IMG/VR virus record: IMGVR_UViG_3300021511_000003
Coordinates: 159,016 to 223,015 of that record
Length of the DNA: 64,000 bases
Strand: one strand, 5' to 3'
Shown: in pieces, positions 1 through 64,000 of the stretch
Position numbering within the stretch: position 1 is the stretch's first letter
Layout of the letters: every line of letters begins with the position of its first letter
Notes under the pieces: model-generated
What the model was told of the DNA's origin: nothing
Seen by the model: the letters and a program-made list of their open reading frames with translations, nothing else
Databases searched by the model: none
Program-made: the position numbers and the translations under genes

Positions 1-236
1 AATCTACCATTTTCTGTCATGAGTTTTATATTGCTACCATCTAATTTTTCTACTGCAAAAGTATCTTTATCCTCAAATACCCACTCATATCCAGGAGTGA
101 TTTCAGTAGTTACTAAATATGCAGATGGTCTTCGTAATTGTAATTTTCTTCCATATTTTTTCCATTCAGTTATGTTCACGTCAAAGTCCTTTCTAATAAA
201 AGGACATTGTAGTTTTGGAAAGTTTGTTAGTACCAT
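1..236 (-). CDS. ATP-dependent RNA ligase-like protein, N-terminal part (runs off window edge)
   Basis: Not in ORF track. Manual translation from ATG at 236: MVLTNFPKLQCPFIRK...PGYEWVFEDKDTFAVEKLDGSNIKL, containing ligase motif I KxDG. Confidence 0.7.
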   Translation of the reverse strand, partial: MVLTNFPKLQCPFIRKDFDVNITEWKKYGRKLQLRRPSAYLVTTEITPGYEWVFEDKDTFAVEKLDGSNIKLMTENGR

Positions 237-262
237 TTTTACACCTATATGTATTATTGTGT

Positions 263-1174
263 TTATTCAGTTATTGTTCTTAATTTATTAATATACATTT
301 CCATTTCATCAAGAACTGAATTGATTGAGATATTCGTTGTAATTGCATTTTTTAAAGAACCATAATGATGCTCGAGACATTGAAGAAGTAAAGATTTGAT
401 TTTATCTTCATCTGGAGAATGTTGTAATGAACTAAATGTATATAATGACTCAAGTTCTTTTTCTTTTATTTTAAAGTATTCAACTAATTGGTCTTGACTC
501 CATTCACCACTTCTAATTGATTTTAACTGTTCTCTATTTCTTTCAAGATCAAGATTATGTTCAGTTAGTATTTGTTCTATTTCATTTAATAAACGAACTA
601 CATGATATGCAAATTTTAAATCATATCCATATTTCTGAATCATATCATATCGTGAACTTCCAGGTTCAGGATTTTTAATTTTCATTTTATGAAGTTGGCT
701 ATAAGCATACCCTTTAAATCTATACCATGCTCCTTTATGAAGAAACAATTTTCGGTTTTCTCTGACTAATTCACCTACAGCAGTAGAATGTAAAATACAC
801 CGTATAGGAACGAAAAGAGAGTCAATCATATTGGGATTATTTTGCATACACAATTGAAAATATTTAACAATTGAATATATAGTAAAATCATATTCTTTTT
901 TAGCACTTATATCATTTACATGGTGTTGTTGCCATTGTTCAAATCTTTTATGTTGTTTTCCAAACCCTTGAATTATTCCATTTAAATTAGGAAATACAAC
1001 ATGTTTTGGTGGAATACAAAATCCATAAATATCCATATCTGATGTATCAGATGAAACACCATAAGCAACAGACCCCATAATTACTTCATATTGTACATTG
1101 TTTTTTAGAAATCCAGGTGGTCGAATTAATTGCCTGGATGTTAGTCTATCAATAATTGATCCCATATATATCAC
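263..1174 (-). CDS. DNA polymerase beta-superfamily nucleotidyltransferase (RlaP/YcgL-like)
   Basis: GSVAYG...SDMDIYG pol-beta signature, NPNMIDSLF, YDLKFAYHVVRLL. Confidence 0.75.
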   Translation of the reverse strand: MIYMGSIIDRLTSRQLIRPPGFLKNNVQYEVIMGSVAYGVSSDTSDMDIYGFCIPPKHVVFPNLNGIIQGFGKQHKRFEQWQQHHVNDISAKKEYDFTIYSIVKYFQLCMQNNPNMIDSLFVPIRCILHSTAVGELVRENRKLFLHKGAWYRFKGYAYSQLHKMKIKNPEPGSSRYDMIQKYGYDLKFAYHVVRLLNEIEQILTEHNLDLERNREQLKSIRSGEWSQDQLVEYFKIKEKELESLYTFSSLQHSPDEDKIKSLLLQCLEHHYGSLKNAITTNISINSVLDEMEMYINKLRTITE

Positions 1175-1198
1175 CTTTTATATCATGACCTATATAAA

Positions 1199-2545
1199 TT
1201 AAATTTTTATTCTCTTTATAATTTTAATAAGGTCTTTTTTATTATTCACTATTGGATTTTCAATCACTGCATCAAGTAATATCTTGAGAATTTTACCAAC
1301 GTTTGGTCCTGGTGGAATATTTATACATTCCATTACATCTTTACCATTAATTGCTAAATCTGTAACATTAAATTCTCCAGATAAGGTTATGTGCCTAGCT
1401 TCATAAATCATCATAACCATTTTTTTCAATTCTGTTTTTGAATAATCAGAAACTCCCAAATTTCCTTTTTTATCAGCTACTTTTAATTTAAACCAATCTT
1501 TCCAATTGACCTTATGTTCAGAAAAGAGTCGTAGCATTCTTCTTACCCCTTTTCTTTTTATATCTTTTGATAAACTTCTCATATGAAATCTTGTTAGATC
1601 ACTTACTCGTTTAATTTCATCTTTACTAAATACATATTTGTTCATCCACTCTTTAACAAGTCTTTGACCAATATCTTCATGATCAACAAAATTTTCTTCG
1701 TTTGATTCTATCCATGCATCAGGTTTGCCAATATCATGAATATATCCTGTTAATCTTAATATAGGATCTTTTGGTGAAATATTATCACCAACTAATTTAA
1801 AATGTGTACATAAAGTTTCATTGTGATATTTACCACCAGGAAACCCATATAGTCTATCAAGTTCAGGAAATATATTTTTTAATAAGCCTGTTTCATGTAA
1901 TACATCGAAAAATATACTTGGTTTTTTGTATGGCATTGCTTTCATAAATTCAAGTCTTATTCTTTCCGGTGAAACTTTTAATATAAGATCGCAATTTTTT
2001 TTAATTGCTAAAAAGGTAGATTGATCTAAGGTTCCTTCAATCAGGCAAGTAAATCTTGCGGCACGGATCATTCTTAAATAGTCTTCATAAATTCGTTGTT
2101 CAGCATTTCCTACAAACCTTATAATTTTATTTTCAAGATCTTTTCTACCGTTGAATTTATCTATCACTTCACCAGTATAAGGACATACTGCCATGGCGTT
2201 AAATGTAAAATCTCTACGCATTAAATCATCATCTAAAGTTTCGCACGCAGTAGTAATACAATTATGACGCCCAGGTTTCATATTTTTATCAGATCTATAT
2301 GTTGAAACCTCAATACTATCTATTAATGTTACAAGAAAGCTTGCTCCTACAAGATCTACTTTACGATCAGGAAAGATATGTGCAAGATCATCGGGGGTTG
2401 CATCTGTAACAATATCATAATCATGAGGATCAAAATCTGCAAATATATCTCGTACTGCTCCTCCAACTAAATACGCACTCCAACCACATTCACATATTCT
2501 TTGAATTAACTTATCACTTAATTCTTCTTCAGTATTGCTTTTCAT
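1199..2545 (-). CDS. cca: CCA tRNA nucleotidyltransferase with HD domain
   Basis: LVGGAVRD, DYDIVT, DLMRRDFTFNAMA, EDYLRMIRAARF, HDIGKP (HD). Confidence 0.9.
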   Translation of the reverse strand: MKSNTEEELSDKLIQRICECGWSAYLVGGAVRDIFADFDPHDYDIVTDATPDDLAHIFPDRKVDLVGASFLVTLIDSIEVSTYRSDKNMKPGRHNCITTACETLDDDLMRRDFTFNAMAVCPYTGEVIDKFNGRKDLENKIIRFVGNAEQRIYEDYLRMIRAARFTCLIEGTLDQSTFLAIKKNCDLILKVSPERIRLEFMKAMPYKKPSIFFDVLHETGLLKNIFPELDRLYGFPGGKYHNETLCTHFKLVGDNISPKDPILRLTGYIHDIGKPDAWIESNEENFVDHEDIGQRLVKEWMNKYVFSKDEIKRVSDLTRFHMRSLSKDIKRKGVRRMLRLFSEHKVNWKDWFKLKVADKKGNLGVSDYSKTELKKMVMMIYEARHITLSGEFNVTDLAINGKDVMECINIPPGPNVGKILKILLDAVIENPIVNNKKDLIKIIKRIKI

Positions 2546-2563
2546 AACATACCTTTTTATTTA

Positions 2564-2640
2564 TGGGGTGACCAACGGGATTTGAACCCGTATAACAAGG
2601 GCCACAACCTTGCCTCTGAAACCATTCGAGTATAGCCACC
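2564..2640 (-). tRNA. tRNA-His(GUG), G-1 and CCA encoded
   Basis: Anticodon arm CAAGG-TTGTGGC-CCTTG; acceptor GTGGCTA/TGGTCAC, C73. Confidence 0.93.
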
Positions 2641-2644
2641 ATAA

Positions 2645-3046
2645 TTAGTTTAACTTATTTTCAAATGGAACAAACCAACTTTTCCATGATTTTTCTGTTA
2701 CAATTTCTTTTAATTTTGTTGTTGTTAAATTCATAGGAATGTCTTGTAATTTTTTATACGTCCCCAATTTTTTTGTGGCTTCTAAAATGGGAATGTTTTC
2801 ATTACATAACAAACACCTATATGTATCAGCGGTATTTATAATATTTTTAATTGAATTTGCAATATCTGGATATATGTATTCTAACATAGTTGCTCTAGTG
2901 AAAAGTTCTCCTGTTTGAACATGTATATTAATAAATTCTTTCATTAATAACCATATATTTTTATTTTCTCGTATTTTATATTCTTTTTTTATATATCTAT
3001 CATTAGTTTTGACAGATATATATTTTCTATTCTTTCTTTCCAACAT
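2645..3046 (-). CDS. hypothetical protein
   Basis: 133-aa ORF co-oriented with neighbours. Confidence 0.5.
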   Translation of the reverse strand: MLERKNRKYISVKTNDRYIKKEYKIRENKNIWLLMKEFINIHVQTGELFTRATMLEYIYPDIANSIKNIINTADTYRCLLCNENIPILEATKKLGTYKKLQDIPMNLTTTKLKEIVTEKSWKSWFVPFENKLN

Positions 3047-3299
3047 CTGTCACCTCAGTGTTTATTTTTCAATACATTGTAGGGCACATATATAACAGTA
3101 ATATTCTCGGTTCGGCATTTTGTAAGTACTTTCGTTAAAAATTGAAGGCTTTCCACCTTATCGCCAGGTTTGCTCATTGAGTAGTTAGCACTTTATTAAG
3201 ACGATTGGTCACGTCACCATTTCTGGCTTTGGTTGCCACTGGACTATTGCCAACGAAGATTGACCATATAGGGATATATCTTGAAGGCTCATTATTTTT

Positions 3300-3376
3300 T
3301 GGTGGAACTCCTCTGTATCGAACAGAGTTCTTTCGGGGATTCAACCGGACGATATGACCTCATTAGCTAGAATCGC
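3300..3376 (-). pseudogene. degenerate tRNA-like element (GAA/Phe-like anticodon)
   Basis: Perfect T arm CTCTG-TTCGATA-CAGAG and ACCA end, but mismatches in acceptor, D and anticodon stems; loop TTGAATC has a pyrimidine at 37. Confidence 0.5.
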
Positions 3377-3632
3377 CTCCTTTTCCACCTTCATGTAAAT
3401 TATAATAATTATTAGAAGATACACAGTTATATTTTTTATATAAAAAATCTCGAGTTTATTGAGTTCATCTTTACTTTTTGCTTTCTTGATAATTTTTATT
3501 TTAAACTTGGATTTCCATATTTTTTAATACAACACCACTACCAAGATTCAATGGTTTGAATTTTCCTTTGCTTTGCCCTATATATTTTTTACCATTGATA
3601 AGGTTTGTTGTCTCGTATATATAACCGTACAT
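3363..3632 (-). pseudogene. GIY-YIG (Seg-like) homing endonuclease remnant, frameshifted
   Basis: MYGYIYETTNLINGKKYIGQSKGKFKPLNLGSGVVLK then shifted frame KYG...DELNKLEIFYIKKYNC...YNLHEGGKGG. Confidence 0.75.
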
Positions 3633-3898
3633 TATTTCCCCTTAACATTAGCCCAAGCGGTTACTCCCATATACGCACCAATTATAGAGGTCATAGCAAA
3701 ATAAAACCATGTAATTGTTTCAGATAATATATTAAGTTTTTCATTTGAAATTGGAGCGAATAAAAGAATTAATGTAAACGTTAACATAGATAACAGTGCA
3801 ATCCAACCCATTTTTCTTCTACCTCTCCATTTATTCCGTTCTAATTCATATTCTTTTTCTTTTAAATCCAAATTATCTAAAGATATAGGGTCTACCAT
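3632..3898 (-). CDS. small two-TM membrane protein
   Basis: Two hydrophobic stretches (GWIALLSMLTFTLILLF; WFYFAMTSIIGAYMGV). Confidence 0.6.
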   Translation of the reverse strand: MVDPISLDNLDLKEKEYELERNKWRGRRKMGWIALLSMLTFTLILLFAPISNEKLNILSETITWFYFAMTSIIGAYMGVTAWANVKGK

Positions 3899-3923
3899 AG
3901 TATTACCTCTTATTATATTTAAC

Positions 3924-3998
3924 TGGAGCGGACAATGAGATTCGAACTCATAATCACCTGCTTGGCAAGCAGGTACTCTACCTTTGAGCTATGCCCGC
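3924..3998 (-). tRNA. tRNA-Gly(GCC)
   Basis: CCTGC-TTGCCAA-GCAGG; GCGGGCA acceptor, U73, CCA. Confidence 0.95.
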
Positions 3999-4230
3999 TG
4001 TGTTACTCATTGAAATTGTTAAATCATGATATTTTTGTGTTCTTACTTTTTTATGTTCAGCATTTATTGGATGAAGGGAACCAAACACATGACCGAAACC
4101 ATCCTGGTGTTGATGCATAATAATTTCAATCTTTTTCATTTTTGACTTTTTCATTTTTGACTTTTTCATTTTTATTCCTTTCTTGAATGTATAAAAACTT
4201 ATCTACTTTATCAAAATTATTTAAACCTTT

Positions 4231-4596
4231 TTAGATTCCATTTTTAATACAGTTTTTTATGTCACCAATTTTAAATACAAATGTGATCATTGATGGTCCA
4301 CGCCCAAAATCTATTTCAACCCCTCCTATATGCCCGCCAACAAAAGTCATTCCTTTATTTATTTTCATACTATCAAGCTGCTTTACCATGGCTGGTGGTA
4401 TTGGAGGACCAACTGTGATAGTAATATCTTCAGGAACTATAACTGGTTTGAAATGTCGTACTGGTATAAATTGCATTACTTTAGAATCTTTTTTTAAGAT
4501 ACAAGTTTGACCTTCTTCAAATGCATAAACAGAAGGTAATATACATATTGATATAATTAAAATTGATAATATTACTTTAACAATATTTTTTAACAT
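4231..4596 (-). CDS. hypothetical protein with signal peptide
   Basis: N-terminal hydrophobic leader ending VYA. Confidence 0.55.
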   Translation of the reverse strand: MLKNIVKVILSILIISICILPSVYAFEEGQTCILKKDSKVMQFIPVRHFKPVIVPEDITITVGPPIPPAMVKQLDSMKINKGMTFVGGHIGGVEIDFGRGPSMITFVFKIGDIKNCIKNGI

Positions 4597-4605
4597 AATT
4601 TAACC

Positions 4606-5100
4606 TCAATCCCACCAACTTTCTATATGTTTACTCATTAATTTAAATAAGTATTTAAGATCATTACGTTTTGAGTATTGTTCATGTTTATAAGATGCAT
4701 GAAAATCTTTTTTTTCCTGAATTTTGTCTTTTTCGGTTTTAACATTCGGACGAGTTAGGTGAAGCTGATGCAAGTCAGAATTATTTTTACACACTGTGTA
4801 TGACATTTTAAGTTCACCCCATTTTTTGTCTATATCTTTATATGCCATTATATGATATTCATCTTTGATTAATCGGTCCAGAAGATTAATACATACCTTT
4901 ATTTTATTAGCATCATGTTCTGCATTTAAACTTATTCCTTTATATCGAATAAATTGTTCAGTGAGATGAAGTTTGTGTCGAAGAATTATATAAATATAAT
5001 GATTGTCCCAATTTCTATCTTTCCATATAACAGGAAACCATTTTATTAAATTTTTAATACCATTTTTAAAATTGTATAATAATTCTTTAATTTTCTCCAA
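4606..5100 (-). CDS. hypothetical phage protein
   Basis: 164-aa ORF, WFPVIWKDRNWD...HIESWWD, RBS AAGGAG. Confidence 0.65.
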   Translation of the reverse strand: MEKIKELLYNFKNGIKNLIKWFPVIWKDRNWDNHYIYIILRHKLHLTEQFIRYKGISLNAEHDANKIKVCINLLDRLIKDEYHIMAYKDIDKKWGELKMSYTVCKNNSDLHQLHLTRPNVKTEKDKIQEKKDFHASYKHEQYSKRNDLKYLFKLMSKHIESWWD

Positions 5101-5122
5101 TTTATCTCCTTTTTAAGAGTTT

Positions 5123-5208
5123 TGGAGCGGGCGGCGGGATTCGAACCCGCGATGCATAAATGCGTCAACGTGGAAGGCTGATGGAGTACCGGACTCTCCA
5201 ACGCCCGC
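5123..5208 (-). tRNA. tRNA-Gly(UCC) with 14-nt variable arm
   Basis: TCAGC-CTTCCAC-GTTGA; variable region CGCATTTATGCATC; acceptor GCGGGCG/CGCCCGC, U73, CCA. Confidence 0.9.
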
Positions 5209-5313
5209 TATTTATTATTTGATAAATTATATAATTCTTCCATGATTTTTGGATTATCTATCTATATATTCTTCTGTTGCTTTTAACAGTTCCTTTCATT
5301 TGAAATTAAATGA

Positions 5314-5946
5314 CTAAGTTTTTGGAGTTAGATAAAAATATTTTCGTTCGTTATTATATTTACCCATGAAATATTGTCTTTCATATGTATAATATTTTTT
5401 TGTATGTTTTTTCATGTAATTAATTGTATTCATTGAATGAAAAGATATTATTAATATTGGACAATGTTTTGAAAAATCAAATGTACTGAGTATTTTATCT
5501 TCCCAATTCTCTACATCCATTTTTATTAAATCTGGAAGAGGTAGATTATTTTGTTTAATAAAGTCATAAAGAACAACTGTTTGTACTTCACTTTTATATA
5601 TCCTTGAACGATTATCTGTAGGATATTTTATTGAGTCATCATCCCTTCCTAATAAAAAGTTTTTGTCAAATGATGAACCCCCATCTTTTACAGGTACATT
5701 ATATAATGTTAATTTTTCATTTTTATTACTTACGCCAATATTGAAACTATTAATTTTATTTCCAAATTTACTGACTAATAAATTATATGGATTTGAAGCA
5801 GGATCAAATGCATATATATTGACATTGATTTTTATTAATTGATTGAATAAGTTAATTGTATCTCTATTTGGATATGCACCTAAATCATAATAATTTTTAT
5901 AATTATGAAGTTTACATAACTTAACTATCAACTCTTCTTTTGTCAT
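5314..5946 (-). CDS. FkbM-family SAM-dependent methyltransferase
   Basis: YDLGA (motif I), IYAFDP, PDLIKMDVE; ends in TAG. Confidence 0.7.
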   Translation of the reverse strand: MTKEELIVKLCKLHNYKNYYDLGAYPNRDTINLFNQLIKINVNIYAFDPASNPYNLLVSKFGNKINSFNIGVSNKNEKLTLYNVPVKDGGSSFDKNFLLGRDDDSIKYPTDNRSRIYKSEVQTVVLYDFIKQNNLPLPDLIKMDVENWEDKILSTFDFSKHCPILIISFHSMNTINYMKKHTKKYYTYERQYFMGKYNNERKYFYLTPKT

Positions 5947-6045
5947 ATTTTATATGTCCAGATTTTCAATGTTATTTTGTATAATGGTTCTCCATTAACT
6001 GAAATTGGGATTATTTCTGATATATTCAAATCCTTTATTTTAAAA

Positions 6046-6122
6046 TGGTAGCGACAACTGGAATTGAACCAGTGACCTATGCCTTATCAAGACATTGCTC
6101 TACCCGACTGAGCTATGCCGCT
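6046..6122 (-). tRNA. tRNA-Ile(GAU)
   Basis: ATGTC-TTGATAA-GGCAT; canonical cloverleaf, CCA. Confidence 0.95.
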
Positions 6123-6156
6123 ATTTAATATTTGTTCTAATTATTCTATAATAATG

Positions 6157-6236
6157 TGGCTGACGGGGTGGGAGTCGAACCCACATCTTCTTGGTTAACA
6201 GCCAAGCGCTTCACTGCCATTCTGAGCTACCCGTCA
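6157..6236 (-). tRNA. tRNA-Asn(GUU)
   Basis: CTTGG-CTGTTAA-CCAAG; U1-A72, G73, CCA. Confidence 0.93.
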
Positions 6237-6425
6237 AAAAACATTAATACCATTATCAATATGTTTTGCTTCAATGACCATTTTGATATAATCTTCTTCA
6301 GATTTGACTTTCCAATATTTTACAACATATGGAGAATTAAAATATTCAGGATCCGATTCGACTACAATAAAAGGCTTCCAAATTATTTGACCATTTGTAT
6401 GTAAATAATAATAACCTGGTTTCAT
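6234..6425 (-). CDS. small hypothetical protein (true start MKPGYYYLH)
   Basis: ORF-track upstream extension overlaps a tRNA; ATG at 6425 follows AAGGA. Confidence 0.55.
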   Translation of the reverse strand: MKPGYYYLHTNGQIIWKPFIVVESDPEYFNSPYVVKYWKVKSEEDYIKMVIEAKHIDNGINVF

Positions 6426-6443
6426 AAATATCCTTAAAAATTG

Positions 6444-6520
6444 TGGTAGTCCCGGGAGGACTTGAACCTCTCTTCTTACCGTTATAAGCGATGCGCTCTG
6501 ACCAGTTGAGCTACGGGACC
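6444..6520 (-). tRNA. tRNA-Ile(UAU)
   Basis: Loop CTTATAA, anticodon TAT; acceptor GGTCCCG/CGGGACT, A73, CCA. Confidence 0.88.
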
Positions 6521-6582
6521 ATATACATGATTTAATCATCTATATATATTAACTAATGATTTATATTAAATCATTTTTAAAT

Positions 6583-6658
6583 TGGTGGACCGGAAGGGAC
6601 TCGAACCCTCAACCTTTGCCTTGCAGGGGCATTGCTCACCCAATTGAGCTACCAGCCC
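6583..6658 (-). tRNA. tRNA-Ala(UGC), C33
   Basis: G3:U70 pair; loop CCTGCAA. Confidence 0.9.
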
Positions 6659-6666
6659 ATTATGAA

Positions 6667-6746
6667 TGGCGCCCATGACGGGAATTGAACCCGTAAATTA
6701 AGGTTGACAACCTTACGTAGTTCGCCTAACCTACTACCACATGGGC
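6667..6746 (-). tRNA. tRNA-Asp(GUC)
   Basis: TAAGG-TTGTCAA-CCTTA; GCCCATG/CATGGGC, G73, CCA. Confidence 0.93.
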
Positions 6747-7124
6747 ATTAAAATTTTATCTTTCTACTTTTGATCCAGCCTTTTGCTAACCATGATAAAA
6801 GGTCTATTGATAGAATAATTTTATTTTTTTCCTTTAAATAATATTTATATATCTAAAAAGTTTACATTAAAATGAAATATTTTTTTTCATTGAATAAATT
6901 TTTAATTACCTTCATTACAGGCATATTAATTTCCTCTGATTTCTTTTGTTTATAACATTCGACTATTAATCCTTGACTCAATGCAAATTTTTTTACCTCT
7001 TCAACAGTGAATATTTGCTCATAAGCAAAAATATCATTAATATCAAGTAATTTAAAAAAGTCAATATGATTTGTTAGAAATCTAAAATATCGTATTTTTT
7101 CATAATAAATCCTTTTTCAAAAAA

Positions 7125-7198
7125 TGGCAGGTCAGTGGGATTTGAATCCAACTTCTGGGTTTGGAGTCCAGTATTCTTACCGTTAGAACTACTGACCT
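7125..7198 (-). tRNA. tRNA-Trp(CCA), irregular T arm
   Basis: Loop CTCCAAA; AGGTCAG/CTGACCT, G73; T arm one nt short. Confidence 0.75.
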
Positions 7199-7210
7199 GT
7201 AAATATTTTT

Positions 7211-7289
7211 TGGTGACCCCGACGGGACTCGAACCCGTGTATTGAGGGTGAAGGCCTCATATCCTTATGCCTATTAGGACTACGGGGTC
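7211..7289 (-). tRNA. tRNA-Glu(UUC), C33
   Basis: TGAGG-CCTTCAC-CCTCA; GACCCCG/CGGGGTC, CCA. Confidence 0.9.
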
Positions 7290-7791
7290 ATTGTTTAACT
7301 TTTCTACACTTATCACATAATGTTGTAAGCCAACCATCACTATTTAATGTACCAGCTTTACCACATACTTCACATACATATTGAGACAATTCTTCAGCAT
7401 CATTAACAAAATCTTGAATTTTTTCCTCTGTAGATTTCCATATATATTTTCGTTTGAAATGTATGATACTATTATATTGTACACCTAATTTATGATTATA
7501 CATGAAGTTTCGAAATTTGTTTGCCAAAGAATCAATATAAGTTGGTTTATATTCAAGATGATAGTAAAAATTTAATACACCAAATTTTTCTTTGATTTGG
7601 TCAGCAATTATTTTTACTCCTGTTTTGTCAGATATAGTTTGAAGTTCTTGTAATAAATTTTCAAGAATAGCATACCAACCATCACCATGACTCATACCCC
7701 ATGCCATACAAGTATATCGCATATCACCACCATAGTCTTTGAGTATAACTGGGTATTTATTTTTTAGTTTCAATTCAAGTTCTACGTTCAT
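7288..7791 (-). CDS. hypothetical phage protein with C-terminal Cys pairs
   Basis: GDGWY...QIKEKFG...CEVCG...LCDKC. Confidence 0.65.
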   Translation of the reverse strand: MNVELELKLKNKYPVILKDYGGDMRYTCMAWGMSHGDGWYAILENLLQELQTISDKTGVKIIADQIKEKFGVLNFYYHLEYKPTYIDSLANKFRNFMYNHKLGVQYNSIIHFKRKYIWKSTEEKIQDFVNDAEELSQYVCEVCGKAGTLNSDGWLTTLCDKCRKVKQ

Positions 7792-8105
7792 GTGTATAAT
7801 TCCTTTATATCAAAATAAACTATTTTCGAAGGTCTTTTTTTAAAGACCACTGGACGAAGATCATCCGGATGCCATAAATAAGTTTTTATTATTGCAGCAC
7901 GGACATAATTTTCGGTTGTAATCTTGTCTATTTGATAAGGATGACCAGCCATTTTGCGCATAACAGAATTAACACCAAATAATTCTTTAGTAGTTTCTAT
8001 ATCCTCGTTTATAACAACTGTCATACCAACTTTCATTATATCTGGATGCATTTTTAAAATCCTTTTTATTGGTGGACCAGCTGGGAGTCGAACCCAGTTC
8101 CGCAA
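7788..8105 (-). CDS. hypothetical protein (true start probably downstream of tmRNA 3' end)
   Basis: ORF 5' part overlaps tmRNA end. Confidence 0.45.
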   Translation of the reverse strand: MRNWVRLPAGPPIKRILKMHPDIMKVGMTVVINEDIETTKELFGVNSVMRKMAGHPYQIDKITTENYVRAAIIKTYLWHPDDLRPVVFKKRPSKIVYFDIKELYT

Positions 8106-8455
8106 AAATTCAAATTAAGTATCTACACTCATAGTCAACTTTTAGATTTAGTTACCCCCACGTTCAAACACGGAGTTGACATAACAACGGAGCCAACGGT
8201 GTACATTTGCTGGTAAGTTTGAAAATAAGAATGCCAGTTTGCAGTACCATTGCCCATTCTTATTTCGATCTCTTTACGTCGATGCCCCATCCCAATTCAA
8301 GAGAATAATTGGGTGGAACAGATTAAGCAGCTTTTGCGAAATCGGTGTAATAATCGTCTGCAATTATTGTTAGTGATAATGTTTTTACGGAGTAACATAT
8401 CATTCTCCGGAGTGCAACTTTTTTTTCTTTTCCACGTCGAAACCTTTTCTGGCCC
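8070..8455 (-). ncRNA. ssrA: tmRNA, tag peptide (A)ADDYYTDFAKAA
   Basis: 5' GGGCCAGAAAAGGTTTCGAC; 3' T arm CTGGG-TTCGACT-CCCAG and CTGGTCC-ACCA with G3:U70; tag ORF at 8361-8323 after ATAATT. Confidence 0.93.
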
Positions 8456-8463
8456 ATATAAAT

Positions 8464-9021
8464 TTATAAGTTCAATAATATATTTTTAATAAAGTTTCCA
8501 TCAGATCCTTTAAATCGTTTCATGATTGGACCCATTGCTTGCATTTTATTCTTGAATCTACTCATATCAAGCCCTTTTATATATCTAATAATTTCTTCTT
8601 TATTTACTTGAGCAGGAAGATATTTTTTAGCGATTTTAATATTATGTGATATTAATTTATCGTCCAACTTTTGAATTTTATCTTTGACTATTTTTTTAAC
8701 TTCTGCTGGAGTCTTACCAGATACATCAGCTTCTTTTAAAAATTTTAGCTCATACAATCTTCTTTCTTTTTCTTGATTTATATATTTTTTCAATAACTTG
8801 ATGATATCATCATCGGTAATATCTTTTGATTTTTTTCCAGTTTCAGGGAACATACTTATAATTGCTCTTGAAACTGTTTTTTGTGCAATCATAATGTTAT
8901 ATGCTGTTTTAGTTTCTTTACTGTTAGCCAAAAATACAATAACTCCTTTCTTTCTATATTTTATTTCAATTTCCATTGCGTATTTCAGATCAGCTCTTAT
9001 TCTTTTTAATATTTTACTCAT
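8464..9021 (-). CDS. GatB/YqeY domain protein
   Basis: IRADLKYAM...DDDIIKLLKK...KKYLPAQVNKEEI...MGPIMK matches the YqeY pattern. Confidence 0.75.
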   Translation of the reverse strand: MSKILKRIRADLKYAMEIEIKYRKKGVIVFLANSKETKTAYNIMIAQKTVSRAIISMFPETGKKSKDITDDDIIKLLKKYINQEKERRLYELKFLKEADVSGKTPAEVKKIVKDKIQKLDDKLISHNIKIAKKYLPAQVNKEEIIRYIKGLDMSRFKNKMQAMGPIMKRFKGSDGNFIKNILLNL

Positions 9022-9046
9022 TATTTTATCCCATTTATTTTCTGTA

Positions 9047-9118
9047 TGGCCCAGGTGGGGATCGAACCCACGAATGAGGGTTTTAGAGACCCCTGCTCTA
9101 CCACTAAGCTACTGGGCC
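9047..9118 (-). tRNA. amber suppressor tRNA (anticodon CUA), CCA not encoded
   Basis: GGCCCAG/CTGGGCC acceptor, GCTT/GAGC D stem, GGGGT-CTCTAAA-ACCCT, GTGGG-TTCGATC-CCCAC, A73 then TAC. Confidence 0.9.
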
Positions 9119-9123
9119 TCTAA

Positions 9124-9447
9124 TTATAGTAGAAGACTCTTAAGATTATAACTATACATACAGTATGTATATACTAATATAACTAATGAAAAACATTTAA
9201 CTAAAAGAGTTGATTCCCTTTTAGTTAATTGTTTTTTTATTCCTTTGATTGTCAAATATAAAATTAATAATAGAAATGGTATTTTTGTTAATAACATTGT
9301 TGTTTGAATGCCAATAATTCCCATAAGGTAATTAATAATGGGGTTCATTTCTATAGCATCTTTGTCTAAAATAATTATAGTTGATATATAATCAAAAATA
9401 TTTATGAGCCAGATAAATACACAACTGATAATTAAAAATTTATTCAT
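9124..9447 (-). CDS. membrane protein (DUF5658-like)
   Basis: NIFDYISTIII...IEMNPII...TKIP; three hydrophobic helices. Confidence 0.6.
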   Translation of the reverse strand: MNKFLIISCVFIWLINIFDYISTIIILDKDAIEMNPIINYLMGIIGIQTTMLLTKIPFLLLILYLTIKGIKKQLTKRESTLLVKCFSLVILVYTYCMYSYNLKSLLL

Positions 9448-9734
9448 AATAAATTTAACCTTTCTGTAAACTTGCTATTCATATCAGTTGCTATTGCAGT
9501 TGTTTCATTATTCATATCTGGTTCTTTGAACTCAGTGTATGGAATTCCTTCTCTTTTAAATTTTATTTTTAAACTCTCTAACTGGTTCAAACCCTTAACA
9601 CCCAAGTATATTAAGGTACCATTGTTCCAGCGAGAGAGAGGGCTGTGAAGCATATAGTCAGCAACCGCATGACCTGCTTGCACAGCCCTTTGAGATATTG
9701 AAATATCTTTACGCACAATTACGTAGAGCTTCAT
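9444..9734 (-). CDS. peptidyl-tRNA hydrolase 2 (PTH2)-like protein
   Basis: True start MKLYVIVRKDISISQRAVQAGHAV...FKEPDMNNETTAIA. Confidence 0.75.
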   Translation of the reverse strand: MKLYVIVRKDISISQRAVQAGHAVADYMLHSPLSRWNNGTLIYLGVKGLNQLESLKIKFKREGIPYTEFKEPDMNNETTAIATDMNSKFTERLNLL

Positions 9735-10002
9735 CAATCTTACCTTCCCATGATAACATGTAATTTTCAATGACATGTTTACTTGGCTTGTCATTACATG
9801 AAATTTCAATCATATTATATGGAGTTCGATTAAATAATTGACAATAAGCTATATGTTTATGTCTATAGGTCCAACGATTTTCATCCAACCCATGAACAAA
9901 ACCAAAAACTTTATCTTTTCTTGTCTTTTTCTGCTCTTTGATCTTTTGTGCTAAAGATTTTTGCTCTTCTTTTATCTTATTTTTTAATTCCTTGAATGTC
10001 AT
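9709..10002 (-). CDS. hypothetical protein overlapping the PTH2-like gene
   Basis: MTFKELKNKIK...YRHKHIAYCQL; SD AAGGAG inside a hairpin. Confidence 0.7.
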   Translation of the reverse strand: MTFKELKNKIKEEQKSLAQKIKEQKKTRKDKVFGFVHGLDENRWTYRHKHIAYCQLFNRTPYNMIEISCNDKPSKHVIENYMLSWEGKIDEALRNCA

Positions 10003-10008
10003 GGTAAT

Positions 10009-10072
10009 CTCCTTTTTATTTCAGTTTAATTAATACAAAATACAATGTTTTACATTATAACTGAAATAGGAG
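10009..10072 (-). promoter_or_regulatory. SD-sequestering hairpin upstream of the 97-aa/PTH2 operon
   Basis: Transcript CTCCT-ATTTCAGTT ... AACTGAAAT-AAAA-AGGAG, 7 nt before ATG. Confidence 0.7.
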
Positions 10073-10109
10073 GTCCACGACATATCTATGGAAATTGTGA
10101 CTGTGCTAA

Positions 10110-10250
10110 CTAGTCATCAGTCCACTCAAAGTGGCATTCTGACTCGCAACACTTATTTGCACCGTGAGATTTATTAATCTCTTCGGCGTCTTTGGCTTCA
10201 TCTATTCGATGATCGCCAGAAATACCTTTATCCTCTGATTTTCTTTCCAT
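10110..10250 (-). CDS. 46-aa leader ORF ending in TAG
   Basis: Not in ORF track. AAGGAG RBS; MERKSEDKGISGDHRIDEAKDAEEINKSHGANKCCESECHFEWTDD*. Confidence 0.6.
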   Translation of the reverse strand: MERKSEDKGISGDHRIDEAKDAEEINKSHGANKCCESECHFEWTDD

Positions 10251-10346
10251 TATATTTTACTCCTTTGTTAACGTAATACTTCAACATTTATATTATGTTC
10301 TGATAAATGTTGTATAATAGTTTGAGAAATTGATATGGAGTGAAAA

Positions 10347-10433
10347 TGGTGGGGGGTGGAGGAGTTGAACCACTTGCCACCGCCTAACATATTTTGGCAA
10401 CGATTTTACAGACCGCAGTTAGGAACACCCCCC
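10347..10433 (-). tRNA. tRNA-Tyr(GUA)-like RNA lacking a D arm, with a 26-nt variable region
   Basis: GGGGGGT/ACCCCCC-ACCA; GCGGT-CTGTAAA-ATCGT; only GTTCCTAACT between acceptor and anticodon stems. Confidence 0.7.
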
Positions 10434-10642
10434 ATTATTTTAAGTCTTTACGTTTCCTCTCGATTACATATTCAATAACTTCTCCAAACTTATCAAATTC
10501 GATACATTTGAATTTTGTTCTTATATAAAAATAAAATAACCCAAATCTTTTTTTAACTCTATATTTACCCTTACCGTAATTAATTATACGATAAGTTCTA
10601 TTTGTATTTTTAACATGTGCTTTCCCATGATTTTATTCCTCC

Positions 10643-10891
10643 TTAACCTAGTTTTCTTCTAAAATCTTTATGATATATATAGTTACATCCCATACGAATG
10701 CACCATTTTGTAGCTTGATTATTAAGATATAAAAGACCACAATATTGACAATATAACCATGGGGTATTCTTTAATTTAATCGGTTTATGCCGTTCATATG
10801 AATAAGTAAGAGAGGTGTCTTTAATATTGTCTACTGTAATCCACATTCCTTTTTTAGACATATTATGCCTTTCAAAAATGATAATGTACAA
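10643..10891 (-). CDS. small Zn-finger-like hypothetical protein
   Basis: WLYCQYCGLLYLNN...CIRMGC. Confidence 0.55.
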   Translation of the reverse strand: MYIIIFERHNMSKKGMWITVDNIKDTSLTYSYERHKPIKLKNTPWLYCQYCGLLYLNNQATKWCIRMGCNYIYHKDFRRKLG

Positions 10892-10956
10892 GTGCTGAGC
10901 TTAATCTCAGTTTCGTTACCATCAGGAGTTACCCATCACATGGCACTTGTACGTAT

Positions 10957-11034
10957 TGGTAGACGTGGTAGGACTCGAACCTACATATACCATCTTGTAA
11001 GAATGGCGGCTAACCAATTCGCCTTCACACGTCC
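10957..11034 (-). tRNA. tRNA-Val(UAC)
   Basis: CCATT-CTTACAA-GATGG; CCA. Confidence 0.92.
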
Positions 11035-11361
11035 TTATAATTCATCTGTTAAAATTACAAAAGTTATAGAGCCACCTAAAAAAATTGTTACACCTTGTAA
11101 CCATCCAACTGATATAAGAAATATACAAAATAAAGCTAATTCCTGCCAAAATCCAAATGGGTCGATCATTAATCTTACTAATAAATATAACCATAAAGGA
11201 ATTAAAGCAATGATCCAGATGATTGTAATTATAACAAATTTTGCGATAATATTTAAATTTATAATTTTTTTTAATTTCTCTTTAATTGAATCATTTATTG
11301 TCAATATTGTTTTATTTTTTTTTATATTCATTATCTTTCCCTTTGGTTTCATTATTACCAA
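11035..11361 (-). CDS. membrane protein
   Basis: Two long hydrophobic segments. Confidence 0.55.
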   Translation of the reverse strand: MVIMKPKGKIMNIKKNKTILTINDSIKEKLKKIINLNIIAKFVIITIIWIIALIPLWLYLLVRLMIDPFGFWQELALFCIFLISVGWLQGVTIFLGGSITFVILTDEL

Positions 11362-12257
11362 AAACTTTTGTATAATTATCTCGATAGTTTTTATTTGTTG
11401 CCTTATGGGAAGAGTTCATCATGTTTTTACTCATATTAATCCTTTATATATCCATATTCTAAATCTTTTGGTGGTTCTTCTCCAAGACTAATCTTTAATT
11501 TTTCAAGGGCGATTTTAGCTTCTTCGGGCATTTGAAATCCACCAATTTTTGATCCTTGTCCTTCTGCGTGCCATCTCGGATCATTTTCTGAATATAACCA
11601 CCAACTTCCTGTTGTACTTTTGCTATAGAAGCCCATGAATCATCTCCTTCCATTGGTAACCATTGATAATCGTCTTTTTGTAAAGTCATTCCACTCCAAT
11701 ATGAATAAAGTTTTGCATCAATAATGGGTTTGATGTAATTGAATAACTTGCTAGGTATTCCTTCATCTTTTGATACACTGGTAAATCCAGTACAACCTGA
11801 TTCCTTCTTAAATTTACAACGAAAAAGTTTAGTTGTTGGAAGACTATGAGTGGTGTCAACATCATCAACGTAAAGCATCCCACTACATACTTTTAAAAAA
11901 GGACTAATATGGTCGAATTTAAATGTAATTCTAATCATACTATATAATTCTTTTTTTTATGTATTAACTATTTATTTTTCTTTTTCTTTTGTTCTTTCCA
12001 TTCTTGTTTGGAACAAAATTTATACCCGTCAGAATCAACTAAATTATGTGCTAGATCATTATTTACACGACGAATCTTTCCATTTTTTTTAATACACTTC
12101 ATCAAGATTTCCTTTTTTTAGAATTTTATTTACGATTATTTTTAATTCAGGTCTTTTATTTTTGATTTAATTTAAGTAATTATCAGATTTTTCTTTAAGA
12201 AGAAATTCTATTCTTCTTTCTTGTGCTTTAGAACTAAACATAATAACCTTTTTTATA

Positions 12258-12345
12258 TGGCGGAGGGAGTAGGATTCGAACCCACGGAGCTTTGACACCC
12301 AACGATTTTCAAGACCGCCGCCTTAAACCACTCAGCCATCCCTCC
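12258..12345 (-). tRNA. tRNA-Ser(UGA)
   Basis: Loop CTTGAAA, class II variable arm, G73, CCA. Confidence 0.95.
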
Positions 12346-12355
12346 ATAATTATTA

Positions 12356-12658
12356 TTATCCTATACCAAAACAACACACATTATTAAATCGTGATGGTTT
12401 CTCAATGAGTAAATCATACAATTCAGTTTGTGGATTCCATTTATACCATTTCTCCATTCTTGGGAAAAAATATATTCCAGGTTTAACTTCCTCAATTACA
12501 CAGTATGAATAATAACCCTCTTCAGATATATCTAAACTGTTATTTATTACTTCATCTTCTGCAATTTTGAGATTGAAAAAGAATCCAACACATCTAGAAA
12601 ATTTATGTGGTATGCGTGGAATAGTTGTTATAGTATAAATAACTTCATTTTTCAACAT
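12356..12658 (-). CDS. hypothetical phage protein
   Basis: 100-aa ORF, RCVGFF...YCVIEE...WYKW. Confidence 0.6.
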   Translation of the reverse strand: MLKNEVIYTITTIPRIPHKFSRCVGFFFNLKIAEDEVINNSLDISEEGYYSYCVIEEVKPGIYFFPRMEKWYKWNPQTELYDLLIEKPSRFNNVCCFGIG

Positions 12659-12677
12659 ACAGTACTCCTTTTAAAAA

Positions 12678-12763
12678 TGGCGGTGAGGACAGGAGTTGAA
12701 CCTGCATGACTGTTACATCGACTGATTAGCAATCAGCTGCTTTACCATTCAGCACACCTCACC
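12678..12763 (-). tRNA. tRNA-Ser(GCU)
   Basis: CTGA-TTGCTAA-TCAG, class II arm, G73, CCA. Confidence 0.95.
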
Positions 12764-13109
12764 GTTTGTTTTTAATATATTCTTTTCCTTCTATGAGAGC
12801 TTCTATAAAACCATCAATGTTACTTTCTTTTTGTAAAATGAAAGTTTCTTCAAGTTCAACATAACCTGTGAATAACATTATAAATGAGCATTTTATTCGT
12901 TTCCACATACCTTGAAGCCAATTAAGTTCACCCCAATGAGAAGCCCATGCAATTGTTTTATGAAAGTTTAAGAAAATTATTCCTGGAATTTCTTTATCAA
13001 TTTCAAACTCAATAACAACATCATGCTCATTGGAACCACAATCACATTCGACACGATAATATATAGAATCCTCAAAACTATGTGTTTTCATTACATTTTT
13101 ACTAATCAT
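12759..13109 (-). CDS. hypothetical protein
   Basis: 116-aa ORF. Confidence 0.55.
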   Translation of the reverse strand: MISKNVMKTHSFEDSIYYRVECDCGSNEHDVVIEFEIDKEIPGIIFLNFHKTIAWASHWGELNWLQGMWKRIKCSFIMLFTGYVELEETFILQKESNIDGFIEALIEGKEYIKNKR

Positions 13110-13247
13110 TATTTTTCCTTTTAAAGTATGCCCAACCTACCCTAATTGTATCAGTGGATATTCTTATAGAAAATTTTCCACTAAAACCAACTCCCAAGGA
13201 TTTCAATATCGGAAGTCTTTCATTACTCAACGATAGTAAAATATTAT

Positions 13248-13335
13248 TGGTAGCGGAGAGGGGATTCGAACCCCTGTTCTTATTACAAGATCTGGCTTAT
13301 GAGACCAGTGAGCTAGACCACTACTCGACTCCGCA
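13248..13335 (-). tRNA. initiator-like tRNA-Met(CAU) with 16-nt variable arm
   Basis: Unpaired 1:72 (U:U), A11:U24, loop CTCATAA; variable region ATCTTGTAATAAGAAC. Confidence 0.85.
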
Positions 13336-13342
13336 TTAAGTT

Positions 13343-13948
13343 TTATTCTATATTTATAACGACAGCACGTCTGTTTGTTTCCAATGTACTACCAAATATA
13401 TCAGTTTCACCGAATGCTCGGTAGGTGATACGTTTCATATCAATACCTTTGTCAACCAATTCTTTTCTAACTGATTCAGAACGTTTATATGCAAGACCCA
13501 TATTATATTTTTCAGATCCTTCTATGCTGGCATATGCCATAACCATTACTAAGGTATCTGGATACTCCTTCAACATATCAACGATTTTATTAACCTTTAC
13601 CATTTCAACATTGGTGATGATGGAACTATCATATGGAAAAAGGATTACTTCCTCTAATTCTGTAACCGTAATTGGTGCCGGTTTTAATTTCTTTAATGTC
13701 TCTACTTTCTTCAACCACTTGGAATCGGTAATCTCTTCAACTACTTCAGGAACTTCAACTTCTTTTGGACCATGATATAAAACATTATTGTTGGTTTTCG
13801 CTATAATAACATTTCCTTCATCAGTAACAGTTGCTTGATCTGAAAGAGGTGCAGAAAGATCTGTATGTGAAAGAACACTTACACTACTACAACCCATAAA
13901 CATAAATGCTAAAGCAATTGTCAATGTGATATTAATAATACTTTTCAC
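13343..13948 (-). CDS. OmpA C-terminal-like (peptidoglycan-binding) lipoprotein
   Basis: Lipobox FMGC; ILFPYDSS, ASIEGSEKYNMGLAYKRSESV, NRRAV. Confidence 0.85.
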   Translation of the reverse strand: MKSIINITLTIALAFMFMGCSSVSVLSHTDLSAPLSDQATVTDEGNVIIAKTNNNVLYHGPKEVEVPEVVEEITDSKWLKKVETLKKLKPAPITVTELEEVILFPYDSSIITNVEMVKVNKIVDMLKEYPDTLVMVMAYASIEGSEKYNMGLAYKRSESVRKELVDKGIDMKRITYRAFGETDIFGSTLETNRRAVVINIE

Positions 13949-13979
13949 GTTATTTCTCCTTTTTAATTATTCGTTTGTT

Positions 13980-14067
13980 TGGTGGCCCAGGTGGGACTCG
14001 AACCCACACGGGAATATTTCCCACAAGATTTTAAGTCTTGAGCGTCTACCAGTTCCGCCACTGAGCC
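13980..14067 (-). tRNA. tRNA-Leu(UAA)
   Basis: CAAGA-CTTAAAA-TCTTG, class II arm, A73, CCA. Confidence 0.95.
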
Positions 14068-14071
14068 AAAA

Positions 14072-14296
14072 TTAGTTACTAAGTTTATTTTTTACGGTTT
14101 CATCAGTAATTGGAAATCTTCCTTGTATTCTACCACAATCAAGGCAGATTTCAAAGTTAACATAATCACCCTCTCCTATATTTAGATCGGTTGGTACATG
14201 ACCATCTCTTCCCATTTCATTATACATTACACAACACATATCATTACATTTTGCATCGACTTCCATTAAACGGGTACTACCACATTTACATGACAT
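14072..14296 (-). CDS. small Cys-rich protein (true start MSCKCG)
   Basis: CKCGS...AKCNDMC...CLDCG; RBS GAAAGGA. Confidence 0.6.
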   Translation of the reverse strand: MSCKCGSTRLMEVDAKCNDMCCVMYNEMGRDGHVPTDLNIGEGDYVNFEICLDCGRIQGRFPITDETVKNKLSN

Positions 14297-14323
14297 TAAT
14301 ATATTCCTTTCAAAAATATGAAA

Positions 14324-14623
14324 TTGGATCCAAAAAGCAGCCAGAAGTGAATTGATGCTGATAAGAAGCTTCACTTAACCTGGATTTATATTGGTGTTAT
14401 TTTTAACACTCCCAAAACTTAATTCTTTATAACTTTAATCTTGACTGGCGCAATATTTATTCTCGTTGCGGTACGAGTTAAACTTAAGGCTTAATTCTTG
14501 AAACTTGATAATAAGTACCAATTTACATAGTAATATAGCTTTGTAGGCTATTATCAGTAAGATTCATATTTAACCCGATATGAGAGGGCTTATCTATTTC
14601 ATTGTTTACACTAGTGAATCCAA
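14324..14623 (-). ncRNA. candidate structured intergenic RNA
   Basis: 8-bp closing helix TTGGATTC/GGATCCAA spanning the spacer plus several internal hairpins. Confidence 0.45.
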
Positions 14624-14627
14624 AGTT

Positions 14628-15173
14628 TTAAGTTAATGACCGCGTTTTAGGTATGTCTTGAAGGTAGGTTGTTGCATTAATAACTTCAAGGCGTCCCTCA
14701 ATAGTCTTTCCTGATGTTAAATCTTCCCATTTTCTTTGTCCTGACCGTTTAACATTTTCATTATATAATCTTATGATCGTTGGTGCTGCCGAATCTTTCT
14801 CTCTATAACGAACTTGATTTCGATTTGCTTCATTTGTTGATAAAGACCTGAAAGTCTGAATTAATCGCTGACCTGTCTTTCTCAAAACAGTTAACCAATT
14901 ATGAATACTTCTTGTTTCATCATCAATTGTAACCATAGTAATTAGATTGGTGTAGTCGATCATTGCTTTGATATGACAATACTCTTTTTCTAAATCATTA
15001 TTGGATTGAATCAGTTTTACAACCTCTTCACTTTGTGCCTGTTCAGTACCAAAAATTGGTTTTTCATTTGAAAGAAGTGAAGAATATTTTTCAATTTCAT
15101 CACAGTTCTTTGCCATTCGTTTGTCAATGAGTTTTAATTTCTTAAGTCCTTCAATAATTGTCATATTATTCAT
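14628..15173 (-). CDS. coiled-coil hypothetical protein (DIP1984-like N-terminus)
   Basis: MTIIEGLKKLKLIDKRMAKN...; family resemblance recalled, not searched. Confidence 0.55.
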   Translation of the reverse strand: MNNMTIIEGLKKLKLIDKRMAKNCDEIEKYSSLLSNEKPIFGTEQAQSEEVVKLIQSNNDLEKEYCHIKAMIDYTNLITMVTIDDETRSIHNWLTVLRKTGQRLIQTFRSLSTNEANRNQVRYREKDSAAPTIIRLYNENVKRSGQRKWEDLTSGKTIEGRLEVINATTYLQDIPKTRSLT

Positions 15174-15679
15174 TTTTACAATTTCCTTTTGAATAAAAGT
15201 TTAGTTTTAGATGTTATCAATAATAACAAATTTGATAACTGCTACTATAATATTAATTATTGACATTATTATACATAATGAATTAAATTTCATAAAATTA
15301 ATATTACCATCTATATCACAATAACTCAAATAGTTTATTTTATTTTCACATAATACAGAACAACATGGTGAGACCAAACATTTTTTACATGGATCTTTAA
15401 CAAAGAAAATATAAAAAATCCTATGACGAAAACTTTTTGGTTTATTAATGTTTATGCTGTTGTATATCATTGAGTAATAGATTCCCCAAATTCAAATTTA
15501 GCAAAATCAACAAAATCTCTACATCGACATAATAAAGTTACTATATCAGATACGTTTATATTTTCTGCAATTATCGAATCCGGTGATACACATTCTAATT
15601 TATCAGACATGTTTATTATTGATGATTCGAGTTCTTCTATTTTTTTTTCTTTCATAAACATTCCTTTCAGAATCTAAAT

Positions 15680-15758
15680 TGGAAGCCCCTCCAGGATTCG
15701 AACCTGGGAAAATGACGGGTCCAAGGCCCGCCGTGTTAGGCCGCTTCACCAAGGGGCT
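15680..15758 (-). tRNA. tRNA-Gln(UUG), C33
   Basis: GCGGG-CCTTGGA-CCCGT; AGCCCCT/AGGGGCT, CCA. Confidence 0.88.
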
Positions 15759-15829
15759 ATAATATTACCTTTGTCTTTAGAATATTTAAATACAGAATTA
15801 TGTTCTAATTCACCTATATGGATTAAAGA

Positions 15830-15904
15830 TGGAACCCCCAGCAGGATTCGAACCAGCGACTATGAGATTAGAAATCTCATGCTCTTCCTCTGAGCTACGG
15901 GGGC
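15830..15904 (-). tRNA. tRNA-Arg(UCU)
   Basis: TGAGA-TTTCTAA-TCTCA; CCA. Confidence 0.93.
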
Positions 15905-16149
15905 ATTTTTTAAAACCAAACTACTGGAAATTCTATTATTCTATTATTTTCTAATTCATCATTTGCTTTTTGTATAATATTATGTAACTCTTATTTTCGA
16001 AATGTAATACCCATAATACATATACCAAGCAAATATATAAAATATGATTATATTCTTTTTCCCAACTATGCTCCAATAAATAAAAAAATAAAGGAATGAG
16101 TAGATCAAATCACGAAATATGAATTATTATATATATTTCGTTATAATTA

Positions 16150-16226
16150 TGGAGCCGCTGAGAGGATTCGAACCCCCGACCTTCTCATTACAAGTGAGAC
16201 ACTCTACCCAACTGAGTTACAGCGGC
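16150..16226 (-). tRNA. tRNA-Thr(UGU)
   Basis: TCTCA-CTTGTAA-TGAGA; U73, CCA. Confidence 0.95.
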
Positions 16227-16453
16227 TTATATATATCTTAATAATTGTTTAATTTTTATTTCAAGATCACATTTATCAAATTTATATTTTTTCTCCTTCT
16301 CTCCAACCAATATCAGATGATTTACCACATACAGTTTCATATAATTGTAATGGATCAACTTTGTTGTTAATGATACCATGAACAACACCGGTTAAATTAT
16401 TTTCTGATTTTTATATGATTGATTTCATAATTGCGGTCCTTTATTTAAAAAAT

Positions 16454-16540
16454 TGGTACCTGCGGAGGGAATCGAACCCACAAGTCATTTAAACACTAGA
16501 TCCTAAATCTAGCGCGTTTACCTAGTTTCGCCACGCAGGC
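16454..16540 (-). tRNA. tRNA-Leu(UAG)
   Basis: CTAGA-TTTAGGA-TCTAG, class II arm, CCA. Confidence 0.95.
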
Positions 16541-16548
16541 TTATATTT

Positions 16549-16895
16549 TTATTCTTTCGGGTTATCTTCTGATGGGTTTTCGTCAGGATCTGATTGAATC
16601 TCGTCAGTTTTCGGGAGGACTTCATCAACATCGTTTATACCATCATCATCAAGATCACAACTCAGAAGCTGTTCAATTTTTATCATAGTTGATTCTGACT
16701 TGTGAATTTCCATATTACTATCTTTTATGTCTGATCTTTTATCTTTTATTTCACTTTCAAGCTGTTTGATTTCAGTTTCAATGGTTTCAATAGTGTTTCC
16801 CTGATCTACAATGTATATTGACAGTTCAGATTCTATCTGTGTTAATGGAGAACAATACTTGCATAACTCTTCGGTGCTGCTTTAAAAATTCCCAT
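16549..16895 (-). pseudogene. acidic coiled-coil gene with a 1-nt frameshift
   Basis: MGIFKAAPKSYASIV then shifted frame SPLTQIESELS...EDNPKE*; GTTCTCCA lacks one T. Confidence 0.45.
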
Positions 16896-16936
16896 TTTCG
16901 CAATTCCCTTTCGATGGTCAGATTAATTCTTAATGT

Positions 16937-17013
16937 TGGTCTGGATGAGAGGATTCGAACCTCCGACTCCCTGATCCCAGGTCAGGTGCGCTACCAGACT
17001 GCGCTACATCCAG
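16937..17013 (-). tRNA. tRNA-Pro(UGG), C33
   Basis: CCTGA-CCTGGGA-TCAGG; C1-G72, A73, CCA. Confidence 0.92.
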
Positions 17014-17027
17014 ATGATTTTGATATT

Positions 17028-18194
17028 TTAATTATGTTCTAAGTTAAATACGGTTTTTAAGTAAGAAACGAACTGCTTATTTTCACACATACCTTTACCA
17101 GGGGAATTTGAAATTTTTGCTACAGGTTGACCATTACATTTGGTCATTTTGATTACCATATTGAGAGCAGGATTGGAAAAATTATTTGTTAGTTTTGTTC
17201 CGATACCAAAAGAAACTCCAATATGCATGTTAAGTGCATTGTAAATTTCTTTTGCTTTTTCAAAATCTAATCCATTGCTAAAAACAATGGTTTTTGTCAA
17301 CGGTTCAATTCCTCTATTTTTATAGAATTTAACCATACGAAAACCAAACTGAATAGGGTCAGGTTCGGAATCCTCACGAACACCATCAAATAGTTTATAC
17401 AATAATGGATCGTCAAAATCATGTAAGAAAGCATCTGTATTAATAACATCGGACAATGCTATTCCTAGATCGCCACGATATACTTTTATCCAATTTTCAA
17501 AAGCCATTTTTTGACTGAGATCTAATCTATATTCAAGTTGTTGATGTGCTTGCAACCATTCATGAGCCATAGTACCGATTGGTTTTACATTGTACTTCAT
17601 AGCCAATAATAAATTACTAGTGCCAATAAAATTATTGGTTGCATAGTTTTTACAATATTTTACAACTTTAGAATGCCATCTATAACTTCTTCTTCTTCTG
17701 GTACCAAAGTCTGCAAACTTCAATCCTTCTGGTAAATAATAAAGATTTTCACTCAGTCTCATCTCGGCATCTTTGTAATTGGATATACTAAGATTACAAA
17801 ATATTTCACTAATAATAGACATTAAAGGAACTTCAAAAAGAATAGTTTGAAACCAAGGTCCTTTGATATCAATATTCAGTTCACCAGTATTTGTATTAAT
17901 TGATGTTTTAACTAAATCTGTATTAAATTTATATTGTTTTAAAAACTCAATATATTCTTCACTAAAAAAACGGAGACTTCTTAAATAATCAAGTTCATCT
18001 CTATGAAAATATAGACTGCGTAAGGCATCAATATTAAGTTCAATATCTTGTATTGACTTTTTAAAATTTACACCTTCATAATTTCTACATTTGAATTTAT
18101 ATTCAACTGGAGTTGCTGCATAACCTAATTTTAATACTGCCTGTTGCATAGTAAATTTATACTGGTCATTATCAAGTAAACTATTCTGAATCAT
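17028..18194 (-). CDS. pncB: nicotinate phosphoribosyltransferase
   Basis: True start MIQNSLLDNDQYKFTMQQ; ADFGTRRR, GTSN, GTMAHE, FGIGTKL, KISNSPGK. Confidence 0.92.
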   Translation of the reverse strand: MIQNSLLDNDQYKFTMQQAVLKLGYAATPVEYKFKCRNYEGVNFKKSIQDIELNIDALRSLYFHRDELDYLRSLRFFSEEYIEFLKQYKFNTDLVKTSINTNTGELNIDIKGPWFQTILFEVPLMSIISEIFCNLSISNYKDAEMRLSENLYYLPEGLKFADFGTRRRRSYRWHSKVVKYCKNYATNNFIGTSNLLLAMKYNVKPIGTMAHEWLQAHQQLEYRLDLSQKMAFENWIKVYRGDLGIALSDVINTDAFLHDFDDPLLYKLFDGVREDSEPDPIQFGFRMVKFYKNRGIEPLTKTIVFSNGLDFEKAKEIYNALNMHIGVSFGIGTKLTNNFSNPALNMVIKMTKCNGQPVAKISNSPGKGMCENKQFVSYLKTVFNLEHN

Positions 18195-18566
18195 TGTTTC
18201 TCCTTTGTTATAGTTAAATAAGAAAATATAGAGAATGGATTCTATTCCGGTTCGCCAATTAGCCACCGGGGAAAATCCAGCTGGAAGCCTCAATCGTTTT
18301 GGGAGGCAACGGGTAAATATGTAGCTATTTTGTTAGTGTCACATAACGTTAGTTCATCTTGATATTCTGGTGGAACACCCCATATTAATTACTTAAAAAA
18401 TATAATAACTCTGCTTCATTAATTAATATATATAGATATAATTTTTAAAAATAAGAACATAAAAATGTAGGGTAGGTACAGACTATTTAAGTTTGTTTCC
18501 TTCCATTTATCTTAAACAATCAATTGGTTAAAAAAAATGTTTTGAGTAACAAAATAATAAAAGGAG

Positions 18567-19046
18567 ATGTTATTTATGGATAATGTTGTAATTGCTGCAC
18601 CTCATCCTGATGATGAAATAATTGGTTGTTATGAAGTATTAACAAATAGTATAAATCCAGTTATTATTTATTCAGATGAAACAGATGCAGATAGACGTGA
18701 AAAAGTATTGAAGTTGAAAGAACATGTTGATTGTAAATTACAATTATTTCAAATGTCAATTCCACAAACATTTATGAATAAAATAAATGTTTTTTATTTT
18801 CCAGATCCAATTTATGAAACTCATCCTTTACATAGACAATGGGGTATTATGGGTGAGACTATGGCAAGGAATGGATTTAATGTTATATTTTATTCAACAA
18901 ATATGGCATGTCCATATATTCATGAAGTAAAGTTTCCAGACAAAAAGGAAGAATTGTTAAATAAAGTGTATCCAGATCAAAAAACGTTGTGGCAGTATGA
19001 AAAGAAATATATTTTATTTGAAGGGTATAATAAGTGGTTGTTTTAA
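18567..19046 (+). CDS. PIG-L/LmbE-family deacetylase
   Basis: APHPDDEIIG and downstream HPLH metal-binding motifs. Confidence 0.8.
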   Translation: MLFMDNVVIAAPHPDDEIIGCYEVLTNSINPVIIYSDETDADRREKVLKLKEHVDCKLQLFQMSIPQTFMNKINVFYFPDPIYETHPLHRQWGIMGETMARNGFNVIFYSTNMACPYIHEVKFPDKKEELLNKVYPDQKTLWQYEKKYILFEGYNKWLF

Positions 19047-19276
19047 TTATGATTTATTAAAAATAATGGAGATATTTAAAATGAGCGCAGGCCCAATATT
19101 GATGAAGGAATTAAAGTTTAAAAAATATTATCATTTACGGTTAACAAAAAAAGATTGGTGTACATATTCAGGTAATTGCCCAACAGAAGAAAACCTTGTT
19201 GACGATTCTTATTGTTGGTTATGTAAGTATGCTAAAAAACTTGATTTACCGAAACTGTTATTAGAAAGGGGAATTT

Positions 19277-20233
19277 GTGAAAAGAATAATTTTGATACCA
19301 CAATATCCGACAGCGATGAGATACCAAGAGTGGTGGTTTTGGAAGCTAGAGGATGAATTTATAAAGGCTGGTTATGAAGTATTTGTTGTAGGAAAAGATA
19401 AAGCAAATAAAATGACAAAAATTGCAAGCAAAGCAGAAATGTTTTCTCCTATAAATGCAGCAATTGAATTTGAATGCGTTCAGATAGAAGAATATATGTC
19501 TCTTGAATTAAGAGATGATGATATTCTATTTTTATGTGATATAAGTTTTCCGGGCGTGTTTTGTAATACACTATTTCATAAAAGACCAAAAAAGATGTTC
19601 GCATTTTGTCATGCAACAAGCCTAAATATATTTGATTATTTTTCTAAAGATAGTCCTATCAAATTTTCAATTGAAACTGCACATGCTAAATTATTTGATA
19701 CTGTTTTTGTTGGAAGTAACTATCATAAAGAAAAACTTGGGTGGGATAATACATTTGTTACATATCTTCCATTTCATCCATTTGATTCATTTAGTGGTAT
19801 AAGAACTAATTTTATAGTTTCAGCCTCTCGTCCTACACCTCAAAAAGTTGATTCTGAATTAGAAAAAAGAGTTGAAAAAAGATTCTCGAAAATTATACGA
19901 AAAACAACAAATTCTTGGGAAGAATATTTTAGATTTTTAGGAAATTCGAAAGTTCTTCTTATTACCTCATACGAGGACACATTTGGTTATCAAATTGTAG
20001 ATGCAATCATGAATGGCTGTATTCCGATTGCTCCTAATAGGTGTGCATATCCGGAGTTATTACAGAATGAATATCTATATAATTCAGATGAAGAATTATT
20101 TAATATTCTTGATGCTGCTTTGTGGGGATTACTTGATGTACCTAAGTTGAAATGTAAAAATGAAATGAATAATTTTTATAATACTATTGTGGATGAAATG
20201 AAGAAGGAGACTTATATTGGAAAGTCCATATAA
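19277..20233 (+). CDS. GT-B fold glycosyltransferase (GT4-like)
   Basis: C-terminal EDTFGYQIVDAIMNGCIPIAP resembles E-x7-E / G-x-P-V signature. Confidence 0.7.
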   Translation: MKRIILIPQYPTAMRYQEWWFWKLEDEFIKAGYEVFVVGKDKANKMTKIASKAEMFSPINAAIEFECVQIEEYMSLELRDDDILFLCDISFPGVFCNTLFHKRPKKMFAFCHATSLNIFDYFSKDSPIKFSIETAHAKLFDTVFVGSNYHKEKLGWDNTFVTYLPFHPFDSFSGIRTNFIVSASRPTPQKVDSELEKRVEKRFSKIIRKTTNSWEEYFRFLGNSKVLLITSYEDTFGYQIVDAIMNGCIPIAPNRCAYPELLQNEYLYNSDEELFNILDAALWGLLDVPKLKCKNEMNNFYNTIVDEMKKETYIGKSI

Positions 20234-20744
20234 AATTTTTAATACTTGGCTCTTTGATGGGAGTAAAACGTCACCAATACCACCAGCAAGAGGAAAGGTT
20301 GATATATTAAAATATAATTCTCCAATAACACATACTTATATTCTTAGTTTATTTATGAGAAATAATAGTCTAAATAAATATTTAGATGAATATTTTAATA
20401 ATATTAACTTAAGATATATTCCAAAAGAAGAACTTTTTAAGTTTATAAAAAAATGTGTTCAAGATTTTAGAGTTAGACGTAATCAAACTGTATTTTATAA
20501 ATTCCAACGGCAGAATAAGCTGTATGGTATTTTAAGAGATAGATTCCCTCAATTAAAAAATAATGATGTTAGCCTTTTGTGTGAATTGATTGAAAAGTCA
20601 GAAGAAAAAGAAGCTATATATAATTCGCTTGGAATGGAGGTACCAAAGAAGAAAAAAATAAAGACGGGTGTAAAGAAGCCAAAAAAAGGAAAAATACCAT
20701 TGAAGTCCTTTTTGGCGGAGCACTTTTCCACTATTGCTATGTGA
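20217..20744 (+). CDS. hypothetical protein, possibly clamp-loader small subunit (gp62-like)
   Basis: Size and layout only. Confidence 0.35.
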   Translation: MESPYKIFNTWLFDGSKTSPIPPARGKVDILKYNSPITHTYILSLFMRNNSLNKYLDEYFNNINLRYIPKEELFKFIKKCVQDFRVRRNQTVFYKFQRQNKLYGILRDRFPQLKNNDVSLLCELIEKSEEKEAIYNSLGMEVPKKKKIKTGVKKPKKGKIPLKSFLAEHFSTIAM

Positions 20745-20762
20745 AAAAGTGCTCTATCAAAT

Positions 20763-21458
20763 CTACTTTATATCAAATGACTGTTGAATTTTTGCTGCAA
20801 GATCTGAGGATAAAACCGGATTACAAAGCTGTTTTTTTATTGTTGGTTTCTTCATTTTTTGTTTGACGACGATATTATTACTGATGAAGCCAAGTTGGTC
20901 ACAATGTTTGCATGGGGTAGTTGACTTTATCATATGACTGGTAACGAGCTTTTTCTTTTCCCCTTTACCACGGCATTTCTCACATTTTATATAAATTGTC
21001 TTTTTGGCGGAGCACTTTTCGCATGGTTTATTAATTATACCATCATGCTTCCAACTTTCAAGGTCTCTCCCGCTTCCGTTGCATGTTGGACATTTAATTT
21101 TGATATGGCCTTTTCCGCCACATATATGACATTTAACTACAACAGTCTTTCGCTCAAATTTGTAAATTTCTCCAGTACCATGACAGGCAATGCATGAATT
21201 TTTGTACGGGGACTCGATTTCAAAATATCGCCTGGCTTTCATTTGCTCAGAGATCAAATGCTGAATCAACTTATTTTTTGCATCAATTTCTGGTCCGATT
21301 TCATCAAGCTCCCCATTTTCTTTTCTGACCCAATGGGTAATCTCAAACGATTTGAGAATACCTTCGGGAGTAAAGTTGTTTTTACTAAGTTTAAGAATTT
21401 TCTTATAATCCTCAATTGATTTTTTTGGTTCGCTTGTTTCTGTCTGCATAGTTGTCAT
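20763..21458 (-). CDS. DnaJ-type CxxCxGxG zinc-finger protein
   Basis: CIACHGTG, CHICGGKG, CPTCNGSG, CEKCRGKG; no HPD J-domain seen. Confidence 0.7.
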   Translation of the reverse strand: MTTMQTETSEPKKSIEDYKKILKLSKNNFTPEGILKSFEITHWVRKENGELDEIGPEIDAKNKLIQHLISEQMKARRYFEIESPYKNSCIACHGTGEIYKFERKTVVVKCHICGGKGHIKIKCPTCNGSGRDLESWKHDGIINKPCEKCSAKKTIYIKCEKCRGKGEKKKLVTSHMIKSTTPCKHCDQLGFISNNIVVKQKMKKPTIKKQLCNPVLSSDLAAKIQQSFDIK

Positions 21459-21637
21459 AAGACTCTCCTTCTAATAATGTAATTGATGATAAAAATTAAG
21501 TGATTTGATTTTTGGTTCAATAAAATGTAAAACTTTTTATCCCTCCTATATTTATTAAATAAAATTATTGATTCAGAAATTAATATATATAGATATTAAT
21601 CATTAAAATAAGAACATAATAAAAAGGAGGTAAGTAT

Positions 21638-24600
21638 TTGTTTTCAATAAAAAATTCGTTTTCGAATTGTTCAATATGCGATTTACTTGAAGAAGGTTCT
21701 TGTATACTTGAAACAAATTGCAAAGGAGATTTGAAAAAGGTCGATGTTATTTTTGTTGCAGAAAATCCTGGTAAAGAAGAAGTAAAAATTGGAAGACCTC
21801 TTATAGGAAAAGCAGGTAAAAAATTCCGACAGTATTTTAATAAATTCGGAATCAATAAAATGAACTATTTATTAACAAATGTTGTTATGTGTCAAACAAT
21901 TAATGAGGATGGAACAACTGGGAATCCAACTCAAGAAACAATTGAATTATGTAAAAATAATTGCATGGAAATAATAAGAAATTGTAATCCAAAGCTTATT
22001 GTTTTAATGGGTACAAGTCCAATGTCTGCCTTTGGTATTGCAAAAGTGGGTATTACAAATATTCATGAAAGATATGAATTGTTTGAGTGGGAAGGGTTTA
22101 AAACGATGGTTATTGTTCATCCTTCTTTTGTAAATAGAAATCAATCATGGGATGGTAAATTTTCAGAAGCAATGTCTCGAATTGCTGAAATACTTGGTGG
22201 AAAATATGTTAAAATGCCAAAGAAAAGCCAAACCAAAACATTAGGTAAAGGTATATTCAGATATAGTATTCCAAAGAAATTTTATACAAATGATTATAGA
22301 CTTATTGATGTTCAATTTTTAAATAGAACAAGTCAGGTTTTATATATTTTTAGGGATAAAGATAATAATAAAATTTTTCATAAAGAAAATGATGATCATG
22401 TATGTTATCAAGCTCCAAAGGATGTTGAAGCAAGAAAAATTGTTCCATATAGCAAGTTAGATAAAGTTATGATTAAGTATAGAGATAGATATAATTTGGA
22501 TCCGAATATTACATATGAGGGTGATGTTAGATTAGCATCTAAACATGCTATGGATTATTACTATAACAATAAAGGTGAATGTCCTAAGACTACATCAAAT
22601 ATTATGTTTTTTGATATTGAGATTGACACTGGAAATGAAAGAGTTTTTCCAAAACCGGAAGATGCAGCATTCCCAATCAATCTGATAACAACAATTTATA
22701 ATGGTACCACAATTTGTTATGGAGTTGATAATAAAACAGAAGAAATAAAACGACGTCCTGATATAACTTATAAAATATTTAATAATGAAAAGCAGTTGAT
22801 GTGTTCATTTATTAAGGATTATAAGAAAACTGATCCAGATTTTTTAGCAGGGTGGAATAGTATTAGCTTTGATTTGGCATATATTTATAATAGATTGCCA
22901 CAGATCGGAATCCCTCAAACAAGTATGAATAAATTTGGGGAATTTTATGTTGAAGGTGCAAAATTTGTTTGTCATATCCCTGGTACAGTTCCAATAGATC
23001 AATATTTTTTGTATCGTACATTTACATTTACAAACATGGAAAATTATAAATTAGGGTTTATTGCTCAACATGAATTGGGTATAACAAAAATTGAATTACC
23101 ATTACCAATAAATGAAATGTACTGGAAAATGCAAAGTTTGACATATGAATATAATATTCGAGATAGTGAATTGTTGGAAAAGCTTGATGATAAACTGGGT
23201 CATATTAATCTATTAAATGAACTAAGAATTATTTGTAATACTAATTTTGAAGCAACTTCATCATTCGGTCAAATTGATTCATTAATGGTATCATATCTTA
23301 GGAACAAAGGTATAGCATCAAAAAATAGTGACCCACATATTATAAAAGAACGTTATCCAGGAGCATATGTACATCAACCAATTCCTGGTGTATATGATTG
23401 GATTACAGATTTCGATTTTACATCTCTGTATCCAAGTCTAATAATTACTTATAATATCGGTGTTAATAGTTTTGTTATGAAAACGAAAGATCCGCATATT
23501 GGTTACGATCTTGTATATGATAAAAAGAATGTTCCTGATGAAATTGAAATGATTATTGATCCATTATATAAAGCGAAGTCAGTTAAAATGTCATACAAGA
23601 AATTGTATGAAAACGTACAAAAAGATGATTTGATTCATACAATCAATGGTTGCTTTTTTCAACCACATAAAAAGGTATTATCTGTTTTCGGAGAAGTTGT
23701 TGACATGTTAATGGTCTCACGAAAAGAATATAAAGAAAAAATGTTTGATGCAATTGAAGCTAAAGATAAAGATTTAGAAAAGTTTTATTATACACGGCAG
23801 TTAGTATATAAAGTTCTAGCAAATACATTATATGGAGTTGTTGCAAATAAAGCATTTAGATTCTTTAATATTTCTTTAGCATCAGCTATTACACTTGCTG
23901 GTCAAGAAGTAATAAAAACATCAATTATTGAAGGCGATGCTTTTATGAGGCACCTTAATACAGGTAAACCTTATATATCACCAGCAAAACTTACAAAAAG
24001 AGAAATGTTTAGTGATGCAATGCCAGATAGAGGCAATGAATATATTCTTACAGGTGATACAGATTCAATATTTTGTTGTTTTGAGAAATTCAATGATGTA
24101 TCAGTTGATAACATTCGTAGTTGGTGTAAAGAGATTGAATTATTTTTAAATGAAGATAAAATTCTTGATGTTGTAAAAAGACATAATTGTGATCTTGATT
24201 TTAATAGAATGAAACTTAAAAATGAGTTGATTATTTCTCGTGGTTTATTTCTTGCAAAAAAGAGATATGCTATTCGTGTAATTAATAATGAAGGAAAAGA
24301 TGTTGATAAAATAAATTATATGGGCGTTGAAATTAAGAGATCAGATTATCCAAGTAAATCAAAAGAATTTTTATCCACATTATCAGAGTTAATTTTGAAA
24401 TCTGAAAAAGTTTCAATAGGTCAATTAATGAAATTTATTAATCGTCAAGAGAATGAATTTCTTGAATCTATTTATAAGGGAGAAAAAGTTATTGCTCGAC
24501 CTGTGTCATATGGTAAATTATTAAAGGATTATAAAAATATCCCTCAAGGAGTAAGGGCTATGGAAGCGTGGAATAAAATAATGTATAATGTTCATAAAAC

Positions 24601-24862
24601 AGGTAATAGAGCATATATGTATTGGGTTCAGGGTATTGATCTTGAAATAGCTCCTAAAGATGTAAGAGAAAAATATCATCAATATGTAAAAGATGGAAAT
24701 AAATTGGAAGTAATTGCAATACCAGATGAAGAAAAGAGGTTACCAAAATTCTTTATTCCAAATAAACAAGCAGCATTAAAATTTACATTTAAAGATAGAT
24801 ATGAACTAATGTTGAAACCATTAGAGTTGAAAGTAAAAAAGCAGGAAGTTCTTACTTTCTAA
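21638..24862 (+). CDS. family B DNA polymerase with N-terminal family-4 uracil-DNA glycosylase domain
   Basis: UDG4: AENPGKEE, GRPLIGKAG, LTNVVMC, VHPS; exo: FFDIEID; pol: DFTSLYPS, KVLANTLYG, GDTDS. Confidence 0.92.
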   Translation: MFSIKNSFSNCSICDLLEEGSCILETNCKGDLKKVDVIFVAENPGKEEVKIGRPLIGKAGKKFRQYFNKFGINKMNYLLTNVVMCQTINEDGTTGNPTQETIELCKNNCMEIIRNCNPKLIVLMGTSPMSAFGIAKVGITNIHERYELFEWEGFKTMVIVHPSFVNRNQSWDGKFSEAMSRIAEILGGKYVKMPKKSQTKTLGKGIFRYSIPKKFYTNDYRLIDVQFLNRTSQVLYIFRDKDNNKIFHKENDDHVCYQAPKDVEARKIVPYSKLDKVMIKYRDRYNLDPNITYEGDVRLASKHAMDYYYNNKGECPKTTSNIMFFDIEIDTGNERVFPKPEDAAFPINLITTIYNGTTICYGVDNKTEEIKRRPDITYKIFNNEKQLMCSFIKDYKKTDPDFLAGWNSISFDLAYIYNRLPQIGIPQTSMNKFGEFYVEGAKFVCHIPGTVPIDQYFLYRTFTFTNMENYKLGFIAQHELGITKIELPLPINEMYWKMQSLTYEYNIRDSELLEKLDDKLGHINLLNELRIICNTNFEATSSFGQIDSLMVSYLRNKGIASKNSDPHIIKERYPGAYVHQPIPGVYDWITDFDFTSLYPSLIITYNIGVNSFVMKTKDPHIGYDLVYDKKNVPDEIEMIIDPLYKAKSVKMSYKKLYENVQKDDLIHTINGCFFQPHKKVLSVFGEVVDMLMVSRKEYKEKMFDAIEAKDKDLEKFYYTRQLVYKVLANTLYGVVANKAFRFFNISLASAITLAGQEVIKTSIIEGDAFMRHLNTGKPYISPAKLTKREMFSDAMPDRGNEYILTGDTDSIFCCFEKFNDVSVDNIRSWCKEIELFLNEDKILDVVKRHNCDLDFNRMKLKNELIISRGLFLAKKRYAIRVINNEGKDVDKINYMGVEIKRSDYPSKSKEFLSTLSELILKSEKVSIGQLMKFINRQENEFLESIYKGEKVIARPVSYGKLLKDYKNIPQGVRAMEAWNKIMYNVHKTGNRAYMYWVQGIDLEIAPKDVREKYHQYVKDGNKLEVIAIPDEEKRLPKFFIPNKQAALKFTFKDRYELMLKPLELKVKKQEVLTF

Positions 24863-24968
24863 TTAGAACATAACATTAAATATGTGGGACATGTGATTGC
24901 AAACACTTTTCTTGCCCTATCAAGAATTACCACATATTTATATCTAATATCTATAGGGAGATATCAAA

Positions 24969-25137
24969 ATGTCAAATCAATTATATAAGTATGGATGCAG
25001 AAAGGAAGTAAATTTAAACTTAAGAATGGTGTTGTTCTGAAAAACATACTCACTGTCCAGCTTTTCAATCAAATGTAACATATGCTAAAAAAGTAATTAC
25101 ACAACATAAATGTTCATATGGGAAAAGATTTGTATAA
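24969..25137 (+). pseudogene. relic of the YGC..KNG.WCCS..CP zinc module found in this phage's HNH genes
   Basis: MSNQLYKYGCRKEV then shifted frame WCCSEKHTHCPAF. Confidence 0.55.
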
Positions 25138-25172
25138 AAAGAATACAAAATTTTGTAGAAAGGAAAAAAAGA

Positions 25173-25832
25173 ATGAAAGAAAAGACTGTTAAATTAATTG
25201 AATGTTTTAACACATATCAAGGTGAAGGACCAGATAGTGGTCAGGCAATGGTTATATTAAGATTTAAAACATGTAATTTAAAATGTCCTTGGTGTGATAC
25301 TTCTGTTAAAATGAGAATAAGTATGGAGGCTGAATATGAATTGAGTAAAATTCAAAAAGAAATTTATAATAATCGCCTGGGTATTCTTATTACAGGTGGT
25401 GAACCAACAGTATCAAGACACATTAATGAAACATTATGGTTATTGAATGAATTGGATTATCCAATTGCCAATGTTGAATCAAATGGATTCAATCTTGAAG
25501 AAGTGATAGAACGAACCGATCCTTTGAAAAATGTTCGTTATATGTTCTCGCCTAAAATCTTTTCAGAAAAAGATCTTGGTTCTGCAAAAGCTAAAACAAG
25601 ATCCCTCATAGAATATTCAAATTTATATATCAAAGTTGTTTACGAAAATAATGATCTTATATCTAACTATCTTGAGTGGCTTTCACCTCAAGCTGCAAAT
25701 AAAGTTTGGTTGATGCCAGAAGGTGTTAATAGAAGCGATTTAATCAGGAATTCTGAAAGTGTATTTGATGCGTGTGAAAAATATAAGTTTAATTTTTCAT
25801 CGCGTAATCATTTAATATTTGGTTTTGTATAA
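25173..25832 (+). CDS. queE: 7-carboxy-7-deazaguanine synthase (radical SAM)
   Basis: TYQGEG, CNLKCPWCDT, ITGGEP, VESNG. Confidence 0.85.
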   Translation: MKEKTVKLIECFNTYQGEGPDSGQAMVILRFKTCNLKCPWCDTSVKMRISMEAEYELSKIQKEIYNNRLGILITGGEPTVSRHINETLWLLNELDYPIANVESNGFNLEEVIERTDPLKNVRYMFSPKIFSEKDLGSAKAKTRSLIEYSNLYIKVVYENNDLISNYLEWLSPQAANKVWLMPEGVNRSDLIRNSESVFDACEKYKFNFSSRNHLIFGFV

Positions 25833-25840
25833 GGAAGGAG

Positions 25841-26230
25841 GTGAATACCATCAACGTAACTAGTTATTATAAACATTTTAAACCAGAAGAACAAAGCGGA
25901 ATGTGTGTAGTTCGTCGAAGAGGTGAAAAAGACGAAGACTTTATTAAAAGATTTCGTAAAAAAATTTCTAAAAGTGGGGTCGCAAAAGAGTTTCGTGACC
26001 GAATGTATTTTGAGAAACCAAGTGATAAAAAAAGACGTAAGAAAGCTCAATCAATTAGATTGATAAAGCGTGATGCAGAAAAGGCTGAAAAAATGAATGA
26101 GCGTTATATACGCATGAAAGCTAAACAAAAACGTAAGAGAGAAAAAGAAAACTTATTAAAAGGAGAACGACATGATAGAAGCAGTAGCAGACAAAATCGT
26201 AGTCGAATATCTAAGACAGACAGTGAGTGA
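25841..26230 (+). CDS. rpsU: ribosomal protein bS21 with N- and C-terminal extensions
   Basis: GEKDEDFIKRFRKKISKSGVAKEFRDRMYFEKPSDKKRRK. Confidence 0.85.
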   Translation: MNTINVTSYYKHFKPEEQSGMCVVRRRGEKDEDFIKRFRKKISKSGVAKEFRDRMYFEKPSDKKRRKKAQSIRLIKRDAEKAEKMNERYIRMKAKQKRKREKENLLKGERHDRSSSRQNRSRISKTDSE

Positions 26231-26531
26231 AGCAGGAATTCTAATTCCTGAAATGGCCCAGGATCCACAGGGTTATGGTAAGGTTTTATCAGTTGGAGAT
26301 TTGGTAAAAGATACTCCAATTGAAAAAGACGATATACTTATTTTTCACACAAGGGCAGGTATGGATTTTATTCAAGATAGAAAAGTAATGAAGTGTCTGA
26401 AATATGAAGAAGTTTATGGTATTGTTAGAGATGAAAAATTATCAAAGAGACTTCAACCTTTAGAATTTAAATCCAAAGAACAATCTAAAATCATTCAGCC
26501 TTCGAAAGGGGGTGGTATAGTTGTCGCTTAA
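26172..26531 (+). CDS. groES: GroES-like co-chaperonin
   Basis: DKIVVE...AGILIP...GKVLSVG...DDILIF. Confidence 0.75.
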   Translation: MIEAVADKIVVEYLRQTVSEAGILIPEMAQDPQGYGKVLSVGDLVKDTPIEKDDILIFHTRAGMDFIQDRKVMKCLKYEEVYGIVRDEKLSKRLQPLEFKSKEQSKIIQPSKGGGIVVA

Positions 26532-27324
26532 TTTACAATATATTAAAGCAACTAATCTTGATGATGCATGGCACCAAACATTATTTAAAATGCTTGAAGA
26601 AGGTAGTGTATTTAAAATTGATCGTGGTTCATATGCAGGACAAAAACGATTGGAATTTGACTGGATTACATGTCATATTAAAAATCCAGGTGTTCGTCCA
26701 TTACTGCCACAAATTCCAGACTCATATGGAGTTCCTAATCCTGTAGCAGAGGATTATTTGGATGATTATCTTCCTTATTTAATGACTGCAGAATTGAAAG
26801 ACGATGAGTCATATACTTATGGTCAACGTCTTAGTGGGTACCCAATTAAATATCCTTTATATTTATCAAAGGAAGGGCATTGGCCAAACATTCTTATTAA
26901 AGAAACTGATGAATTAATTGAAAAAGGTATTATTTATTCTACTGGCCAGTGGCATTTGAATCAAATTGAGCTTCTTATTTGGACGTACAAAAATAAGGGA
27001 TTCAGAAATAATCAGATGGTATTACAAGTAGCACATCCAACCGATATGTTGCTTCAAGATCCTCCATGTTTGAGAAGTATTGATACAAGGATTCAAGATG
27101 GAAAACTTCATTTCTATCCTTATTTTAGATCTTGGGATCTATGGGGTGGATTCCCTGCTAATTTAGGGGGTATTCAATTACTTAAGGAATATGTTTCAAG
27201 TGAGATTGGTGTTGATGATGGAGAAATTATTGCTACAAGTAAGGGAATGCATATTTATGATTATTCTTTTGACCTTGCAAAGTGCTTGAGAATGCGGGAT
27301 GATATAAAATTAAAAGGGGAATAA
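26521..27324 (+). CDS. thyA: thymidylate synthase (archaeal-type ThyA)
   Basis: YTYGQRL, DPPCL, FRSWD...PAN (Asn specifying dUMP), GMHIY. Confidence 0.88.
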   Translation: MSLNLQYIKATNLDDAWHQTLFKMLEEGSVFKIDRGSYAGQKRLEFDWITCHIKNPGVRPLLPQIPDSYGVPNPVAEDYLDDYLPYLMTAELKDDESYTYGQRLSGYPIKYPLYLSKEGHWPNILIKETDELIEKGIIYSTGQWHLNQIELLIWTYKNKGFRNNQMVLQVAHPTDMLLQDPPCLRSIDTRIQDGKLHFYPYFRSWDLWGGFPANLGGIQLLKEYVSSEIGVDDGEIIATSKGMHIYDYSFDLAKCLRMRDDIKLKGE

Positions 27325-27327
27325 TAT

Positions 27328-27858
27328 ATGTCAACTGTTGTTGGTATTGTTAATAATGGTAAGGTCTGGATGGGTGCAGATAGTTTTGCAACAACAATTG
27401 ATGGTGAACGTAGGCGAACTGTTTGTAACAAATTATTTATAAATGGACCATATCTTTTCGGTCATACTGGTAGTGTAAGACCTGGTCAAGTTTTAAGACG
27501 ACAATTTTTTACACCACCGAAAAATGTGTTAGAATTACCAGACTGTATTCGTGACCATTTAAAAAAAAAGGAGTGTCTTATAATTAATCCTGATACTCAA
27601 ACTCAGTTGTTAGAGGGCAATTTTTTGATTGCAACTAATCATGGGAAATTGTATGAATTTCTTTCTGATTTTCAAATGAATGAAGTTATAGATCATACTG
27701 CAATTGGATCTGGTGCACCCTTTTCTTTGGGTTCATTATATACAACCAGGAAAGTTTATAACAATACTCATAGACTTAAAGTAGCGCTTCATGCTGCTGC
27801 GGTATATGATCTTCATACAGGACCACCATTTATTATCAAAGAATTTCTTGAAGATTAA
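27328..27858 (+). CDS. Ntn-hydrolase (HslV/proteasome beta-like) peptidase
   Basis: MSTVVG...GADS...GHTGS...AIGSG. Confidence 0.65.
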   Translation: MSTVVGIVNNGKVWMGADSFATTIDGERRRTVCNKLFINGPYLFGHTGSVRPGQVLRRQFFTPPKNVLELPDCIRDHLKKKECLIINPDTQTQLLEGNFLIATNHGKLYEFLSDFQMNEVIDHTAIGSGAPFSLGSLYTTRKVYNNTHRLKVALHAAAVYDLHTGPPFIIKEFLED

Positions 27859-27877
27859 AAATATATTTGGCTATACA

Positions 27878-27916
27878 TCATTGAGTAGAAAATATTTAAC
27901 TGGTTCTACTCAATGA
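27878..27916. terminator. 13-bp perfect inverted repeat
   Basis: TCATTGAGTAGAA / TTCTACTCAATGA between genes. Confidence 0.5.
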
Positions 27917-28016
27917 TTACTTCCAACTGTATGTGTTATAGGAAACTGTGAAAATATAGGATATTATGTATAACATTAAGAACAAAGAATAAATACAAAC
28001 CAATACATTGGGGGGA

Positions 28017-29426
28017 ATGATGGCTAGAAGTGGTTACGTTTTAGCGGGTTTCGAAACATTAGCAACAATATTGAAATTATTTACCGACGGTAAACGCGGG
28101 AGATGGAATGATAACTTTACAAAAGAAAGCGTCTCTAATTTTTTATCTGAGACATGTTCTGGGTTTTTACATTCATATGGTCAAAATTTTCCAAACAAAA
28201 AGAAATATGATACATATAATTTAACTGAAGCAAATATGTTTAAAAAGTGTAGAGATTGGGGATTTTTTGATAAATGTAATTTTATTGTTGATAGTGGTGG
28301 TTTTCAAATTTCAACAGGTAGATTAACAAGACGAGAATCTGATTTACTTTTTCATATGTATTATGAATTTTTAGAAGAGTATCATGAAGTATATAATAGA
28401 GCTTTTATTTTAGATATCCCGCCAGGACCTGGTTGTGAAATATTTCATAATTTTGATGATGTATATAAACAAAATCTTGATTCATATGAAATAGCAAGAA
28501 ACATGCCTGAGCATGTAAAGAAAAAAATAATTTATATTCACCATTTTAGAACTCCCAAATTATGGGAAATATATACAAAAATTTTAAAAGATGGTGAGAT
28601 GTTTCCAGAATTTGAATATCACGGTACAGGTGGTATTGTAGCAAATATGTCAAGTGATATGTCAATACCGTGTATCATTTATGTCCTTCCTTTAATACCT
28701 CTTATTAATCAAGCAATTAAATATGGTAGAAATTATCTTAATTTTCATGTATTGGGTGGTGCAAATTTTAGAGATGTTTTATTTTATGAACTATTTAGAA
28801 TTACAATGAAAAAGAAACATAATTTTGATTTGAATATGACTTATGATTCATCTGGACCTTATAAACAGGTAATGCACGCTCGCTTTTTACATGCTAAAGA
28901 TGATAACGGTTATATAAGAAAAATGAGTATTAAACCAAATGATATGGACAAGAGATTTTGGGATGGACGAACAGTTGAACAACATTATCAGCATTTGTTG
29001 AACGATTTAGCAGACAGATGGGGATTTAAAAGGATTTTTACTGATACCGTATATGGTATGTATTTGAATAGATCAAAAGTATATACTGAAACTTTCCATG
29101 CTGATGTTAAGGCATATTCAATTTTATATGCATTAGATATTTATTGTGAAATCCACAATCAGATGAAAAAATTTGCAAATAAAGTATATCCAGTTTATGA
29201 ATCTGGTGATTTAGAAGAATTTTATGAAGAATGTTTTGAAATAACCCGAATTATTAATCAAGGAAAATTAACGAAAAAACAAAAAATTAAATCATTCAGT
29301 ATCCCAAAATCTTTGGATATGCTTGGTGATTTGGATGAAGAATACTGTAAATACTTGATAACAAAATATTTAGCAAAGGATGAATTTATTGAACTAAATG
29401 ATAAAACTAGGGTACTCACTATATGA
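28017..29426 (+). CDS. TGT-fold (DpdA-like) guanine transglycosylase
   Basis: IVDSGGFQ, AFILDIPP, FHVLG, YDSS in TGT order; queE nearby. Confidence 0.65.
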   Translation: MMARSGYVLAGFETLATILKLFTDGKRGRWNDNFTKESVSNFLSETCSGFLHSYGQNFPNKKKYDTYNLTEANMFKKCRDWGFFDKCNFIVDSGGFQISTGRLTRRESDLLFHMYYEFLEEYHEVYNRAFILDIPPGPGCEIFHNFDDVYKQNLDSYEIARNMPEHVKKKIIYIHHFRTPKLWEIYTKILKDGEMFPEFEYHGTGGIVANMSSDMSIPCIIYVLPLIPLINQAIKYGRNYLNFHVLGGANFRDVLFYELFRITMKKKHNFDLNMTYDSSGPYKQVMHARFLHAKDDNGYIRKMSIKPNDMDKRFWDGRTVEQHYQHLLNDLADRWGFKRIFTDTVYGMYLNRSKVYTETFHADVKAYSILYALDIYCEIHNQMKKFANKVYPVYESGDLEEFYEECFEITRIINQGKLTKKQKIKSFSIPKSLDMLGDLDEEYCKYLITKYLAKDEFIELNDKTRVLTI

Positions 29427-29629
29427 TAGAAGAAAGATATAATAAGGTTAAAAAATGTTTGATAAGATTAAATAAAGGTGAAGAATGGTGTAAGAAATGT
29501 GAAGGTAGTGGGAGTATTATATATAAAAGAGGGACAGGAATGTTTATAGACGGGTGTTCTCTTATATGTAACAGATGTAAGGGTGATGGAAAGGTGGATT
29601 GGCTTGAAAAAGCAATAGGAAAAAAATAG
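29423..29629 (+). CDS. small CxxCxGxG zinc-finger protein
   Basis: CKKCEGSG, CNRCKGDG. Confidence 0.55.
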   Translation: MIEERYNKVKKCLIRLNKGEEWCKKCEGSGSIIYKRGTGMFIDGCSLICNRCKGDGKVDWLEKAIGKK

Positions 29630-29865
29630 AGAAATACATCTTGAAGAAAGTGACATGATATGTATTCAATGCCATGGTACTGGGTTATATGTAACGTTTT
29701 ATAATAGCGGTGAAGATATTTGGCTATAGTATAGTAAAAAATGGCAGACAAAGAAGATAAAGAAATCCTGGTATCCTTACAAAACCATTCAGAACAAACA
29801 TATAAAATAGAAATCGTAAACATGCTAAACAGTTAAAGTTTTGAGTGAAATAGAGGGGGTAATTT

Positions 29866-31374
29866 TTGATAACAGAATCATTTCTTAATTCATGTTTTTC
29901 CTTAATATTGAATAAAAATTCGAATGTTAAAAGAACTGGAGCTTTGTATCGTGATGTTCTTGATGTTTTAAATTTTACTGATTCAAGAGAAACATATGAA
30001 ATACCATTACCAGTTAAAAGTAAATTGGAGTTTTTGAAAAAAATAACAGAAATGTTAATTGGTGGTAAAACTCCTGAAAGTGTTAGAGATAGTATATCAT
30101 TAAGTGAAAAATTTAAACAGCATCAAGATTTTTTAGATTTAAAAGTTACAGAAGACTTAAATGAAAATATGTTTCAAGATTTTTTACGTCAACTTAGAAT
30201 CCGAAAAAAAATCGGAGCATTATTTCAAAATTATGATGAACTAAACCATGTATTAGAGTCAATAAAAGATGGGTCATTTGATTCAATTGATGATTTAGTT
30301 GATGATTATGAAGTTACAATCAAAACTCTTTATACCAATATGATGGAAAGTAATAGAGCAGTAACAATTGAGTCTGCTGCTTCTCTTGATTTAGCAAAAG
30401 ATGATTATTCATCTGTAGTTGAAATGATTACTAAAAAATATGAGAAAACAAATAAAACATCAAGCGGGTTTATACTACTTGATGAACCAGAATATTTAAA
30501 TGGTGGTTATGAACCATCAAGATTATATATATGGGGTGGTGGCTCAGGAGCAGGTAAATCAACTATGTTGAATAATTCAATATACAGAGCTGCTTTAAGC
30601 CATCAAAACCTTACAGTTGATGGAACATCAAAACCACCAGTAGCAGGTGAAATTCATAATGTATATCTTTATGTAACTTTAGAAAATACAATTGAAGAAG
30701 CCTTAATGAGAACATATCAACCAATGTTTAATGTATCTATACCTCAAATGCTTACACAGATTAAAGAAGGTATTAATATTGGTTCTACAATTCAAAGTGA
30801 ATTAGCAAAAAATAGTTCTACAATTATTATGAAATATTTCCCAGCAATGAGTATTAGTACACTCGATTTGATGGGTGTTGTTGATGAAGCTATTGAAATG
30901 TATGGTGTTGATTCTATTAGAGGTTTGTATATTGATTATCTTGATTTATTAAAAACTGATATGAGATATGATGTTTATAGAATGGAGTTGGGTCATATTA
31001 CATTATCCCTTAAAACATTAGCTGTTCAGTATAACATTCCTGTAATTACAGCAACTCAGCTTGCAAGGCGTGTATATAACATTCAAGAGTCAAGAGAATT
31101 AAATCTTGATCAAATGTCTGAATCTATTAAAAAAGTTGAACATGCTGACTTTGTTGGTTTATTGGGTAAAGATAGTAATGATAATTCAATAGTTCATGGA
31201 AAAATTGGAAAAAATAGAGCTGGTAAAAGTAATGTATCATTAGAATTTCAAGTCGATTTTTCTAAATTCAAATTTACGGATGCTTCAGTTGTTGCAAATA
31301 AATCTAAAGCAGATGCAACCGATAGTCTTCATATTTTAACAACATCATTTAATGGACTTGATTCACAATTTTAA
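29866..31374 (+). CDS. replicative helicase (DnaB/gp41-like)
   Basis: Walker A GGSGAGKS, YIDYLDL, ITATQL, KNRAG. Confidence 0.88.
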   Translation: MITESFLNSCFSLILNKNSNVKRTGALYRDVLDVLNFTDSRETYEIPLPVKSKLEFLKKITEMLIGGKTPESVRDSISLSEKFKQHQDFLDLKVTEDLNENMFQDFLRQLRIRKKIGALFQNYDELNHVLESIKDGSFDSIDDLVDDYEVTIKTLYTNMMESNRAVTIESAASLDLAKDDYSSVVEMITKKYEKTNKTSSGFILLDEPEYLNGGYEPSRLYIWGGGSGAGKSTMLNNSIYRAALSHQNLTVDGTSKPPVAGEIHNVYLYVTLENTIEEALMRTYQPMFNVSIPQMLTQIKEGINIGSTIQSELAKNSSTIIMKYFPAMSISTLDLMGVVDEAIEMYGVDSIRGLYIDYLDLLKTDMRYDVYRMELGHITLSLKTLAVQYNIPVITATQLARRVYNIQESRELNLDQMSESIKKVEHADFVGLLGKDSNDNSIVHGKIGKNRAGKSNVSLEFQVDFSKFKFTDASVVANKSKADATDSLHILTTSFNGLDSQF

Positions 31375-31472
31375 GTTGGAATCTTAAAATATTATACACC
31401 CCAGATTAGAACATAATATTAAACATGAAAATGTTATTAAAATATATATTTTTATCCTTAGGAGGAAAAACA

Positions 31473-32468
31473 ATGAGTACGAAAAAAACTTATATGAGTT
31501 TGCTAAAAGAAGCTATTGCTGAATTTGATACCAGTGATAGTGTTGATGTTAAAGGACCGATGTTAGACCCGATCTTATCGTGGGATGGTGATGGTGAGCT
31601 CCCAACAAATAAAGATGCCGCTAGTATTCTCGAAAGGTATTATTTCAACGAAAATAAAGATAATGGTATTGAAACTGTTGAAGAGGTTCATGAATCTAAA
31701 TATCAGAATGACAAAGGATCTTCAGCAGGTGATTCAATGAAACATACTGATGGTGCAGGTACTGAACAAGCTGGCACAAGTGATGCAAAAACAATTCCAG
31801 CTTCAAAAACTGAAAAAGCAAAAGATATTGCAAAAGAAGATATTCAACTTGAAGATGATGATAAAGATGATGATAAAGATACTGATGAAAAAGAAGTCGA
31901 AGAGTCAGAAGAATTAGAAATGGAAAATGCAATTATAGAAAAACTCATTGCAGAGATGGAAGAAGAAGACGAAGAAGAAGAGGAAGAAGATGACAAAAAA
32001 TCTGAAGTTGAAGAAGCTGAAATTATGACTCAAACAGGTTCTGGTCCAAAAACAAATGCTCCAAAAGAAAAGAAAGCAACAGGATCAGAAGACGATACAA
32101 AAGGTGCTGGTACTGAACAAGCTGGTACTGGAACAGCTGCTGGTGAAATCCCACCTCGTAAAGACCAAGCTGACAAAATGGTTAAACCAAAAAACTACAC
32201 AGATGAAAATGCTATGATTGAAGCAGCTCTTGCGGAATTGGAACAAGAAATTGCTGAGCAAGCTGATGTTGATGTTGATGTTGATGTTGATGATGATGAT
32301 GAAAAAGAACTTGATGTAGATAAAGAACTGACAAAAGAACAATCCCCACCTCCAAGCGCAGTTCCAGGTGGTCCTGGTCCAAAAGACAAAGGCGACGATA
32401 AAGATGATGATGAGGCTGCTTATTCGGAGGCCTTCAAACTTTTCAAAGATGCAATTGATGCTGAATAA
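31473..32468 (+). CDS. acidic prohead core/scaffold-like protein
   Basis: Very D/E-rich, GAGTEQAGT duplicated, precedes portal. Confidence 0.5.
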   Translation: MSTKKTYMSLLKEAIAEFDTSDSVDVKGPMLDPILSWDGDGELPTNKDAASILERYYFNENKDNGIETVEEVHESKYQNDKGSSAGDSMKHTDGAGTEQAGTSDAKTIPASKTEKAKDIAKEDIQLEDDDKDDDKDTDEKEVEESEELEMENAIIEKLIAEMEEEDEEEEEEDDKKSEVEEAEIMTQTGSGPKTNAPKEKKATGSEDDTKGAGTEQAGTGTAAGEIPPRKDQADKMVKPKNYTDENAMIEAALAELEQEIAEQADVDVDVDVDDDDEKELDVDKELTKEQSPPPSAVPGGPGPKDKGDDKDDDEAAYSEAFKLFKDAIDAE

Positions 32469-32476
32469 ATAAAATA

Positions 32477-32512
32477 AAGAAGAAAGTAGAAGAATATCTC
32501 TACTTTCTTCTT
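32477..32512 (+). terminator. intrinsic terminator-like hairpin
   Basis: AAGAAGAAAGTAGA / TCTACTTTCTTCTT followed by T-run. Confidence 0.6.
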
Positions 32513-32517
32513 TTCCA

Positions 32518-32850
32518 ATGAAAGGTGAAAATATGGAAAATGTTTTGACATATCGAGTGAAAGTATTTACAAAAAATGCTTTTATTATTTTTCGAGGAAA
32601 AAGGATACGAACACCAGTTGATTGTTATGGTGTATTTGATCATGAACTTCCATTATTAAAATTACAGATGTCAAAAGATGCCTTAAAATTTAGTATCACT
32701 AAAGAGTCAGTTATAAAAGAAACAATAATTGAACCGTTAGTTATTGAAAAATGTGATGAAGATGTAAAAATTGAAGAATTATATGATCCAGATATTGAAA
32801 ATAATTCAATTATGGATAGATTATTATCAGATGAAAAGGCAAGAAAATAA
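32518..32850 (+). CDS. hypothetical protein
   Basis: Contiguous co-oriented ORF. Confidence 0.55.
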   Translation: MKGENMENVLTYRVKVFTKNAFIIFRGKRIRTPVDCYGVFDHELPLLKLQMSKDALKFSITKESVIKETIIEPLVIEKCDEDVKIEELYDPDIENNSIMDRLLSDEKARK

Positions 32851-33128
32851 TGATGAAAATAACTATACATCAAAGTGAGTCAGGAGATATTGAAGTTTAT
32901 GATGATAGTGATGACTCTATTGACCAATGTTGTGATCGCTTGACAGAATTGATGAAAATGGGAAATATTGCTATCCTTAAAACATCTACATCTCATGTAG
33001 TTCTTAGACCAAGTAAGATTGTTAGCATTAGAGTTGAAGATAGTCCAAATTCTCAAGATGTAATTCAACCTGAAGAATCACTTGATAAAGAACCAGTAGA
33101 GGATATTATAACTGATGTTGACGCATAA
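32850..33128 (+). CDS. hypothetical protein
   Basis: Stop/start overlap with previous ORF. Confidence 0.55.
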   Translation: MMKITIHQSESGDIEVYDDSDDSIDQCCDRLTELMKMGNIAILKTSTSHVVLRPSKIVSIRVEDSPNSQDVIQPEESLDKEPVEDIITDVDA

Positions 33129-33549
33129 TATATTAGTGTTAATTGAAATAATTATATTTGCTGGATGTTTTATATTTGGACTTAAATCTATCCTTAATTT
33201 TTTAAAACATAAACAAATTATAATAAATTTTGCTGATTATACTGCTGTATTACAGTATTATATGGACAAGGGATATGATATGATCCATAAAGATCGTATA
33301 CTTGTTTATTCTCTTGAGGCAACAAAAGTACCAGAGGAAAAAATTAATGTAGTTTCAAGAGATTTTATTACATTGGTTGAAAAACTTTTAGGACCAAGAC
33401 TTCGTAGCGAAATTATATTTCTTTGTGGAAATTATGAAACATTTGTATTTGTTTTGGTAGAATATTTTAGTACTAGATATGAAAACGATGCAATAAGAAG
33501 AGATTCAGTTAGTGAGATGATGGAGTCTGGTTCCCATTTGGAGACATAA
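33115..33549 (+). CDS. hypothetical protein with N-terminal TM helix
   Basis: ILVLIEIIIFAGCFIFGL. Confidence 0.55.
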   Translation: MLTHNILVLIEIIIFAGCFIFGLKSILNFLKHKQIIINFADYTAVLQYYMDKGYDMIHKDRILVYSLEATKVPEEKINVVSRDFITLVEKLLGPRLRSEIIFLCGNYETFVFVLVEYFSTRYENDAIRRDSVSEMMESGSHLET

Positions 33550-33550
33550 A

Positions 33551-33793
33551 ATGGATTTATTAGATGAATATCTCAATATTTTAAATGAAAAACCGAAGAG
33601 GACTACTAGATCGACTATTTCTCGTAATACAAAAATTAAACGTGCAACTGGTCAGATGGGTACAGCAATGGCGAGAAAAAAGAATGATCCTATATATAAG
33701 AGAATGATTTATTTTCGTGATAATTATTTCAAATATAGAGAAATGATAAGAAAAAAATATTCGCCAAGAGTTAGATCTAGAGCAAGGAGATAG
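33551..33793 (+). CDS. small basic protein (possibly DNA-binding head protein)
   Basis: K/R-rich; ends in TAG. Confidence 0.55.
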   Translation: MDLLDEYLNILNEKPKRTTRSTISRNTKIKRATGQMGTAMARKKNDPIYKRMIYFRDNYFKYREMIRKKYSPRVRSRARR

Positions 33794-33804
33794 GAGGATG
33801 TGTT

Positions 33805-33972
33805 ATGGCATTGGAATATAAAGTTATAACAATTGAAGATTTTTCAGATGATACAGAAACAAAAGCCCTTCTTGATGTACAAGGAGCGGATGACTGGGAA
33901 TTGGTACAGGCAACATTTTCTCCTGATGCAAATACCGGAAAGGCAACTGCATTATGCATCTTTAAGAAATAA
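33805..33972 (+). CDS. small DUF4177-like protein
   Basis: Not in ORF track. MALEYKVITI...GADDWELVQ...ALCIFKK; RBS GGAGG. Confidence 0.55.
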   Translation: MALEYKVITIEDFSDDTETKALLDVQGADDWELVQATFSPDANTGKATALCIFKK

Positions 33973-33998
33973 AAGAGAATTAATATAGGAGATAAAAT

Positions 33999-35933
33999 AT
34001 GGCGGGTATTAATAATATACTCAATAAACTAAAAACTACAATAGTCCAGACACAAACAAAAAAAATTGATGCAAAACTGGATCAAGCTGTTAAGGATATT
34101 GTTTCATACCGGAGTCATTCGGGTAGAAATGGTTATATTGAGTTAGTCCGTAGTTTAATTTCAAAAACTGCTGATGTTAAGATCTCCGGTTCTGGTGGTG
34201 GTCTTTTTTCTCAAGGCACAACACCTACAGCATTTGGTCAAGGTGCAAGAATATCAAGATATAAATCATATCAAGCAACAATTTCTATGATTAACTATGC
34301 TATACGTGCATTAAATGTACTTGTTGATAATATTCTTTCACCTGATGATATTACAAAACAAGCTCTTGAAATAAAACCAAAACTATTTTTAAGTGATGAT
34401 ACATCGGTCGCTTCAAAAGTTAGATATGTAAAAGAAGTAATTAAAGAGGTAGATCTTGAAAGACGTCTTGATTTGATTGTTAGAAACACACTTTTATTTG
34501 GAGATCTATTTTGTGAAGTTGGTGGACCCAAGGCAGCTTTAACAAGTCAAACTCTTTTATCAGAAGGACGTCAATATCAACAAACAATTAAAGAACAATA
34601 TGAATTAGGATTAAGAGAAAAAATAGTTCATAAAGTTGGTAAAGAAGGTACCCTTGAGTTTAATATGGATTATACCTCTTTACAGGAGGCATTAGTTGAT
34701 CCAAAACCTGATACCAAAAAACAAAAGAAAAAATCAAAACGATTGTCAAATCTTCATTTAATATTTCACGATGCACAATTTGTAGTTAAACTTCAAAGTT
34801 CAATGTTTCCTATGTGTTTTGGATATTTAATCTTTCCTGTTAGAACAGTCATGGCTGGTTCAACTCTTGCGGATGATGCAATAAATAATATATGTATTTC
34901 CATTATAAAAAGTTTACAACAAAAAATACCCCAAATGGCAGATTTTAAAGATGATAAAGAATTAAAAGATATTATTAGTGCTCTTGTTAGTAATGCAGAT
35001 TTAAATAAAGCTATGGATATTAGATATTTGCCGCCGGATAAAATGGTTCATTTTTATGTACCAACAACTAAATATCATCCGTATGGCGAATCAATATTCG
35101 ATAGTACACAATTCACTTCAAAAGTTTTAGCATCTTTGGAAACGGCATTAGCAGTTCAAAGAATATCACGTTCAACAGAAAAACGTAAAATTGCGATTGA
35201 AATTGGATTACCACGTGATGCTCGTAAAGCAATTGAGGCTATGAAAGAGGAATTTCGTAAAAGGAAAGTTAGTCTTGATAGTTTCGGAAGTGTTGATACT
35301 ATTCCAAGTATGATTACAACATTTGAAGATGTTTATATTCCACAAAAAGATGGTAAACCGTTTGTTGATATTTCTACATTCAATGAAGGTAATGTAGATG
35401 TTAGAAGTAAAGTTGATGAATTAAAATTTTTAAGGGACCAAATGGTCTCTAGTTTGGGTGTTCCTCCATCCTTTATTGGGATTGAAGAAAACCTTTCAAA
35501 TAAAGGAGCTCTTAGTGAAGAAAATATTCTATTTGCAAGAACTGTTATTGGTCATCAAAAATATTTAACACATCAAATATGTGAGTTAGTACAAAAAATA
35601 TTTGATGTAATTGATCCAGAAGAAGCTCTTACAATCTTAGAGCATGTTGATGTTTCATTGCCTGTACCCAGATCATTACAATTTGAAAGAGAAGCCAGAT
35701 ATATGAATGAACTTTCTACTCTGGTAGAAAATCTTGAACGAATTGGTATTCCTAAAGGGTACTCTACTCGTAAATATTTGTCACAAATTGATTGGGAAGA
35801 AGTCAAAAAATATGAAATTGATGATAAGATTGATAAAATCATCGATCCTTCCAAAAAAGATGATGACGGTATGGGAGGCATGGGCGGAATGGGCGGAATG
35901 GGAGGTGAGGGTGGATTTGGAGGCGGGATATAA
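33999..35933 (+). CDS. portal protein (T4 gp20-like)
   Basis: 644 aa; LETALAVQRISRS...EDVYIP...SSLGVPPSFIG; upstream of protease and MCP. Confidence 0.85.
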   Translation: MAGINNILNKLKTTIVQTQTKKIDAKLDQAVKDIVSYRSHSGRNGYIELVRSLISKTADVKISGSGGGLFSQGTTPTAFGQGARISRYKSYQATISMINYAIRALNVLVDNILSPDDITKQALEIKPKLFLSDDTSVASKVRYVKEVIKEVDLERRLDLIVRNTLLFGDLFCEVGGPKAALTSQTLLSEGRQYQQTIKEQYELGLREKIVHKVGKEGTLEFNMDYTSLQEALVDPKPDTKKQKKKSKRLSNLHLIFHDAQFVVKLQSSMFPMCFGYLIFPVRTVMAGSTLADDAINNICISIIKSLQQKIPQMADFKDDKELKDIISALVSNADLNKAMDIRYLPPDKMVHFYVPTTKYHPYGESIFDSTQFTSKVLASLETALAVQRISRSTEKRKIAIEIGLPRDARKAIEAMKEEFRKRKVSLDSFGSVDTIPSMITTFEDVYIPQKDGKPFVDISTFNEGNVDVRSKVDELKFLRDQMVSSLGVPPSFIGIEENLSNKGALSEENILFARTVIGHQKYLTHQICELVQKIFDVIDPEEALTILEHVDVSLPVPRSLQFEREARYMNELSTLVENLERIGIPKGYSTRKYLSQIDWEEVKKYEIDDKIDKIIDPSKKDDDGMGGMGGMGGMGGEGGFGGGI

Positions 35934-36634
35934 TGCAATATAATACTTTTTTAAAACATTTAAAAAATTTAGTTGAGCAAACTATAACATATACTCCACC
36001 AAATAGACAACGTGATTATCATGATAATTATGATAGATATGTTGATTTTCCTCATGTTGATGATGATCAAACCTATATAACACATCGTTCAATGGAAAAA
36101 ACCGATATTGATGAACAAGACTGGGGTAGTGATTCAAGTCATGCGGCAGGTACACCGCCTCATATAAAAAAATCTATAGCAACAGAACAAGAAACTGAAC
36201 CCGCAATAAAACCGGAAGAAAAGGGTGCAGCAGCTGGTGGTGAAGAAATGCCTGGTATGGATGATAGTACGTTGGGAGCTGATGTTTCTGCTGGTGGAGT
36301 TCCGGGTATGGATGTAGGAATGGGCGCTGGAATGGGCACTGGAATGGGCGAACCACTAGTAAAGTTAACTTCAACAGAAGTCGGTAGAGTATATGAACTC
36401 AAAAAGATTTATTCCAGACTTTCATCAGTTGAATCATATTTATCAAGAGCAACAGATCAATCAATATTAGAATTGAGAAAATATGTTGCTCAGTCAATTG
36501 ATTTATTTGAAATTGTAATGGCAAATTATGATCAATTTAAAGAGAACGTTGATGAGATTATAATTCAATATTATGAGTTTTTGGATGTTATATATAGTTC
36601 TCTAAGAAAATTCTATAAAGATATTAGGAGTTAA
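35933..36634 (+). CDS. hypothetical head-region protein with Gly/Met-rich linker
   Basis: Between portal and protease. Confidence 0.6.
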   Translation: MQYNTFLKHLKNLVEQTITYTPPNRQRDYHDNYDRYVDFPHVDDDQTYITHRSMEKTDIDEQDWGSDSSHAAGTPPHIKKSIATEQETEPAIKPEEKGAAAGGEEMPGMDDSTLGADVSAGGVPGMDVGMGAGMGTGMGEPLVKLTSTEVGRVYELKKIYSRLSSVESYLSRATDQSILELRKYVAQSIDLFEIVMANYDQFKENVDEIIIQYYEFLDVIYSSLRKFYKDIRS

Positions 36635-36638
36635 AAAA

Positions 36639-37307
36639 ATGACAGGACCAAATTTAATAATGGAACAAGCTCTTTTTTCTGAGGCAAAAGTTTTAAAGAG
36701 TACACCAACAAAAGCTATATTCTCGTGTCCTATACAATCTGTTGATGAAGTTAACCAAAACCATAGACTATACCCAAGTTCTGTTTTACAGGAAGGTATG
36801 GGTAATTGTGATTCGAGAATGAAGAGAAGAGCTTTTTATTCTGAACTTGATCATCCTTTTCCTTCTGGTGTAGACGCTGTAGATGGTATTAGACAGACCA
36901 CTGTTTCTCTTGAAAAGGTATCACATATTTTAAGAAGCTATGACTTTAAAGGAAAACAATTAGTCGGAGAAATGGAAACAACCAGTACACCCAATGGTAA
37001 TATTCTTTGTGGTCTTTTAAGGGATAAAACAGGTGTTGGTTTTAGTATGAGAGGTCTTGCTGAACTTGAAAGAGGTCAAGATCATAATGTTGTTAAATCT
37101 CCTCTTACTATTATTGCATTTGATGCAGTTTCTATGCCATCACATAAATCAGCAGTTGTTGATTTCAATGAAATGAAGTTTGAAAGTAATATGTTATTTG
37201 AAAGTAAAAGTGGTGTCGTATGTGTCAATGGTAAATGTTTTATGCCTAACTACTTTGACAAACTAGTCGAAACTAAGATGGTTACTTTTTTTGATAGGTG
37301 GGTATAA
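36639..37307 (+). CDS. prohead protease (T4 gp21-like)
   Basis: ELDHP and VGFSMRGL motifs, FDAVSMPS. Confidence 0.88.
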   Translation: MTGPNLIMEQALFSEAKVLKSTPTKAIFSCPIQSVDEVNQNHRLYPSSVLQEGMGNCDSRMKRRAFYSELDHPFPSGVDAVDGIRQTTVSLEKVSHILRSYDFKGKQLVGEMETTSTPNGNILCGLLRDKTGVGFSMRGLAELERGQDHNVVKSPLTIIAFDAVSMPSHKSAVVDFNEMKFESNMLFESKSGVVCVNGKCFMPNYFDKLVETKMVTFFDRWV

Positions 37308-38237
37308 ATGCAATTTTGCGAATATGGTTGTGGTCAAGAAGCAAAATATCAATTTAAAAATGGTAAATGGTGTTGTGAAAAAAGTAAAAATTCATGCCCT
37401 AAACAGAAAAAAATACTTGCTCAAAAAAACAAAGGTAAAAAACGAAGTGCTGAAACAATACAAAAATTAAAAGAAGCAAGGAGAAATATATCAAATGAAA
37501 CTCGGGATAAAATGAGTAAAAGTCACTTAGGTAAAAAACAACCATATTCTGTAAAAAGAAAAATAGGTATATCTCTTAAACAAGCATATAATGAAGGTAG
37601 AAAAAAATATGTCCCTATTTCAAAAAAACGAAAATATACAAATGAATTTAAGGAGAAATTGATATATAGATGTAAAAATGAGTTAATAATTATAAATAAA
37701 TTAACAATTGAAAAAATAAAAAAGAAGTACCCATTTTTTTCAAAAATAGAAGAAATGAGATATAATCCAGACAAACCTGAAGAAAAAGAAATACAAGTTC
37801 ATTGTAAAAATCATAATTGTCCAAATTCGAAAGAACAAGGTGGCTGGTTTACACCAACTTATCAACAAATAAAAACAAGAAGAGATTGGCTTGAACATGA
37901 AGGAAAAGATTTATGTTATTTTTATTGTTCTGATGAATGTAAAAATGAATGTCCTCTATTTCGTTTAAAGGGTAATCCTTTGAAAGAGTCCCAAAAATTA
38001 TATACTATTCAAGAATATCAAATATTCCGTGAATATGTTCTTGAAAGAGATAATTACATATGTCAATACTGTGGTGAAAAGGCTGAACATATACATCATG
38101 AAAGACCACAAAAAATAGAACCATTTTTTGCACTTGATCCAGATTTATCATGGAGTGTTTGTAAAAAATGTCATTATAAATATGGACATAAAGATGAATG
38201 CTCAACTGGTAACTTAGCAAACCAAATATGTATATAA
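37308..38237 (+). CDS. HNH endonuclease with N-terminal Cys module and NUMOD3-like repeats
   Basis: CEYGCGQEAKYQFKNGKWCC; SAETIQKL/SNETRDKMS; RDNYICQYCG..HIHH..CKKCH. Confidence 0.8.
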   Translation: MQFCEYGCGQEAKYQFKNGKWCCEKSKNSCPKQKKILAQKNKGKKRSAETIQKLKEARRNISNETRDKMSKSHLGKKQPYSVKRKIGISLKQAYNEGRKKYVPISKKRKYTNEFKEKLIYRCKNELIIINKLTIEKIKKKYPFFSKIEEMRYNPDKPEEKEIQVHCKNHNCPNSKEQGGWFTPTYQQIKTRRDWLEHEGKDLCYFYCSDECKNECPLFRLKGNPLKESQKLYTIQEYQIFREYVLERDNYICQYCGEKAEHIHHERPQKIEPFFALDPDLSWSVCKKCHYKYGHKDECSTGNLANQICI

Positions 38238-38539
38238 AGGAAAATAAAATGGAAATCATTAGTGAATCACACAATCTTGAATCAAAAGAATTATTACCAC
38301 AAATATTACTTCGTATTTTTTCAATATGTAAAAATGATTCAACCTTTCCACTTAAAAGTCAATTGAATGAAATTGAGAAGAAAGTTTATACGTTACAAGA
38401 GAAACTTCAACGTCAAACAGCGTTATATAAAAAATCTTCTGAATTACGGAATGACTTACAAAAAAGAGTTGATATTTTAGAGCAGAAAAATTATGATGTG
38501 AAAAATAGACTGATAGAAGAATTGGGGAGTGAAATATGA
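38228..38539 (+). CDS. coiled-coil hypothetical protein
   Basis: Between protease and MCP. Confidence 0.55.
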   Translation: MYIKENKMEIISESHNLESKELLPQILLRIFSICKNDSTFPLKSQLNEIEKKVYTLQEKLQRQTALYKKSSELRNDLQKRVDILEQKNYDVKNRLIEELGSEI

Positions 38540-38952
38540 ATATTACAGAAACTAGAATCCCAGACGTAACAAATGAAAATATTCCAAAATCTAAAAAAAT
38601 ACTTGTTGATAATATTATAAAAAATGTGTATCCACTTTTTGATGAAGTTTACACAGAAAAAACAGAGATAATTCAAAATTTAAAGACCAATATTAAAATT
38701 AAAACTCGTGAGCTTCAATCTGAAAAGAAAACCATGGAAAAATTAATGGAACAATATACCCGTTCAAAAAAGGTTGCAAAACTTCTTGATAGATTGGATA
38801 AATTGGTTGGTTCTGGTCTTATTTATGATGGAACATTGAAACATGAAACAGTTATTTTATTAAAAATAATTCATAAACTTCCAATTGAAAAAATTGATAA
38901 ACAATTAGCAAAAACAATTCATCTCATAAATAAAAGATTTATAAAAATTTAA
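38536..38952 (+). CDS. coiled-coil hypothetical protein
   Basis: Between protease and MCP. Confidence 0.6.
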   Translation: MNITETRIPDVTNENIPKSKKILVDNIIKNVYPLFDEVYTEKTEIIQNLKTNIKIKTRELQSEKKTMEKLMEQYTRSKKVAKLLDRLDKLVGSGLIYDGTLKHETVILLKIIHKLPIEKIDKQLAKTIHLINKRFIKI

Positions 38953-39821
38953 TTACCACATTTCATATCATTATAATTACAACCCTCTATTTTATGAACT
39001 TCTTTATGACAATCTTTACATAAAGTAATTACTTTATCAAGATCAGCACTTTCAAGAGGTTCCCATCTAATTCCTTCTATATGATGACAGTGTAATCCTG
39101 TTTCAAGTTCATCTTGATGTTTATTACATCTTTGACAAGTATAATTATCAAGTTCAAATCTCATTTGACGAAGTTCAGGTTGAACTTCTCTGGATGTAGC
39201 TGGTTTATAATTTTTAGAATAGGATATTTGGTGAAAAATTGGGCATTCTCTTTTACATTGTTCTGAACAGTATAATCTTTGTTCCCCATGATTTCTACCT
39301 TCTAAAGATCTAATTCTTTCATATATATTTATGACTCCAGGAGTAAACCATTTACCACAATATGCACATGTTACTTGTAAGATATTTTTATCATTGGGGT
39401 CTCTTCTGCATTTTTCAGCATATGAAATTTTTACAGCATATGTATCATACATTGGAATATTATTATTATAATAACCACCTGACCATTTTGGATGTTTTTC
39501 TTTTTTGAAATTTGGTCTTGTTAATCTTATTTTCTTAAGAATCTCAGGTTTATTCATAGCTTCTTTAGTGGTTTTACTTATTTTTTCCTTTTCTTCATCA
39601 GTTCTTGGTATACCTTTATTCCATGCTTTTTTACCTTTATTTTGTTTTCCACATTTTTGTTTATTTTCATCACTATGTTTTTTTCCATAGAATGGATTGT
39701 TAACTCCTTTATATTTTTTATTTTGTGATGGACATTTTAAATAATGAGAGGAACAACACCATTTACCATTTTTAAATTGATATTTTGCTTCTTGTTCACA
39801 ACCATATTCACAAATAACCAT
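38949..39821 (-). CDS. HNH endonuclease, antisense to head operon
   Basis: CEYGCEQEAKYQFKNGKWCC; DNYTCQRC..LHCHHIE..LCKDCHKEVH. Confidence 0.82.
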   Translation of the reverse strand: MVICEYGCEQEAKYQFKNGKWCCSSHYLKCPSQNKKYKGVNNPFYGKKHSDENKQKCGKQNKGKKAWNKGIPRTDEEKEKISKTTKEAMNKPEILKKIRLTRPNFKKEKHPKWSGGYYNNNIPMYDTYAVKISYAEKCRRDPNDKNILQVTCAYCGKWFTPGVINIYERIRSLEGRNHGEQRLYCSEQCKRECPIFHQISYSKNYKPATSREVQPELRQMRFELDNYTCQRCNKHQDELETGLHCHHIEGIRWEPLESADLDKVITLCKDCHKEVHKIEGCNYNDMKCGN

Positions 39822-40094
39822 ATTGCAATTACTCCTTTTTTTAATTTTGTTCTTACGCTTATTGGAGTCGACCCATCTATATAATTAAAGAATAAAACTT
39901 ATAAAAAAATTAACTCTCAGATTAAAACTCATAACAAAAAACTACATTGAGAATTAAACTAATTATAATTTTTGGTACTATTTATAAAAGTTAATAACTT
40001 ATATAACATAATTTTAAGAACATAATATAAATCGTAGGACATTTTATCTAAGTCGTTTATTACTAATAAACCTTAAAAGGGGGATTATAAAATA

Positions 40095-41546
40095 ATGAAA
40101 GAGTTACTGACAGAAGTATATAAAACTACAAAAAAAATTTCAGGAGTTGACCCATCAAAACCTGGCAATATGAAAGCAGTTCTTGTTGATGATGCCGCCT
40201 GGGAATCATATGTGACAGGTCTGGCAGAGTCAATTGAGAATAAAAAAGATCGTACTGCATTTGTACAACTGGCAGAAAATACAAGAATTAATTTACTTGA
40301 AAATTCAATGTTTCAAATCAATCCATATGAAACTTTGACCCTTCCAATTCTTCGTGTATTTTACCCTAAACTAGTGGCTAAAGAACTAGTAACAGTTTCA
40401 CCGATGGATAAACCTGAAACTGTAAAAGCATTTGTTAAAGCACAATTTTCACCATCAAACAGTTCTACACAGTATGATGCACCTGTTACCAATACAGATA
40501 TTTCACGCGGTGTTGCTTTTGGTACTCCTATTGCTGCTTCATTATCTGTTCCAAGTAGTGGTTATGATGTTTTGAATACAGCTGGTTTAAATTCAACTGA
40601 AGCTCATTTAGAGAGAGATTTTGAAATTACTGGTGTTTCTGCTGATGGAACTACTTGGGTTGATGTTTCAATTGTACCTGCTGTTGAAGGACATTTTTCA
40701 GCAAGTGTTAGTATCGGTGGTGCTGCTGATGTTATTTCTGGTAAAGTTGATTACTTAAATGGTTTAGTTGATATTTCTAGTACTACAAGTACTGTTCTGT
40801 TCGCTCGCTATCAAGTAACTACTTCTCTGGAAGAAAACAGAATTAACCCAAGAGTTACTTTAAATGTTGATAAAATCAGATTGTATGCAAGAGATAGACA
40901 AATCAGTGCAAATTGGACCATTAATATGGAACAAGATATGAGAGCTCTGTTTGATATTTCAATGCAAGCTGAAATTGTTAATATTCTTGGCCAACAAGTT
41001 GCATTAGACATTGATAGAGAAATTATCAATGCTCTTATTACTGCTAATACAAGATTGAATGCTGCAGATCACCAAGGTACATTCAATAAAACTCCACCTG
41101 TTACATACACTTGGGGAACTAAGTATTGGCACGAAAACATTATTCCTGAATTGAATGCTCTATCAGGTCAGATCTACACTGATACAAACATTGAAGCTGG
41201 TAACGTAATTGCTGCCAATCCACTTGATGTTGCTATTCTTGAAGATCTACAAACATTTAATTACACTGGTACTTCTTCAGTTGATGGTGACCTTGGTTAT
41301 CGTTCAGCTACAGTTGCTGGTGGAAAATGGAAGATCCTGACAAGTTCAGTTGTAACACAAGGAACAATGTTGATGGTTTATAAACCAGTTGAAGAACTGA
41401 AGGCTATTTATTTTTACAGTCCTTATGTGCCAGCAGTTTTACATCCTTATCCATTGGGTTACACACCAAGCTTGACAATTCTTAGTCGATATGCCACAGC
41501 GCTTGTAAGATCATCGGGCGTAGCTACTTTAAGTATTGGTGCATAA
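40095..41546 (+). CDS. major capsid protein (T4 gp23-like)
   Basis: LPILRVFYPKLVAKELVTVSPM, EQDMRA, EIDREII, FYSPYVP, SRYA. Confidence 0.9.
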   Translation: MKELLTEVYKTTKKISGVDPSKPGNMKAVLVDDAAWESYVTGLAESIENKKDRTAFVQLAENTRINLLENSMFQINPYETLTLPILRVFYPKLVAKELVTVSPMDKPETVKAFVKAQFSPSNSSTQYDAPVTNTDISRGVAFGTPIAASLSVPSSGYDVLNTAGLNSTEAHLERDFEITGVSADGTTWVDVSIVPAVEGHFSASVSIGGAADVISGKVDYLNGLVDISSTTSTVLFARYQVTTSLEENRINPRVTLNVDKIRLYARDRQISANWTINMEQDMRALFDISMQAEIVNILGQQVALDIDREIINALITANTRLNAADHQGTFNKTPPVTYTWGTKYWHENIIPELNALSGQIYTDTNIEAGNVIAANPLDVAILEDLQTFNYTGTSSVDGDLGYRSATVAGGKWKILTSSVVTQGTMLMVYKPVEELKAIYFYSPYVPAVLHPYPLGYTPSLTILSRYATALVRSSGVATLSIGA

Positions 41547-41594
41547 CGATGTTTTAAAGGTTTACCTTGAGACAGTGCAATAGTCTCAATTTAC

Positions 41595-41650
41595 CCGACA
41601 GGAATGACTCCTGCTTATCTACGAATGAGTAGGAGTCATTTTTCCGTCGG
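41595..41650 (+). terminator. long hairpin after MCP
   Basis: CCGAC..TGACTCCTGCTTAT / ATGAGTAGGAGTCA..GTCGG followed by T-rich run. Confidence 0.65.
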
Positions 41651-41677
41651 TATTTTTATAATATAGAACAAAATTAT

Positions 41678-42469
41678 ATGAGACGAATAACAAGAAAAGA
41701 AAGAAATAGAATACATCTTGTAAAAGATGTTCCTTATGTAACTTGCCCATATTGTGGAAAACAAATGCAATTTTTACACTGGCAACATTTAAAGTTACAC
41801 AATAAAAATATTAAAGATGTTAGAAAAGAGTTTCCTGATATTCCAACAATGACAAAAAAAGATACAGAAAAAAGAAGTAAAAGAAGAGTAAAATGTGAAA
41901 AACAAATTATTGATACATGTAATCAACTTTATGGAGGAATGGGATATTCTAGTGATAAACTATTAAAAAAATCTGAAACTACAACAAGGAATAAATATGG
42001 CAATAAAAATGTTATGAAAACCGATCATGGAAAAAGTTATTTTAAAGGAGATAAGAACCCTTTGAAAGATCCAGAATCTGCAAAAAAAGTTTCGGAATCA
42101 ATGAAAGGAAGAAAATCACCACTTAAAGGAAAAACATATGTTGAAATACTTGGGGAAAGAAAAGCATTAGAAAGAAAATTAGAACTAAAGAAATCTGGTG
42201 CTTATGGTTGTTCTATAACACCTCGTATTTCAGCTCCTCAACTACAACTCTTTGAACTGGTTAAAAAGAAATACCCTACTGCTGTATTGGAGTATCCAGT
42301 TCTTGATTATTGCCTTGATATAGCTGTTCCTGAATTGAAATTGTGTTTTGAATATGATGGTTCATATTGGCATGATATTGAAAAAGATGCAATTAGAGAT
42401 CATATATTAGAAAGTTATGGATGGACTATTAAACGATTTATTGATAAATTACCAGAATATATTAATTAA
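41678..42469 (+). CDS. Zn-finger + DUF559/Vsr-like PD-(D/E)XK endonuclease
   Basis: CPYCG..HLKLH; LDIAVPELKLCFEYDGSYWH; GWTIKRF. Confidence 0.75.
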   Translation: MRRITRKERNRIHLVKDVPYVTCPYCGKQMQFLHWQHLKLHNKNIKDVRKEFPDIPTMTKKDTEKRSKRRVKCEKQIIDTCNQLYGGMGYSSDKLLKKSETTTRNKYGNKNVMKTDHGKSYFKGDKNPLKDPESAKKVSESMKGRKSPLKGKTYVEILGERKALERKLELKKSGAYGCSITPRISAPQLQLFELVKKKYPTAVLEYPVLDYCLDIAVPELKLCFEYDGSYWHDIEKDAIRDHILESYGWTIKRFIDKLPEYIN

Positions 42470-42619
42470 AACTATATTTTTTTCCGTCGGAACATTTAAG
42501 AACATTTTGTATTTGCAAGATTTGATGTCGAACATAACCCATAATGTAATGTAAATAACGAGTCTATATTCATACTAACATATAGACCCATTATTTACAT
42601 TATAACCCCTTAAATGCAT

Positions 42620-43081
42620 TTATTTAAAATCTAACGAGGTTACTTCTACATTGGCGATCATACGACCGCCCACCATTTGCGTATTAATGAGTTTACCGAG
42701 AACACATACTTCTTTCTTTTTGGTATCATGTGGTGGTTTGGTCTCATGTGGTGGTTTGGTCTCATGTGGTGGTTTGGTCTCATGTGGTGGTTTGGTAATT
42801 TCTATCTTGTCATATACCATGGCAAGTTTGTTTGATTTCTCCGGTTTCTTGACGTAAGAAGTCAACTGGGTGTCCTTGGTATAATAATCCTTGTAAACTT
42901 TCTGAATTTCATTTCTTCTGGCCATACCATACAGACTTATACGAATTACTTTATCAGGTGCCATCTTTTTAGCCTCGGGTAAAAGACTACGTACTTGGTT
43001 ATATGAAATACGACCTTTGATAACACCATCATTGATCCCTCTACGAACTACATTGGTAATACCGCGAAATCTTGTTTTCAT
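42620..43081 (-). CDS. hypothetical protein with KPPHET repeats
   Basis: 153-aa ORF. Confidence 0.6.
   Translation of the reverse strand: MKTRFRGITNVVRRGINDGVIKGRISYNQVRSLLPEAKKMAPDKVIRISLYGMARRNEIQKVYKDYYTKDTQLTSYVKKPEKSNKLAMVYDKIEITKPPHETKPPHETKPPHETKPPHDTKKKEVCVLGKLINTQMVGGRMIANVEVTSLDFK
42727..42796. repeat. 18-bp tandem repeat, ~3.9 copies
   Basis: Unit CATGTGGTGGTTTGGTCT. Confidence 0.9.
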
Positions 43082-43674
43082 ACTGTTTCCTTTTTTTTAT
43101 TTCTGTGTATTCTATGCCTTATTAAATCATTGATATAATCAATTATTCCTTCTTAAAAAAAGACTGACATATGCCAATCTTTTTCTTATTTGGCTACACT
43201 TATGCACTTTCGATGATATGTTCACACAAACCTCGTATAATTTCAAAATTTGTATAAAGATTAGGGTTGTCCCGATGCCCAAGATGTTTACCACAATGAT
43301 TACATTCATAACCCAGCCAACCTGTATCATCATAACCTGCATCTAAACATGACAAATTATCTATAGGATTTTTACAATACCAGCAATGAGTTATATACAA
43401 TGGCTGAACATCCTCAAGTAAATGATTCATAGTAATAATCTCCTTTAAAATAAATTATTATTTATATTCACATATTAATATATATAGTTAAATCATTTAT
43501 CCTTCGTTTTCTAATTTATAAACAGATTCTTCAATAACATTAACGATGGTTTCATTTGTATGACCGAATTTTTTAGTTCTAAAATAATTCTGGATTAAAG
43601 CAACAAATTCCCCACATTCACCAGATATTTAAAGTAGTTATAGAAGAAGTTCAGGGTCGAGTTACATCATAATA

Positions 43675-44832
43675 TTATCCCTTTATATTTATTAGTGGTT
43701 TGGCATGATCAATTATATTTATAACTATTCCATTTTGTTTTTTGATTACTTCATAGACATTCTTATAAGCGTCAGGTGCTTCATCTATTGTTGACTGATC
43801 GACCTTAGCAACAATACCTTTCATTTGATTTTTGAAAAGTTTCATGTCAATTGTAGATTTGGCTTTCTTTCTACTCATCGTTCGTCCAGCACCATGTGAA
43901 GCTGAATTTAAGTATTTTTCATTACCTAAACCTTCTGTAACATATACACCAGTTTTCATATTACCAGGAATAATTCCAATTTGCCCTTTTTCAGCAGGTG
44001 TTGCACCTTTTCTGTGTAGAACATGCGTCCCTTTTACCTCTGCATGATTATGATTTTCATTAATCATATGATCATGGACTAAAATACTTATTTCGTGCTC
44101 ATTATAACCAAGCAGTAAAAGAATTTCACTTATCATTAATTTTCTATTATCAATAGCGTACTCAAGGGCAAAATTCATATCTTTGAGATATTGCTGCCCT
44201 GATTCACTATTGAGATGAAAGAAACCTTTTGGCAAATCAATATCAATTTTCTTTGAAAGTTTCATATAATAGCTGGCAATCGAATGACCAATATTTCTTG
44301 AACCAGAATGAACAGTTATAGTTAGGTAACCTTTATTATTTTCACCTATTTCAATGAAATGATTGCCGCCACCTAAAGTACCAAGTTGAACATTTAGTTT
44401 ATTATCAACTTTTTTCTGTAGTTCTTTATCTCTAGATGCGCTTTGAAAATCATAATAAACGTATCCATTTTTTCTAGAATTAAACCCAACAGGTATCGTT
44501 TTATAAATATGTTCAAAAAGTTTTATTTTTTCTGATTCTTGTTTAAAGAACTCTTTTGCTTTAATTTTTGTTGCAATATAACACATACCACAACCAATAT
44601 CATATCCTACATATTCAGGAGATATTACATTATCAAGTAATGCTACACCACCAATCGGTAATGTGTAACCTGTATGACAATCAGGCATTACCGCTAATTT
44701 GATTAAAAAGTCAAGTGCAAGGGCTTCATATATTTGTTGTTGTGCAGTCTGTTCTAATTCATGAATAGGAATTAAACTAAAGAGTTTTTCTAATTTTTTA
44801 ACAGGATTTAAATTTTCTGTGTTTTTAGACAT
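43675..44832 (-). CDS. rtcB: RtcB RNA ligase
   Basis: MPDCH, GYDIGCG, LGGGNHFIE, HSGSR, HNH, HRKGAT, HGAGR. Confidence 0.95.
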   Translation of the reverse strand: MSKNTENLNPVKKLEKLFSLIPIHELEQTAQQQIYEALALDFLIKLAVMPDCHTGYTLPIGGVALLDNVISPEYVGYDIGCGMCYIATKIKAKEFFKQESEKIKLFEHIYKTIPVGFNSRKNGYVYYDFQSASRDKELQKKVDNKLNVQLGTLGGGNHFIEIGENNKGYLTITVHSGSRNIGHSIASYYMKLSKKIDIDLPKGFFHLNSESGQQYLKDMNFALEYAIDNRKLMISEILLLLGYNEHEISILVHDHMINENHNHAEVKGTHVLHRKGATPAEKGQIGIIPGNMKTGVYVTEGLGNEKYLNSASHGAGRTMSRKKAKSTIDMKLFKNQMKGIVAKVDQSTIDEAPDAYKNVYEVIKKQNGIVINIIDHAKPLINIKG

Positions 44833-45769
44833 AATTTACCTTTTTAATACAGTTGTTATACATTGTCTTTTTTCACTCCATACTACTCGTATGGGGTCGC
44901 AATATACAAATTCTAAATCATAAATTATCTGAATATTGTTTTTGCCGCCTTCTTTTTTAACCATTATAGTATTCTGAGAATTTAATATTTTTTTACACAT
45001 ATTATCATATTGTTTTATTGTAAGATCATCAATATTGTATCTTTGTTTTAAACGTAATTTTGTATGGTTAAAACTATAAGTTCTATCTTTTTTTGTTTTC
45101 ATAATTTTTTTGGCATCATTCTTTCAAAATGGTTCAAATGAAGTTGTTCAACTTTTTTATTAAGATTTGCTTCCAGCTCTTTATTGATATTCAAATTTTG
45201 TGTTTTCAATTCACCAATATGAAGTGCTCTATTAGCAAGGATGTGACCAAATCTTTCTGGATCTACTTCTATCATTTCAAGACATTCTGGATGGTAAAAA
45301 ATTCTTTTACCAAGTTCACCATAAATACCATATTGATGTACAGCATGAAAGAAACCCGTTTTTTTACCGCAAAAGTAACATTTTAGTTTACCTATTATTA
45401 ATGCCATATTTTCCTTTCATAAATAACAAAGTCATCTTACTTAATAAGTCAAATTGACTCTGTTATTTATAATTTACATTTTTATATATTATCAGTAAAT
45501 TTTTTCCAGGCGCCTTCCATTTCTTCTTTTAAGTTTTCATGAAGGGTGTTTAATAATTCTGTAGAATCAGGATTGTCTCCATATTTTGGATTGGTCCAAC
45601 TTTCATATGCACTTTCTAGTTTTTCCAAAAGATATTGGCCAACAGATTCTTTCTTCATATGACCTCTTGGTCGAAAAACATCTGAAAAATCGTACATATG
45701 TACCTGAACTGCTCCTTTTGGTATATCTTTTGAATTAACAAATTTAACTTTTGACCAGTCTACCATTAT

Positions 45770-47449
45770 TCACCTCATTTTAATTTCATAAAGTTTGTTA
45801 CTTCTAAAGAATCTAACTTGATTTCCTTCTTTACAAAGTCTCATTGTTGAGTTGATAATAGGATCCTCAATTCGTTTGATATTATTTTTATCAAATTTAT
45901 TGAGAAATATTTCCACTGCATCAGTATCTGTAATTAATACACATACCCCATTATCAAGACATGTAAAATTAATTGGTGTATAATCTACATTCTCTTCTAT
46001 ACGACATTTATATTTATTATGTTTATTATCAAATATAATAATGAATCTGTTATATACACCACCTTTATGACCAGTTATAACACAAATCTTATTTTCATAT
46101 TTAGCATCCATGATTTGAAAGTCATTAAGTTCAGGAATAGATTTGATAATAAAATAACTTTTATCAAATGAGGGTAATGGTATTACCACATATTTTTTTC
46201 CAATAATACTCTGAATTATAACATTACTAAACATTTGACTTGAGTTAGGTTCTATATTCCATACAGTTTTAACAATGGGATGAATTTTTTCACCCATATG
46301 TTTGAATGTTAATTCTATCAGTTTCTCTTTATTTTTTAAAAATAGGACATTGTTGGTTATCATCAGGTCAGTACATTCAAGATCAATTTCTGGATTAATT
46401 CCGCCCATAGATTTAAATTTTACTCTTTTATTTTTAATTTTAACAAGAATAGGATGATTCCTTAAAGGAGTAAAAAGTATCTCAACACCAATAGGGAGTT
46501 CATAATCTGTTTTACCTAAATATAATCTCTCTTTTGTTTTAGTAATACCAAGAGATGCATTATGATAAAGAACATCCCCTAAAAATTCCTGTAACTCTAT
46601 GATTTCAAAATTATCAGTATTTTGAACAAGTTGAACAACAATCTGTGCAACTCCTGCTACACCAGGCATAGCAGGCGGTGGCTTTCGTAAACCATTTTCA
46701 AAAATATTATAGAACCAATCTTTATAAGATGCTGGAATTAAAGAAAAATCTCTGGTTGTTGGAGGTAAGGATACAGAACCATTGAAAACTGATACACAAT
46801 CAATAATTCTTTTTTTAAAATCATTCTTTTTATATCCTCTATGTTTTCCCTTAAATGGATGTATTCCGATAAATAATTGAAAAGCAATAATTCCAAATGA
46901 AAACCAATCTGATAATACTGTAAACTCTTTGGTTGTCCAATCTCTAATTGAAGGCATAATTGCTGTTGGTGGATATGATGGAGTTTTCCATGCATTTACA
47001 TCGATAAAATATGGGGTCACAAAGTCTTTTGAAACCATGTAATTCAGCTCATTATTATCAACTATCAAACATTTTTTATCATGAATAAATTGAGTAGTAT
47101 GTTTAATATTTTCAACCAATTCAATAATTTGATCGTTTTCAATTGCATTGTTATTTCGAAAAGTGTTTGTAAATAATTTGCATAAAGTAACAATATCTTC
47201 TCCTAACCAATTCATTGTAAAACCAATTTCGTGCTTTTTTTCATCGAATACTACATCCTGAGGTCTTACAATACTATCATGATTAAGTCTAGATAGTTCC
47301 CCAATTTTTGCAATAGGGATCATTTTTGTTAAATCATTATATATTTTGAAGGCTATGTTACCTTTTTTGTATATACTACCTTCGCCACCTTTGGTAACAT
47401 AATCATTTTGGACTAAATTCACCTTATGCCCATTTACATAGACAATCAT
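45770..47449 (-). CDS. atypical Ser/Thr kinase (TerY-P-type) with C-terminal extension
   Basis: GGEGSIY, AFKIY, DNNELN, FIDVN, DWFSFGIIAFQLFIGIHPFKG. Confidence 0.8.
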   Translation of the reverse strand: MIVYVNGHKVNLVQNDYVTKGGEGSIYKKGNIAFKIYNDLTKMIPIAKIGELSRLNHDSIVRPQDVVFDEKKHEIGFTMNWLGEDIVTLCKLFTNTFRNNNAIENDQIIELVENIKHTTQFIHDKKCLIVDNNELNYMVSKDFVTPYFIDVNAWKTPSYPPTAIMPSIRDWTTKEFTVLSDWFSFGIIAFQLFIGIHPFKGKHRGYKKNDFKKRIIDCVSVFNGSVSLPPTTRDFSLIPASYKDWFYNIFENGLRKPPPAMPGVAGVAQIVVQLVQNTDNFEIIELQEFLGDVLYHNASLGITKTKERLYLGKTDYELPIGVEILFTPLRNHPILVKIKNKRVKFKSMGGINPEIDLECTDLMITNNVLFLKNKEKLIELTFKHMGEKIHPIVKTVWNIEPNSSQMFSNVIIQSIIGKKYVVIPLPSFDKSYFIIKSIPELNDFQIMDAKYENKICVITGHKGGVYNRFIIIFDNKHNKYKCRIEENVDYTPINFTCLDNGVCVLITDTDAVEIFLNKFDKNNIKRIEDPIINSTMRLCKEGNQVRFFRSNKLYEIKMR

Positions 47450-47459
47450 AGGATTCTCC

Positions 47460-47774
47460 TTATATATTAATTCCAGGAATTAAATTAAATACTTGTGGAT
47501 CAAAAACATCAAAGATATAACATTTTCTAAACGTGAGAGTATCTTCAATTGCATATGAATTAATTCCTAATTGATAATAAATTTTTCCGGTTATATTATC
47601 ACCATTAATCTCTTTTACTTCTACCCAGAAGTATTCACATTCATTTCTTATTTTAACATAATGTCCAACCTTAATATTATTGAAATAAACTGGGTTGATA
47701 GCTCGAGTGTTAGTCGGGCATAATTCTTTCATTATTTTTGGTTCTGTAAGATCAGTTGGATTATAGTGTGCCAT
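47460..47774 (-). CDS. hypothetical protein (DUF2314-like)
   Basis: YVKIRNECEYFWVEV. Confidence 0.5.
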   Translation of the reverse strand: MAHYNPTDLTEPKIMKELCPTNTRAINPVYFNNIKVGHYVKIRNECEYFWVEVKEINGDNITGKIYYQLGINSYAIEDTLTFRKCYIFDVFDPQVFNLIPGINI

Positions 47775-48580
47775 TAATCTATCCTCATATATGCTCCTAC
47801 TGAAAGATCATCGTAGTGAACGATATCATCTTTGGTAAATTGATTCAGAGCTTTTTTTAATCTTCGTTTAAGAAATTCCCCTTTGATGGTTTTAAATGCC
47901 ATTATACTGGATAAAACTTCAAAAATAGATATCATATCTTTTTCAGTTGGGGTCTTCTTTATAAAAGATTGAATACCATCTGAGCAAATTAAAAGAGACT
48001 GGTATTCTGACATTTGATAACGTCTAGTAATTTGTGCATCATATGCATATTCTTTTGAGATTGAAACTGTTTCACTCATTTGTGTTTTAAATATTTTTGA
48101 ATTTTTATTTATGTGATATATCTTATCTCGATCTTCATCAATGTAATATGTTAAATAATAAGGAGCATTTTTATCAAATTCAACAGAATTAAATTCTATA
48201 ATACCAGAATTATTTTTGCATATAATAGCACCATCTCCATACATAAATACATTGATAATCCCATCTAATTCAAATGAAATAATTAGGGTTGCATCAAGGC
48301 AGCTAATGGGCAAACCCAATTGTCTAGCTGTCAATTCAGCATTATGAATTATCCAACTTCCCATTTTATAATAATCAAGATTATGAAGATTACTCTGTCG
48401 ATATTTTAAATATTGTTTAGCCAGATGACAAAGTATTCCTGCACCCATTTCAGTATTATTAGATGAAGAACATCCATCAGATAAAATTAAGAAAGGAGTA
48501 GGGGTATTACCTTGAATTATATAGTCTTGACAAATTTTATGACTATCTCCTATCTTCAAAAATGTATCAGTATTTATCAT
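47774..48580 (-). CDS. PP2C-like protein phosphatase
   Basis: CQDY, SDGCSS, GDG, CSDG, DDLS. Confidence 0.85.
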   Translation of the reverse strand: MINTDTFLKIGDSHKICQDYIIQGNTPTPFLILSDGCSSSNNTEMGAGILCHLAKQYLKYRQSNLHNLDYYKMGSWIIHNAELTARQLGLPISCLDATLIISFELDGIINVFMYGDGAIICKNNSGIIEFNSVEFDKNAPYYLTYYIDEDRDKIYHINKNSKIFKTQMSETVSISKEYAYDAQITRRYQMSEYQSLLICSDGIQSFIKKTPTEKDMISIFEVLSSIMAFKTIKGEFLKRRLKKALNQFTKDDIVHYDDLSVGAYMRID

Positions 48581-48740
48581 TGTTAGTTCCTTTATAATTG
48601 TTTATTACCTTTTTACTCGTCCATATCTAGCATTTTTCGTAAGGTTTGTGAATTGTGTGCATGACCAGCTTCGCGTACATAAAATTGATATGGGAGGAGC
48701 GCTGTAGATGGTGTTATCTCGACTCCTCCTCCCATTAAAA

Positions 48741-49850
48741 TTAGGCAGCCACTCGGGCTGATTTTATATATGTTCGTTTTAGAATTGAAACTGAATGTTC
48801 ACCAACTGCTGGTTGAAATAATTTCAGTCGTTGCCATTTGATTCGTTTTCCTGGCATGACAAAATCCTCTTCCCATTTTACATTTTTGAACCAGGATGGC
48901 ATTCTTTCAGGATTTATATAGTGGGCGTATTCTGATGCTCTGGTCATAAAGCGCAGTTTGGAGTTAACTTTCATTAGTTCTTTTCTGTCTGTATATGCAG
49001 CTACAAGCCCTTTTTGTGTTTCGGGATATATATGATATGTACCGGATCTAAATGTGTCTGGTGTATAAACCATAGATTCAAATGCAACAAATTTCTTTTG
49101 AATTGAATCCCCATATGTATAGTTATGGGTTTCTGGTTTTTCACTTGTTGTTGGAAAGTCTATACCGGCAGCCTTAATACGTTTTATTTCCTTGTTCAAA
49201 AAGGCAGCCTGGTCTGTCAATCGGTCTTCCAACATTTTGGTAATAATATAATGATGACCGAAAAATGATGTCCATCGATTCGGGTGAATGAAATTTTTAA
49301 ATATGATTTTATTTCCAGACCATAGTTTGTTTTCTGTAATGAAACGATTTTCTCTTATGGTAGGATCGAATTGAATTGTTTCCCATCCTGAGTAAAATTT
49401 ACCATCCTTTCCGGTAATTGAAAATGTGCGAACATCACCAACTTTGTCTTCACCAATAATATTCTGATCTATTATATTGACATTGAAAGAAAAGAAAAAT
49501 TTATTGGCTCCAACACTGATAAGCTCCCCGTTACGATTAAATCTAGATTTTAATACCTGATCTTCACGTATTTTCGTTTGAGTGTGGGGTTTGTAAGTTG
49601 GAATGTTAATTATAGCACCACGACCGGCAAGCGAATATAGAAAACATGCTAAATCCAAATCTGTACCTTTAAATATTCCATAATCATCATATGCAGGACT
49701 GGGTTTCCTGGTAAAAAGGTCATAGTTCCACCATTCAATGACTTGATCACAAATTGGTTGAATTTCAGCGTTTCGGTTAAGGATTGATACAACAAGTGGA
49801 TTCGACAAAATAGTTTTAATACTTTGGGCAACATGCTTTGGTGCTGTCAT
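48741..49850 (-). CDS. hypothetical protein (369 aa)
   Basis: Long ORF, no motif recognised. Confidence 0.7.
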   Translation of the reverse strand: MTAPKHVAQSIKTILSNPLVVSILNRNAEIQPICDQVIEWWNYDLFTRKPSPAYDDYGIFKGTDLDLACFLYSLAGRGAIINIPTYKPHTQTKIREDQVLKSRFNRNGELISVGANKFFFSFNVNIIDQNIIGEDKVGDVRTFSITGKDGKFYSGWETIQFDPTIRENRFITENKLWSGNKIIFKNFIHPNRWTSFFGHHYIITKMLEDRLTDQAAFLNKEIKRIKAAGIDFPTTSEKPETHNYTYGDSIQKKFVAFESMVYTPDTFRSGTYHIYPETQKGLVAAYTDRKELMKVNSKLRFMTRASEYAHYINPERMPSWFKNVKWEEDFVMPGKRIKWQRLKLFQPAVGEHSVSILKRTYIKSARVAA

Positions 49851-49865
49851 ATATTTGTTCCTTTT

Positions 49866-50411
49866 TTATGGTTGCATATTAGCAACACGGTTAAGTTCAC
49901 GAACAACATTAGTTGCTTCTTCTGCACAAAATTCATCTGGTACTATCAATGATTTATATAAAACTTCTTTTTCATGAAAATAAAATTCCTGGGTAATAAT
50001 TAAACAATCTGGTAAACTTCCTCCTAACTCATAAATAATAGTTGCAGCTCTTTTATGGACTGTATTGTATGCTACTATATTTCCTTGAGAATAGATTGTA
50101 TTCTTACGATTAATCCACTTTATATCCTTTTTAAATGTTCCATCTTTAGGACGAAGTGTTGTAATCAATATATATTTATCTGTATTATTGTGTTTCCATA
50201 CATGATATTCTCGAATTGCTATAGACTTCTCTATATTAACACTTTTACTACCCAGGTATTTATATGTTGGAAATATTGCGATTTCATTATGATATAGTGG
50301 GCGAAAATAATTAATATCTTCAATAACATCAGTTTCTATTTTTTCTACTCCAACACAACCTATTGTTATTAATAAAGATATTAACAGAATAAATTTTAAA
50401 ATATTTTTCAT
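49866..50411 (-). CDS. putative lipoprotein
   Basis: Signal peptide ending LITIGC. Confidence 0.6.
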   Translation of the reverse strand: MKNILKFILLISLLITIGCVGVEKIETDVIEDINYFRPLYHNEIAIFPTYKYLGSKSVNIEKSIAIREYHVWKHNNTDKYILITTLRPKDGTFKKDIKWINRKNTIYSQGNIVAYNTVHKRAATIIYELGGSLPDCLIITQEFYFHEKEVLYKSLIVPDEFCAEEATNVVRELNRVANMQP

Positions 50412-50422
50412 ATATGATCCTT

Positions 50423-50475
50423 TCTGAAAACTTTTGACATAAAAACACCTATATTTTTATGTCAAAAGTTTCAGA
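50423..50475. terminator. ~22-bp inverted repeat after vWA gene
   Basis: TCTGAAAACTTTTGACATAAAAA / TTTTTATGTCAAAAGTTTCAGA. Confidence 0.65.
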
Positions 50476-50480
50476 TAAAA

Positions 50481-51239
50481 TTAGAAGGTCAAGGTTTGGC
50501 TTGGTGCGCCAGTTCCAAGAGCTTGACTTTGGCTACTGATACTTTCACTTACAAAGTTGGCCAGCTTTGCCAGTTTGCCAGCTGTTGCATCTCCGATATC
50601 AATAAACTGCGTTAACCCGGCATCCTTGCAAAACCTTTCCAGTGAATCTATAACCTGTTGTTGTTTATTAACTTGTGGATCTTTCAAAGCAACCACAATG
50701 ATAACATTTGATTCGATTTCTTCATTCAACATGGCATCCGTATTTTTATCTTTGATTGATTTGGGTGTCATGGTAGATCGGTTATCCATTCCATCGGTAA
50801 TGATATAAATTGCACCATTACAATCAAAATCCTGATCAATCAACCGCTTAGAATATTCCAAGGTGGCACATACTGCATCATACGTAGCATCAAAGAGACT
50901 GGTCATACCATCGGGATACAAAGGAGAATAAGAATTTATGTCGATATCTCCAAGATTAATGAAACCATGAACTTCAATGATATTTTCGTTAAACAGTAAA
51001 ATACGAAGCAGTAGATTTTCTGACCGGGGGCTTTTCTGACATGCTTCAATTATGGATTTGATAGCATCCAGTAGATCATCGGCGAATCTGATTACGCTAC
51101 CGGAAATATCGCACACAATGGTCACCAGTGTATATTCGGTTGCACCCAATTCTTCAATTCTTATAGCAGAGAACTTGAATGAACCAGGTCCTTTAATATC
51201 AATTACTTGTGTATCATCTTTCCCCATCATTTTTGGCAT
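50481..51239 (-). CDS. vWA domain protein (TerY-like)
   Basis: MIDAS DISGS, DGMTSLFDA, IITDGMDNRS. Confidence 0.85.
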   Translation of the reverse strand: MPKMMGKDDTQVIDIKGPGSFKFSAIRIEELGATEYTLVTIVCDISGSVIRFADDLLDAIKSIIEACQKSPRSENLLLRILLFNENIIEVHGFINLGDIDINSYSPLYPDGMTSLFDATYDAVCATLEYSKRLIDQDFDCNGAIYIITDGMDNRSTMTPKSIKDKNTDAMLNEEIESNVIIVVALKDPQVNKQQQVIDSLERFCKDAGLTQFIDIGDATAGKLAKLANFVSESISSQSQALGTGAPSQTLTF

Positions 51240-51254
51240 TGTATATTACTCCTT

Positions 51255-51533
51255 TTAAAATGTTATATTATTGTCAATGATGTATCTCCCAATACGGCAC
51301 TCATAATCTGGACTGCTTTCAATTTGTGTGTGACTGTAACATGGGGTTTCTTTATACCACCATTTTGAATGAATACTACATGAATATTCTCCAGGTTTTG
51401 AACCTCTTAAATGTTTACAAGGACCATTCCCTTCATGTATGTCTATATTGTTTTCACTTATGGGTTTTTCTGGATCATCAACAATTACAACTATATATTT
51501 ATGACAGCAATACCCACAACGAAGACATATCAT
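51255..51533 (-). CDS. CxxCxxCC (YkgJ-like) Cys-cluster protein
   Basis: CLRCGYCC...CKHL...CSIH. Confidence 0.7.
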   Translation of the reverse strand: MICLRCGYCCHKYIVVIVDDPEKPISENNIDIHEGNGPCKHLRGSKPGEYSCSIHSKWWYKETPCYSHTQIESSPDYECRIGRYIIDNNITF

Positions 51534-52354
51534 AATAAATATTCTTTAGTTGTACTGACTTGCATTCCTCTTGCTTGCATATCCGCAACAAACTTATTAC
51601 CAATGTCCGAAAATAGTGTGGTGCCGGGAGGATCAGCTACATCAGATGTGGCATCTGTAAGGAGTACCATCTTTTTGATACTTTCCTTGCCAAATTCATC
51701 GGCAATGTCGATAACTGTATTTGCCAAACAATGTGATCTGGCTTCACCGGCAAGTAGGATAACATCTGCTTTTTCAAGGGTGTCAATCAACTTCATATTG
51801 ATATTTGTATCAGGATCTGATGTGTCAACCACGTCAGCCTTAACGGCAGAGTAATGTTCAGTTCGATAATTGGACCCCTTAGTTACATAATCAATGATAC
51901 CAAATTGTTCCTCCCATTCAAGAAATGCATCAAATAGAGGAGCATCAGGCTTTTCATTTATAACAGAACCACCCCAGCTACCGATAAGACAATGTGGAGG
52001 CCAAATACAAAGCGGATAACGTTGGTTATCTTCTAGAGCCTGAACATAATCCTGAACACGCTTCTGAAACTGTGGGTTTGTAGAACGATATAATCCTTGT
52101 TTTACATCTGATACACTGATGACTGTAAATGGGTCGGGATGTTTGCCGGCGGAATTGATCCAGAAAATCGGGTGGGCGATGTCAACAAAATGATGACTGT
52201 CGAGGGTAACATGAATATCATCAATCTTTTTTTTAAGTCGTATTATCATTGCTGCTAATCGTGCCATATCTTCGGTTGCTCCGGGAACATACAAAGAACC
52301 ATTTGGATGACAAAAATCATTCTGTGGGTCAACAACTAATAATTCAATTTGCAT
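51530..52354 (-). CDS. nicotinamidase/isochorismatase-family cysteine hydrolase (PncA-like)
   Basis: VVDPQNDF, LDSH, WPPHC, VTKG, GEARSHC catalytic triad D/K/C. Confidence 0.85.
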   Translation of the reverse strand: MQIELLVVDPQNDFCHPNGSLYVPGATEDMARLAAMIIRLKKKIDDIHVTLDSHHFVDIAHPIFWINSAGKHPDPFTVISVSDVKQGLYRSTNPQFQKRVQDYVQALEDNQRYPLCIWPPHCLIGSWGGSVINEKPDAPLFDAFLEWEEQFGIIDYVTKGSNYRTEHYSAVKADVVDTSDPDTNINMKLIDTLEKADVILLAGEARSHCLANTVIDIADEFGKESIKKMVLLTDATSDVADPPGTTLFSDIGNKFVADMQARGMQVSTTKEYLL

Positions 52355-52413
52355 TTTTTCTCCTTTTGAAGTTTTTTGTTTAACTATACAAGAAACCTAT
52401 AAGTATTGCAAAG

Positions 52414-52797
52414 TTATCTGGTTAGTAAATCTGCTTCTTTATTGAAACCACGTTTTACATGTTCAAGTTTCCACTCAGTAAAATAATGTTTTAATTTATA
52501 TCTTACTTGATTGCAAAGTATTAATAGTTTTGAATCTTTAACTTTCCATTTACCGTTTACTTGATTTACCACAAGAGCTGAATCTCCAAATATTTCAATA
52601 CTTTTGATATCAGCTTTTATAGCTTCATCCAATAATCTTTTCAATGACAAATATTCAGACTGATTATTTGTACCATAATCTAACTCTTCTGAATACTTAA
52701 TAATAACGGTATTGGATTTGTCTTTTATAACTCCTCCTATTGTCATAATACCAGGATTGGGTTTAGAAGAACCATCAAAAAATCCTTTAAATTTCAT
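52414..52797 (-). CDS. rnhA: ribonuclease HI
   Basis: FDGSS, TNNQSEY, GDSALVVNQV, NKEADLL. Confidence 0.9.
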   Translation of the reverse strand: MKFKGFFDGSSKPNPGIMTIGGVIKDKSNTVIIKYSEELDYGTNNQSEYLSLKRLLDEAIKADIKSIEIFGDSALVVNQVNGKWKVKDSKLLILCNQVRYKLKHYFTEWKLEHVKRGFNKEADLLTR

Positions 52798-53279
52798 CCC
52801 ATAAATCCTTTAAATTTAGATGTTTTATTCTCTTGAATATAATATACTACATTTTTGATAATATACTTTACGTCTTCATTTGAATAATTCAAATTTTCTA
52901 ATTCATTTCTGAAACCTCTTATAAGTAAAGCTGTACTATCACTTGATCTAAATGGTTCTGCTCCATAAGCTTTTAAAAAAGCTTGAAACATAGTAGGGAT
53001 TTGAGGATATGAATAATTGGTTGCAGCCCTACTACGTTTTTTAACATCATTTCTCCATGAGTTTAAATTACTACAACAACCAGCCCCGGCGTATAATTCT
53101 TTTCGGTAACCTTCTCCAATTAATCCTGGAAGACGCATAAGACCACAAAAATATCGTCCCTCAGATTCATCCCATTCAAGTTGGGGGCATTCAGTTACTC
53201 CTGGATATAATCTTCTTGCTGCCTCACATGGAGTTTTTAAACAACAATAACCACAACCAACACAAGATTTAATTTTCAT
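52794..53279 (-). CDS. CxxCxxCC Cys-cluster protein
   Basis: CVGCGYCCLKTPC...CPQL...CG...GCC. Confidence 0.65.
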   Translation of the reverse strand: MKIKSCVGCGYCCLKTPCEAARRLYPGVTECPQLEWDESEGRYFCGLMRLPGLIGEGYRKELYAGAGCCSNLNSWRNDVKKRSRAATNYSYPQIPTMFQAFLKAYGAEPFRSSDSTALLIRGFRNELENLNYSNEDVKYIIKNVVYYIQENKTSKFKGFMG

Positions 53280-53461
53280 AATTTTATTTTTTTAAAATCC
53301 AAATATATGTGGAGTTTTACAAGGGCATGTCAACAATCGATCTCCACGCTTTAGATCAGCCTCCTAATATATTTTTTTTAAATTAGTGTTTGTTTTCTAC
53401 TATATATATAATCTAGGAGGAGGTGTGTAAACACCCCCTCCTTTAACAATTCCTTAAAAAC

Positions 53462-55267
53462 CTACTCCTTTTTATTATTACGTGATAGACCTAAACTCAA
53501 ATTACTGGCACCAAGAATGGCTGCTGCACCCTCAAGACCACCTGCCTGACCCATAACAAATGTAGTCGGGAATTTGATCATATTGGGATGTGACGATGCT
53601 GCCGCAAGAACTTCTTTTACATATGCAAGTTCAAATGCCTTATCTTGGCCAAGCACGAGAGCCTGAGCTTTCTGTCCAGAGGCAACTGCTTTCAAATAAT
53701 TTTCTTCACCTATACCCTCTTTCTTACGGGCGGCTGCATTATTATCTGCAATAGTAATACCGATTTGGGATTTCATCAAACGACCTTGTTCATCGGCACG
53801 TGCTCGCTCTTTTTCAGTTTCAACACGTTCGCTCTGTGCGATCTTTTCCTGTTTATACGTAGCCATTAAAGATTCGGCAAGTTGTTTTCTTTTACCAGGA
53901 ATCAGAAGTGACGGCGGAACAGCAGGATCTCCAAAACGTACCCATTGAACAGTAAGACCAGCTTGGGCGCCGGCAGGTATTAACTTACGTGCAACTTCTT
54001 TTTCCAGTTCTTCTCTATGATAAAGAAGGTCAAGAACTTCACGGGGGCGAGTAATTTTCTGCATCTTGGGTTCACCCTTTGAATCGGGAATTTCATTACC
54101 ATCTTTGTCAATTGCAAGATTATACACTGGCTCACCTTCTTTATCAAGGACAGGTTCTTCAACAGTGACAACCTGTGATACAACATTCCGCAGGATTGAA
54201 CGATAATTGGGAGTAATGATTTTGTTTTCAACAGCTTCTAGACTCCCAACAGATGCAACAACAAACGGTGCATTCTCAGGTGTAACCTGAACTTGGACTC
54301 TGGAATCCTGAAATACATCCCATCCTTGAACACGAAGAACAATTGCCATATCGGCGGCATTTTCTGGAGTTATAATTTTTTCTTCATGAGGAGATTGAAC
54401 AATCTTTCCATCATCCCCAATTGTCAAATCAATCCATTTTCGAGTATACCCACCAATATATTTCCAGGTTTGAACTCTGGTATCAACGATTGTAACATCA
54501 TAGGCTTTCTCATTGAGATAATATTCACCTGCATTATATACATCATTCCAAACACCACGATAACCTTTAGGTACTATGGGAACAGACAGGTCAGTTTGTG
54601 TAATACCAGTTGGTAGAATTGGTGGTCCTTTATAATCTTCACCAACATTCGATTTAATAACAGCAACATGACCAGCTGGAACAGGAGTTGATGATCCCTC
54701 ATATGCTTCAAATAGATAACGATTTATTCTGTATTCACCAGGAGGTAATATGGTCAACTGCGGACCTTTGATACCTTTGGGGACACCATCTTTATTATCA
54801 TATCCCATAAATATCATTGCGTTAATCATACTACTTAAATCATCCCATTCCGAAGCAATGAATTGACCTTTTGGCATGGGATTTCCATCTTTGGCAACAA
54901 GTAGACCATATTTGCCTTGTTCAACTCTAAGTATTGGTAATTCTTCAATATCATGTGTAACCCGTATGAAAGGAATTAAATGAAAACCAGGAGCTAGAAT
55001 TTTTGCCTGGGGTCCTTTTTCATTTATATTAGCAATAATTCGCCCAGACGGCATCTGATTTCCGAAATAAATACGTTTGAGATGACCAACACTGTTCGAA
55101 TCAATAATAAGGCAACTGGTTGCCAAAAACGCTGTAAATGCAATACCAATTGCTGAACCACGAATCGTCAAACGAATCCACTTATTATTACTATCCCTAT
55201 CTGGAAACAAGTGAGGCACAGTAAAAGCTACAATAATACATATAACGATTAGAAACAAAAGTACCAT
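53462..55267 (-). CDS. SPFH/band-7 (flotillin-like) membrane protein
   Basis: Two N-terminal TMs, GPQAKILAPGFH, repeated PG/GEY modules, coiled-coil C-terminus. Confidence 0.8.
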   Translation of the reverse strand: MVLLFLIVICIIVAFTVPHLFPDRDSNNKWIRLTIRGSAIGIAFTAFLATSCLIIDSNSVGHLKRIYFGNQMPSGRIIANINEKGPQAKILAPGFHLIPFIRVTHDIEELPILRVEQGKYGLLVAKDGNPMPKGQFIASEWDDLSSMINAMIFMGYDNKDGVPKGIKGPQLTILPPGEYRINRYLFEAYEGSSTPVPAGHVAVIKSNVGEDYKGPPILPTGITQTDLSVPIVPKGYRGVWNDVYNAGEYYLNEKAYDVTIVDTRVQTWKYIGGYTRKWIDLTIGDDGKIVQSPHEEKIITPENAADMAIVLRVQGWDVFQDSRVQVQVTPENAPFVVASVGSLEAVENKIITPNYRSILRNVVSQVVTVEEPVLDKEGEPVYNLAIDKDGNEIPDSKGEPKMQKITRPREVLDLLYHREELEKEVARKLIPAGAQAGLTVQWVRFGDPAVPPSLLIPGKRKQLAESLMATYKQEKIAQSERVETEKERARADEQGRLMKSQIGITIADNNAAARKKEGIGEENYLKAVASGQKAQALVLGQDKAFELAYVKEVLAAASSHPNMIKFPTTFVMGQAGGLEGAAAILGASNLSLGLSRNNKKE

Positions 55268-55356
55268 TTTTTTAAATCTCCTTTTTTAAAATATAAATAG
55301 ATCGACATTAATAACACAAACGTTTATAAAGACACCTCCTTTCATATAGTAATTTA

Positions 55357-56109
55357 TTATTTGCATTTCATATCATTATAACCGCATCCTTCTATTCTAT
55401 GAACTTCTTTATGACAATCTTTACATAAAGTAATTACTTTATCAAGATCAGCACTTTCAAGAGGTTCCCATCTAATTCCTTCTATATGATGACAATGTAA
55501 CCCAACCTCCAACTTATCTTGATGTTTATTACATCTTTGACAAGTATAATTATCAAGTTCAAATCTCATTTGACGAAGTTCAGGTTGAACTTCTCTGGAT
55601 GTAGCTGGTTTATACTCTTTAGGATAATATTGTTGATTATATATTGAGCATTCTGTTTTACATTTCTCCGAGCAGTAAAATCTATGTTCTCCAAAGCCAA
55701 TGGAATTTATAGATCTTATTCTGTCAATAACGGTATGCAACTTTGGTATAAACCATTTACCACAATAAACACATCTAACCTCTAGTATATTTTGATCGTT
55801 TATACATCTTCGACATTTTTCAATAAACGATAATTGTGGGTTGTATGTATCATATTTTGGGATATTAATTTTATTATACCCTCCTTTCCAGTTATTATTA
55901 CCAGAACTCATCTGTGTTTTTTTCATTTTATTACTCATTATTTCTTTAGTTTTCAAAGAACGTTTTTTTCCAAGGTTTTTACCTTTTGTATTTTTACTGT
56001 TTATTTTTTTCATAGCTGGGCAAGAGTTATGACTTTTACTACAACACCATTTACCATTTTTTAACTGATAAATTGCTTTTTGATTGCAACCGTAATTACA
56101 TAATGGCAT
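55357..56109 (-). CDS. HNH endonuclease, paralog of 38949..39821
   Basis: Near-identical C-terminal HNH domain. Confidence 0.82.
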   Translation of the reverse strand: MPLCNYGCNQKAIYQLKNGKWCCSKSHNSCPAMKKINSKNTKGKNLGKKRSLKTKEIMSNKMKKTQMSSGNNNWKGGYNKINIPKYDTYNPQLSFIEKCRRCINDQNILEVRCVYCGKWFIPKLHTVIDRIRSINSIGFGEHRFYCSEKCKTECSIYNQQYYPKEYKPATSREVQPELRQMRFELDNYTCQRCNKHQDKLEVGLHCHHIEGIRWEPLESADLDKVITLCKDCHKEVHRIEGCGYNDMKCK

Positions 56110-56120
56110 ATTGCAATCCT

Positions 56121-56786
56121 TTATCTTTTATCTGGTAACCACATCCACCATCTATCTCCGAAACCTGGTGCACTGAGAGCATACCACTTTGTAGTATCCA
56201 GTAATGTCCCTTTATTATAAGTGTGCCAATGACCGAAAAACCATAAATCAGGTTTGTACATATCCCATAATGAAGATAGAGCTTGATTTGATGGTTCGTG
56301 TGTTTTTTCTGGATAAAATTTAATCAATTGTGGTACTAACTCACTTGGGCACGTATGAGTTATAAATATATCGATCTTGACATCTGGGAGATCTACTAAA
56401 TCTGCTTGTGTAATAATTTCTTCGGGAAACCAAGTAATACCAATAGTTCTCATATGTTGATCAATTGACCAAGCACCCCCCATAAACATTATGGTTCGAC
56501 CATCAGGTAATGTATAAATTGAACCTCTTGGCATATAAATAATTCCGGGTTCCAGTTCATCACTTTCTCTATTCTTTAACGACCAATGATCTTCATGATT
56601 TCCATCACACCATAATAATTTTTCTGCCCCTTGAAGTTTTATAGATGAAAGCGGAACACTCCAGCTTACCTTTGGCCAATATCCAAAGTCACCACAACAT
56701 ATAATAAGTTCTGGTTTCCTTCGGTTTATAAGTTCATTTAATTGACTAAAATTATTATGAACATCACCTGTTATTAGAACTTTCAT
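56121..56786 (-). CDS. calcineurin-like metallophosphoesterase
   Basis: GDVH, CGDFG, DGNHE, THTCP, FGHWH. Confidence 0.88.
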   Translation of the reverse strand: MKVLITGDVHNNFSQLNELINRRKPELIICCGDFGYWPKVSWSVPLSSIKLQGAEKLLWCDGNHEDHWSLKNRESDELEPGIIYMPRGSIYTLPDGRTIMFMGGAWSIDQHMRTIGITWFPEEIITQADLVDLPDVKIDIFITHTCPSELVPQLIKFYPEKTHEPSNQALSSLWDMYKPDLWFFGHWHTYNKGTLLDTTKWYALSAPGFGDRWWMWLPDKR

Positions 56787-57238
56787 AATAGACTCCTTAT
56801 TGTCATTAAAAGTTTACCCAACTGATTTTGACCAATTATTTTTTTACATTTTTTACATTTACAATCACCCCAATAATTATCATGCCAATAGTTTCCTTCT
56901 ATAAGTTTAGCATCCCCAGTTGATAAAATAAATTCTTTAAATTGATTTTGACTGAACTTTTGAAGTAAAAAATTTTTCATTCTTGCTATTTTAATAAGAT
57001 CCCAATCCTTTCTTAAATAAATTTTTCTTCCCATTAGTTTTGCTTTTCCAGCTTGGCCAGATTTAAGTTTGGAAATTTTATACCAGAATTCAGGCTTAAT
57101 ACTTTTACTGGCAACGAAGGCATGTTCAACAGTTGGGAAGTTGATATTATTGAATTTTATAATAACGGGATAAAAATTACTAAGTTGTTCATATTCATTC
57201 GCAAATCTATCAATTACTTTTAATTCTTGCATTATCAA
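56783..57238 (-). CDS. NADAR (YbiA-like) ADP-ribose N-glycosidase
   Basis: LSNFY, PTVEHAF, LIEGNYWHDNYWG, GQNQLGKLLM. Confidence 0.88.
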   Translation of the reverse strand: MIMQELKVIDRFANEYEQLSNFYPVIIKFNNINFPTVEHAFVASKSIKPEFWYKISKLKSGQAGKAKLMGRKIYLRKDWDLIKIARMKNFLLQKFSQNQFKEFILSTGDAKLIEGNYWHDNYWGDCKCKKCKKIIGQNQLGKLLMTIRSLL

Positions 57239-57626
57239 GTTCCTTCCTTACAGACACGACATTATTTGATAAATCAACATATGTTTGAAACCAATCATCT
57301 TCAATTAAATGTGTTGATGAAAAATGATGTAATGTTGCCTGATTAGTTGCTGCTGCTAATCTAAGACCATACATTTCGACTATAATTGAACGACAATTAT
57401 ACATCATAGATGCTTCTTTTAATGTTGTTTTAAATACTTTATCAACACTCATGAGTGTAGCATTTTGTATATTTTTAATATCTTTATGATGAAAATATAT
57501 AGGTCCATATTTTAAGAAAACTTTACCTCTTTTATTTAAACTGGCAGTCATTGGGTAAACTGCAACTCCTATAATATAATGATGAGGAATTTTTGGATCT
57601 GCTTTTAGTTCTGTTAAATTATACAT
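57210..57626 (-). CDS. hypothetical protein
   Basis: First gene of the minus-strand block. Confidence 0.55.
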   Translation of the reverse strand: MYNLTELKADPKIPHHYIIGVAVYPMTASLNKRGKVFLKYGPIYFHHKDIKNIQNATLMSVDKVFKTTLKEASMMYNCRSIIVEMYGLRLAAATNQATLHHFSSTHLIEDDWFQTYVDLSNNVVSVRKELDNARIKSN

Positions 57627-57665
57627 TAAACACCTCTATTTTTTAGAACAAAATTTAAATAAACA

Positions 57666-58325
57666 ATGAATATTTTAAATAAGGAGAATACTATGAATGA
57701 ATATCCATATCCATTATTTGATGAAAAGGGTAAAGTCAATTGCCAAATATGTGGTAAACCATTTCTTGTAATATCGCCAAAACATTTACAAAAACATAAT
57801 GTAAAACATGCTGATTATGTAAACAGATTTCCAAATGCTCCTTTATCAAATAAAGAATTTGCAGCTCGTGGAAAGTATGGTAAAATCAATAACGATATGT
57901 TTATACAATCTGAAAGTGAACCAGTAATTGGTGAGCATATTCTTGTTACTGAACCAGAAATAGAGGAAATGGACGACATTGAAAAGTTCATTAAAACTGA
58001 AATGAAATCCACAAATCCTATGAAAGCAATGAAAAATAAATTGCGAGATCATTTAAGACTTTACTTTTCAAACATCAAAGTTGATTACTTGATTAGACAG
58101 TTTGGAACTGATAAGAAATTAAAGTATGAGTTTATAACTGATTTTTGTGATCCAATATTAAAGGTTGTAATTCAATTTCCAGATACCTTTTGGCACAACC
58201 ATGATATGGCGATTGATCTTAATAAAACAATAAAATTAAATAAATATGGATGGAAAGTTTATGAGATTCATTCTAACAACCCTTCGTTTGAAAAAATTGA
58301 CAAAATACTAGGAAAATGTAACTAA
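57666..58325 (+). CDS. Zn-finger + DUF559-like nuclease-fold protein (possibly inactive)
   Basis: CQICG..HLQKH; ITDFCD..IQFPDTFWH (Q in place of catalytic E). Confidence 0.6.
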   Translation: MNILNKENTMNEYPYPLFDEKGKVNCQICGKPFLVISPKHLQKHNVKHADYVNRFPNAPLSNKEFAARGKYGKINNDMFIQSESEPVIGEHILVTEPEIEEMDDIEKFIKTEMKSTNPMKAMKNKLRDHLRLYFSNIKVDYLIRQFGTDKKLKYEFITDFCDPILKVVIQFPDTFWHNHDMAIDLNKTIKLNKYGWKVYEIHSNNPSFEKIDKILGKCN

Positions 58326-58399
58326 TGTGTTTTAATATTTAGAACAAATAACTAATAAATTACTAATCAATTATATAGTAAAGTTAATAAAAATGTTAC

Positions 58400-58425
58400 G
58401 GGGCACTACGAATGGGTGGTGCCCC
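58400..58425. terminator. GC-rich hairpin
   Basis: GGGGCACTAC / GTGGTGCCCC followed by ATTTT. Confidence 0.55.
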
Positions 58426-58596
58426 ATTTTCCCACCTAAAAAACCTACCTAAAAAAATAATACAAAGAATGTGGTTCTCTTTGTTATTAATATATATAGA
58501 TTCTATTAATAAAACCAATTATGCATCTCGCAAAAAATAATCTAATTAGACTATAAGTTTAGAACAAAAAATAAATAAATAGAGGTTAGATTATAT

Positions 58597-59451
58597 ATGG
58601 TTTATAAGCATTCCGAATCAACAAAACAAAAAATAAGTGATTCTTTGAAAGGTAAAAAACTTTCGATAGAAACGAGAAATAAAAAGAGTAAAGCTTTAAA
58701 GGGAAAAACATATGAAGATCTTTGCGGAAGGGAGAAAGCTATTGAACGGAAAAATAAATTAAGCGAATCCTTAAAAGGAGAAAATAATCCGATGTATGGC
58801 AGACATCTTTCTGATGATGCTAAAATAAAAATCAGTAAATATAATACAGGCAAAAAACTTTCCGAAGAAACAAAACAAAAAATAAGTAAAAAACTTTATG
58901 GTATTCAATCACATAATAAATATACAATCCAAAAAATAAAAAATAAATATCCATTTTTTTCAAAAATAGAAGAAATGAGATATAAACCAGACGAAAAAGA
59001 AATACAAGTTCATTGTAAAAATCATAATTGTACAAATTCTAAGGAACAAGGTGGTTGGTTTACACCGAGTAGATATCAACTATCAGAAAGAATACGTCAA
59101 CTTGAAAATGATGATGGTAATGGCGGTAGTTATTTTTATTGTTCTGATGAATGTAAAAACAATTGTCCCTTATATGGATTACAATCGGATCCATTTAAAG
59201 CAAATAATAAATTATATACAGATTCAGAATATCAAACTTTCAGAGAATTTGTTTTAAAAAGAGATAATTATAAATGTCAATATTGTGGTAAAAAAGCAGA
59301 ACATATACATCATGAAAAACCACAAAAAATAGAACCATTTTTTGCGCTTGATCCAGATTTAGCATGGTCTGTATGTAAAAAGTGTCATTATAAGTACGGT
59401 CATAGAGATGAATGTTCAACTGGTAAATTAGCAAATATAATTTGTGGATAA
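58597..59451 (+). CDS. NUMOD3-repeat HNH endonuclease, paralog of 37308..38237
   Basis: HSESTKQKIS repeats; RDNYKCQYCG..HIHHEKPQKIEPFFALDPD..CKKCH. Confidence 0.82.
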   Translation: MVYKHSESTKQKISDSLKGKKLSIETRNKKSKALKGKTYEDLCGREKAIERKNKLSESLKGENNPMYGRHLSDDAKIKISKYNTGKKLSEETKQKISKKLYGIQSHNKYTIQKIKNKYPFFSKIEEMRYKPDEKEIQVHCKNHNCTNSKEQGGWFTPSRYQLSERIRQLENDDGNGGSYFYCSDECKNNCPLYGLQSDPFKANNKLYTDSEYQTFREFVLKRDNYKCQYCGKKAEHIHHEKPQKIEPFFALDPDLAWSVCKKCHYKYGHRDECSTGKLANIICG

Positions 59452-59465
59452 AAGGAGATATAATT

Positions 59466-61229
59466 ATGGCAAGCCCTTCGCCAAATCAAGCAAGAGCGGT
59501 AGACCCGTTCGCATCGTATAATAGCGATACTGTTAATAAATTTACACGAATGCTTACTTATGGGGAAAATGGTATTGCGACACCTGCATCATGTGATGTA
59601 ACACTTGATTCAACATCAATCACACAAGTTATTGTTAAAGAGGGTTTCGTTTATATGGACGATGTGTGGTTAAATATTTCCAGTCCGCATATAGTTGATT
59701 TTGAAGATCCTGATCATTATTATGATTTCGGTTTAGGTTTTGATCGAGCAGGAGAGTATTATATTGTACTCGAGTATACATTTCAAAAATCGAGACCTGC
59801 TCCACACGCTGAAATAAAAATTGTAAAACCAAATCAACGAAGTGCATATATACCTGGAAGGTCATGGTTATTTCTTAAATCTGTTACAGTTGAAGGTGTT
59901 GGTCCATTTTATATAACAGGAGTTAGTGACGCTGATCCAGAAAACCTTCAAAATAAACGACAATATATTAGAAGTTATGCTGGTGGCGAAGTTTTCATTC
60001 CAACTCATAGTAGAGAAAGAGATCAAGGAAGAATCACTTACGGTGTAGATGATGATAACTTCTTTTTTGGTTTATCAGATAAATGGGTTGCATTAGGTTC
60101 AGGTGATACATTTGAAATAAATACAACTGGTTTTAATCTTGGTGAACTTGTTTATGTAAATCAGTTTGGGAATTTAATAAAAGCTGTTTCTACCTTACCA
60201 ATGTCAACAGCAGACGGTGTTGTTAAAAAAATCGGAACTACAGATGGTCTTGTACAAATGAATGGAAAAATTAATGACGTTAAGGGAGAAGTAGGAGAAT
60301 CTATTAATATTGGAGACCTTGTTTATTTATCCAAAGTTGATCCTGGTACAGTAACAACACAAAAACCAGCCCCGATTTCACAATTTACAGGTAGATGTGT
60401 TGGTGTTGAAGATAGTACTTCATATACAATCTTATTCCATAGAGGTGAACCAACAGGACTTAGTGGTACAAATCTTGCATATACCATACCACAAATATCA
60501 TTACCATCTGGTGGTGCATGGATTTCAAGTGGTTCATCTTATTATCAAGAAATAGATATCTCAGATTTTGATGAAAAGGGTGTAGTCTTTACAATTTGGG
60601 ATTCTACAAGTGGAATGGTAATATACCCCGAAAATATCGAATTTGTTTCAAACAATATTGTAAGAATCTGGATGCCTTTTAATACAATTGCATTAGAAGT
60701 GTTAATTATAGGTCCTCCTTCCTCAACAATTACATCAAGCAATCTTATAAGCATTACTAATACCTTATCATCTGGTGGTGCATGGTTATCAAGTGGATCT
60801 TTATATTATCAGGATATCGATGTCTCAAATATAGAAGATCTGGGATGTTCTGTAACTGTAACGGATACAACATCTAATGAACAAATCACTCCAAGTGGTA
60901 TTCAATTTGACTCAACTGGTATCCTTAGAATCTGGATGCCAGTAAATACATTAGAATTGGAAGTAACTGCTATCGGTAAAACTTCAACCACACAAAGTAC
61001 ATCTAGTTTAGTAACTATTTTACCAAGTGGTGGTTCATGGGTATTAGATAGTGGTTTATACTATCAAGATATAAATACATCAATATTTAATAATAATGAA
61101 ATAACTTTTCAGTTTTATGATATTGACACAGATGAAATAGTTATACCATCTGTTGTATTTTCAGTTGGTAATATGAGAATTTGGATGCCAGATAATACAC
61201 ACCAACTAAATGCCACATTAATTGGATAA
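59466..61229 (+). CDS. virion structural (tail/baseplate-like) protein with three ~85-aa repeats
   Basis: True start MASPSP; repeats LPSGG.W..SG..YYQ.I...RIWMP.NT. Confidence 0.6.
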   Translation: MASPSPNQARAVDPFASYNSDTVNKFTRMLTYGENGIATPASCDVTLDSTSITQVIVKEGFVYMDDVWLNISSPHIVDFEDPDHYYDFGLGFDRAGEYYIVLEYTFQKSRPAPHAEIKIVKPNQRSAYIPGRSWLFLKSVTVEGVGPFYITGVSDADPENLQNKRQYIRSYAGGEVFIPTHSRERDQGRITYGVDDDNFFFGLSDKWVALGSGDTFEINTTGFNLGELVYVNQFGNLIKAVSTLPMSTADGVVKKIGTTDGLVQMNGKINDVKGEVGESINIGDLVYLSKVDPGTVTTQKPAPISQFTGRCVGVEDSTSYTILFHRGEPTGLSGTNLAYTIPQISLPSGGAWISSGSSYYQEIDISDFDEKGVVFTIWDSTSGMVIYPENIEFVSNNIVRIWMPFNTIALEVLIIGPPSSTITSSNLISITNTLSSGGAWLSSGSLYYQDIDVSNIEDLGCSVTVTDTTSNEQITPSGIQFDSTGILRIWMPVNTLELEVTAIGKTSTTQSTSSLVTILPSGGSWVLDSGLYYQDINTSIFNNNEITFQFYDIDTDEIVIPSVVFSVGNMRIWMPDNTHQLNATLIG

Positions 61230-61244
61230 AGGAGCTTCAATAAT

Positions 61245-61541
61245 ATGTCAAGTACTGACACCCTAATGCAAAGGTTCTTAAGAGAACTAAACTCTGAAGA
61301 AGTACAGGAAGCGTTTCAATCGCTCGATGTCCTTCTGGATCATCTTGAAAAGAAAAATGATCCGGAGCCATTCGAAATGCATATTGTCGATACTGCATAC
61401 CAGACAATAGAAAAATTAAAAACTCTTGAAGGAATAATAAAAAATCGTATTATAGAGTCTAGTATGCTAGATGGCAATAAATTGCAAGGATTATATGATA
61501 AAACTCTTACCAATATTGGTACCGGAGTTTTATTTGATTAA
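61245..61541 (+). CDS. hypothetical protein
   Basis: RBS AAGGAG. Confidence 0.55.
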   Translation: MSSTDTLMQRFLRELNSEEVQEAFQSLDVLLDHLEKKNDPEPFEMHIVDTAYQTIEKLKTLEGIIKNRIIESSMLDGNKLQGLYDKTLTNIGTGVLFD

Positions 61542-61574
61542 AAAAGAGATGACAATCAAAGGACAAAAAATGTA

Positions 61575-62153
61575 ATGGCTGATAAAAAAATATCACAACT
61601 TAATCCATTACTTACAAGTGCTGCAGGTGACCTCGTTGCCATTGTAGATATAAGTGGCTCAAACGAAACCAAAAGGATTACTGTAAGTAATTTAATGGGC
61701 GCTCCGGGACCAATAGGTAACAATATACCAAATACCGGAACATTTACATCTTTAGAATTAACAACTGGCCCACAAGTTGATGAAATTTCAACCGACACAA
61801 GTTTAGGACTTAGTAATACTATATTACCAACACAAAAAGCTATTAAGGGATATGTTGATAATAGCATTGCTGGGGTAGTTTCATCAAGTGTGAATCCAAT
61901 TCATGTGTCAACAGATTCGACAGCCAATGCCGGAGATGTAGTACTTGTTGATACAGTTGGTGGTAATGTATCTATAACAATGATAGAAACCCCGAAAGGA
62001 AAAATCATAGTAAAGAAAACAAGTGCAGATTCAAATGAAGTAATTGTAATTCCCAACACAGGAACAATTGATGGAAATTCCTACGCAAGTTTAACAACAG
62101 AAAACGAATCTTTATCTATTATTACAGATACAATTAATTTTTATATAGTTTAA
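61575..62153 (+). CDS. tail fiber-associated structural protein
   Basis: MADKKISQL...; beta-rich, VLVDTVGGNVSIT. Confidence 0.55.
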   Translation: MADKKISQLNPLLTSAAGDLVAIVDISGSNETKRITVSNLMGAPGPIGNNIPNTGTFTSLELTTGPQVDEISTDTSLGLSNTILPTQKAIKGYVDNSIAGVVSSSVNPIHVSTDSTANAGDVVLVDTVGGNVSITMIETPKGKIIVKKTSADSNEVIVIPNTGTIDGNSYASLTTENESLSIITDTINFYIV

Positions 62154-62207
62154 AAAAGTATATACTCCTATTTACTAAAAAATAAATAGGTTAGGAGGAA
62201 ATAAGTA

Positions 62208-64000
62208 ATGAGTTATAATCCTAAATGGAGTTTATTTAATCAAATTTTCAAAGACGATTCGAATATTGAAATAATAGATGAAGGAACTGCTGCTAGTGTT
62301 GTTACGCAACTTGATAATAAAGATGTTGCAACATTTAAAGCTGCCGGTCTTAAATTGGCAGATACTGGTACAAGTTCCCGAGTAAGCGAATTTAGTACAG
62401 ATACAAAAATGGGTGGAGATGGAATTTTTGGTCAAGTAGATGTCGAAGGGGCGGATACGATAGTATCTACACAGAAAGCAGTTAGATCATATGTTGAAGA
62501 AATACATGCTGGTATGCAAGAACCAACAGGAGTTCTTGATAGAAGTGAAACTACATATGGTCTTGATACAAGTGGAACAACAACTGTTAAATATTATATT
62601 CAACCTACGGGTTCTACAGCAGATTTTTATGCTGCCGGAAAGAAATATGTATTAGATTCGAAAAAGGAAATAGAACTTTCTGATGTTGAGGGGTTACATT
62701 ATATATATTTTGATGTATCCAATAATATGACTCTTGCCGAAACAACAACGTTTAGTGATAGTATTATTACAAGTCAAGTTTTTGTTTCTGTAATATATTG
62801 GGATGCAACTAATAAAGTAGCTTCATATCATGGTGATGAACGACATGGTACTGTGATGGATGGTCAGACTCATCTTAATATCCATAGTTATCGTGGGACT
62901 CTTTATGTTTCTGGTCATGCTCTTAGTGATATTGTTGCAGATAGTACATCAGCAGTTAATGCAAATGCACAGTTATCTATTGATTCTGGGTATATATATG
63001 ATGAAGATATTCCTTTTAATCATGCAGCAGCTTCAGCACCTGCCAATGTACCTATTTGGTATAAAAGCGGCGGTGCTGGTAACTGGAGAAAAATAACAGC
63101 AACAAATTTTCCAATTACTACAACAGGAACTGGTAGAGCAGCATGGAATGAATATACTGGTGGTACATGGCAATTATCAGAAGCTGGTGATGGAAATTTT
63201 GTTCTTGTTCATATTTTTGTTACAAATGATTCAAGTATGCCTTATATCTCTGTTGTTGGCCAGGATGAATATACTACAATTCAAGAAGCAAGAATTGGAG
63301 CAACGGAAGAATTAACTACACTTGTTAAATCTGGTTTACCATTTTTAGAATTTGTTGCACTTGGTACTGTTATTTATGAAACTGACAATACATTTGCAAA
63401 TACAGTAAAATCTATTATTAGAACAACAGATGAAAATGATACATATGTAGATTGGAGAACGTCAAATATTAGTCCAGCTGCCAGTTCAACTACTGATCAT
63501 GGTGCTCTATCAGGTTTGGGGAATGATGATCATACCCAATATCTAAGAGTTGACGGTTCTAGAGCTGCAACTGGTGCATATACATTTGAAGCAGGCGTTC
63601 AAATTACAGGTGGAAACTTTGGGTTGCCATTTGGAGTGGATGTAAATGAAATTTCAAATGATTCTACATCTTCAGATACAGATCAGTTATTAACTGCAAG
63701 TGCAATTCAAAATGCAATTGTTGATGCAACTCTTGTTGGTACATCTGGAACATCAGGTAGTTCAGGTAGTTCAGGTTCAAGCGGTACTTCTGGTAGTTCA
63801 GGAACCAGTGGTAGTTCAGGTTCAAGTGGTACATCAGGTTCTTCAGGTTCAAGTGGTACATCTGGTAGTTCAGGAAGTAGTGGTACGTCAGGAACATCTG
63901 GATCGTCAGGAACTAGTGGAACTAGTGGTACATCTGGTAGTTCAGGAACTAGTGGTACTTCTGGTACAAGTGGTTCGTCAGGAACATCAGGAACTAGTGG
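62208..64000 (+). CDS. large tail fiber/structural protein, runs off window edge
   Basis: Not in ORF track (no stop in window). ATG after AGGAGG; MSYNPKWSLFNQIF...; G-S/T-S repeat in frame from 63738. Confidence 0.75.
   Translation, partial: MSYNPKWSLFNQIFKDDSNIEIIDEGTAASVVTQLDNKDVATFKAAGLKLADTGTSSRVSEFSTDTKMGGDGIFGQVDVEGADTIVSTQKAVRSYVEEIHAGMQEPTGVLDRSETTYGLDTSGTTTVKYYIQPTGSTADFYAAGKKYVLDSKKEIELSDVEGLHYIYFDVSNNMTLAETTTFSDSIITSQVFVSVIYWDATNKVASYHGDERHGTVMDGQTHLNIHSYRGTLYVSGHALSDIVADSTSAVNANAQLSIDSGYIYDEDIPFNHAAASAPANVPIWYKSGGAGNWRKITATNFPITTTGTGRAAWNEYTGGTWQLSEAGDGNFVLVHIFVTNDSSMPYISVVGQDEYTTIQEARIGATEELTTLVKSGLPFLEFVALGTVIYETDNTFANTVKSIIRTTDENDTYVDWRTSNISPAASSTTDHGALSGLGNDDHTQYLRVDGSRAATGAYTFEAGVQITGGNFGLPFGVDVNEISNDSTSSDTDQLLTASAIQNAIVDATLVGTSGTSGSSGSSGSSGTSGSSGTSGSSGSSGTSGSSGSSGTSGSSGSSGTSGTSGSSGTSGTSGTSGSSGTSGTSGTSGSSGTSGTS
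63738..64000 (+). repeat. Gly-(Ser/Thr)-Ser tripeptide repeat tract
   Basis: GTSGTSGSSGSSGSSGTS... 9-bp degenerate units. Confidence 0.9.

What the first reader, a model, noticed from the sequence alone, without database searches (positions are those of the whole stretch)
1..2545. Three-gene RNA end-repair operon (RNA ligase + RlaP-like NTase + CCA/HD enzyme) next to the tRNA array
Seen: the co-transcribed order is cca-HD, pol-beta NTase, then an unannotated ORF with ligase motif EKLDGSN, directly downstream of tRNA-His. RtcB is encoded separately at 43675. Known: CCA-enzyme HD domains remove 2',3'-cyclic phosphates; RlaP-type NTases are linked to RNA ligases in RNA repair; RtcB seals 2',3'-cyclic phosphate/5'-OH ends. 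Inference: two chemically distinct ligation routes plus 3'-end healing against anticodon-nuclease and CCA-trimming defences.
Basis: partly seen in the sequence, partly recalled or inferred. Interest (0 to 1): 0.62.

Follow-up and report, generated by a model that had tools for sequence, protein, structure and literature searches.

The report
Phage tRNA-repair genes inside tRNA array
A large uncultured marine-sediment phage carries, inside its own tRNA gene array, a CCA-adding/HD enzyme, an RlaP nucleotide-adding enzyme and a very small RNA ligase (plus RtcB elsewhere); this is a recognisable but only partly complete version of the tRNA-repair kits already described in jumbo phages.

Summary
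On the minus strand, tRNA-His is followed at gaps of 18, about 33 and 26 nt by a class II CCA-type nucleotidyltransferase with an HD domain, an RlaP (PF10127) nucleotidyltransferase and a ligase-like ORF. RtcB is at 43675-44832.

Extending the contig completes the ligase. The model is confident, and its nearest folds are the Naegleria Rnl5 nucleotidyltransferase domain, Yasminevirus C12orf29/RLIG1 and T4 Rnl2.

The unit is longer than three genes and lies inside the tRNA array. It continues as tRNA-Arg, a PgpH-like HD phosphodiesterase, tRNA-Cys, peptidyl-tRNA hydrolase PTH2 and tRNA-Lys.

A related phage has the same order without RlaP, and another lacks both CCA and RlaP. RlaP and CCA are therefore accessory insertions here.

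Corrections to the interpretation:
- Published biochemistry shows RlaP adds 1-2 nucleotides to RNA 3'-OH ends. It is not known to adenylylate ligases.
- No 5'-kinase was found in the 223 kb record, so the ATP-ligase route for anticodon-nuclease ends is incomplete as seen.

Ligase plus RlaP plus CCA enzyme in jumbo phages is already published. This is a new member of a known kind, with a little-studied minimal ligase clade.

The parts
2564..2639 (-). tRNA-His(GUG) with encoded CCA end. It lies 18 nt upstream of the CCA-enzyme start codon.
   Evidence: ARAGORN; sequence.
1199..2545 (-). Class II tRNA nucleotidyltransferase (CCA-adding type) of 448 aa with a C-terminal HD phosphohydrolase domain. 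The GGxVRD...DxD head motifs and an HD dyad (in IHDIGKP) are visible in the translation.
   Evidence: Pfam PF01743, PF12627, PF13735 and PF01966, all above cut-off. phrog_2244 tRNA nucleotidyltransferase at 6.1e-69. The NCBIfam CCA models are the best hits but fall below their equivalog cut-offs. The HD match is confirmed in the genome scan at G000 160583-160783.
263..1174 (-). RlaP-family Pol-beta nucleotidyltransferase. It is 303 aa from the GTG at 1174, or more likely 300 aa from the ATG at 1165. The GS...DxD catalytic signature is present.
   Evidence: PF10127 at 76.7 bits against a cut-off of 23. phrog_388 at 4.1e-45. It is the only RlaP in the record. Shine-Dalgarno sequence before the ATG at 1165. 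The best cultured relatives are Caulobacter jumbo phages at about 54% identity.
1..236 (-). First 78 codons of a 230-aa minimal ATP-type RNA ligase. The whole gene is G000:C1:158559-159251 (L001 1044-1736), so it extends 457 nt beyond the window start. The motif I lysine K64 is at window 47-45.
   Evidence: Full ORF. PF09414 at 20.6 bits, below the cut-off of 27. RNA-ligase PHROGs at about 1e-7. Invariant K64, R85, E123, E190-G191 and K209-R211. AlphaFold pLDDT 91.7. Z 11.4 to NgrRnl, 11.2 to Yasminevirus C12orf29 and 10.7 to T4 Rnl2. The family profile hits T4 Rnl2 at E 4.3e-4.
43675..44832 (-). RtcB 3'-phosphate/5'-OH RNA ligase of 385 aa. It is encoded about 41 kb away and is not part of the same gene string.
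   Evidence: PF01139 at 1.7e-84, 285 bits.
8070..8455 (-). Phage-encoded tmRNA within the same tRNA array. It is a ribosome-rescue component that fits the same tRNA and translation maintenance theme.
   Evidence: ARAGORN.

Best explanation
This is a tRNA maintenance and repair island built into the tRNA array of a large uncultured phage from marine sediment and hydrothermal-vent samples.

Gene order on the minus strand:
- tRNA-His
- CCA/HD enzyme
- RlaP
- minimal RNA ligase
- tRNA-Arg(ACG)
- PgpH-like HD phosphodiesterase
- tRNA-Cys
- PTH2 peptidyl-tRNA hydrolase
- tRNA-Lys

RtcB and a tmRNA are encoded elsewhere in the window.

Proposed working, all inferred from homology. When host or rival nucleases cut tRNAs, RtcB directly joins 2',3'-cyclic-phosphate (or 3'-phosphate) ends to 5'-OH ends. 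The 230-aa ligase adenylylates itself on K64 and seals 3'-OH/5'-phosphate breaks. These are probably breaks in tRNA anticodon loops, as shown for the similarly minimal C12orf29/RLIG1 ligases. RlaP adds back one or two nucleotides to a trimmed 3'-OH end before sealing. The CCA enzyme rebuilds damaged 3'-CCA ends, and its HD domain may remove 2',3'-cyclic or 3'-phosphates. PTH2 and the tmRNA clear ribosomes stalled on broken tRNAs.

The island is modular. The ligase, tRNA-Arg and HD framework is shared with relatives, while CCA and especially RlaP are add-ons in this phage.
For: Identities:
- CCA/HD and RlaP pass the Pfam cut-offs.
- RtcB does too.
- PTH2 matches at 4.8e-33.

Ligase:
- The ORF is complete at 230 aa.
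- All nucleotidyltransferase motifs are invariant across 36 close and 24 broader relatives.
- 35 of 36 relatives match PF09414 at E <= 0.01.
- The confident model is closest to RNA ligases at Z 10-11.4. DNA ligases score about 8.
- The profile hits T4 Rnl2, then NgrRnl, then C12orf29, aligning the motif I lysine and motif III.
- The nearest Atlas clusters carry PF09414 and PF17720 RLIG1.

Context:
- The genes are tightly packed on one strand with Shine-Dalgarno sites.
- They are embedded among 24 tRNA genes and a tmRNA.
- The same ligase family lies inside or beside tRNA arrays in other viral contigs, namely L003, L006, L009 and L012.
- The order is syntenic in L038/L039 and L040/L041.

Literature:
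- RlaP adds 1-2 NMP to RNA 3'-OH and helps restore tRNA function.
- C12orf29 homologues, which lack an RNA-binding domain, ligate 5'-P/3'-OH breaks in tRNA anticodon loops.
- Jumbo phages commonly combine ATP-grasp ligases, RtcB, RlaP and CCA enzymes (PMC7824862).

Most phage tRNA genes here encode their CCA. The CCA enzyme is therefore more likely for repair than for primary maturation.
Against: - No activity has been measured and no RNA data exist for this phage.
- No 5'-kinase, 2H or HAD-type end-healing enzyme was recognised in the 223 kb record. The ATP ligase may therefore only see ends that already carry a 5'-phosphate, or it may depend on host or unsequenced genes, since about 29% of the genome is missing.
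- The ligase itself scores below the PF09414 cut-off and has no appended RNA-binding domain.
- RlaP and CCA are absent next to this ligase in most relatives, so the three genes need not act as an obligate unit.
- The downstream HD protein is a close homologue of a c-di-AMP phosphodiesterase. That points to a signalling or counter-defence role rather than RNA end healing.
Confidence: 0.7

Rival explanations
1. These are housekeeping genes for the phage's own tRNA supply rather than repair of attack damage. The CCA enzyme would complete or proof-read the 3' ends of the roughly 24 phage tRNAs. RlaP and the ligase would tidy processing intermediates released from a long tRNA-mRNA transcript. PTH2 and tmRNA would serve general translation quality control.
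For: All the genes are interleaved with tRNA genes on one strand. The tRNAs must therefore be cut out of transcripts that also carry these mRNAs. At least tRNA-Lys, tRNA-Asp and the CUA tRNA lack an encoded CCA. The ligase family sits in tRNA arrays in several phages.
Against: Most of the tRNA genes encode CCA. No tRNA introns were seen, and the long tRNA-Gly(UCC) has an extra arm rather than an intron, so maturation has no evident need for a ligase. RlaP biochemistry favours damaged ends as substrates. RtcB, RlaP and the ligases are described as counter-defence tools in jumbo phages.
Confidence: 0.15
2. The 230-aa protein is the catalytic subunit of the phage's DNA ligase, perhaps working with a separate DNA-binding partner. 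Its position in the tRNA array would then be incidental.
For: No ATP- or NAD-dependent DNA ligase domain was detected in the 223 kb record. Split phage DNA ligases exist among the weak structural matches, such as PDB 9hu3. The nucleotidyltransferase fold is shared with DNA ligases at Z about 8.
Against: RNA ligases are clearly the better matches in structure, at Z 10-11.4 against about 8. They are also the only matches in sequence profile and in Pfam, PHROG and Atlas labels. No OB-fold partner is adjacent. The placement among tRNA genes recurs in several lineages. Many phages rely on the host ligase, and 29% of this genome is unseen.
Confidence: 0.05
3. The ligase and the downstream PgpH-like HD enzyme form the functional pair. 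The HD enzyme would act on RNA 2',3'-cyclic or 3'-phosphate ends, or make 5'-P/3'-OH cuts. RlaP and CCA would be optional extras.
For: Ligase and HD protein are neighbours here, in L038/L039 and in L040/L041. In L007 they are also neighbours but in the opposite order. Both families are unusually conserved, at about 70-80% identity over hundreds of metagenomic sequences. The metal-binding H, HD, H, HH and D positions align with Listeria PgpH.
Against: The HD protein matches the PgpH HD domain at E 8.5e-41, and that enzyme is a c-di-AMP phosphodiesterase, which gives a simpler reading. The pairing is missing in most other ligase loci. Adjacency among close relatives may be inherited synteny rather than selection.
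Confidence: 0.1

Closest known systems
Jumbo-phage RNA repair gene sets: ATP-grasp RNA ligase, RlaP, CCA-adding enzyme and RtcB, with peptidyl-tRNA hydrolase (Burroughs & Aravind 2016 as cited in PMC7824862; Iyer et al. 2021, PMC7824862 section 3.4.9)
   Same: The same components occur in a large tRNA-rich phage, with the same predicted logic. RlaP restores lost 3' nucleotides, a ligase seals, the CCA enzyme restores 3' ends, and RtcB handles cyclic-phosphate ends.
   Different: The ligase here is not Rnl1 or a typical Rnl2. It is a 230-aa domain-only enzyme with no match in GenBank phage genomes. No polynucleotide kinase or phosphatase partner was found. The genes are interleaved with individual tRNA genes.
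C12orf29/RLIG1 RNA ligases (PF17720), including Yasminevirus C12orf29, PDB 9c6l (PMC11071452)
   Same: Both have a minimal single-domain nucleotidyltransferase fold without an RNA-binding domain. Structural match is Z 11.2, rmsd 2.8 A over 164 residues. They share an E-L-x-G-P-K-x-Q-x-N-P stretch around motif III. The nearest Atlas clusters partly carry PF17720. RLIG1 enzymes seal 5'-P/3'-OH breaks in tRNA anticodon loops.
   Different: This protein gives no PF17720 hit, and only 2 of 36 relatives do so, weakly. Sequence identity is about 20%. It has a distinctive conserved N-terminal P-K...P-F-x-R segment.
T4 Rnl2 and Naegleria/Deinococcus Rnl5 nick-sealing RNA ligases (PF09414)
   Same: These are the best sequence-profile and structural matches. 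The motif I, Ia and III residues align.
   Different: It lacks the Rnl2 C-terminal domain and the Rnl5 N-terminal OB-like domain that those enzymes use to engage RNA. It scores below the PF09414 cut-off.
T4 Pnkp + Rnl1 heal-and-seal pathway against the PrrC anticodon nuclease
   Same: A phage-encoded ATP RNA ligase presumed to reverse tRNA cleavage.
   Different: No Rnl1 and no recognisable kinase-phosphatase. End healing, if any, would have to come from HD domains or the host.
Pseudomonas RtcB-RlaP-RtcA operons (bioRxiv 10.64898/2025.12.29.696909)
   Same: An RlaP gene sits next to an RNA ligase gene. The RlaP activity on RNA 3'-OH ends is the presumed function here.
   Different: Here RlaP is next to a 5'-phosphate ligase, whose chemistry is compatible with RlaP's 3'-OH product. 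It is not next to RtcB, which lies 41 kb away.
Listeria PgpH HD-domain c-di-AMP phosphodiesterase (PDB 4s1b), for the downstream 253-aa gene
   Same: Match at E 8.5e-41 over residues 23-238, with the metal-ligand positions aligned.
   Different: The phage protein is the soluble HD domain alone, without the membrane sensor part. Its substrate is untested.

Membership tests
ATP-dependent RNA ligase, covalent nucleotidyltransferase superfamily (PF09414-type) | Motif I KxDG with the adenylylated lysine | tested here: met
   K64 lies in E-K-L-D-G. K64 and G67 are invariant in 36 close and 24 broader relatives. The lysine aligns with the motif I lysine of T4 Rnl2.
ATP-dependent RNA ligase, covalent nucleotidyltransferase superfamily (PF09414-type) | Motifs Ia, III, IIIa, IV and V in order | tested here: met
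   Invariant N84-R85, G122-E123, P143 (F144 nearly invariant), E190-G191 and K209-L210-R211. Motif III aligns with Rnl2 and NgrRnl. Assignment of IIIa, IV and V is by position and pattern, not by a residue-level structural superposition.
ATP-dependent RNA ligase, covalent nucleotidyltransferase superfamily (PF09414-type) | Score above the Pfam PF09414 gathering threshold | tested here: inconclusive
   This protein scores 20.6 bits against 27. 35 of 36 relatives match at E <= 0.01. Several relatives carry a precomputed PF09414 label.
ATP-dependent RNA ligase, covalent nucleotidyltransferase superfamily (PF09414-type) | Nucleotidyltransferase (ATP-grasp-like) fold | tested here: met
   Model pLDDT 91.7. 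Z 11.4 to NgrRnl residues 137-338, 11.2 to C12orf29 and 10.7 to the Rnl2 N-domain.
Rnl2 / Rnl5 clades specifically | Appended RNA-engaging domain: Rnl2 C-terminal domain or Rnl5 N-terminal OB-like domain | tested here: not met
   The whole 230-aa protein aligns to the nucleotidyltransferase domain only (model 1-221 against NgrRnl 137-338). There is no extra domain.
RLIG1 / C12orf29 (PF17720) | Pfam PF17720 match | tested here: not met
   No hit at E <= 1 for this protein. Only 2 of 36 relatives hit, best E 7.1e-4. Neighbouring Atlas clusters carry it in 21-70% of members.
RLIG1 / C12orf29 (PF17720) | Minimal single-domain ligase architecture | tested here: met
   230 aa, one domain. Rmsd 2.8 A over 164 residues to PDB 9c6l. 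The paper describes the same lack of an RNA-binding domain.
RlaP (PF10127) | Pfam match above cut-off and the Pol-beta GS...DxD catalytic signature | tested here: met
   76.7 bits against 23. G-S...D-M-D is visible near residues 34-49 of the translation.
RlaP (PF10127) | Gene neighbourhood with an RNA ligase | tested here: met
   The ligase start lies 26 nt after the RlaP stop on the same strand. This is specific to this phage among relatives of the ligase.
RlaP (PF10127) | Adds 1-2 NMP to RNA 3'-OH | not testable with these tools
   Shown for the Pseudomonas enzymes only.
Class II CCA-adding enzyme with HD domain | Head, RNA-binding, tail and HD domain set | tested here: met
   PF01743, PF12627, PF13735 and PF01966 are all above cut-off.
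Class II CCA-adding enzyme with HD domain | Equivalog-level assignment as CCA-adding rather than A-adding or poly(A) polymerase | tested here: inconclusive
   The best NCBIfam hit is the CCA model PRK13299, at 212 bits against a cut-off of 290. PcnB scores 160 against 306.
T4-type heal-and-seal pathway | 5'-polynucleotide kinase and 3'-phosphatase partner | tested here: not met
   Only a generic 200-aa P-loop protein was found, with AAA_33 at 20.6 bits below its cut-off. There is no 2H enzyme. The record is about 71% complete, so absence is not proven.
RtcB | Pfam PF01139 full-length match | tested here: met
   285 bits, profile positions 1-426.

The most novel reading that the evidence does not exclude
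The 230-aa protein represents a distinct clade of domain-only RNA ligases. The clade is widespread and strongly conserved, lies between Rnl2/Rnl5 and RLIG1, and is specialised for phage tRNA arrays. In this reading it works with the neighbouring soluble PgpH-like HD enzyme as a new two-protein heal-and-seal system that needs no classical polynucleotide kinase-phosphatase. RlaP and CCA would be bolt-on modules.
Probability: 0.2. Interest if true: 0.6.

Novelty: new member of a known kind. Interest (0 to 1): 0.36.

Why it matters
tRNA cleavage is a common bacterial anti-phage strategy, and phage tRNA arrays with repair enzymes are the known reply.

This locus shows a compact, modular form of that reply in an uncultured sediment phage. 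It also points to a very small RNA ligase family with more than 1000 metagenomic members, none of them in GenBank phage genomes. That family is a viral counterpart of the recently discovered human RLIG1-type ligases.

Such a small, conserved 5'-P/3'-OH RNA ligase could be useful as a reagent. It would also help explain how ligases without an RNA-binding domain choose tRNA substrates.

The overall concept is already published, so the gain is incremental.

Tried and rejected
- Single-sequence PDB search with the ligase gave nothing. Only the broader family profile reached RNA ligases.
- tblastn of the ligase against 50,697 GenBank phage records gave no match.
- I tested whether RlaP regularly accompanies this ligase family. 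It does not: 1 of 21 viral records, and none within 6 kb in 29 loci by tblastn.
- The gene after RlaP in Caulobacter phage CcrSC is not a relative of this ligase.
- A polynucleotide kinase was sought with PF13671. The best candidate is a generic P-loop protein and was rejected as evidence.
- Rnl1, 2H phosphoesterase and DNA ligase domains were not found.
- Short tRNA introns that would call for a splicing ligase were considered because some tRNAs are long. The tRNA-Gly(UCC) that was inspected owes its extra length to an additional arm, not an intron.
- TAG recoding, suggested by the CUA tRNA, showed no sign.
- Expression could not be checked because no RNA run holds the sequence.
- The Burroughs & Aravind 2016 paper that defined RlaP is not held in the library, so it is cited only through papers that quote it.
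- No complex prediction was run, because no claim of protein-protein binding is made.
Full report
**What is there.** The window is the last 64 kb of a 223,015-bp linear viral record estimated about 71% complete. It has 30% G+C. Near-identical DNA occurs in marine-sediment and hydrothermal-vent metagenomes from several studies.

The first 17 kb of the window carry 20 tRNA genes and a tmRNA, all on the minus strand. Three more tRNA genes lie just upstream of the window on the same strand.

Within this array, in the direction of transcription, the order is as follows.

| Element | Position | Size |
|---|---|---|
| tRNA-His | window 2564-2639 | |
| CCA/HD enzyme | window 1199-2545 | 448 aa |
| RlaP | window 263-1174 | 303 aa |
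| Ligase-like ORF | starts at window 236; complete ORF is L001 1044-1736 (G000 158559-159251) | 230 aa |
| tRNA-Arg(ACG) | begins a few nt after the ligase stop | |
| HD-domain protein | G000 157688-158449 | 253 aa |
| tRNA-Cys | | |
| PTH2 peptidyl-tRNA hydrolase | L002 11756-12166 | 136 aa |
| tRNA-Lys | | |

The gaps are 18 nt from tRNA-His to CCA, 24 nt from CCA to the listed GTG of RlaP, and 26 nt from RlaP to the ligase. RlaP more probably starts at the ATG at 1165, which is preceded by AAAGGTGA. The ligase and the HD gene also have clear Shine-Dalgarno sequences. The terminator scan found no site on the minus strand.

Co-transcription is therefore plausible, but it is inferred. No RNA run holds this sequence.

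The gene order is real. Contigs from four other runs tile the stretch without differences and bridge both the ligase/RlaP and the RlaP/CCA junctions. One 7.3-kb contig spans ligase, RlaP and CCA.

**The three named genes.** The 448-aa protein has the full class II tRNA nucleotidyltransferase domain set plus an HD domain, all above the Pfam cut-offs. It also matches the phage tRNA-nucleotidyltransferase PHROG at 6e-69. The NCBIfam CCA models are its best hits but fall below their equivalog cut-offs. 'CCA-adding' is thus the likeliest activity, not a proven one.

The 303-aa protein is an unambiguous RlaP (PF10127, 76.7 bits against 23). Its closest cultured relatives are in Caulobacter jumbo phages, at about 54% identity.

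RtcB at 43675-44832 is confirmed.

**The ligase.** The full protein is 230 aa.

It has 1062 relatives of about the same length in the large protein collection. The top 120 are 69-84% identical and almost all come from metagenomes. It has no match in GenBank phage genomes.

In alignments of 36 close relatives and of 24 broader relatives (down to 38% identity), the invariant residues fall on the ligase motifs:
- K64 and G67, motif I
- N84-R85, motif Ia
- G122-E123, motif III
- P143, motif IIIa
- E190-G191, motif IV
- K209-L210-R211, motif V

There is also a family-specific N-terminal P-K...P-F-x-R segment.

The protein itself is below the PF09414 cut-off (20.6 against 27 bits). However, 35 of 36 relatives match PF09414 at E <= 0.01, and two weakly match PF17720 RLIG1. 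The nearest Atlas clusters carry those two families.

The AlphaFold model is confident, with pLDDT 91.7 and pTM 0.85. Its best structural matches are these (Foldseek):

| Structure | Z |
|---|---|
| Naegleria Rnl5 nucleotidyltransferase domain | 11.4 |
| Yasminevirus C12orf29 (rmsd 2.8 A over 164 residues) | 11.2 |
| T4 Rnl2 N-domain | 10.7 |
| Trypanosome REL1 | 10.1 |
| T4 Rnl1 | 8.8 |
| DNA ligases | about 8 |

The broader family profile reaches T4 Rnl2 at E 4.3e-4, NgrRnl at 4e-3 and C12orf29 at 0.019. Motifs I, Ia and III are aligned in those matches.

The whole protein corresponds to the catalytic domain alone. It has neither the Rnl2 C-terminal domain nor the Rnl5 N-terminal domain. This resembles C12orf29/RLIG1 enzymes. 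Those are active 5'-P/3'-OH RNA ligases that seal tRNA anticodon-loop breaks despite lacking an RNA-binding domain.

The ORF is best read as a minimal ATP-dependent RNA ligase.

**Is the three-gene operon a unit?** Not a conserved one.
- A related phage (L038/L039, ligase 80% identical) has the same framework of tRNA-His, CCA/HD, ligase, small Zn-ribbon ORF, tRNA-Arg(ACG), HD protein, tRNA-Cys, PTH2 and tRNA-Lys. It has no RlaP, and RtcB lies 5 kb upstream.
- Another relative (L040/L041, 84% identical) has tRNA-His, two small ORFs, ligase, Zn-ribbon, tRNA-Arg and HD protein. It has neither CCA nor RlaP.
- Other relatives at about 74% identity have none of these neighbours.
- In 21 viral records with the ligase family, only one has any RlaP.

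What does recur is the association with tRNA genes. The ligase is flanked by tRNAs on both sides in L003 and L006. It sits within or beside arrays in L009 and L012, and it has tRNAs within a few kb in several others.

The island is thus modular, and RlaP is a lineage-specific insertion between CCA and the ligase.

**Mechanism.** All steps below are inferred from homology.
- RtcB seals 2',3'-cyclic-phosphate or 3'-phosphate ends to 5'-OH ends. This is established for the family.
- The 230-aa enzyme should seal 3'-OH/5'-phosphate ends after self-adenylylation of K64.
- RlaP should add one or two nucleotides to 3'-OH ends. Its product is chemically compatible with a 5'-phosphate ligase, as the RlaP authors note.
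- The CCA enzyme should rebuild 3' ends. Most phage tRNA genes here already encode CCA, so this is repair rather than primary maturation.
- E. coli CCA enzyme's HD domain has 2',3'-cyclic phosphodiesterase and phosphatase activities. That statement rests on my own knowledge of the literature and was not checked here. The HD dyad is present in this protein.
- PTH2 and the tmRNA fit the same theme of rescuing translation after tRNA damage. The jumbo-phage survey describes this combination.

**Weak points.**
- No 5'-kinase was found, and neither was a 2H phosphoesterase nor Rnl1. As seen, the ATP ligase could only handle breaks that already have a 5'-phosphate, unless a kinase lies in the missing 29% or comes from the host.
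- No DNA ligase domain was found either. This leaves a small chance that the protein serves DNA metabolism.
- The suggestion that RlaP adenylylates the ligase has no support.

**The downstream HD protein.** It matches the HD domain of Listeria PgpH, a c-di-AMP phosphodiesterase (PDB 4s1b), at E 8.5e-41 over residues 23-238. The metal-ligand positions are aligned. It has 649 relatives at about 67-81% identity.

It is a neighbour of the ligase here, in L038-L041 and, in the reverse order, in L007. Whether it heals RNA ends or degrades cyclic nucleotides cannot be decided here.

**Comparison with the known.** Ligase plus RlaP plus CCA enzyme plus RtcB in tRNA-rich jumbo phages is described in Iyer et al. 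2021 (PMC7824862). That paper cites Burroughs and Aravind 2016, which is not held in the library. RlaP biochemistry is now available.

The finding is therefore a new member of a known kind. The less ordinary points are the minimal ligase clade, the gene-by-gene interleaving with tRNAs, the lack of a recognisable kinase, and the PgpH-like neighbour.

**Verdict.** Novelty is modest.

Noticed in passing
G000:C1:157688-158449 (L002 12673-13434, minus strand), 566-1327 nt before the window start: A 253-aa soluble HD protein matches the Listeria PgpH c-di-AMP phosphodiesterase HD domain (PDB 4s1b) at E 8.5e-41, with the metal ligands aligned. It has 649 conserved metagenomic relatives but only a few weak matches in GenBank phage records. 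It often neighbours the minimal ligase. It could be a phage enzyme that degrades cyclic-nucleotide signals.
   Followed up: partly
window 8070-8455 (-): A phage-encoded tmRNA with tag peptide ADDYYTDFAKAA lies inside the tRNA array.
   Followed up: no
window 9047-9118 (-): A tRNA with a CUA anticodon, an amber suppressor that ARAGORN labels Pyl. TAG ends only 15 of 193 long frames. Only 3 same-frame TAG junctions between long frames were found, so there is no clear sign of TAG recoding.
   Followed up: partly
G000:C1:156771-157181 (L002 11756-12166, minus strand): An archaeal/eukaryotic-type peptidyl-tRNA hydrolase PTH2 (PF01981, 4.8e-33) sits between tRNA-Cys and tRNA-Lys. It is conserved at the same place in L038/L039.
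   Followed up: partly
window 5123-5208 (-): tRNA-Gly(UCC) is 86 nt long with an extra stem-loop in the variable region, which is unusual for a glycine tRNA. Similarly long Gly, Met, Ile and Lys tRNAs appear in related arrays such as L003, L006 and L009.
   Followed up: partly
window 5314-5946 (-): An FkbM-type methyltransferase (PF05050, 1.3e-11) is encoded between tRNA genes. It may be an RNA-modifying enzyme.
   Followed up: no
window 45770-47449 (-): A 559-aa protein with a weak protein-kinase domain match (27.2 bits, below the cut-off) lies about 1 kb from RtcB.
   Followed up: no
whole record G000 (223 kb): No ATP- or NAD-dependent DNA ligase domain was detected in the sequenced 71% of the genome.
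   Followed up: partly
L038/L039 8720-8905 and L040 2588-2785: In relatives, a small Zn_ribbon_8 ORF lies between the ligase and tRNA-Arg. In this phage the tRNA-Arg follows the ligase stop directly, and no such ORF is present.
   Followed up: no

What the first reader, a model, noticed from the sequence alone, without database searches (positions are those of the whole stretch)
5123..5208. tRNA-Gly(UCC) with a class II variable arm
Seen: a 14-nt variable region (CGCATTTATGCATC, GCA/TGC stem) on an otherwise perfect Gly tRNA (G1-C72, C2-G71, U73). The neighbouring Gly-GCC tRNA has the normal short loop. Known: bacterial long V arms are restricted to Leu, Ser, Tyr and Sec; nematode nev-tRNAs with Gly anticodons and V arms are leucylated. 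Inference: either mischarging at GGA codons or structural shielding from host RNases.
Basis: partly seen in the sequence, partly recalled or inferred. Interest (0 to 1): 0.62.

Follow-up and report, generated by a model that had tools for sequence, protein, structure and literature searches.

The report
Phage glycine tRNA with extra arm
A jumbo phage from deep-sea sediment encodes a glycine tRNA with an extra hairpin arm; this design recurs in many phages, is practically absent from cells, seems undescribed, and most likely still carries glycine.

Summary
Window 5123-5208 (-) is an 86-nt tRNA-Gly(UCC) with an encoded CCA. It has every bacterial glycine identity element and a 14-nt variable region (5151-5164) that folds as C + 3 bp + UUUA + 3 bp + AUC. 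It lies in the tRNA island of a 223-kb phage record.

It is not a one-off. An IMG/VR pattern scan found about 84 phage tRNA-Gly(UCC) genes with 10-21-nt variable regions (69 unique). Their short stems covary and 30 of 69 loops are GNRA. The same pattern is practically absent from 185,579 species genomes. Cultured jumbo phages (Serratia phage BF and relatives) carry such genes, annotated only as tRNA-Gly.

The arm has the short tRNA-Tyr shape, not the Ser or Leu shape. With U73 and G15-C48, mischarging is unlikely. GGA and GGG are 41% of the phage's glycine codons.

The arm's role is untested. My leading inference is a surface change that escapes tRNA-targeting defences or marks the phage's own tRNAs; a tolerated insertion is the main rival. 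The nearest relative (L272) has a normal loop in the same slot. The long arm is a minority form, at most about 5% of phage Gly(UCC) genes, and was gained or lost about 20 times.

I found no paper describing it.

The parts
5123..5208 (-). tRNA-Gly(UCC), 86 nt with CCA encoded. It has a 7/5 acceptor/T-stem layout, a 4-bp D stem and the extra variable-arm hairpin.
   Evidence: ARAGORN; Rfam tRNA at 51.6 bits; cloverleaf minimum-free-energy fold; identical in independent assemblies.
5151..5164 (-). Variable region CGCAUUUAUGCAUC: one unpaired C, a 3-bp stem GCA/UGC, a UUUA loop, and three unpaired nucleotides AUC ending in C48.
   Evidence: Sequence. The same layout is seen in L020, L029, L046 and L068. 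Covariation of this helix is shown.
5172..5174 (-). Anticodon UCC (reads GGA and GGG), in the loop C32-U33-UCC-A37-C38.
3924..3998 (-). tRNA-Gly(GCC) with a normal 4-nt variable loop. It serves as an internal control.
13248..13335 (-). Second class I tRNA in the array with an extra arm: tRNA-Met(CAU), 88 nt, with a 17-nt variable region. Its features look initiator-like (U1xU72 mismatch, A11:U24).
   Evidence: ARAGORN structure; fold; a similar gene in L276.
5314..5946 (-). FkbM-family methyltransferase gene directly upstream of the tRNA. Its substrate is unknown.
   Evidence: Pfam PF05050, E = 1.3e-11; phrog_8156.
1199..2545 (-). CCA-adding tRNA nucleotidyltransferase with an HD domain.
   Evidence: Pfam PF01743, PF12627, PF13735 and PF01966; phrog_2244.
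263..1174 (-). RlaP-family nucleotidyltransferase of the 'RNA repair pathway' type.
   Evidence: Pfam PF10127, E = 2.9e-21.
43678..44736 (-). RtcB RNA ligase, part of the phage's RNA/tRNA repair context.
   Evidence: the genome search with PF01139: 276 bits at G000:202693-203751, converted to window coordinates.

Best explanation
This is a working phage glycine tRNA that reads GGA and GGG. The host glycyl-tRNA synthetase charges it with glycine, because every known bacterial glycine determinant is intact and none of them lies in the variable region.

The 14-nt variable region forms a compact hairpin of the bacterial tRNA-Tyr type, which gives a class I tRNA a class II outline. This gene is one member of a recurrent design. 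Many unrelated large phages carry a tRNA-Gly(UCC), and less often Ile-UAU, Asn, Lys-UUU, Thr-UGU or Met tRNAs, with such a hairpin. The hairpin is kept by selection, and cellular genomes practically lack it.

**Inferred, not shown:** the arm changes the tRNA's surface near the elbow. Host tRNA-targeting effectors that recognise the host's class I tRNA-Gly(UCC) would then bind or cut the phage copy poorly, while the synthetase, EF-Tu and the ribosome still accept it, as they accept natural class II tRNAs.

**Confidence by step:** real expressed-type tRNA gene about 0.9; glycine acceptor about 0.8; arm under selection across phages about 0.85; arm acts as an anti-defence or self-marking surface about 0.35.
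For: **Glycine identity**
- G1-C72, C2-G71, G3-C70, U73, C35, C36 and G10-C25 with a G at the second variable position, checked against the identity review.

**Recurrence**
- 86 IMG/VR contigs match the long-arm pattern, and about 84 are clean cloverleaves.
- My own rough estimate of the chance expectation is about 2.

**Selection on the hairpin**
- Mean best stem is 3.0 bp against 2.62 +/- 0.08 in shuffles, reached by 0 of 1000 shuffles.
- 30 of 69 loops are GNRA.
- All 3 arm pairs change on both sides, and 90.5% of cells are paired.

**Phage specificity**
- 64 hits in 596 Gb of cellular genomes, of which 10 are ARAGORN tRNAs.
- 5 of those 10 match only through masked N runs.
- Three of the other five lie beside several other tRNA genes on MAG contigs (12, 8 and 4 tRNAs in the fetched locus), which I read as probably phage DNA.

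**Isoacceptor specificity**
- Gly-GCC 0 of 50, Val-UAC 0 of 52 and Arg-UCU 0 of 49 carry long arms.

**Retention alongside a normal copy**
- 16 of 81 loci hold both a long-arm and a normal Gly(UCC).

**Co-occurrence**
- Long arms on other class I tRNAs are 2.5-fold more frequent in loci that have a long-arm Gly (p = 0.0018).

**Arm shape**
- It matches the Tyr type, not the Ser or Leu type.

**Cost of mischarging**
- GGA plus GGG make up 41% of glycine codons, and this is the phage's only Gly(UCC).

**Context and precedent**
- CCA-adding enzyme, RlaP and RtcB are encoded in the same phage.
- T5 tRNA-Tyr resists retron-Eco7 through a distinctive variable loop.
- Septu and VapC52 cut variable loops.
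Against: - There is no expression, charging or nuclease data for this or any long-arm Gly tRNA. Only DNA runs were found.
- The nearest relative, L272, has the same tRNA order but a normal 5-nt loop in its Gly(UCC), so the arm is dispensable in this lineage.
- The window's loop is UUUA, not the common GNRA.
- The pattern scan forced the glycine acceptor stem and U73, so the survey cannot show that these co-occur with arms without bias.
- No defence system specific for tRNA-Gly(UCC) is known to me.
- The known variable-loop nucleases attack long arms, so an arm could be a liability as much as a shield.
- Covariation alone would also be expected for a harmless insertion that must not disturb folding.
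Confidence: 0.45

Rival explanations
1. Tolerated insertion. The variable region is the one place where a tRNA accepts extra nucleotides. Fast-evolving phage tRNA genes pick up small palindromic insertions there. Selection only keeps them folded as a tight hairpin so that they do no harm, and the arm has no function of its own.
For: - The arm is missing in the nearest relative.
- The trait was gained or lost about 20 times.
- It is a minority form, at most about 5% of phage Gly(UCC) genes.
- Arm sequences fall into many unrelated families.
- The window's loop is a plain AU-rich UUUA.
Against: - The isoacceptor bias is strong: Gly-UCC and Ile-UAU often have arms, while Gly-GCC (0 of 50), Val-UAC (0 of 52), Arg-UCU (0 of 49) and His (0 of 32) never do.
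- GNRA loops are enriched, 30 of 69.
- 16 of 81 loci keep an armed copy beside a normal copy.
- Arms on different isotypes co-occur in the same phages (p = 0.0018).
- Cellular genomes practically lack the arm.
Confidence: 0.3
2. Handle for the phage's own enzymes. The arm marks phage tRNAs for a phage-encoded tRNA-binding protein, such as a modification, repair or CCA-adding enzyme. Alternatively it exempts them from a phage activity that depletes host tRNAs.
For: - The tRNA sits among a CCA-adding enzyme, an RlaP nucleotidyltransferase, an FkbM-type methyltransferase directly upstream and a YqeY-like protein, and the phage has RtcB.
- GNRA loops, and the conserved AGAUUAG loop of the Ile-UAU arms, look like recognition elements.
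Against: - No protein was shown to co-occur with arms.
- The FkbM methyltransferase has no detectable relatives in IMG/VR.
- Arm loops differ between families, which argues against one shared reader.
- L272 shares the CCA-adding enzyme but not the arm.
Confidence: 0.15
3. Mischarging or recoding. The arm recruits SerRS, LeuRS or TyrRS, so GGA and GGG codons are partly read as another amino acid, as with nematode nev-tRNAs in vitro.
For: - A class II outline on a Gly anticodon resembles nev-tRNA-Gly(CCC).
Against: - U73 is present, not A73 (Leu, Tyr and all 115 nev-tRNAs) or G73 (Ser).
- The Levitt pair is G15-C48, not A15-U48.
- The stem is 3 bp with 3 unpaired nucleotides on the 3' side, against 5-7 bp and 1 nucleotide in phage tRNA-Ser.
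- C35 and C36 differ from the U35 of Tyr.
- The full glycine set is intact.
- 41% of the phage's glycine codons would be affected.
Confidence: 0.04
4. Decaying or non-functional tRNA gene.
For: - The nearest relative has a different, normal gene in this slot.
- Several neighbouring tRNAs in the array look odd: Glu with C33, Phe and Val with acceptor mismatches.
Against: - All stems are perfect apart from one G-U pair in the anticodon stem, and all conserved tertiary nucleotides and the CCA are present.
- It is the phage's only reader of GGA and GGG.
- The same design is conserved with covariation in dozens of phages.
Confidence: 0.05

Closest known systems
Nematode nev-tRNAs (V-arm tRNAs with Gly-CCC or Ile-UAU anticodons; PMC3333845)
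   Same: Both have a class II outline on class I anticodons. The favoured isotypes are strikingly parallel: Gly and Ile-UAU in both cases.
   Different: nev-tRNAs have a tRNA-Leu body with A73 in all 115 genes, and LeuRS charges them. The phage tRNA has a tRNA-Gly body with U73 and G15-C48, and a shorter Tyr-type arm. nev-tRNAs are eukaryotic and confined to nematodes.
Bacterial tRNA-Tyr (class II with a short arm)
   Same: The arm layout is the same: 0-1 unpaired nucleotide, a 3-bp stem, a 3-4-nt loop and about 3 unpaired nucleotides on the 3' side.
   Different: tRNA-Tyr has A73 and anticodon GUA. The Gly arms are not copies of the tRNA-Tyr arm in the same locus.
Phage T5 tRNA-Tyr, which evades retron-Eco7 (PMC11555353, as summarised in PMC13096335)
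   Same: It is a phage tRNA whose altered variable region makes it resistant to a host defence nuclease while it still works in translation.
   Different: That case remodels an arm that already exists on a class II tRNA. Here an arm is added to a class I tRNA, and no matching defence system is known.
tRNA-Gly genes of the ~355-kb jumbo phages Serratia phage BF (genus Eneladusvirus), Yersinia fHe-Yen9-03 and -04 and Erwinia pEa_SNUABM phages, and of Erwinia phage Hallingskeid
   Same: They are the same kind of gene: tRNA-Gly(UCC) of 85-86 nt with a variable region of about 15 nt.
   Different: They belong to a different arm family (AGGCGAAUAG...), have different hosts (Enterobacterales) and share no close sequence relationship with the window's gene. 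They are annotated only as tRNA-Gly.
allo-tRNAs and tRNA-Sec (PMC5389517)
   Same: They are non-canonical tRNAs with long arms and unexpected anticodons, found in metagenomes and phages.
   Different: They have 8/4, 9/3, 8/5 or 9/4 acceptor/T-stem layouts and serine identity. This tRNA has the ordinary 7/5 layout and glycine identity.

Membership tests
Bacterial-type tRNA-Gly (GlyRS substrate) | Discriminator U73 | tested here: met
   The 3' end reads ...CGCCCGC-U-CCA.
Bacterial-type tRNA-Gly (GlyRS substrate) | G1-C72 and C2-G71 (plus G3-C70) | tested here: met
   The acceptor stem is GCGGGCG/CGCCCGC.
Bacterial-type tRNA-Gly (GlyRS substrate) | C35 and C36 | tested here: met
   The anticodon is UCC, in the loop CUUCCAC.
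Bacterial-type tRNA-Gly (GlyRS substrate) | (G10-Y25):G45 triple | tested here: inconclusive
   G10-C25 is present. The second variable nucleotide is G, but it is also predicted to pair within the arm.
Bacterial-type tRNA-Gly (GlyRS substrate) | Is actually charged with glycine | not testable with these tools
   This needs an aminoacylation assay or tRNA charging sequencing.
Class II tRNA (structural class) | Variable region longer than 10 nt that forms a stem-loop | tested here: met
   The region is 14 nt, with a 3-bp stem and a 4-nt loop. The equivalent helix covaries across phage homologues.
tRNA-Ser identity | Long arm plus G73 | tested here: not met
   The tRNA has U73. The arm is 3 bp with 3 unpaired nucleotides on the 3' side, against 5-7 bp and 1 nucleotide in 102 phage tRNA-Ser.
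tRNA-Leu identity (E. coli type) | A73 and the A15-U48 Levitt pair | tested here: not met
   The tRNA has U73 and G15-C48.
tRNA-Tyr identity | A73 and U35 | tested here: not met
   The tRNA has U73 and C35. Only the shape of the arm matches.
nev-tRNA | A73, a tRNA-Leu-like body, leucylation | tested here: not met
   All 115 nev-tRNAs have A73, whereas this tRNA has U73 and a glycine acceptor stem. Leucylation itself cannot be tested here.
allo-tRNA / tRNA-Sec | 12- or 13-bp acceptor branch in an 8/4, 9/3, 8/5 or 9/4 layout | tested here: not met
   The layout is the ordinary 7 + 5.

The most novel reading that the evidence does not exclude
Phages have repeatedly evolved 'armed' class I tRNAs. 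These carry compact variable-arm hairpins, often with GNRA loops, on Gly-UCC, Ile-UAU, Asn, Lys-UUU, Thr-UGU and initiator-like Met tRNAs. The hairpins keep normal decoding but make the phage's tRNAs structurally distinct from the host's. If so, this is a general and so far undescribed layer of the tRNA arms race between phages and bacterial defences, and the window's tRNA-Gly(UCC) and tRNA-Met(CAU) are two instances of it.
Probability: 0.3. Interest if true: 0.8.

Novelty: new variant of a known kind. Interest (0 to 1): 0.62.

Why it matters
Textbook tRNA biology ties long variable arms to Leu, Ser, Tyr (in bacteria) and Sec. Here phages break that rule for glycine and several other amino acids. 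They do so repeatedly and under selection, while cells practically never do.

- **If the arm protects phage tRNAs or marks them as the phage's own,** it adds a new structural strategy to the known ones in the phage-host contest over tRNAs (anticodon-loop changes, overexpression, repair enzymes).
- **If the arm is functionally silent,** it still shows that GlyRS, EF-Tu and the ribosome tolerate a class II outline on tRNA-Gly. That is useful for designing orthogonal or tagged tRNAs.

The trait is present in cultured phages of Serratia, Yersinia and Erwinia, so the question can be tested directly. It also matters for annotation: such genes are labelled plain tRNA-Gly or may be missed.

Tried and rejected
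- **GenBank phages.** A search with the window's tRNA gave only T-arm/acceptor matches of about 30 nt. Two other arm families (L002, L024) gave no match.
- **Relatives through the adjacent FkbM methyltransferase.** None were found in IMG/VR. The CCA-adding enzyme did work as a query.
- **MAFFT alignment.** It did not keep the short hairpins in register. I replaced it with a covariance-model alignment, which leans towards the model's structure.
- **Alternative genetic code.** I rejected this for the genome as a whole. Code 11 gives ORFs up to 1364 aa, and treating TAG as sense adds little.
- **Phage-encoded GlyRS or SerRS.** There is no PF00587 match in the 223 kb, which is about 71% complete.
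- **Expression evidence.** Only DNA runs hold this phage.
- **Promoter and terminator scan.** It is uninformative in DNA with 30% GC.
- **Nearest-neighbour search for the tRNA body.** The best matches are about 80% identical, to long-arm and normal-arm genes alike, so the origin is unresolved.
- **Literature.** Six searches found no description of phage class I tRNAs with long arms. The library lacks most subscription journals, so absence is not proven.

Full report
**1.

ARAGORN and Rfam both place a tRNA at window 5123-5208 on the minus strand. It is 86 nt long with CCA encoded. Read directly, it has these features:
- acceptor stem GCGGGCG/CGCCCGC, giving G1-C72, C2-G71 and G3-C70;
- U8;
- D stem GGAG/CUCC, with a 9-nt D loop holding G18G19;
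- A26;
- anticodon stem UCAGC/GUUGA;
- anticodon loop C-U-UCC-A-C;
- a 14-nt variable region CGCAUUUAUGCAUC (window 5151-5164);
- T arm GCGGG-UUCGAAU-CCCGC;
- discriminator U73.

The minimum-free-energy fold is the cloverleaf plus a GCA/UGC hairpin with a UUUA loop. The nearby tRNA-Gly(GCC) at 3924-3998 has a normal 4-nt variable loop.

A 3-bp stem in 14 nt is not significant by itself, because shuffled variable regions average a 2.6-bp best stem. The abnormal feature is the length of the region. Whether the hairpin is real had to be decided by comparison with other sequences.

**2. Where it sits**

The window is the last 64 kb of a 223-kb IMG/VR virus record with 30% GC, estimated to be 71% complete. 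That makes it a jumbo phage. DNA runs place it in hydrothermal-vent and marine-sediment metagenomes from several studies.

The minus strand between about 2.5 and 17 kb is a tRNA island.
- ARAGORN finds 20 tRNAs there plus a tmRNA. Rfam adds a tRNA-Glu(UUC) and a tRNA-Trp(CCA).
- Interleaved genes encode an RlaP 'RNA repair' nucleotidyltransferase, a CCA-adding enzyme with an HD domain, and a YqeY/GatB-like protein.
- An FkbM-type methyltransferase gene lies directly upstream of tRNA-Gly(UCC).
- An RtcB RNA ligase lies at about 43678-44736.

No class IIa synthetase is present in the available 223 kb. Code 11 fits the genome.

This is the phage's only Gly(UCC). GGA plus GGG are 41% of glycine codons in 134 long ORFs.

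Contigs from three other studies span the tRNA with the arm unchanged. That excludes an assembly artefact. The strains are nearly identical overall, though, so this says nothing about selection.

**3. It is one of many**

I scanned IMG/VR with a degenerate pattern: acceptor GCGGG/CCCGC-U, loop YUUCCR, a variable region of at least 10 nt, and T loop GUUCRA.
- The scan returned 86 contigs. My own rough estimate of the chance expectation is about 2.
- About 84 of the 86 are clean tRNA-Gly(UCC) cloverleaves with variable regions of 10-21 nt, and 69 are unique.
- They fall into several arm families. The commonest layout is C/A + 2-4 bp + tetraloop + 2-4 unpaired nucleotides ending in a pyrimidine.
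- 30 of 69 loops are GNRA.
- Mean best stem is 3.0 bp against 2.62 +/- 0.08 in shuffles, reached by 0 of 1000 shuffles.
- Stems differ by compensatory changes: GCA/UGC, GUC/GAC, GAC/GUC, GGA/UCC, UCC/GGA, GGC/GCC.

I then built a covariance model from the five sequences that share the window's exact layout and used it to realign the tRNAs. On that alignment, all three arm pairs show changes on both sides and 90.5% of cells are paired. This is comparable to the canonical stems. The caveat is that the alignment was fitted to the model's structure.

The window's arm is closest to those of L029 (CGCAGAAAUGCAUU) and L020 (CGCAGAUAUGCACU).

**4. It is a phage trait**

The same pattern, run over one genome for each of 185,579 prokaryote species (596 Gb), gave 64 hits.
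- Only 10 are ARAGORN tRNAs.
- 5 of those 10 match only through masked N runs.
- Three of the other five lie beside several other tRNA genes on MAG contigs: 12 tRNAs in 8 kb, 8 in 3.3 kb, and 4 in the 8-kb locus. I read these as probably phage DNA.

The pattern does capture ordinary Gly(UCC) genes: the normal-arm version saturates the scan in IMG/VR. From my own knowledge, it also fits E. coli glyT.

Using the window's exact acceptor stem, there are at least 120 normal-arm contigs against 4 long-arm ones. Long arms are therefore at most about 3-5% of phage Gly(UCC) genes.

Cultured jumbo phages carry one arm family:
- Serratia phage BF (KY630187, 306704-306788);
- Yersinia phages fHe-Yen9-03 and -04;
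- six Erwinia pEa_SNUABM phages;
- Erwinia phage Hallingskeid.

In the two records I fetched (BF and Hallingskeid), the genes are 85-86 nt and are annotated simply as tRNA-Gly. The Erwinia jumbo-phage paper that compares these genomes does not comment on them.

**5. Specificity and evolution**

Arm frequency differs sharply by isotype in the phage loci I fetched.

| Isotype | Long arm / total |
|---|---|
| Ile-UAU | 11 / 20 |
| Asn-GUU | 7 / 46 |
| Lys-UUU | 5 / 42 |
| Thr-UGU | 8 / 74 |
| Met-CAU | 5 / 94 |
| Pro-UGG | 3 / 62 |
| Gly-GCC | 0 / 50 |
| Val-UAC | 0 / 52 |
| Arg-UCU | 0 / 49 |
| His-GUG | 0 / 32 |

- Long arms on other class I tRNAs are 2.5 times more frequent in loci chosen for a long-arm Gly than in loci chosen for a normal Gly (36 of 476 against 17 of 536; p = 0.0018).
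- The window itself shows this co-occurrence. Its tRNA-Met(CAU) at 13248-13335 has a 17-nt arm.
- On a tree of 196 unique Gly(UCC) bodies with the variable region removed, the trait needs about 20 changes, against 52-63 for shuffled labels. So it is inherited within lineages but was gained or lost many times. The alignment is short, so the tree is weak.
- 16 of 81 loci hold both a long-arm and a normal Gly(UCC).

In the window's own lineage the arm is not conserved. L272 has a CCA-adding enzyme 61% identical to the window's and the same tRNA gene order. Its Gly(UCC) in the same slot has a normal 5-nt loop and a different D arm, and is 65% identical once the arm is removed.

**6. Which amino acid?**

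According to the identity review:
- bacterial glycine identity is U73, G1-C72, C2-G71, C35 and C36, with the (G10-Y25):G45 triple conserved; all are present here;
- E. coli leucine identity needs A73 and A15-U48; this tRNA has U73 and G15-C48;
- serine identity rests on a long arm plus G73; this tRNA has U73 and a 3-bp arm;
- tyrosine identity needs A73 and U35; this tRNA has neither.

In the same phage loci, genuine tRNA-Ser arms are 5-7 bp with 1 unpaired nucleotide on the 3' side, and tRNA-Leu arms are 3-5 bp with 1. tRNA-Tyr arms are 3 bp with about 3 unpaired nucleotides. The Gly arms match the Tyr shape.

nev-tRNAs are leucylated because they carry A73, found in all 115 genes, on a tRNA-Leu body. 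The phage tRNA fails that test.

Mischarging would hit 41% of glycine codons. I therefore put glycine acceptance at about 0.8 and recoding at about 0.04.

**7. What is the arm for?**

Nothing here tests this directly.

Points in favour of a function:
- the isoacceptor bias;
- the GNRA enrichment;
- retention beside normal copies;
- co-occurrence across isotypes;
- restriction to phages.

The best-supported analogy is defence evasion.
- T5's tRNA-Tyr is reported to be resistant through a distinctive variable loop.
- VapC52 cuts a variable loop.
- This phage carries an RNA-repair kit.

Points against:
- no nuclease specific for tRNA-Gly(UCC) is known to me;
- the arm is dispensable in L272;
- pairing could be kept simply to make an insertion harmless.

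I rank the readings as follows: a surface change for defence evasion about 0.35; a tolerated insertion about 0.30; a handle for phage enzymes about 0.15.

**8. Novelty**

Six full-text searches found no description of phage class I tRNAs with long arms. A review of non-canonical tRNAs does not mention phages or tRNA-Gly. The library omits most subscription journals, so prior description cannot be ruled out.

I classify this as a new variant of a known kind: an ordinary glycine tRNA with a class II outline, belonging to a recurrent phage-specific design.

Noticed in passing
window 13248-13335 (-): tRNA-Met(CAU), 88 nt, also carries an extra arm (a 17-nt variable region). It looks initiator-like, with a U1xU72 mismatch, A11:U24 and G29-C41/G30-C40. 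It is the only CAU tRNA in the record. A similar gene with an 18-nt arm is at L276:5547-5634.
   Followed up: partly
L010:8593-8686, L094:4469-4560, L167:3913-4002, L169:4919-5010, L175:7704-7797, L193:3868-3961 and others: 11 of 20 unique phage tRNA-Ile(UAU) genes have arms of 21-25 nt. The loop carries a conserved AGAUUAG/AGAUAG motif on otherwise different bodies. Most have A73. This is the same isotype as the nematode nev-tRNA-Ile(UAU). The conserved loop suggests a specific reader.
   Followed up: partly
window 9047-9118 (-): A tRNA with a CUA anticodon (amber suppressor type; ARAGORN labels it 'Pyl'). It is also present at the matching position in L272 (2798-2875). The genome otherwise fits code 11. 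Among 134 long ORFs, 13 end in TAG, 100 in TAA and 21 in TGA.
   Followed up: partly
window 8070-8455 (-): A phage-encoded tmRNA (Rfam 137.8 bits) with tag peptide ADDYYTDFAKAA, sitting inside the tRNA island.
   Followed up: no
window 7214-7289 (-) and 7128-7198 (-): Two tRNA genes found only by Rfam. One is a tRNA-Glu(UUC) whose anticodon loop reads CCUUCAC, so it has C33 instead of the universal U33. The other is a tRNA-Trp(CCA) with an imperfect T stem.
   Followed up: partly
window 263-2545 (-), 8464-9021 (-), 17028-18293 (-), ~43678-44736 (-): A tRNA maintenance and repair gene set: RlaP nucleotidyltransferase, CCA-adding enzyme with an HD domain, a YqeY/GatB-like protein and an RtcB ligase. 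There is also a nicotinate phosphoribosyltransferase.
   Followed up: partly
window 6830-7028 and 4952-6894: In other metagenomes, the main strain (X2, X4) lacks 199 bp at 6830-7028, which is replaced by CCTTT. Low-depth contigs in three runs join 4951 to 6895 with 11 other letters between. That would skip tRNA-Gly(UCC), the methyltransferase and five more tRNAs. This may be a related phage rather than a variant of this one.
   Followed up: no
window 6157-6236 (-): tRNA-Asn(GUU) of 80 nt with an unusual D arm (a 2-bp stem as drawn by ARAGORN, with a long loop). Several other tRNAs in the array (Phe, Val, Asp) have mismatches in the acceptor stem.
   Followed up: no
phage loci L002-L207: 30 of 102 unique phage tRNA-Ser genes have a discriminator that is U (20) or A (10) instead of the canonical G73.
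   Followed up: no

What the first reader, a model, noticed from the sequence alone, without database searches (positions are those of the whole stretch)
6583..17013. Four tRNAs replace the near-invariant U33 with C33
Seen: anticodon loops CCTGCAA (Ala-UGC, 6583), CCTTCAC (Glu-UUC, 7211), CCTTGGA (Gln-UUG, 15680) and CCTGGGA (Pro-UGG, 16937). All have C32-C33 and U34, with well-paired stems. The other 18 have U33. Known: U33 makes the anticodon U-turn and is nearly invariant; phage tRNAs have been proposed to carry anticodon-loop changes that evade host anticodon nucleases. Inference: four parallel changes suggest selection, either for nuclease evasion or for C-to-U editing/modification.
Basis: partly seen in the sequence, partly recalled or inferred. 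Interest (0 to 1): 0.7.

Follow-up and report, generated by a model that had tools for sequence, protein, structure and literature searches.

The report
Phage tRNAs carrying C33, not U33
Four well-formed tRNA genes of an uncultured deep-sea jumbo phage carry C instead of the almost universal U just before the anticodon; the same change recurs in many other phages but was not found in the bacteria checked, so it looks like a phage-specific trait, and its purpose is still unproven.

Summary
tRNA-Ala(UGC), Glu(UUC), Gln(UUG) and Pro(UGG) all read C32-C33 by ARAGORN and by Rfam alignment (47-64 bits, cut-off 29). The other 18 tRNAs in the window have U33. Independent assemblies from three or four other metagenome runs show the same base, so this is not an assembly error.

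The window belongs to a 223-kb T4-like phage fragment from hydrothermal-vent and sediment samples. In its relatives, 19 of 236 tRNAs have C33, spread over 10 anticodon types and at least 13 separate origins. One subclade has 0 of 54.

C33 is not limited to this clade:
- A C33 tRNA-Ile(GAU) occurs in phages KVP40, XacN1 and GAP32 and in at least 120 IMG/VR contigs.
- About 2-4% of phage tRNAs sampled have C33.
- E. coli tRNA-Ile has U33, and 0 of 401 Pseudomonadota genomes matched the C33 pattern.

The four tRNAs read the phage's most-used codons. The genome also encodes RtcB, RlaP and a CCA-adding enzyme.

The best reading, at about 0.4, is that C33 is a tolerated substitution kept because it escapes a U33-dependent host factor such as an anticodon nuclease. 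Near-neutral drift is a strong rival. C-to-U editing has no support. This is a new variant of a known kind.

The parts
6583..6658 (-). tRNA-Ala(UGC) with C32-C33 (C33 at window 6626). It carries a G3:U70 pair in the acceptor stem and an encoded CCA.
   Evidence: ARAGORN. Loop parsed. Rfam 56.8 bits with alignment. Logan contigs of X1, X2 and X4 cover it with no differences. The orthologue in G001 also has C33, with compensatory stem changes.
7211..7289 (-). tRNA-Glu(UUC) with C32-C33 (C33 at window 7253).
   Evidence: Missed by default ARAGORN and found with -ps95. Rfam 51.4 bits at 7214-7289. Sequence read. Contigs of X1, X2 and X4 agree. The clear orthologue in G003 has U33.
15680..15758 (-). 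tRNA-Gln(UUG) with C32-C33 (C33 at window 15725) and G37.
   Evidence: ARAGORN. Rfam 47.3 bits with alignment. Contigs of X1, X4 and X5, and a variant contig in X2, show no difference at 15725. It is the only C33 Gln among the relatives.
16937..17013 (-). tRNA-Pro(UGG) with C32-C33 (C33 at window 16980), a C1:G72 pair and G37.
   Evidence: ARAGORN. Rfam 64.3 bits with alignment. Contigs of X1, X2 and X4 agree. The anticodon arm equals that of relative G027 except CC against TT at positions 32-33.
2564..17013 (-). tRNA island. It holds 22 tRNA genes (18 with U33), a tmRNA at 8070-8455 and a tRNA(CUA) at 9047-9118, interspersed with small ORFs.
   Evidence: The island continues upstream of the window with Lys, Cys and Arg tRNAs.
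263..1174 (-). RlaP-family nucleotidyltransferase (Pfam 'RNA repair pathway DNA polymerase beta family').
   Evidence: Pfam PF10127, E = 2.9e-21.
1199..2545 (-). CCA-adding tRNA nucleotidyltransferase with an HD domain.
   Evidence: Pfam PF01743, PF12627, PF13735 and PF01966. NCBIfam CCA tRNA nucleotidyltransferase models.
9444..9809 (-). Weak PTH2-like peptidyl-tRNA hydrolase. A strong PTH2 lies just upstream of the window.
   Evidence: Pfam PF01981, E = 7.6e-6. The upstream copy scores E = 4.8e-33.
43675..44832 (-). RtcB RNA ligase. From established knowledge, this family seals 2',3'-cyclic-phosphate/5'-OH breaks.
   Evidence: PF01139, 276 bits, at G000:202693-203751, which is window 43678-44736. 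The ORF is listed. RtcB also lies inside the tRNA islands of relatives G028 and G017.

Best explanation
The four genes are working phage elongator tRNAs for the phage's most-used Ala, Glu, Gln and Pro codons. In each, U33 has been replaced by C33. A pyrimidine at position 33 still allows a usable anticodon loop, so decoding is largely preserved.

I infer that C33 is kept because it removes a U33-dependent contact or cleavage site used by a host factor. The most likely factor is an anticodon-loop ribonuclease deployed against phage. On this view the phage tRNAs keep translation going when host tRNAs are cut.

Shown: the base is real, it is recurrent, it is retained in orthologues, and for tRNA-Ile(GAU) it is found in phages and not in the cells checked.
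Inferred: that C33 is functionally tolerated in this host, and that the benefit is escape from a nuclease.
For: - Real and intact: Rfam scores are 47-64 bits with CC at positions 32-33. G3:U70 in Ala and C1:G72 in Pro can be read directly from the sequence. Independent Logan assemblies, including a slightly diverged strain in X4 and X5, show the same base.
- Important codons: GCA 0.50, GAA 0.86, CAA 0.83 and CCA 0.53 of their codon families in the phage's long ORFs.
- Recurrence: 19 C33 among 236 tRNAs of relatives, in Ala, Glu, Gln, Pro, Val, Ile, Asn, Lys, Thr and the suppressor. They are scattered over at least five subclades of the capsid tree, while the G008/G028 subclade has 0 of 54.
- Retention: Ala C33 is shared by G000 and G001 with compensatory changes in the D and anticodon stems. 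C33 tRNA-Ile(GAU) is held by diverged relatives and by 62 distinct sequences (median identity 71%, 20 different stems, all fully paired).
- Position-specific: U33 is 91.5% conserved here, against 98-99% for T54, T55 and A58. The change is almost only to C (19 C, 1 G, 0 A), in a genome of 30% G+C.
- Phages versus cells, measured directly only for tRNA-Ile(GAU): 5 of 188 tRNAs in seven cultured phages have C33, and about 4% in an IMG/VR sample. C33 Ile is 16 of 119 in phages, against 0 of 401 Pseudomonadota genomes, where the U33 form hit 28 of 61 genomes. E. coli tRNA-Ile has U33.
- Conflict context: the phage encodes RtcB, RlaP, a CCA-adding enzyme and PTH2.
- Precedent: single substitutions in T5 tRNA-Lys block AriB cleavage (PMC12409363). 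C33 goes with weaker RNase 2/EDN cleavage (10.1101/815803). A natural C33 in yeast tRNA-Leu(GAG) barely affects function (PMC13492127).
Against: - No nuclease, host or cleavage data exist for this phage.
- U33C does not change cleavage by gamma-toxin (PMC2275089), so C33 is not a general shield.
- Most C33 cases in the clade are single tips of the tree. That also fits short-lived, slightly harmful variants.
- RtcB and the other repair genes do not track C33. RtcB is present in G028, which has none.
- Enrichment of this genome over the phage background is moderate (p about 0.005-0.02).
- The statistics are not corrected for relatedness.
Confidence: 0.4

Rival explanations
1. Near-neutral drift. 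Phage tRNAs only supplement the host pool and are under weaker constraint. C is the one substitution at position 33 that the ribosome tolerates, so U-to-C changes appear and persist for a while with no specific benefit.
For: - A natural C33 in yeast tRNA-Leu(GAG) has minimal effect (PMC13492127).
- Most C33 cases in the clade are singletons on the tree.
- Other oddities occur in the same tRNA sets: pyrimidine at 37, one G33, T-loop variants.
- In G015, three of the four C33 tRNAs sit beside a U33 copy with the same anticodon.
- A33 and G33 also occur at low frequency in the IMG/VR sample.
Against: - The genome is 30% G+C, so a neutral C should decay to T. Yet C33 is kept in Ala (G000 and G001) and in a deep, diverse Ile-GAU family.
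- Position 33 varies several-fold more than T54, T55 and A58 in the same genes.
- 0 of 54 in one subclade against 19 of 182 elsewhere suggests a lineage-specific cause (p = 0.009).
- The four tRNAs read the phage's top codons and are single-copy.
Confidence: 0.3
2. C33 acts through the neighbouring wobble base. It prevents host enzymes from modifying position 34, for example the xm5U, cmo5U or queuosine pathways. That would change decoding range or hide the tRNA from nucleases that need a modified wobble base.
For: - All four tRNAs here have U34, and U34 is enriched among non-Ile C33 phage tRNAs (21 of 29 against 397 of 838, p = 0.013).
- In eukaryotes U33C abolishes Elongator-dependent U34 modification (PMC11096365).
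- From established knowledge, bacterial TGT recognises U33-G34-U35, which would bear on the C33 Asn(GUU) tRNAs seen in relatives.
Against: - The bacterial wobble-modifying enzymes are unrelated to Elongator, and their need for U33 was not tested here.
- The commonest C33 phage tRNA is Ile(GAU). Its G34 is, from established knowledge, not a known modification target.
- The U34 enrichment is modest and uncorrected for relatedness.
Confidence: 0.12
3. The C is corrected after transcription: a deaminase edits C33 to U33, so the mature tRNAs are canonical.
For: C-to-U editing of tRNAs exists in organelles, trypanosomatids and one archaeon (established knowledge). C32-C33 is a consistent sequence context: 17 of the 19 C33 tRNAs in the clade have C32.
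Against: - Searches with the two cytidine-deaminase Pfam families tried found only one gene in the 223-kb record. It is a ComEB/dCMP-type enzyme in a nucleotide-metabolism neighbourhood.
- I know of no bacterial or phage editing at position 33.
- If the C is simply edited back to U, there is no evident reason for it to be kept across diverged phages in hosts from Vibrio to Mycobacterium.
- No RNA run was listed to test it.
Confidence: 0.05
4. Host mimicry: the unknown host's own tRNAs have C33 in these anticodon types and the phage copies were simply acquired from it.
For: The host is unknown, so this cannot be excluded directly.
Against: - Close relatives differ in which tRNAs carry C33: Glu, Gln and Pro only in G000, Ile only in G001 and G003.
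- For one cultured analogue the host side has U33. E. coli tRNA-Ile stands in here for GAP32's host Cronobacter, and 0 of 401 Pseudomonadota genomes matched.
- The literature calls U33 nearly universal in elongator tRNAs (PMC5041475, PMC13492127).
Confidence: 0.05
5. Artefact or dead genes: a sequencing or assembly error, or decaying pseudo-tRNAs.
For: Some neighbours look degenerate. Phe(GAA) has U37 and gets no Rfam match. Asp matches the Rfam model only partially.
Against: - The same base appears in independent assemblies of several samples.
- Covariance-model scores are high and the stems are intact.
- Orthologues show compensatory changes.
- Identity elements are present.
Confidence: 0.02

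Closest known systems
Phage tRNAs proposed to evade host anticodon nucleases through anticodon-loop mutations (van den Berg et al. 2023, PMC10264068). Experimental examples are T5 tRNA-Lys, Thr and Asn against PARIS AriB (PMC12409363) and phage tRNA-Tyr against a retron effector (PMC11555353).
   Same: - These are phage-encoded tRNAs in large arrays whose anticodon arms differ from cellular ones by point substitutions.
- The phage also carries tRNA repair and maintenance genes.
- The two C33 tRNA-Val genes I found in Bxz1 appear in that paper's supplement, in 144 and 142 of 161 cluster C1 mycobacteriophages.
   Different: - Position 33 is not mentioned in the main text of that paper or of the Sf14 study.
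- The proven escape substitutions lie at positions 39 and 41, not 33.
- Here neither the nuclease nor the host is known, so resistance is only inferred.
Natural non-U33 cellular tRNAs: eukaryotic initiator tRNA-Met (C33), yeast tRNA-Leu(GAG) (C33) and Candida tRNA-Ser(CAG) (G33) (PMC5041475, PMC13492127).
   Same: C replaces U33 in a tRNA that still works in translation. The yeast case shows that C33 costs little.
   Different: - Those are single, lineage-fixed eukaryotic cases.
- Here the tRNAs are bacterial-type elongators of a phage. The change covers many anticodon types, has many independent origins, and has no initiator features.
C-to-U edited tRNAs of organelles, trypanosomatids and Methanopyrus (established knowledge).
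   Same: A genomic C sits at a position where the functional tRNA normally needs U.
   Different: No dedicated deaminase was found and no RNA evidence exists. To my knowledge position 33 is not a known editing site.
The phage C33 tRNA-Ile(GAU) type found here in KVP40, XacN1, GAP32 and IMG/VR contigs.
   Same: It has the same C32-C33 loop start, is phage-specific and is intact. It is present in four distinct relatives of this phage (G001, G003, G015/G014, G018).
   Different: The window's own tRNA-Ile(GAU), at 6046-6122, has U33. This genome instead carries C33 in four other anticodon types that are rarely C33 elsewhere (4 of 313).

Membership tests
Canonical elongator tRNA (Rfam RF00005) | Cloverleaf that scores above the family's gathering threshold | tested here: met
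   56.8, 51.4, 47.3 and 64.3 bits against 29.
Canonical elongator tRNA (Rfam RF00005) | U at position 33 | tested here: not met
   C at position 33 in all four, by ARAGORN and by covariance-model alignment.
Canonical elongator tRNA (Rfam RF00005) | Purine at position 37, T-loop TTCRA, and class-specific identity elements | tested here: met
   A37 or G37, and GGTTCGA T-arms. G3:U70 in Ala and C1:G72 in Pro are read from the sequence.
Nuclease-evading phage tRNAs (van den Berg 2023 type) | Encoded by a phage within a tRNA array | tested here: met
   IMG/VR virus record with gp23-type capsid and gp20-type portal genes and 26 tRNA matches.
Nuclease-evading phage tRNAs (van den Berg 2023 type) | Anticodon-loop difference from the host's cognate tRNA at or near a known cleavage site | not testable with these tools
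   The host was not identified. Only an analogue could be checked: E. coli tRNA-Ile has U33 against C33 in phage tRNAs.
Nuclease-evading phage tRNAs (van den Berg 2023 type) | Resistance of the phage tRNA to the nuclease | not testable with these tools
   This needs a cleavage assay. Published U33C data are mixed (PMC2275089; 10.1101/815803).
C-to-U edited tRNA | RNA reads show U where the DNA has C | not testable with these tools
   No RNA run was listed for the region.
C-to-U edited tRNA | A dedicated tRNA cytidine deaminase in the genome | tested here: not met
   Only one CDA-fold gene was found, and it matches ComEB/dCMP-dCTP deaminase models best. The record is about 71% complete, and a host enzyme cannot be excluded.
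Initiator-type C33 tRNA | CAU anticodon and initiator stem features | tested here: not met
   The anticodons are UGC, UUC, UUG and UGG.
Phage C33 tRNA-Ile(GAU) type | Loop CCGATAA in a tRNA-Ile(GAU) | tested here: not met
   The window's Ile(GAU) has the loop TTGATAA. Relatives G001, G003, G015/G014 and G018 do have the C33 type.

The most novel reading that the evidence does not exclude
C33 is a general, so far undescribed mark of phage-encoded tRNAs. It makes them invisible to U33-dependent host factors, such as anticodon nucleases or wobble-modifying enzymes. It could even let a phage distinguish its own tRNAs from the host's while host tRNAs are destroyed. This vent phage would be an extreme case, with four such tRNAs. 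The widespread C33 tRNA-Ile(GAU) of KVP40, XacN1 and GAP32 would be the experimentally tractable case.
Probability: 0.25. Interest if true: 0.8.

Novelty: new variant of a known kind. Interest (0 to 1): 0.6.

Why it matters
U33 is among the most conserved nucleotides in biology, and phage tRNAs are now recognised as counter-defence tools. A recurrent U33-to-C change found in phages and not in the cells checked would show which part of the anticodon loop some bacterial defences read, and how much of the U-turn rule translation really needs.

The same change sits in cultured phages (KVP40, GAP32, XacN1, cluster C1 mycobacteriophages). The question can therefore be tested directly with tRNA sequencing, allele swaps and cleavage assays, without needing the uncultured vent phage.

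Tried and rejected
- Host identification failed.
  - The protein atlas gave no host signal for the CCA-adding enzyme.
  - The tmRNA tag ending in AKAA reminds me of Campylobacterota. That is memory only and was not tested.
- RNA evidence: no RNA run was listed, so editing could not be checked.
- megablast of the tRNA region against cultured phages found nothing.
- A combined pattern for C33 in the four anticodon types across bacterial genomes gave false hits from tRNA-Cys read one base out of register. I dropped it and used the cleaner Ile(GAU) pattern instead.
- The GAP32 tRNA-Ile was too diverged to find the E. coli gene. The G015 tRNA worked.
- A literature search for the loop sequence itself was useless.
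- Stop-codon recoding: reading TAG or TGA as sense barely raises long-ORF coverage (0.81 to 0.82-0.84). Reading TAA as sense raises it more, as expected in an AT-rich genome. Only three TAG-split ORF pairs exist.
- RtcB does not track C33.
- I considered a shifted anticodon register or an 8-nucleotide loop and rejected both. The 5-bp stems flank exactly 7 loop bases in the covariance-model alignments.

Full report
**Observation.** ARAGORN finds 20 tRNAs and a tmRNA on the minus strand of window 2564-17013. Rfam adds Glu(UUC) at 7214-7289 and Trp(CCA) at 7128-7198. Parsing the loops shows C32-C33 in four tRNAs and U33 in the other 18:

| tRNA | window span | loop | C33 position |
|---|---|---|---|
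| Ala(UGC) | 6583-6658 | CCTGCAA | 6626 |
| Glu(UUC) | 7211-7289 | CCTTCAC | 7253 |
| Gln(UUG) | 15680-15758 | CCTTGGA | 15725 |
| Pro(UGG) | 16937-17013 | CCTGGGA | 16980 |

The Rfam covariance-model alignments were made independently of ARAGORN. They put CC opposite the consensus CU with top posterior probability. Scores are 56.8, 51.4, 47.3 and 64.3 bits against a cut-off of 29. Five-base-pair stems flank exactly seven loop bases, so a shifted register is excluded.

**Not an artefact.** The stretch is held by several hydrothermal-vent and sediment metagenome runs. Logan contigs of X1, X2 and X4 cover Ala and Glu without any difference. Contigs of X1, X2, X4 and X5 cover Gln and Pro. These include a strain in X4 and X5 that differs at nine nearby sites, three of them in the neighbouring tRNA-Thr. 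None of them differs at 15725 or 16980. X1 may be the source sample, but the others are independent.

**Context.**
- The window is the last 64 kb of a 223-kb IMG/VR virus record, estimated 71% complete.
- It has 30% G+C.
- It has gp23-type capsid and gp20-type portal genes and a UDG-PolB fusion.
- It uses essentially the standard genetic code.
- The tRNA island is embedded in translation and RNA-repair genes:
  - an RlaP nucleotidyltransferase, a PTH2-like hydrolase, a YqeY-like protein and an FkbM methyltransferase;
  - a CCA-adding enzyme;
  - a strong PTH2 and an HD-domain protein just upstream of the window;
  - an RtcB ligase at window 43675-44832.
- The four C33 tRNAs read the most-used codon of each family in the phage's long ORFs: GCA 0.50, GAA 0.86, CAA 0.83, CCA 0.53. 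Each is the only copy of its anticodon in the record.
- G3:U70 in Ala and C1:G72 in Pro are present.

**Relatives.** The capsid protein retrieved 30 IMG/VR loci at 63-88% identity, from contigs of 27-312 kb; 29 of the records could be searched. I fetched their tRNA regions and scanned them.
- Of 236 tRNAs, 19 have C33, 1 has G33 and none has A33.
- C33 occurs in Ala, Glu, Gln, Pro, Val, Ile(GAU), Asn, Lys, Thr and the CUA suppressor.
- Several of these C33 tRNAs score 55-69 bits in Rfam.
- On the capsid tree the cases fall in at least five subclades. The well-supported G007/G008/G028 subclade has 0 of 54 (Fisher p = 0.009).
- Alignments show both retention and turnover.
  - Ala C33 is shared by G000 and G001 with compensatory changes in two stems.
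  - The G000 Glu tRNA has a clear orthologue in G003 with U33.
  - The Pro anticodon arm is identical to that of G027 except at positions 32-33.
  - Ile(GAU) C33 is held by G001, G003, G015/G014 and G018, with four different fully paired stems.
- Counting by tRNA backbone gives at least 13 independent changes.
- In the same genes T54, T55 and A58 are 98-99% conserved, against 91.5% for U33.
- The change runs towards C in an AT-rich genome.
- C32 precedes C33 in 17 of 19 cases, against 63% of U33 tRNAs (p = 0.02).

**Beyond the clade.** As a control I scanned the tRNA clusters of seven unrelated cultured phages.
- Five of 188 tRNAs have C33.
  - Three are tRNA-Ile(GAU) with the loop CCGATAA, in XacN1, KVP40 and GAP32.
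  - Two are tRNA-Val genes of Bxz1.
- None of the 30 Ala, Glu, Gln and Pro tRNAs has C33.
- The two Bxz1 Val sequences are listed in the supplement of van den Berg et al. as present in 144 and 142 of 161 cluster C1 phages.

- The hits comprise 62 distinct tRNAs with median identity 71%.
- They show 20 different stems, all fully paired.

A scan that leaves position 33 free (C or T) returned 119 stretches: 16 with C33 and 103 with U33. A similar scan for Pro(UGG) gave no valid C33 among about 110.

Across the loci of these two position-33-neutral scans:
- ARAGORN finds 1869 distinct tRNAs, of which 74 have C33 (4%), 10 have A33 and 9 have G33.
- For the four anticodon types of this window the figure is 4 of 313.

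On the cellular side:
- E. coli tRNA-Ile(GAU) has CTGATAA.
- The C33 Ile pattern matched 0 of 401 genomes of one phylum (Pseudomonadota).
- The U33 pattern matched 28 of the first 61 of those genomes.

So C33 is a recurrent feature of phage tRNAs. For tRNA-Ile(GAU) it was not found in the cellular genomes checked, and the literature calls U33 nearly universal in cellular elongator tRNAs. This clade is about twice as rich in C33 as phages in general (p = 0.007). This genome is richer again, at 4 of 26 (p = 0.005-0.02).

**Mechanism.** What is shown is that the genes are intact, conserved and important for the phage's codon usage, and that C33 is retained and recurrent. What C33 does is inferred.

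Published work frames the options:
- U33 is nearly universal in elongator tRNAs (PMC5041475).
- A natural C33 in yeast tRNA-Leu(GAG) hardly affects function (PMC13492127), so C33 is tolerable.
- Single substitutions in phage tRNAs do block a defence nuclease (AriB, PMC12409363).
- C33 goes with weaker RNase 2/EDN cleavage (10.1101/815803), but U33C does not affect gamma-toxin (PMC2275089).
- U33C abolishes Elongator-dependent U34 modification in eukaryotes (PMC11096365).

I consider escape from a U33-dependent host factor, most likely an anticodon-loop nuclease, the best reading (about 0.4). It fits several things at once:
- the contrast between phages and the cells checked;
- the lineage-specific distribution;
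- the rapid switching of which tRNA carries C33 among close relatives;
- the RtcB, RlaP and CCA-repair gene set.

The rivals, in order:
- Near-neutral drift under relaxed constraint (about 0.3). It explains the many singleton cases. It fits less well with retention against AT pressure and with the deep Ile family.
- Interference with wobble modification (about 0.12). It is a variant supported only by a modest U34 enrichment.
- Editing (about 0.05). The only deaminase found is of dCMP type, and no RNA data were available.
- Host mimicry (about 0.05).
- Artefact (about 0.02).

**Comparison with what is known.** The closest known idea is that phage tRNAs carry anticodon-loop mutations to evade host tRNases (PMC10264068).
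- Position 33 is not mentioned in the main text of that paper or of the Sf14 study.
- My literature searches found no description of C33 in phage tRNAs.
- I therefore file this as a new variant of a known kind. Membership in the 'nuclease-evading' class is not established, because neither the host comparison nor resistance could be tested.

**Limits.**
- The host is unknown.
- The statistics treat related sequences as independent.
- ARAGORN calls in IMG/VR loci include some doubtful predictions.
- The cellular control covers one phylum and one anticodon type.

Noticed in passing
L101:17610-17685 (XacN1), L103:6017-6090 (KVP40), L112:18437-18511 (GAP32); IMG/VR loci L114-L233: A tRNA-Ile(GAU) with the loop CCGATAA (C33) is present in three cultured jumbo phages of different hosts and in at least 120 IMG/VR contigs. 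In a scan neutral at position 33 it is about 13% of phage Ile(GAU) genes. The same pattern matched 0 of 401 Pseudomonadota genomes.
   Followed up: yes
window 9047-9118 (-): A tRNA with anticodon CUA (an amber-suppressor type, which ARAGORN labels 'Pyl') is conserved in most relatives. Yet the genome reads as the standard code, and only three TAG-split same-frame ORF pairs exist in 223 kb.
   Followed up: partly
window 8070-8455 (-): A phage-encoded tmRNA (Rfam 137.8 bits) with the tag ADDYYTDFAKAA. Relatives G001 and G008 also carry a tmRNA in their tRNA islands.
   Followed up: partly
window 263-2545, 8464-9809 and 43675-44832; G000 156.7-158.5 kb: A set of translation and RNA-repair genes lies around the tRNAs: RlaP, a CCA-adding enzyme, a YqeY-like protein, two PTH2 hydrolases, an HD-domain protein and RtcB. 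RtcB lies inside the tRNA islands of relatives G028 and G017.
   Followed up: partly
window 3300-3376 (-) and 6671-6743 (-): tRNA-Phe(GAA) has U at position 37 and gets no Rfam match at E <= 0.1. tRNA-Asp matches the Rfam model only partially (36 bits). Both may be degenerate or unusual tRNAs.
   Followed up: no
window 5123-5208 (-) and 13248-13335 (-): ARAGORN calls an 86-nt tRNA-Gly(UCC) and an 88-nt tRNA-Met(CAU). Both have a long extra stretch where the variable loop lies, which is unusual for these amino acids.
   Followed up: no
G000:141.3-144.7 kb (L088), upstream of the window: A cluster of a QueC-like 7-cyano-7-deazaguanine synthase, a 113-aa ORF that I read by eye as MazG-like (not searched), a dCMP-deaminase-like protein, and a 267-aa ORF that I read by eye as KdsA-like (not searched). 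This hints at deazaguanine metabolism.
   Followed up: partly
window 21638-24862 (+): One 1074-aa ORF fuses a uracil-DNA-glycosylase-superfamily domain to a family B DNA polymerase.
   Followed up: no
L061:13402-13484 (relative G008): A match to the c-di-GMP-I riboswitch (39.1 bits, cut-off 35) lies inside the tRNA region of a related phage.
   Followed up: no
window 6829-7029: Contigs in runs X1 and X4 skip 199 bases between the Asp and Trp tRNAs and carry 5 other letters there. This is a strain-level indel in the spacer.
   Followed up: no
window 12258-12345: Word depth over tRNA-Ser(UGA) is 20-100 times that of the flanking phage DNA in all four runs. Abundant organisms in these samples therefore carry a tRNA-Ser at least 90% identical to the phage copy, which is a possible host clue.
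   Followed up: no
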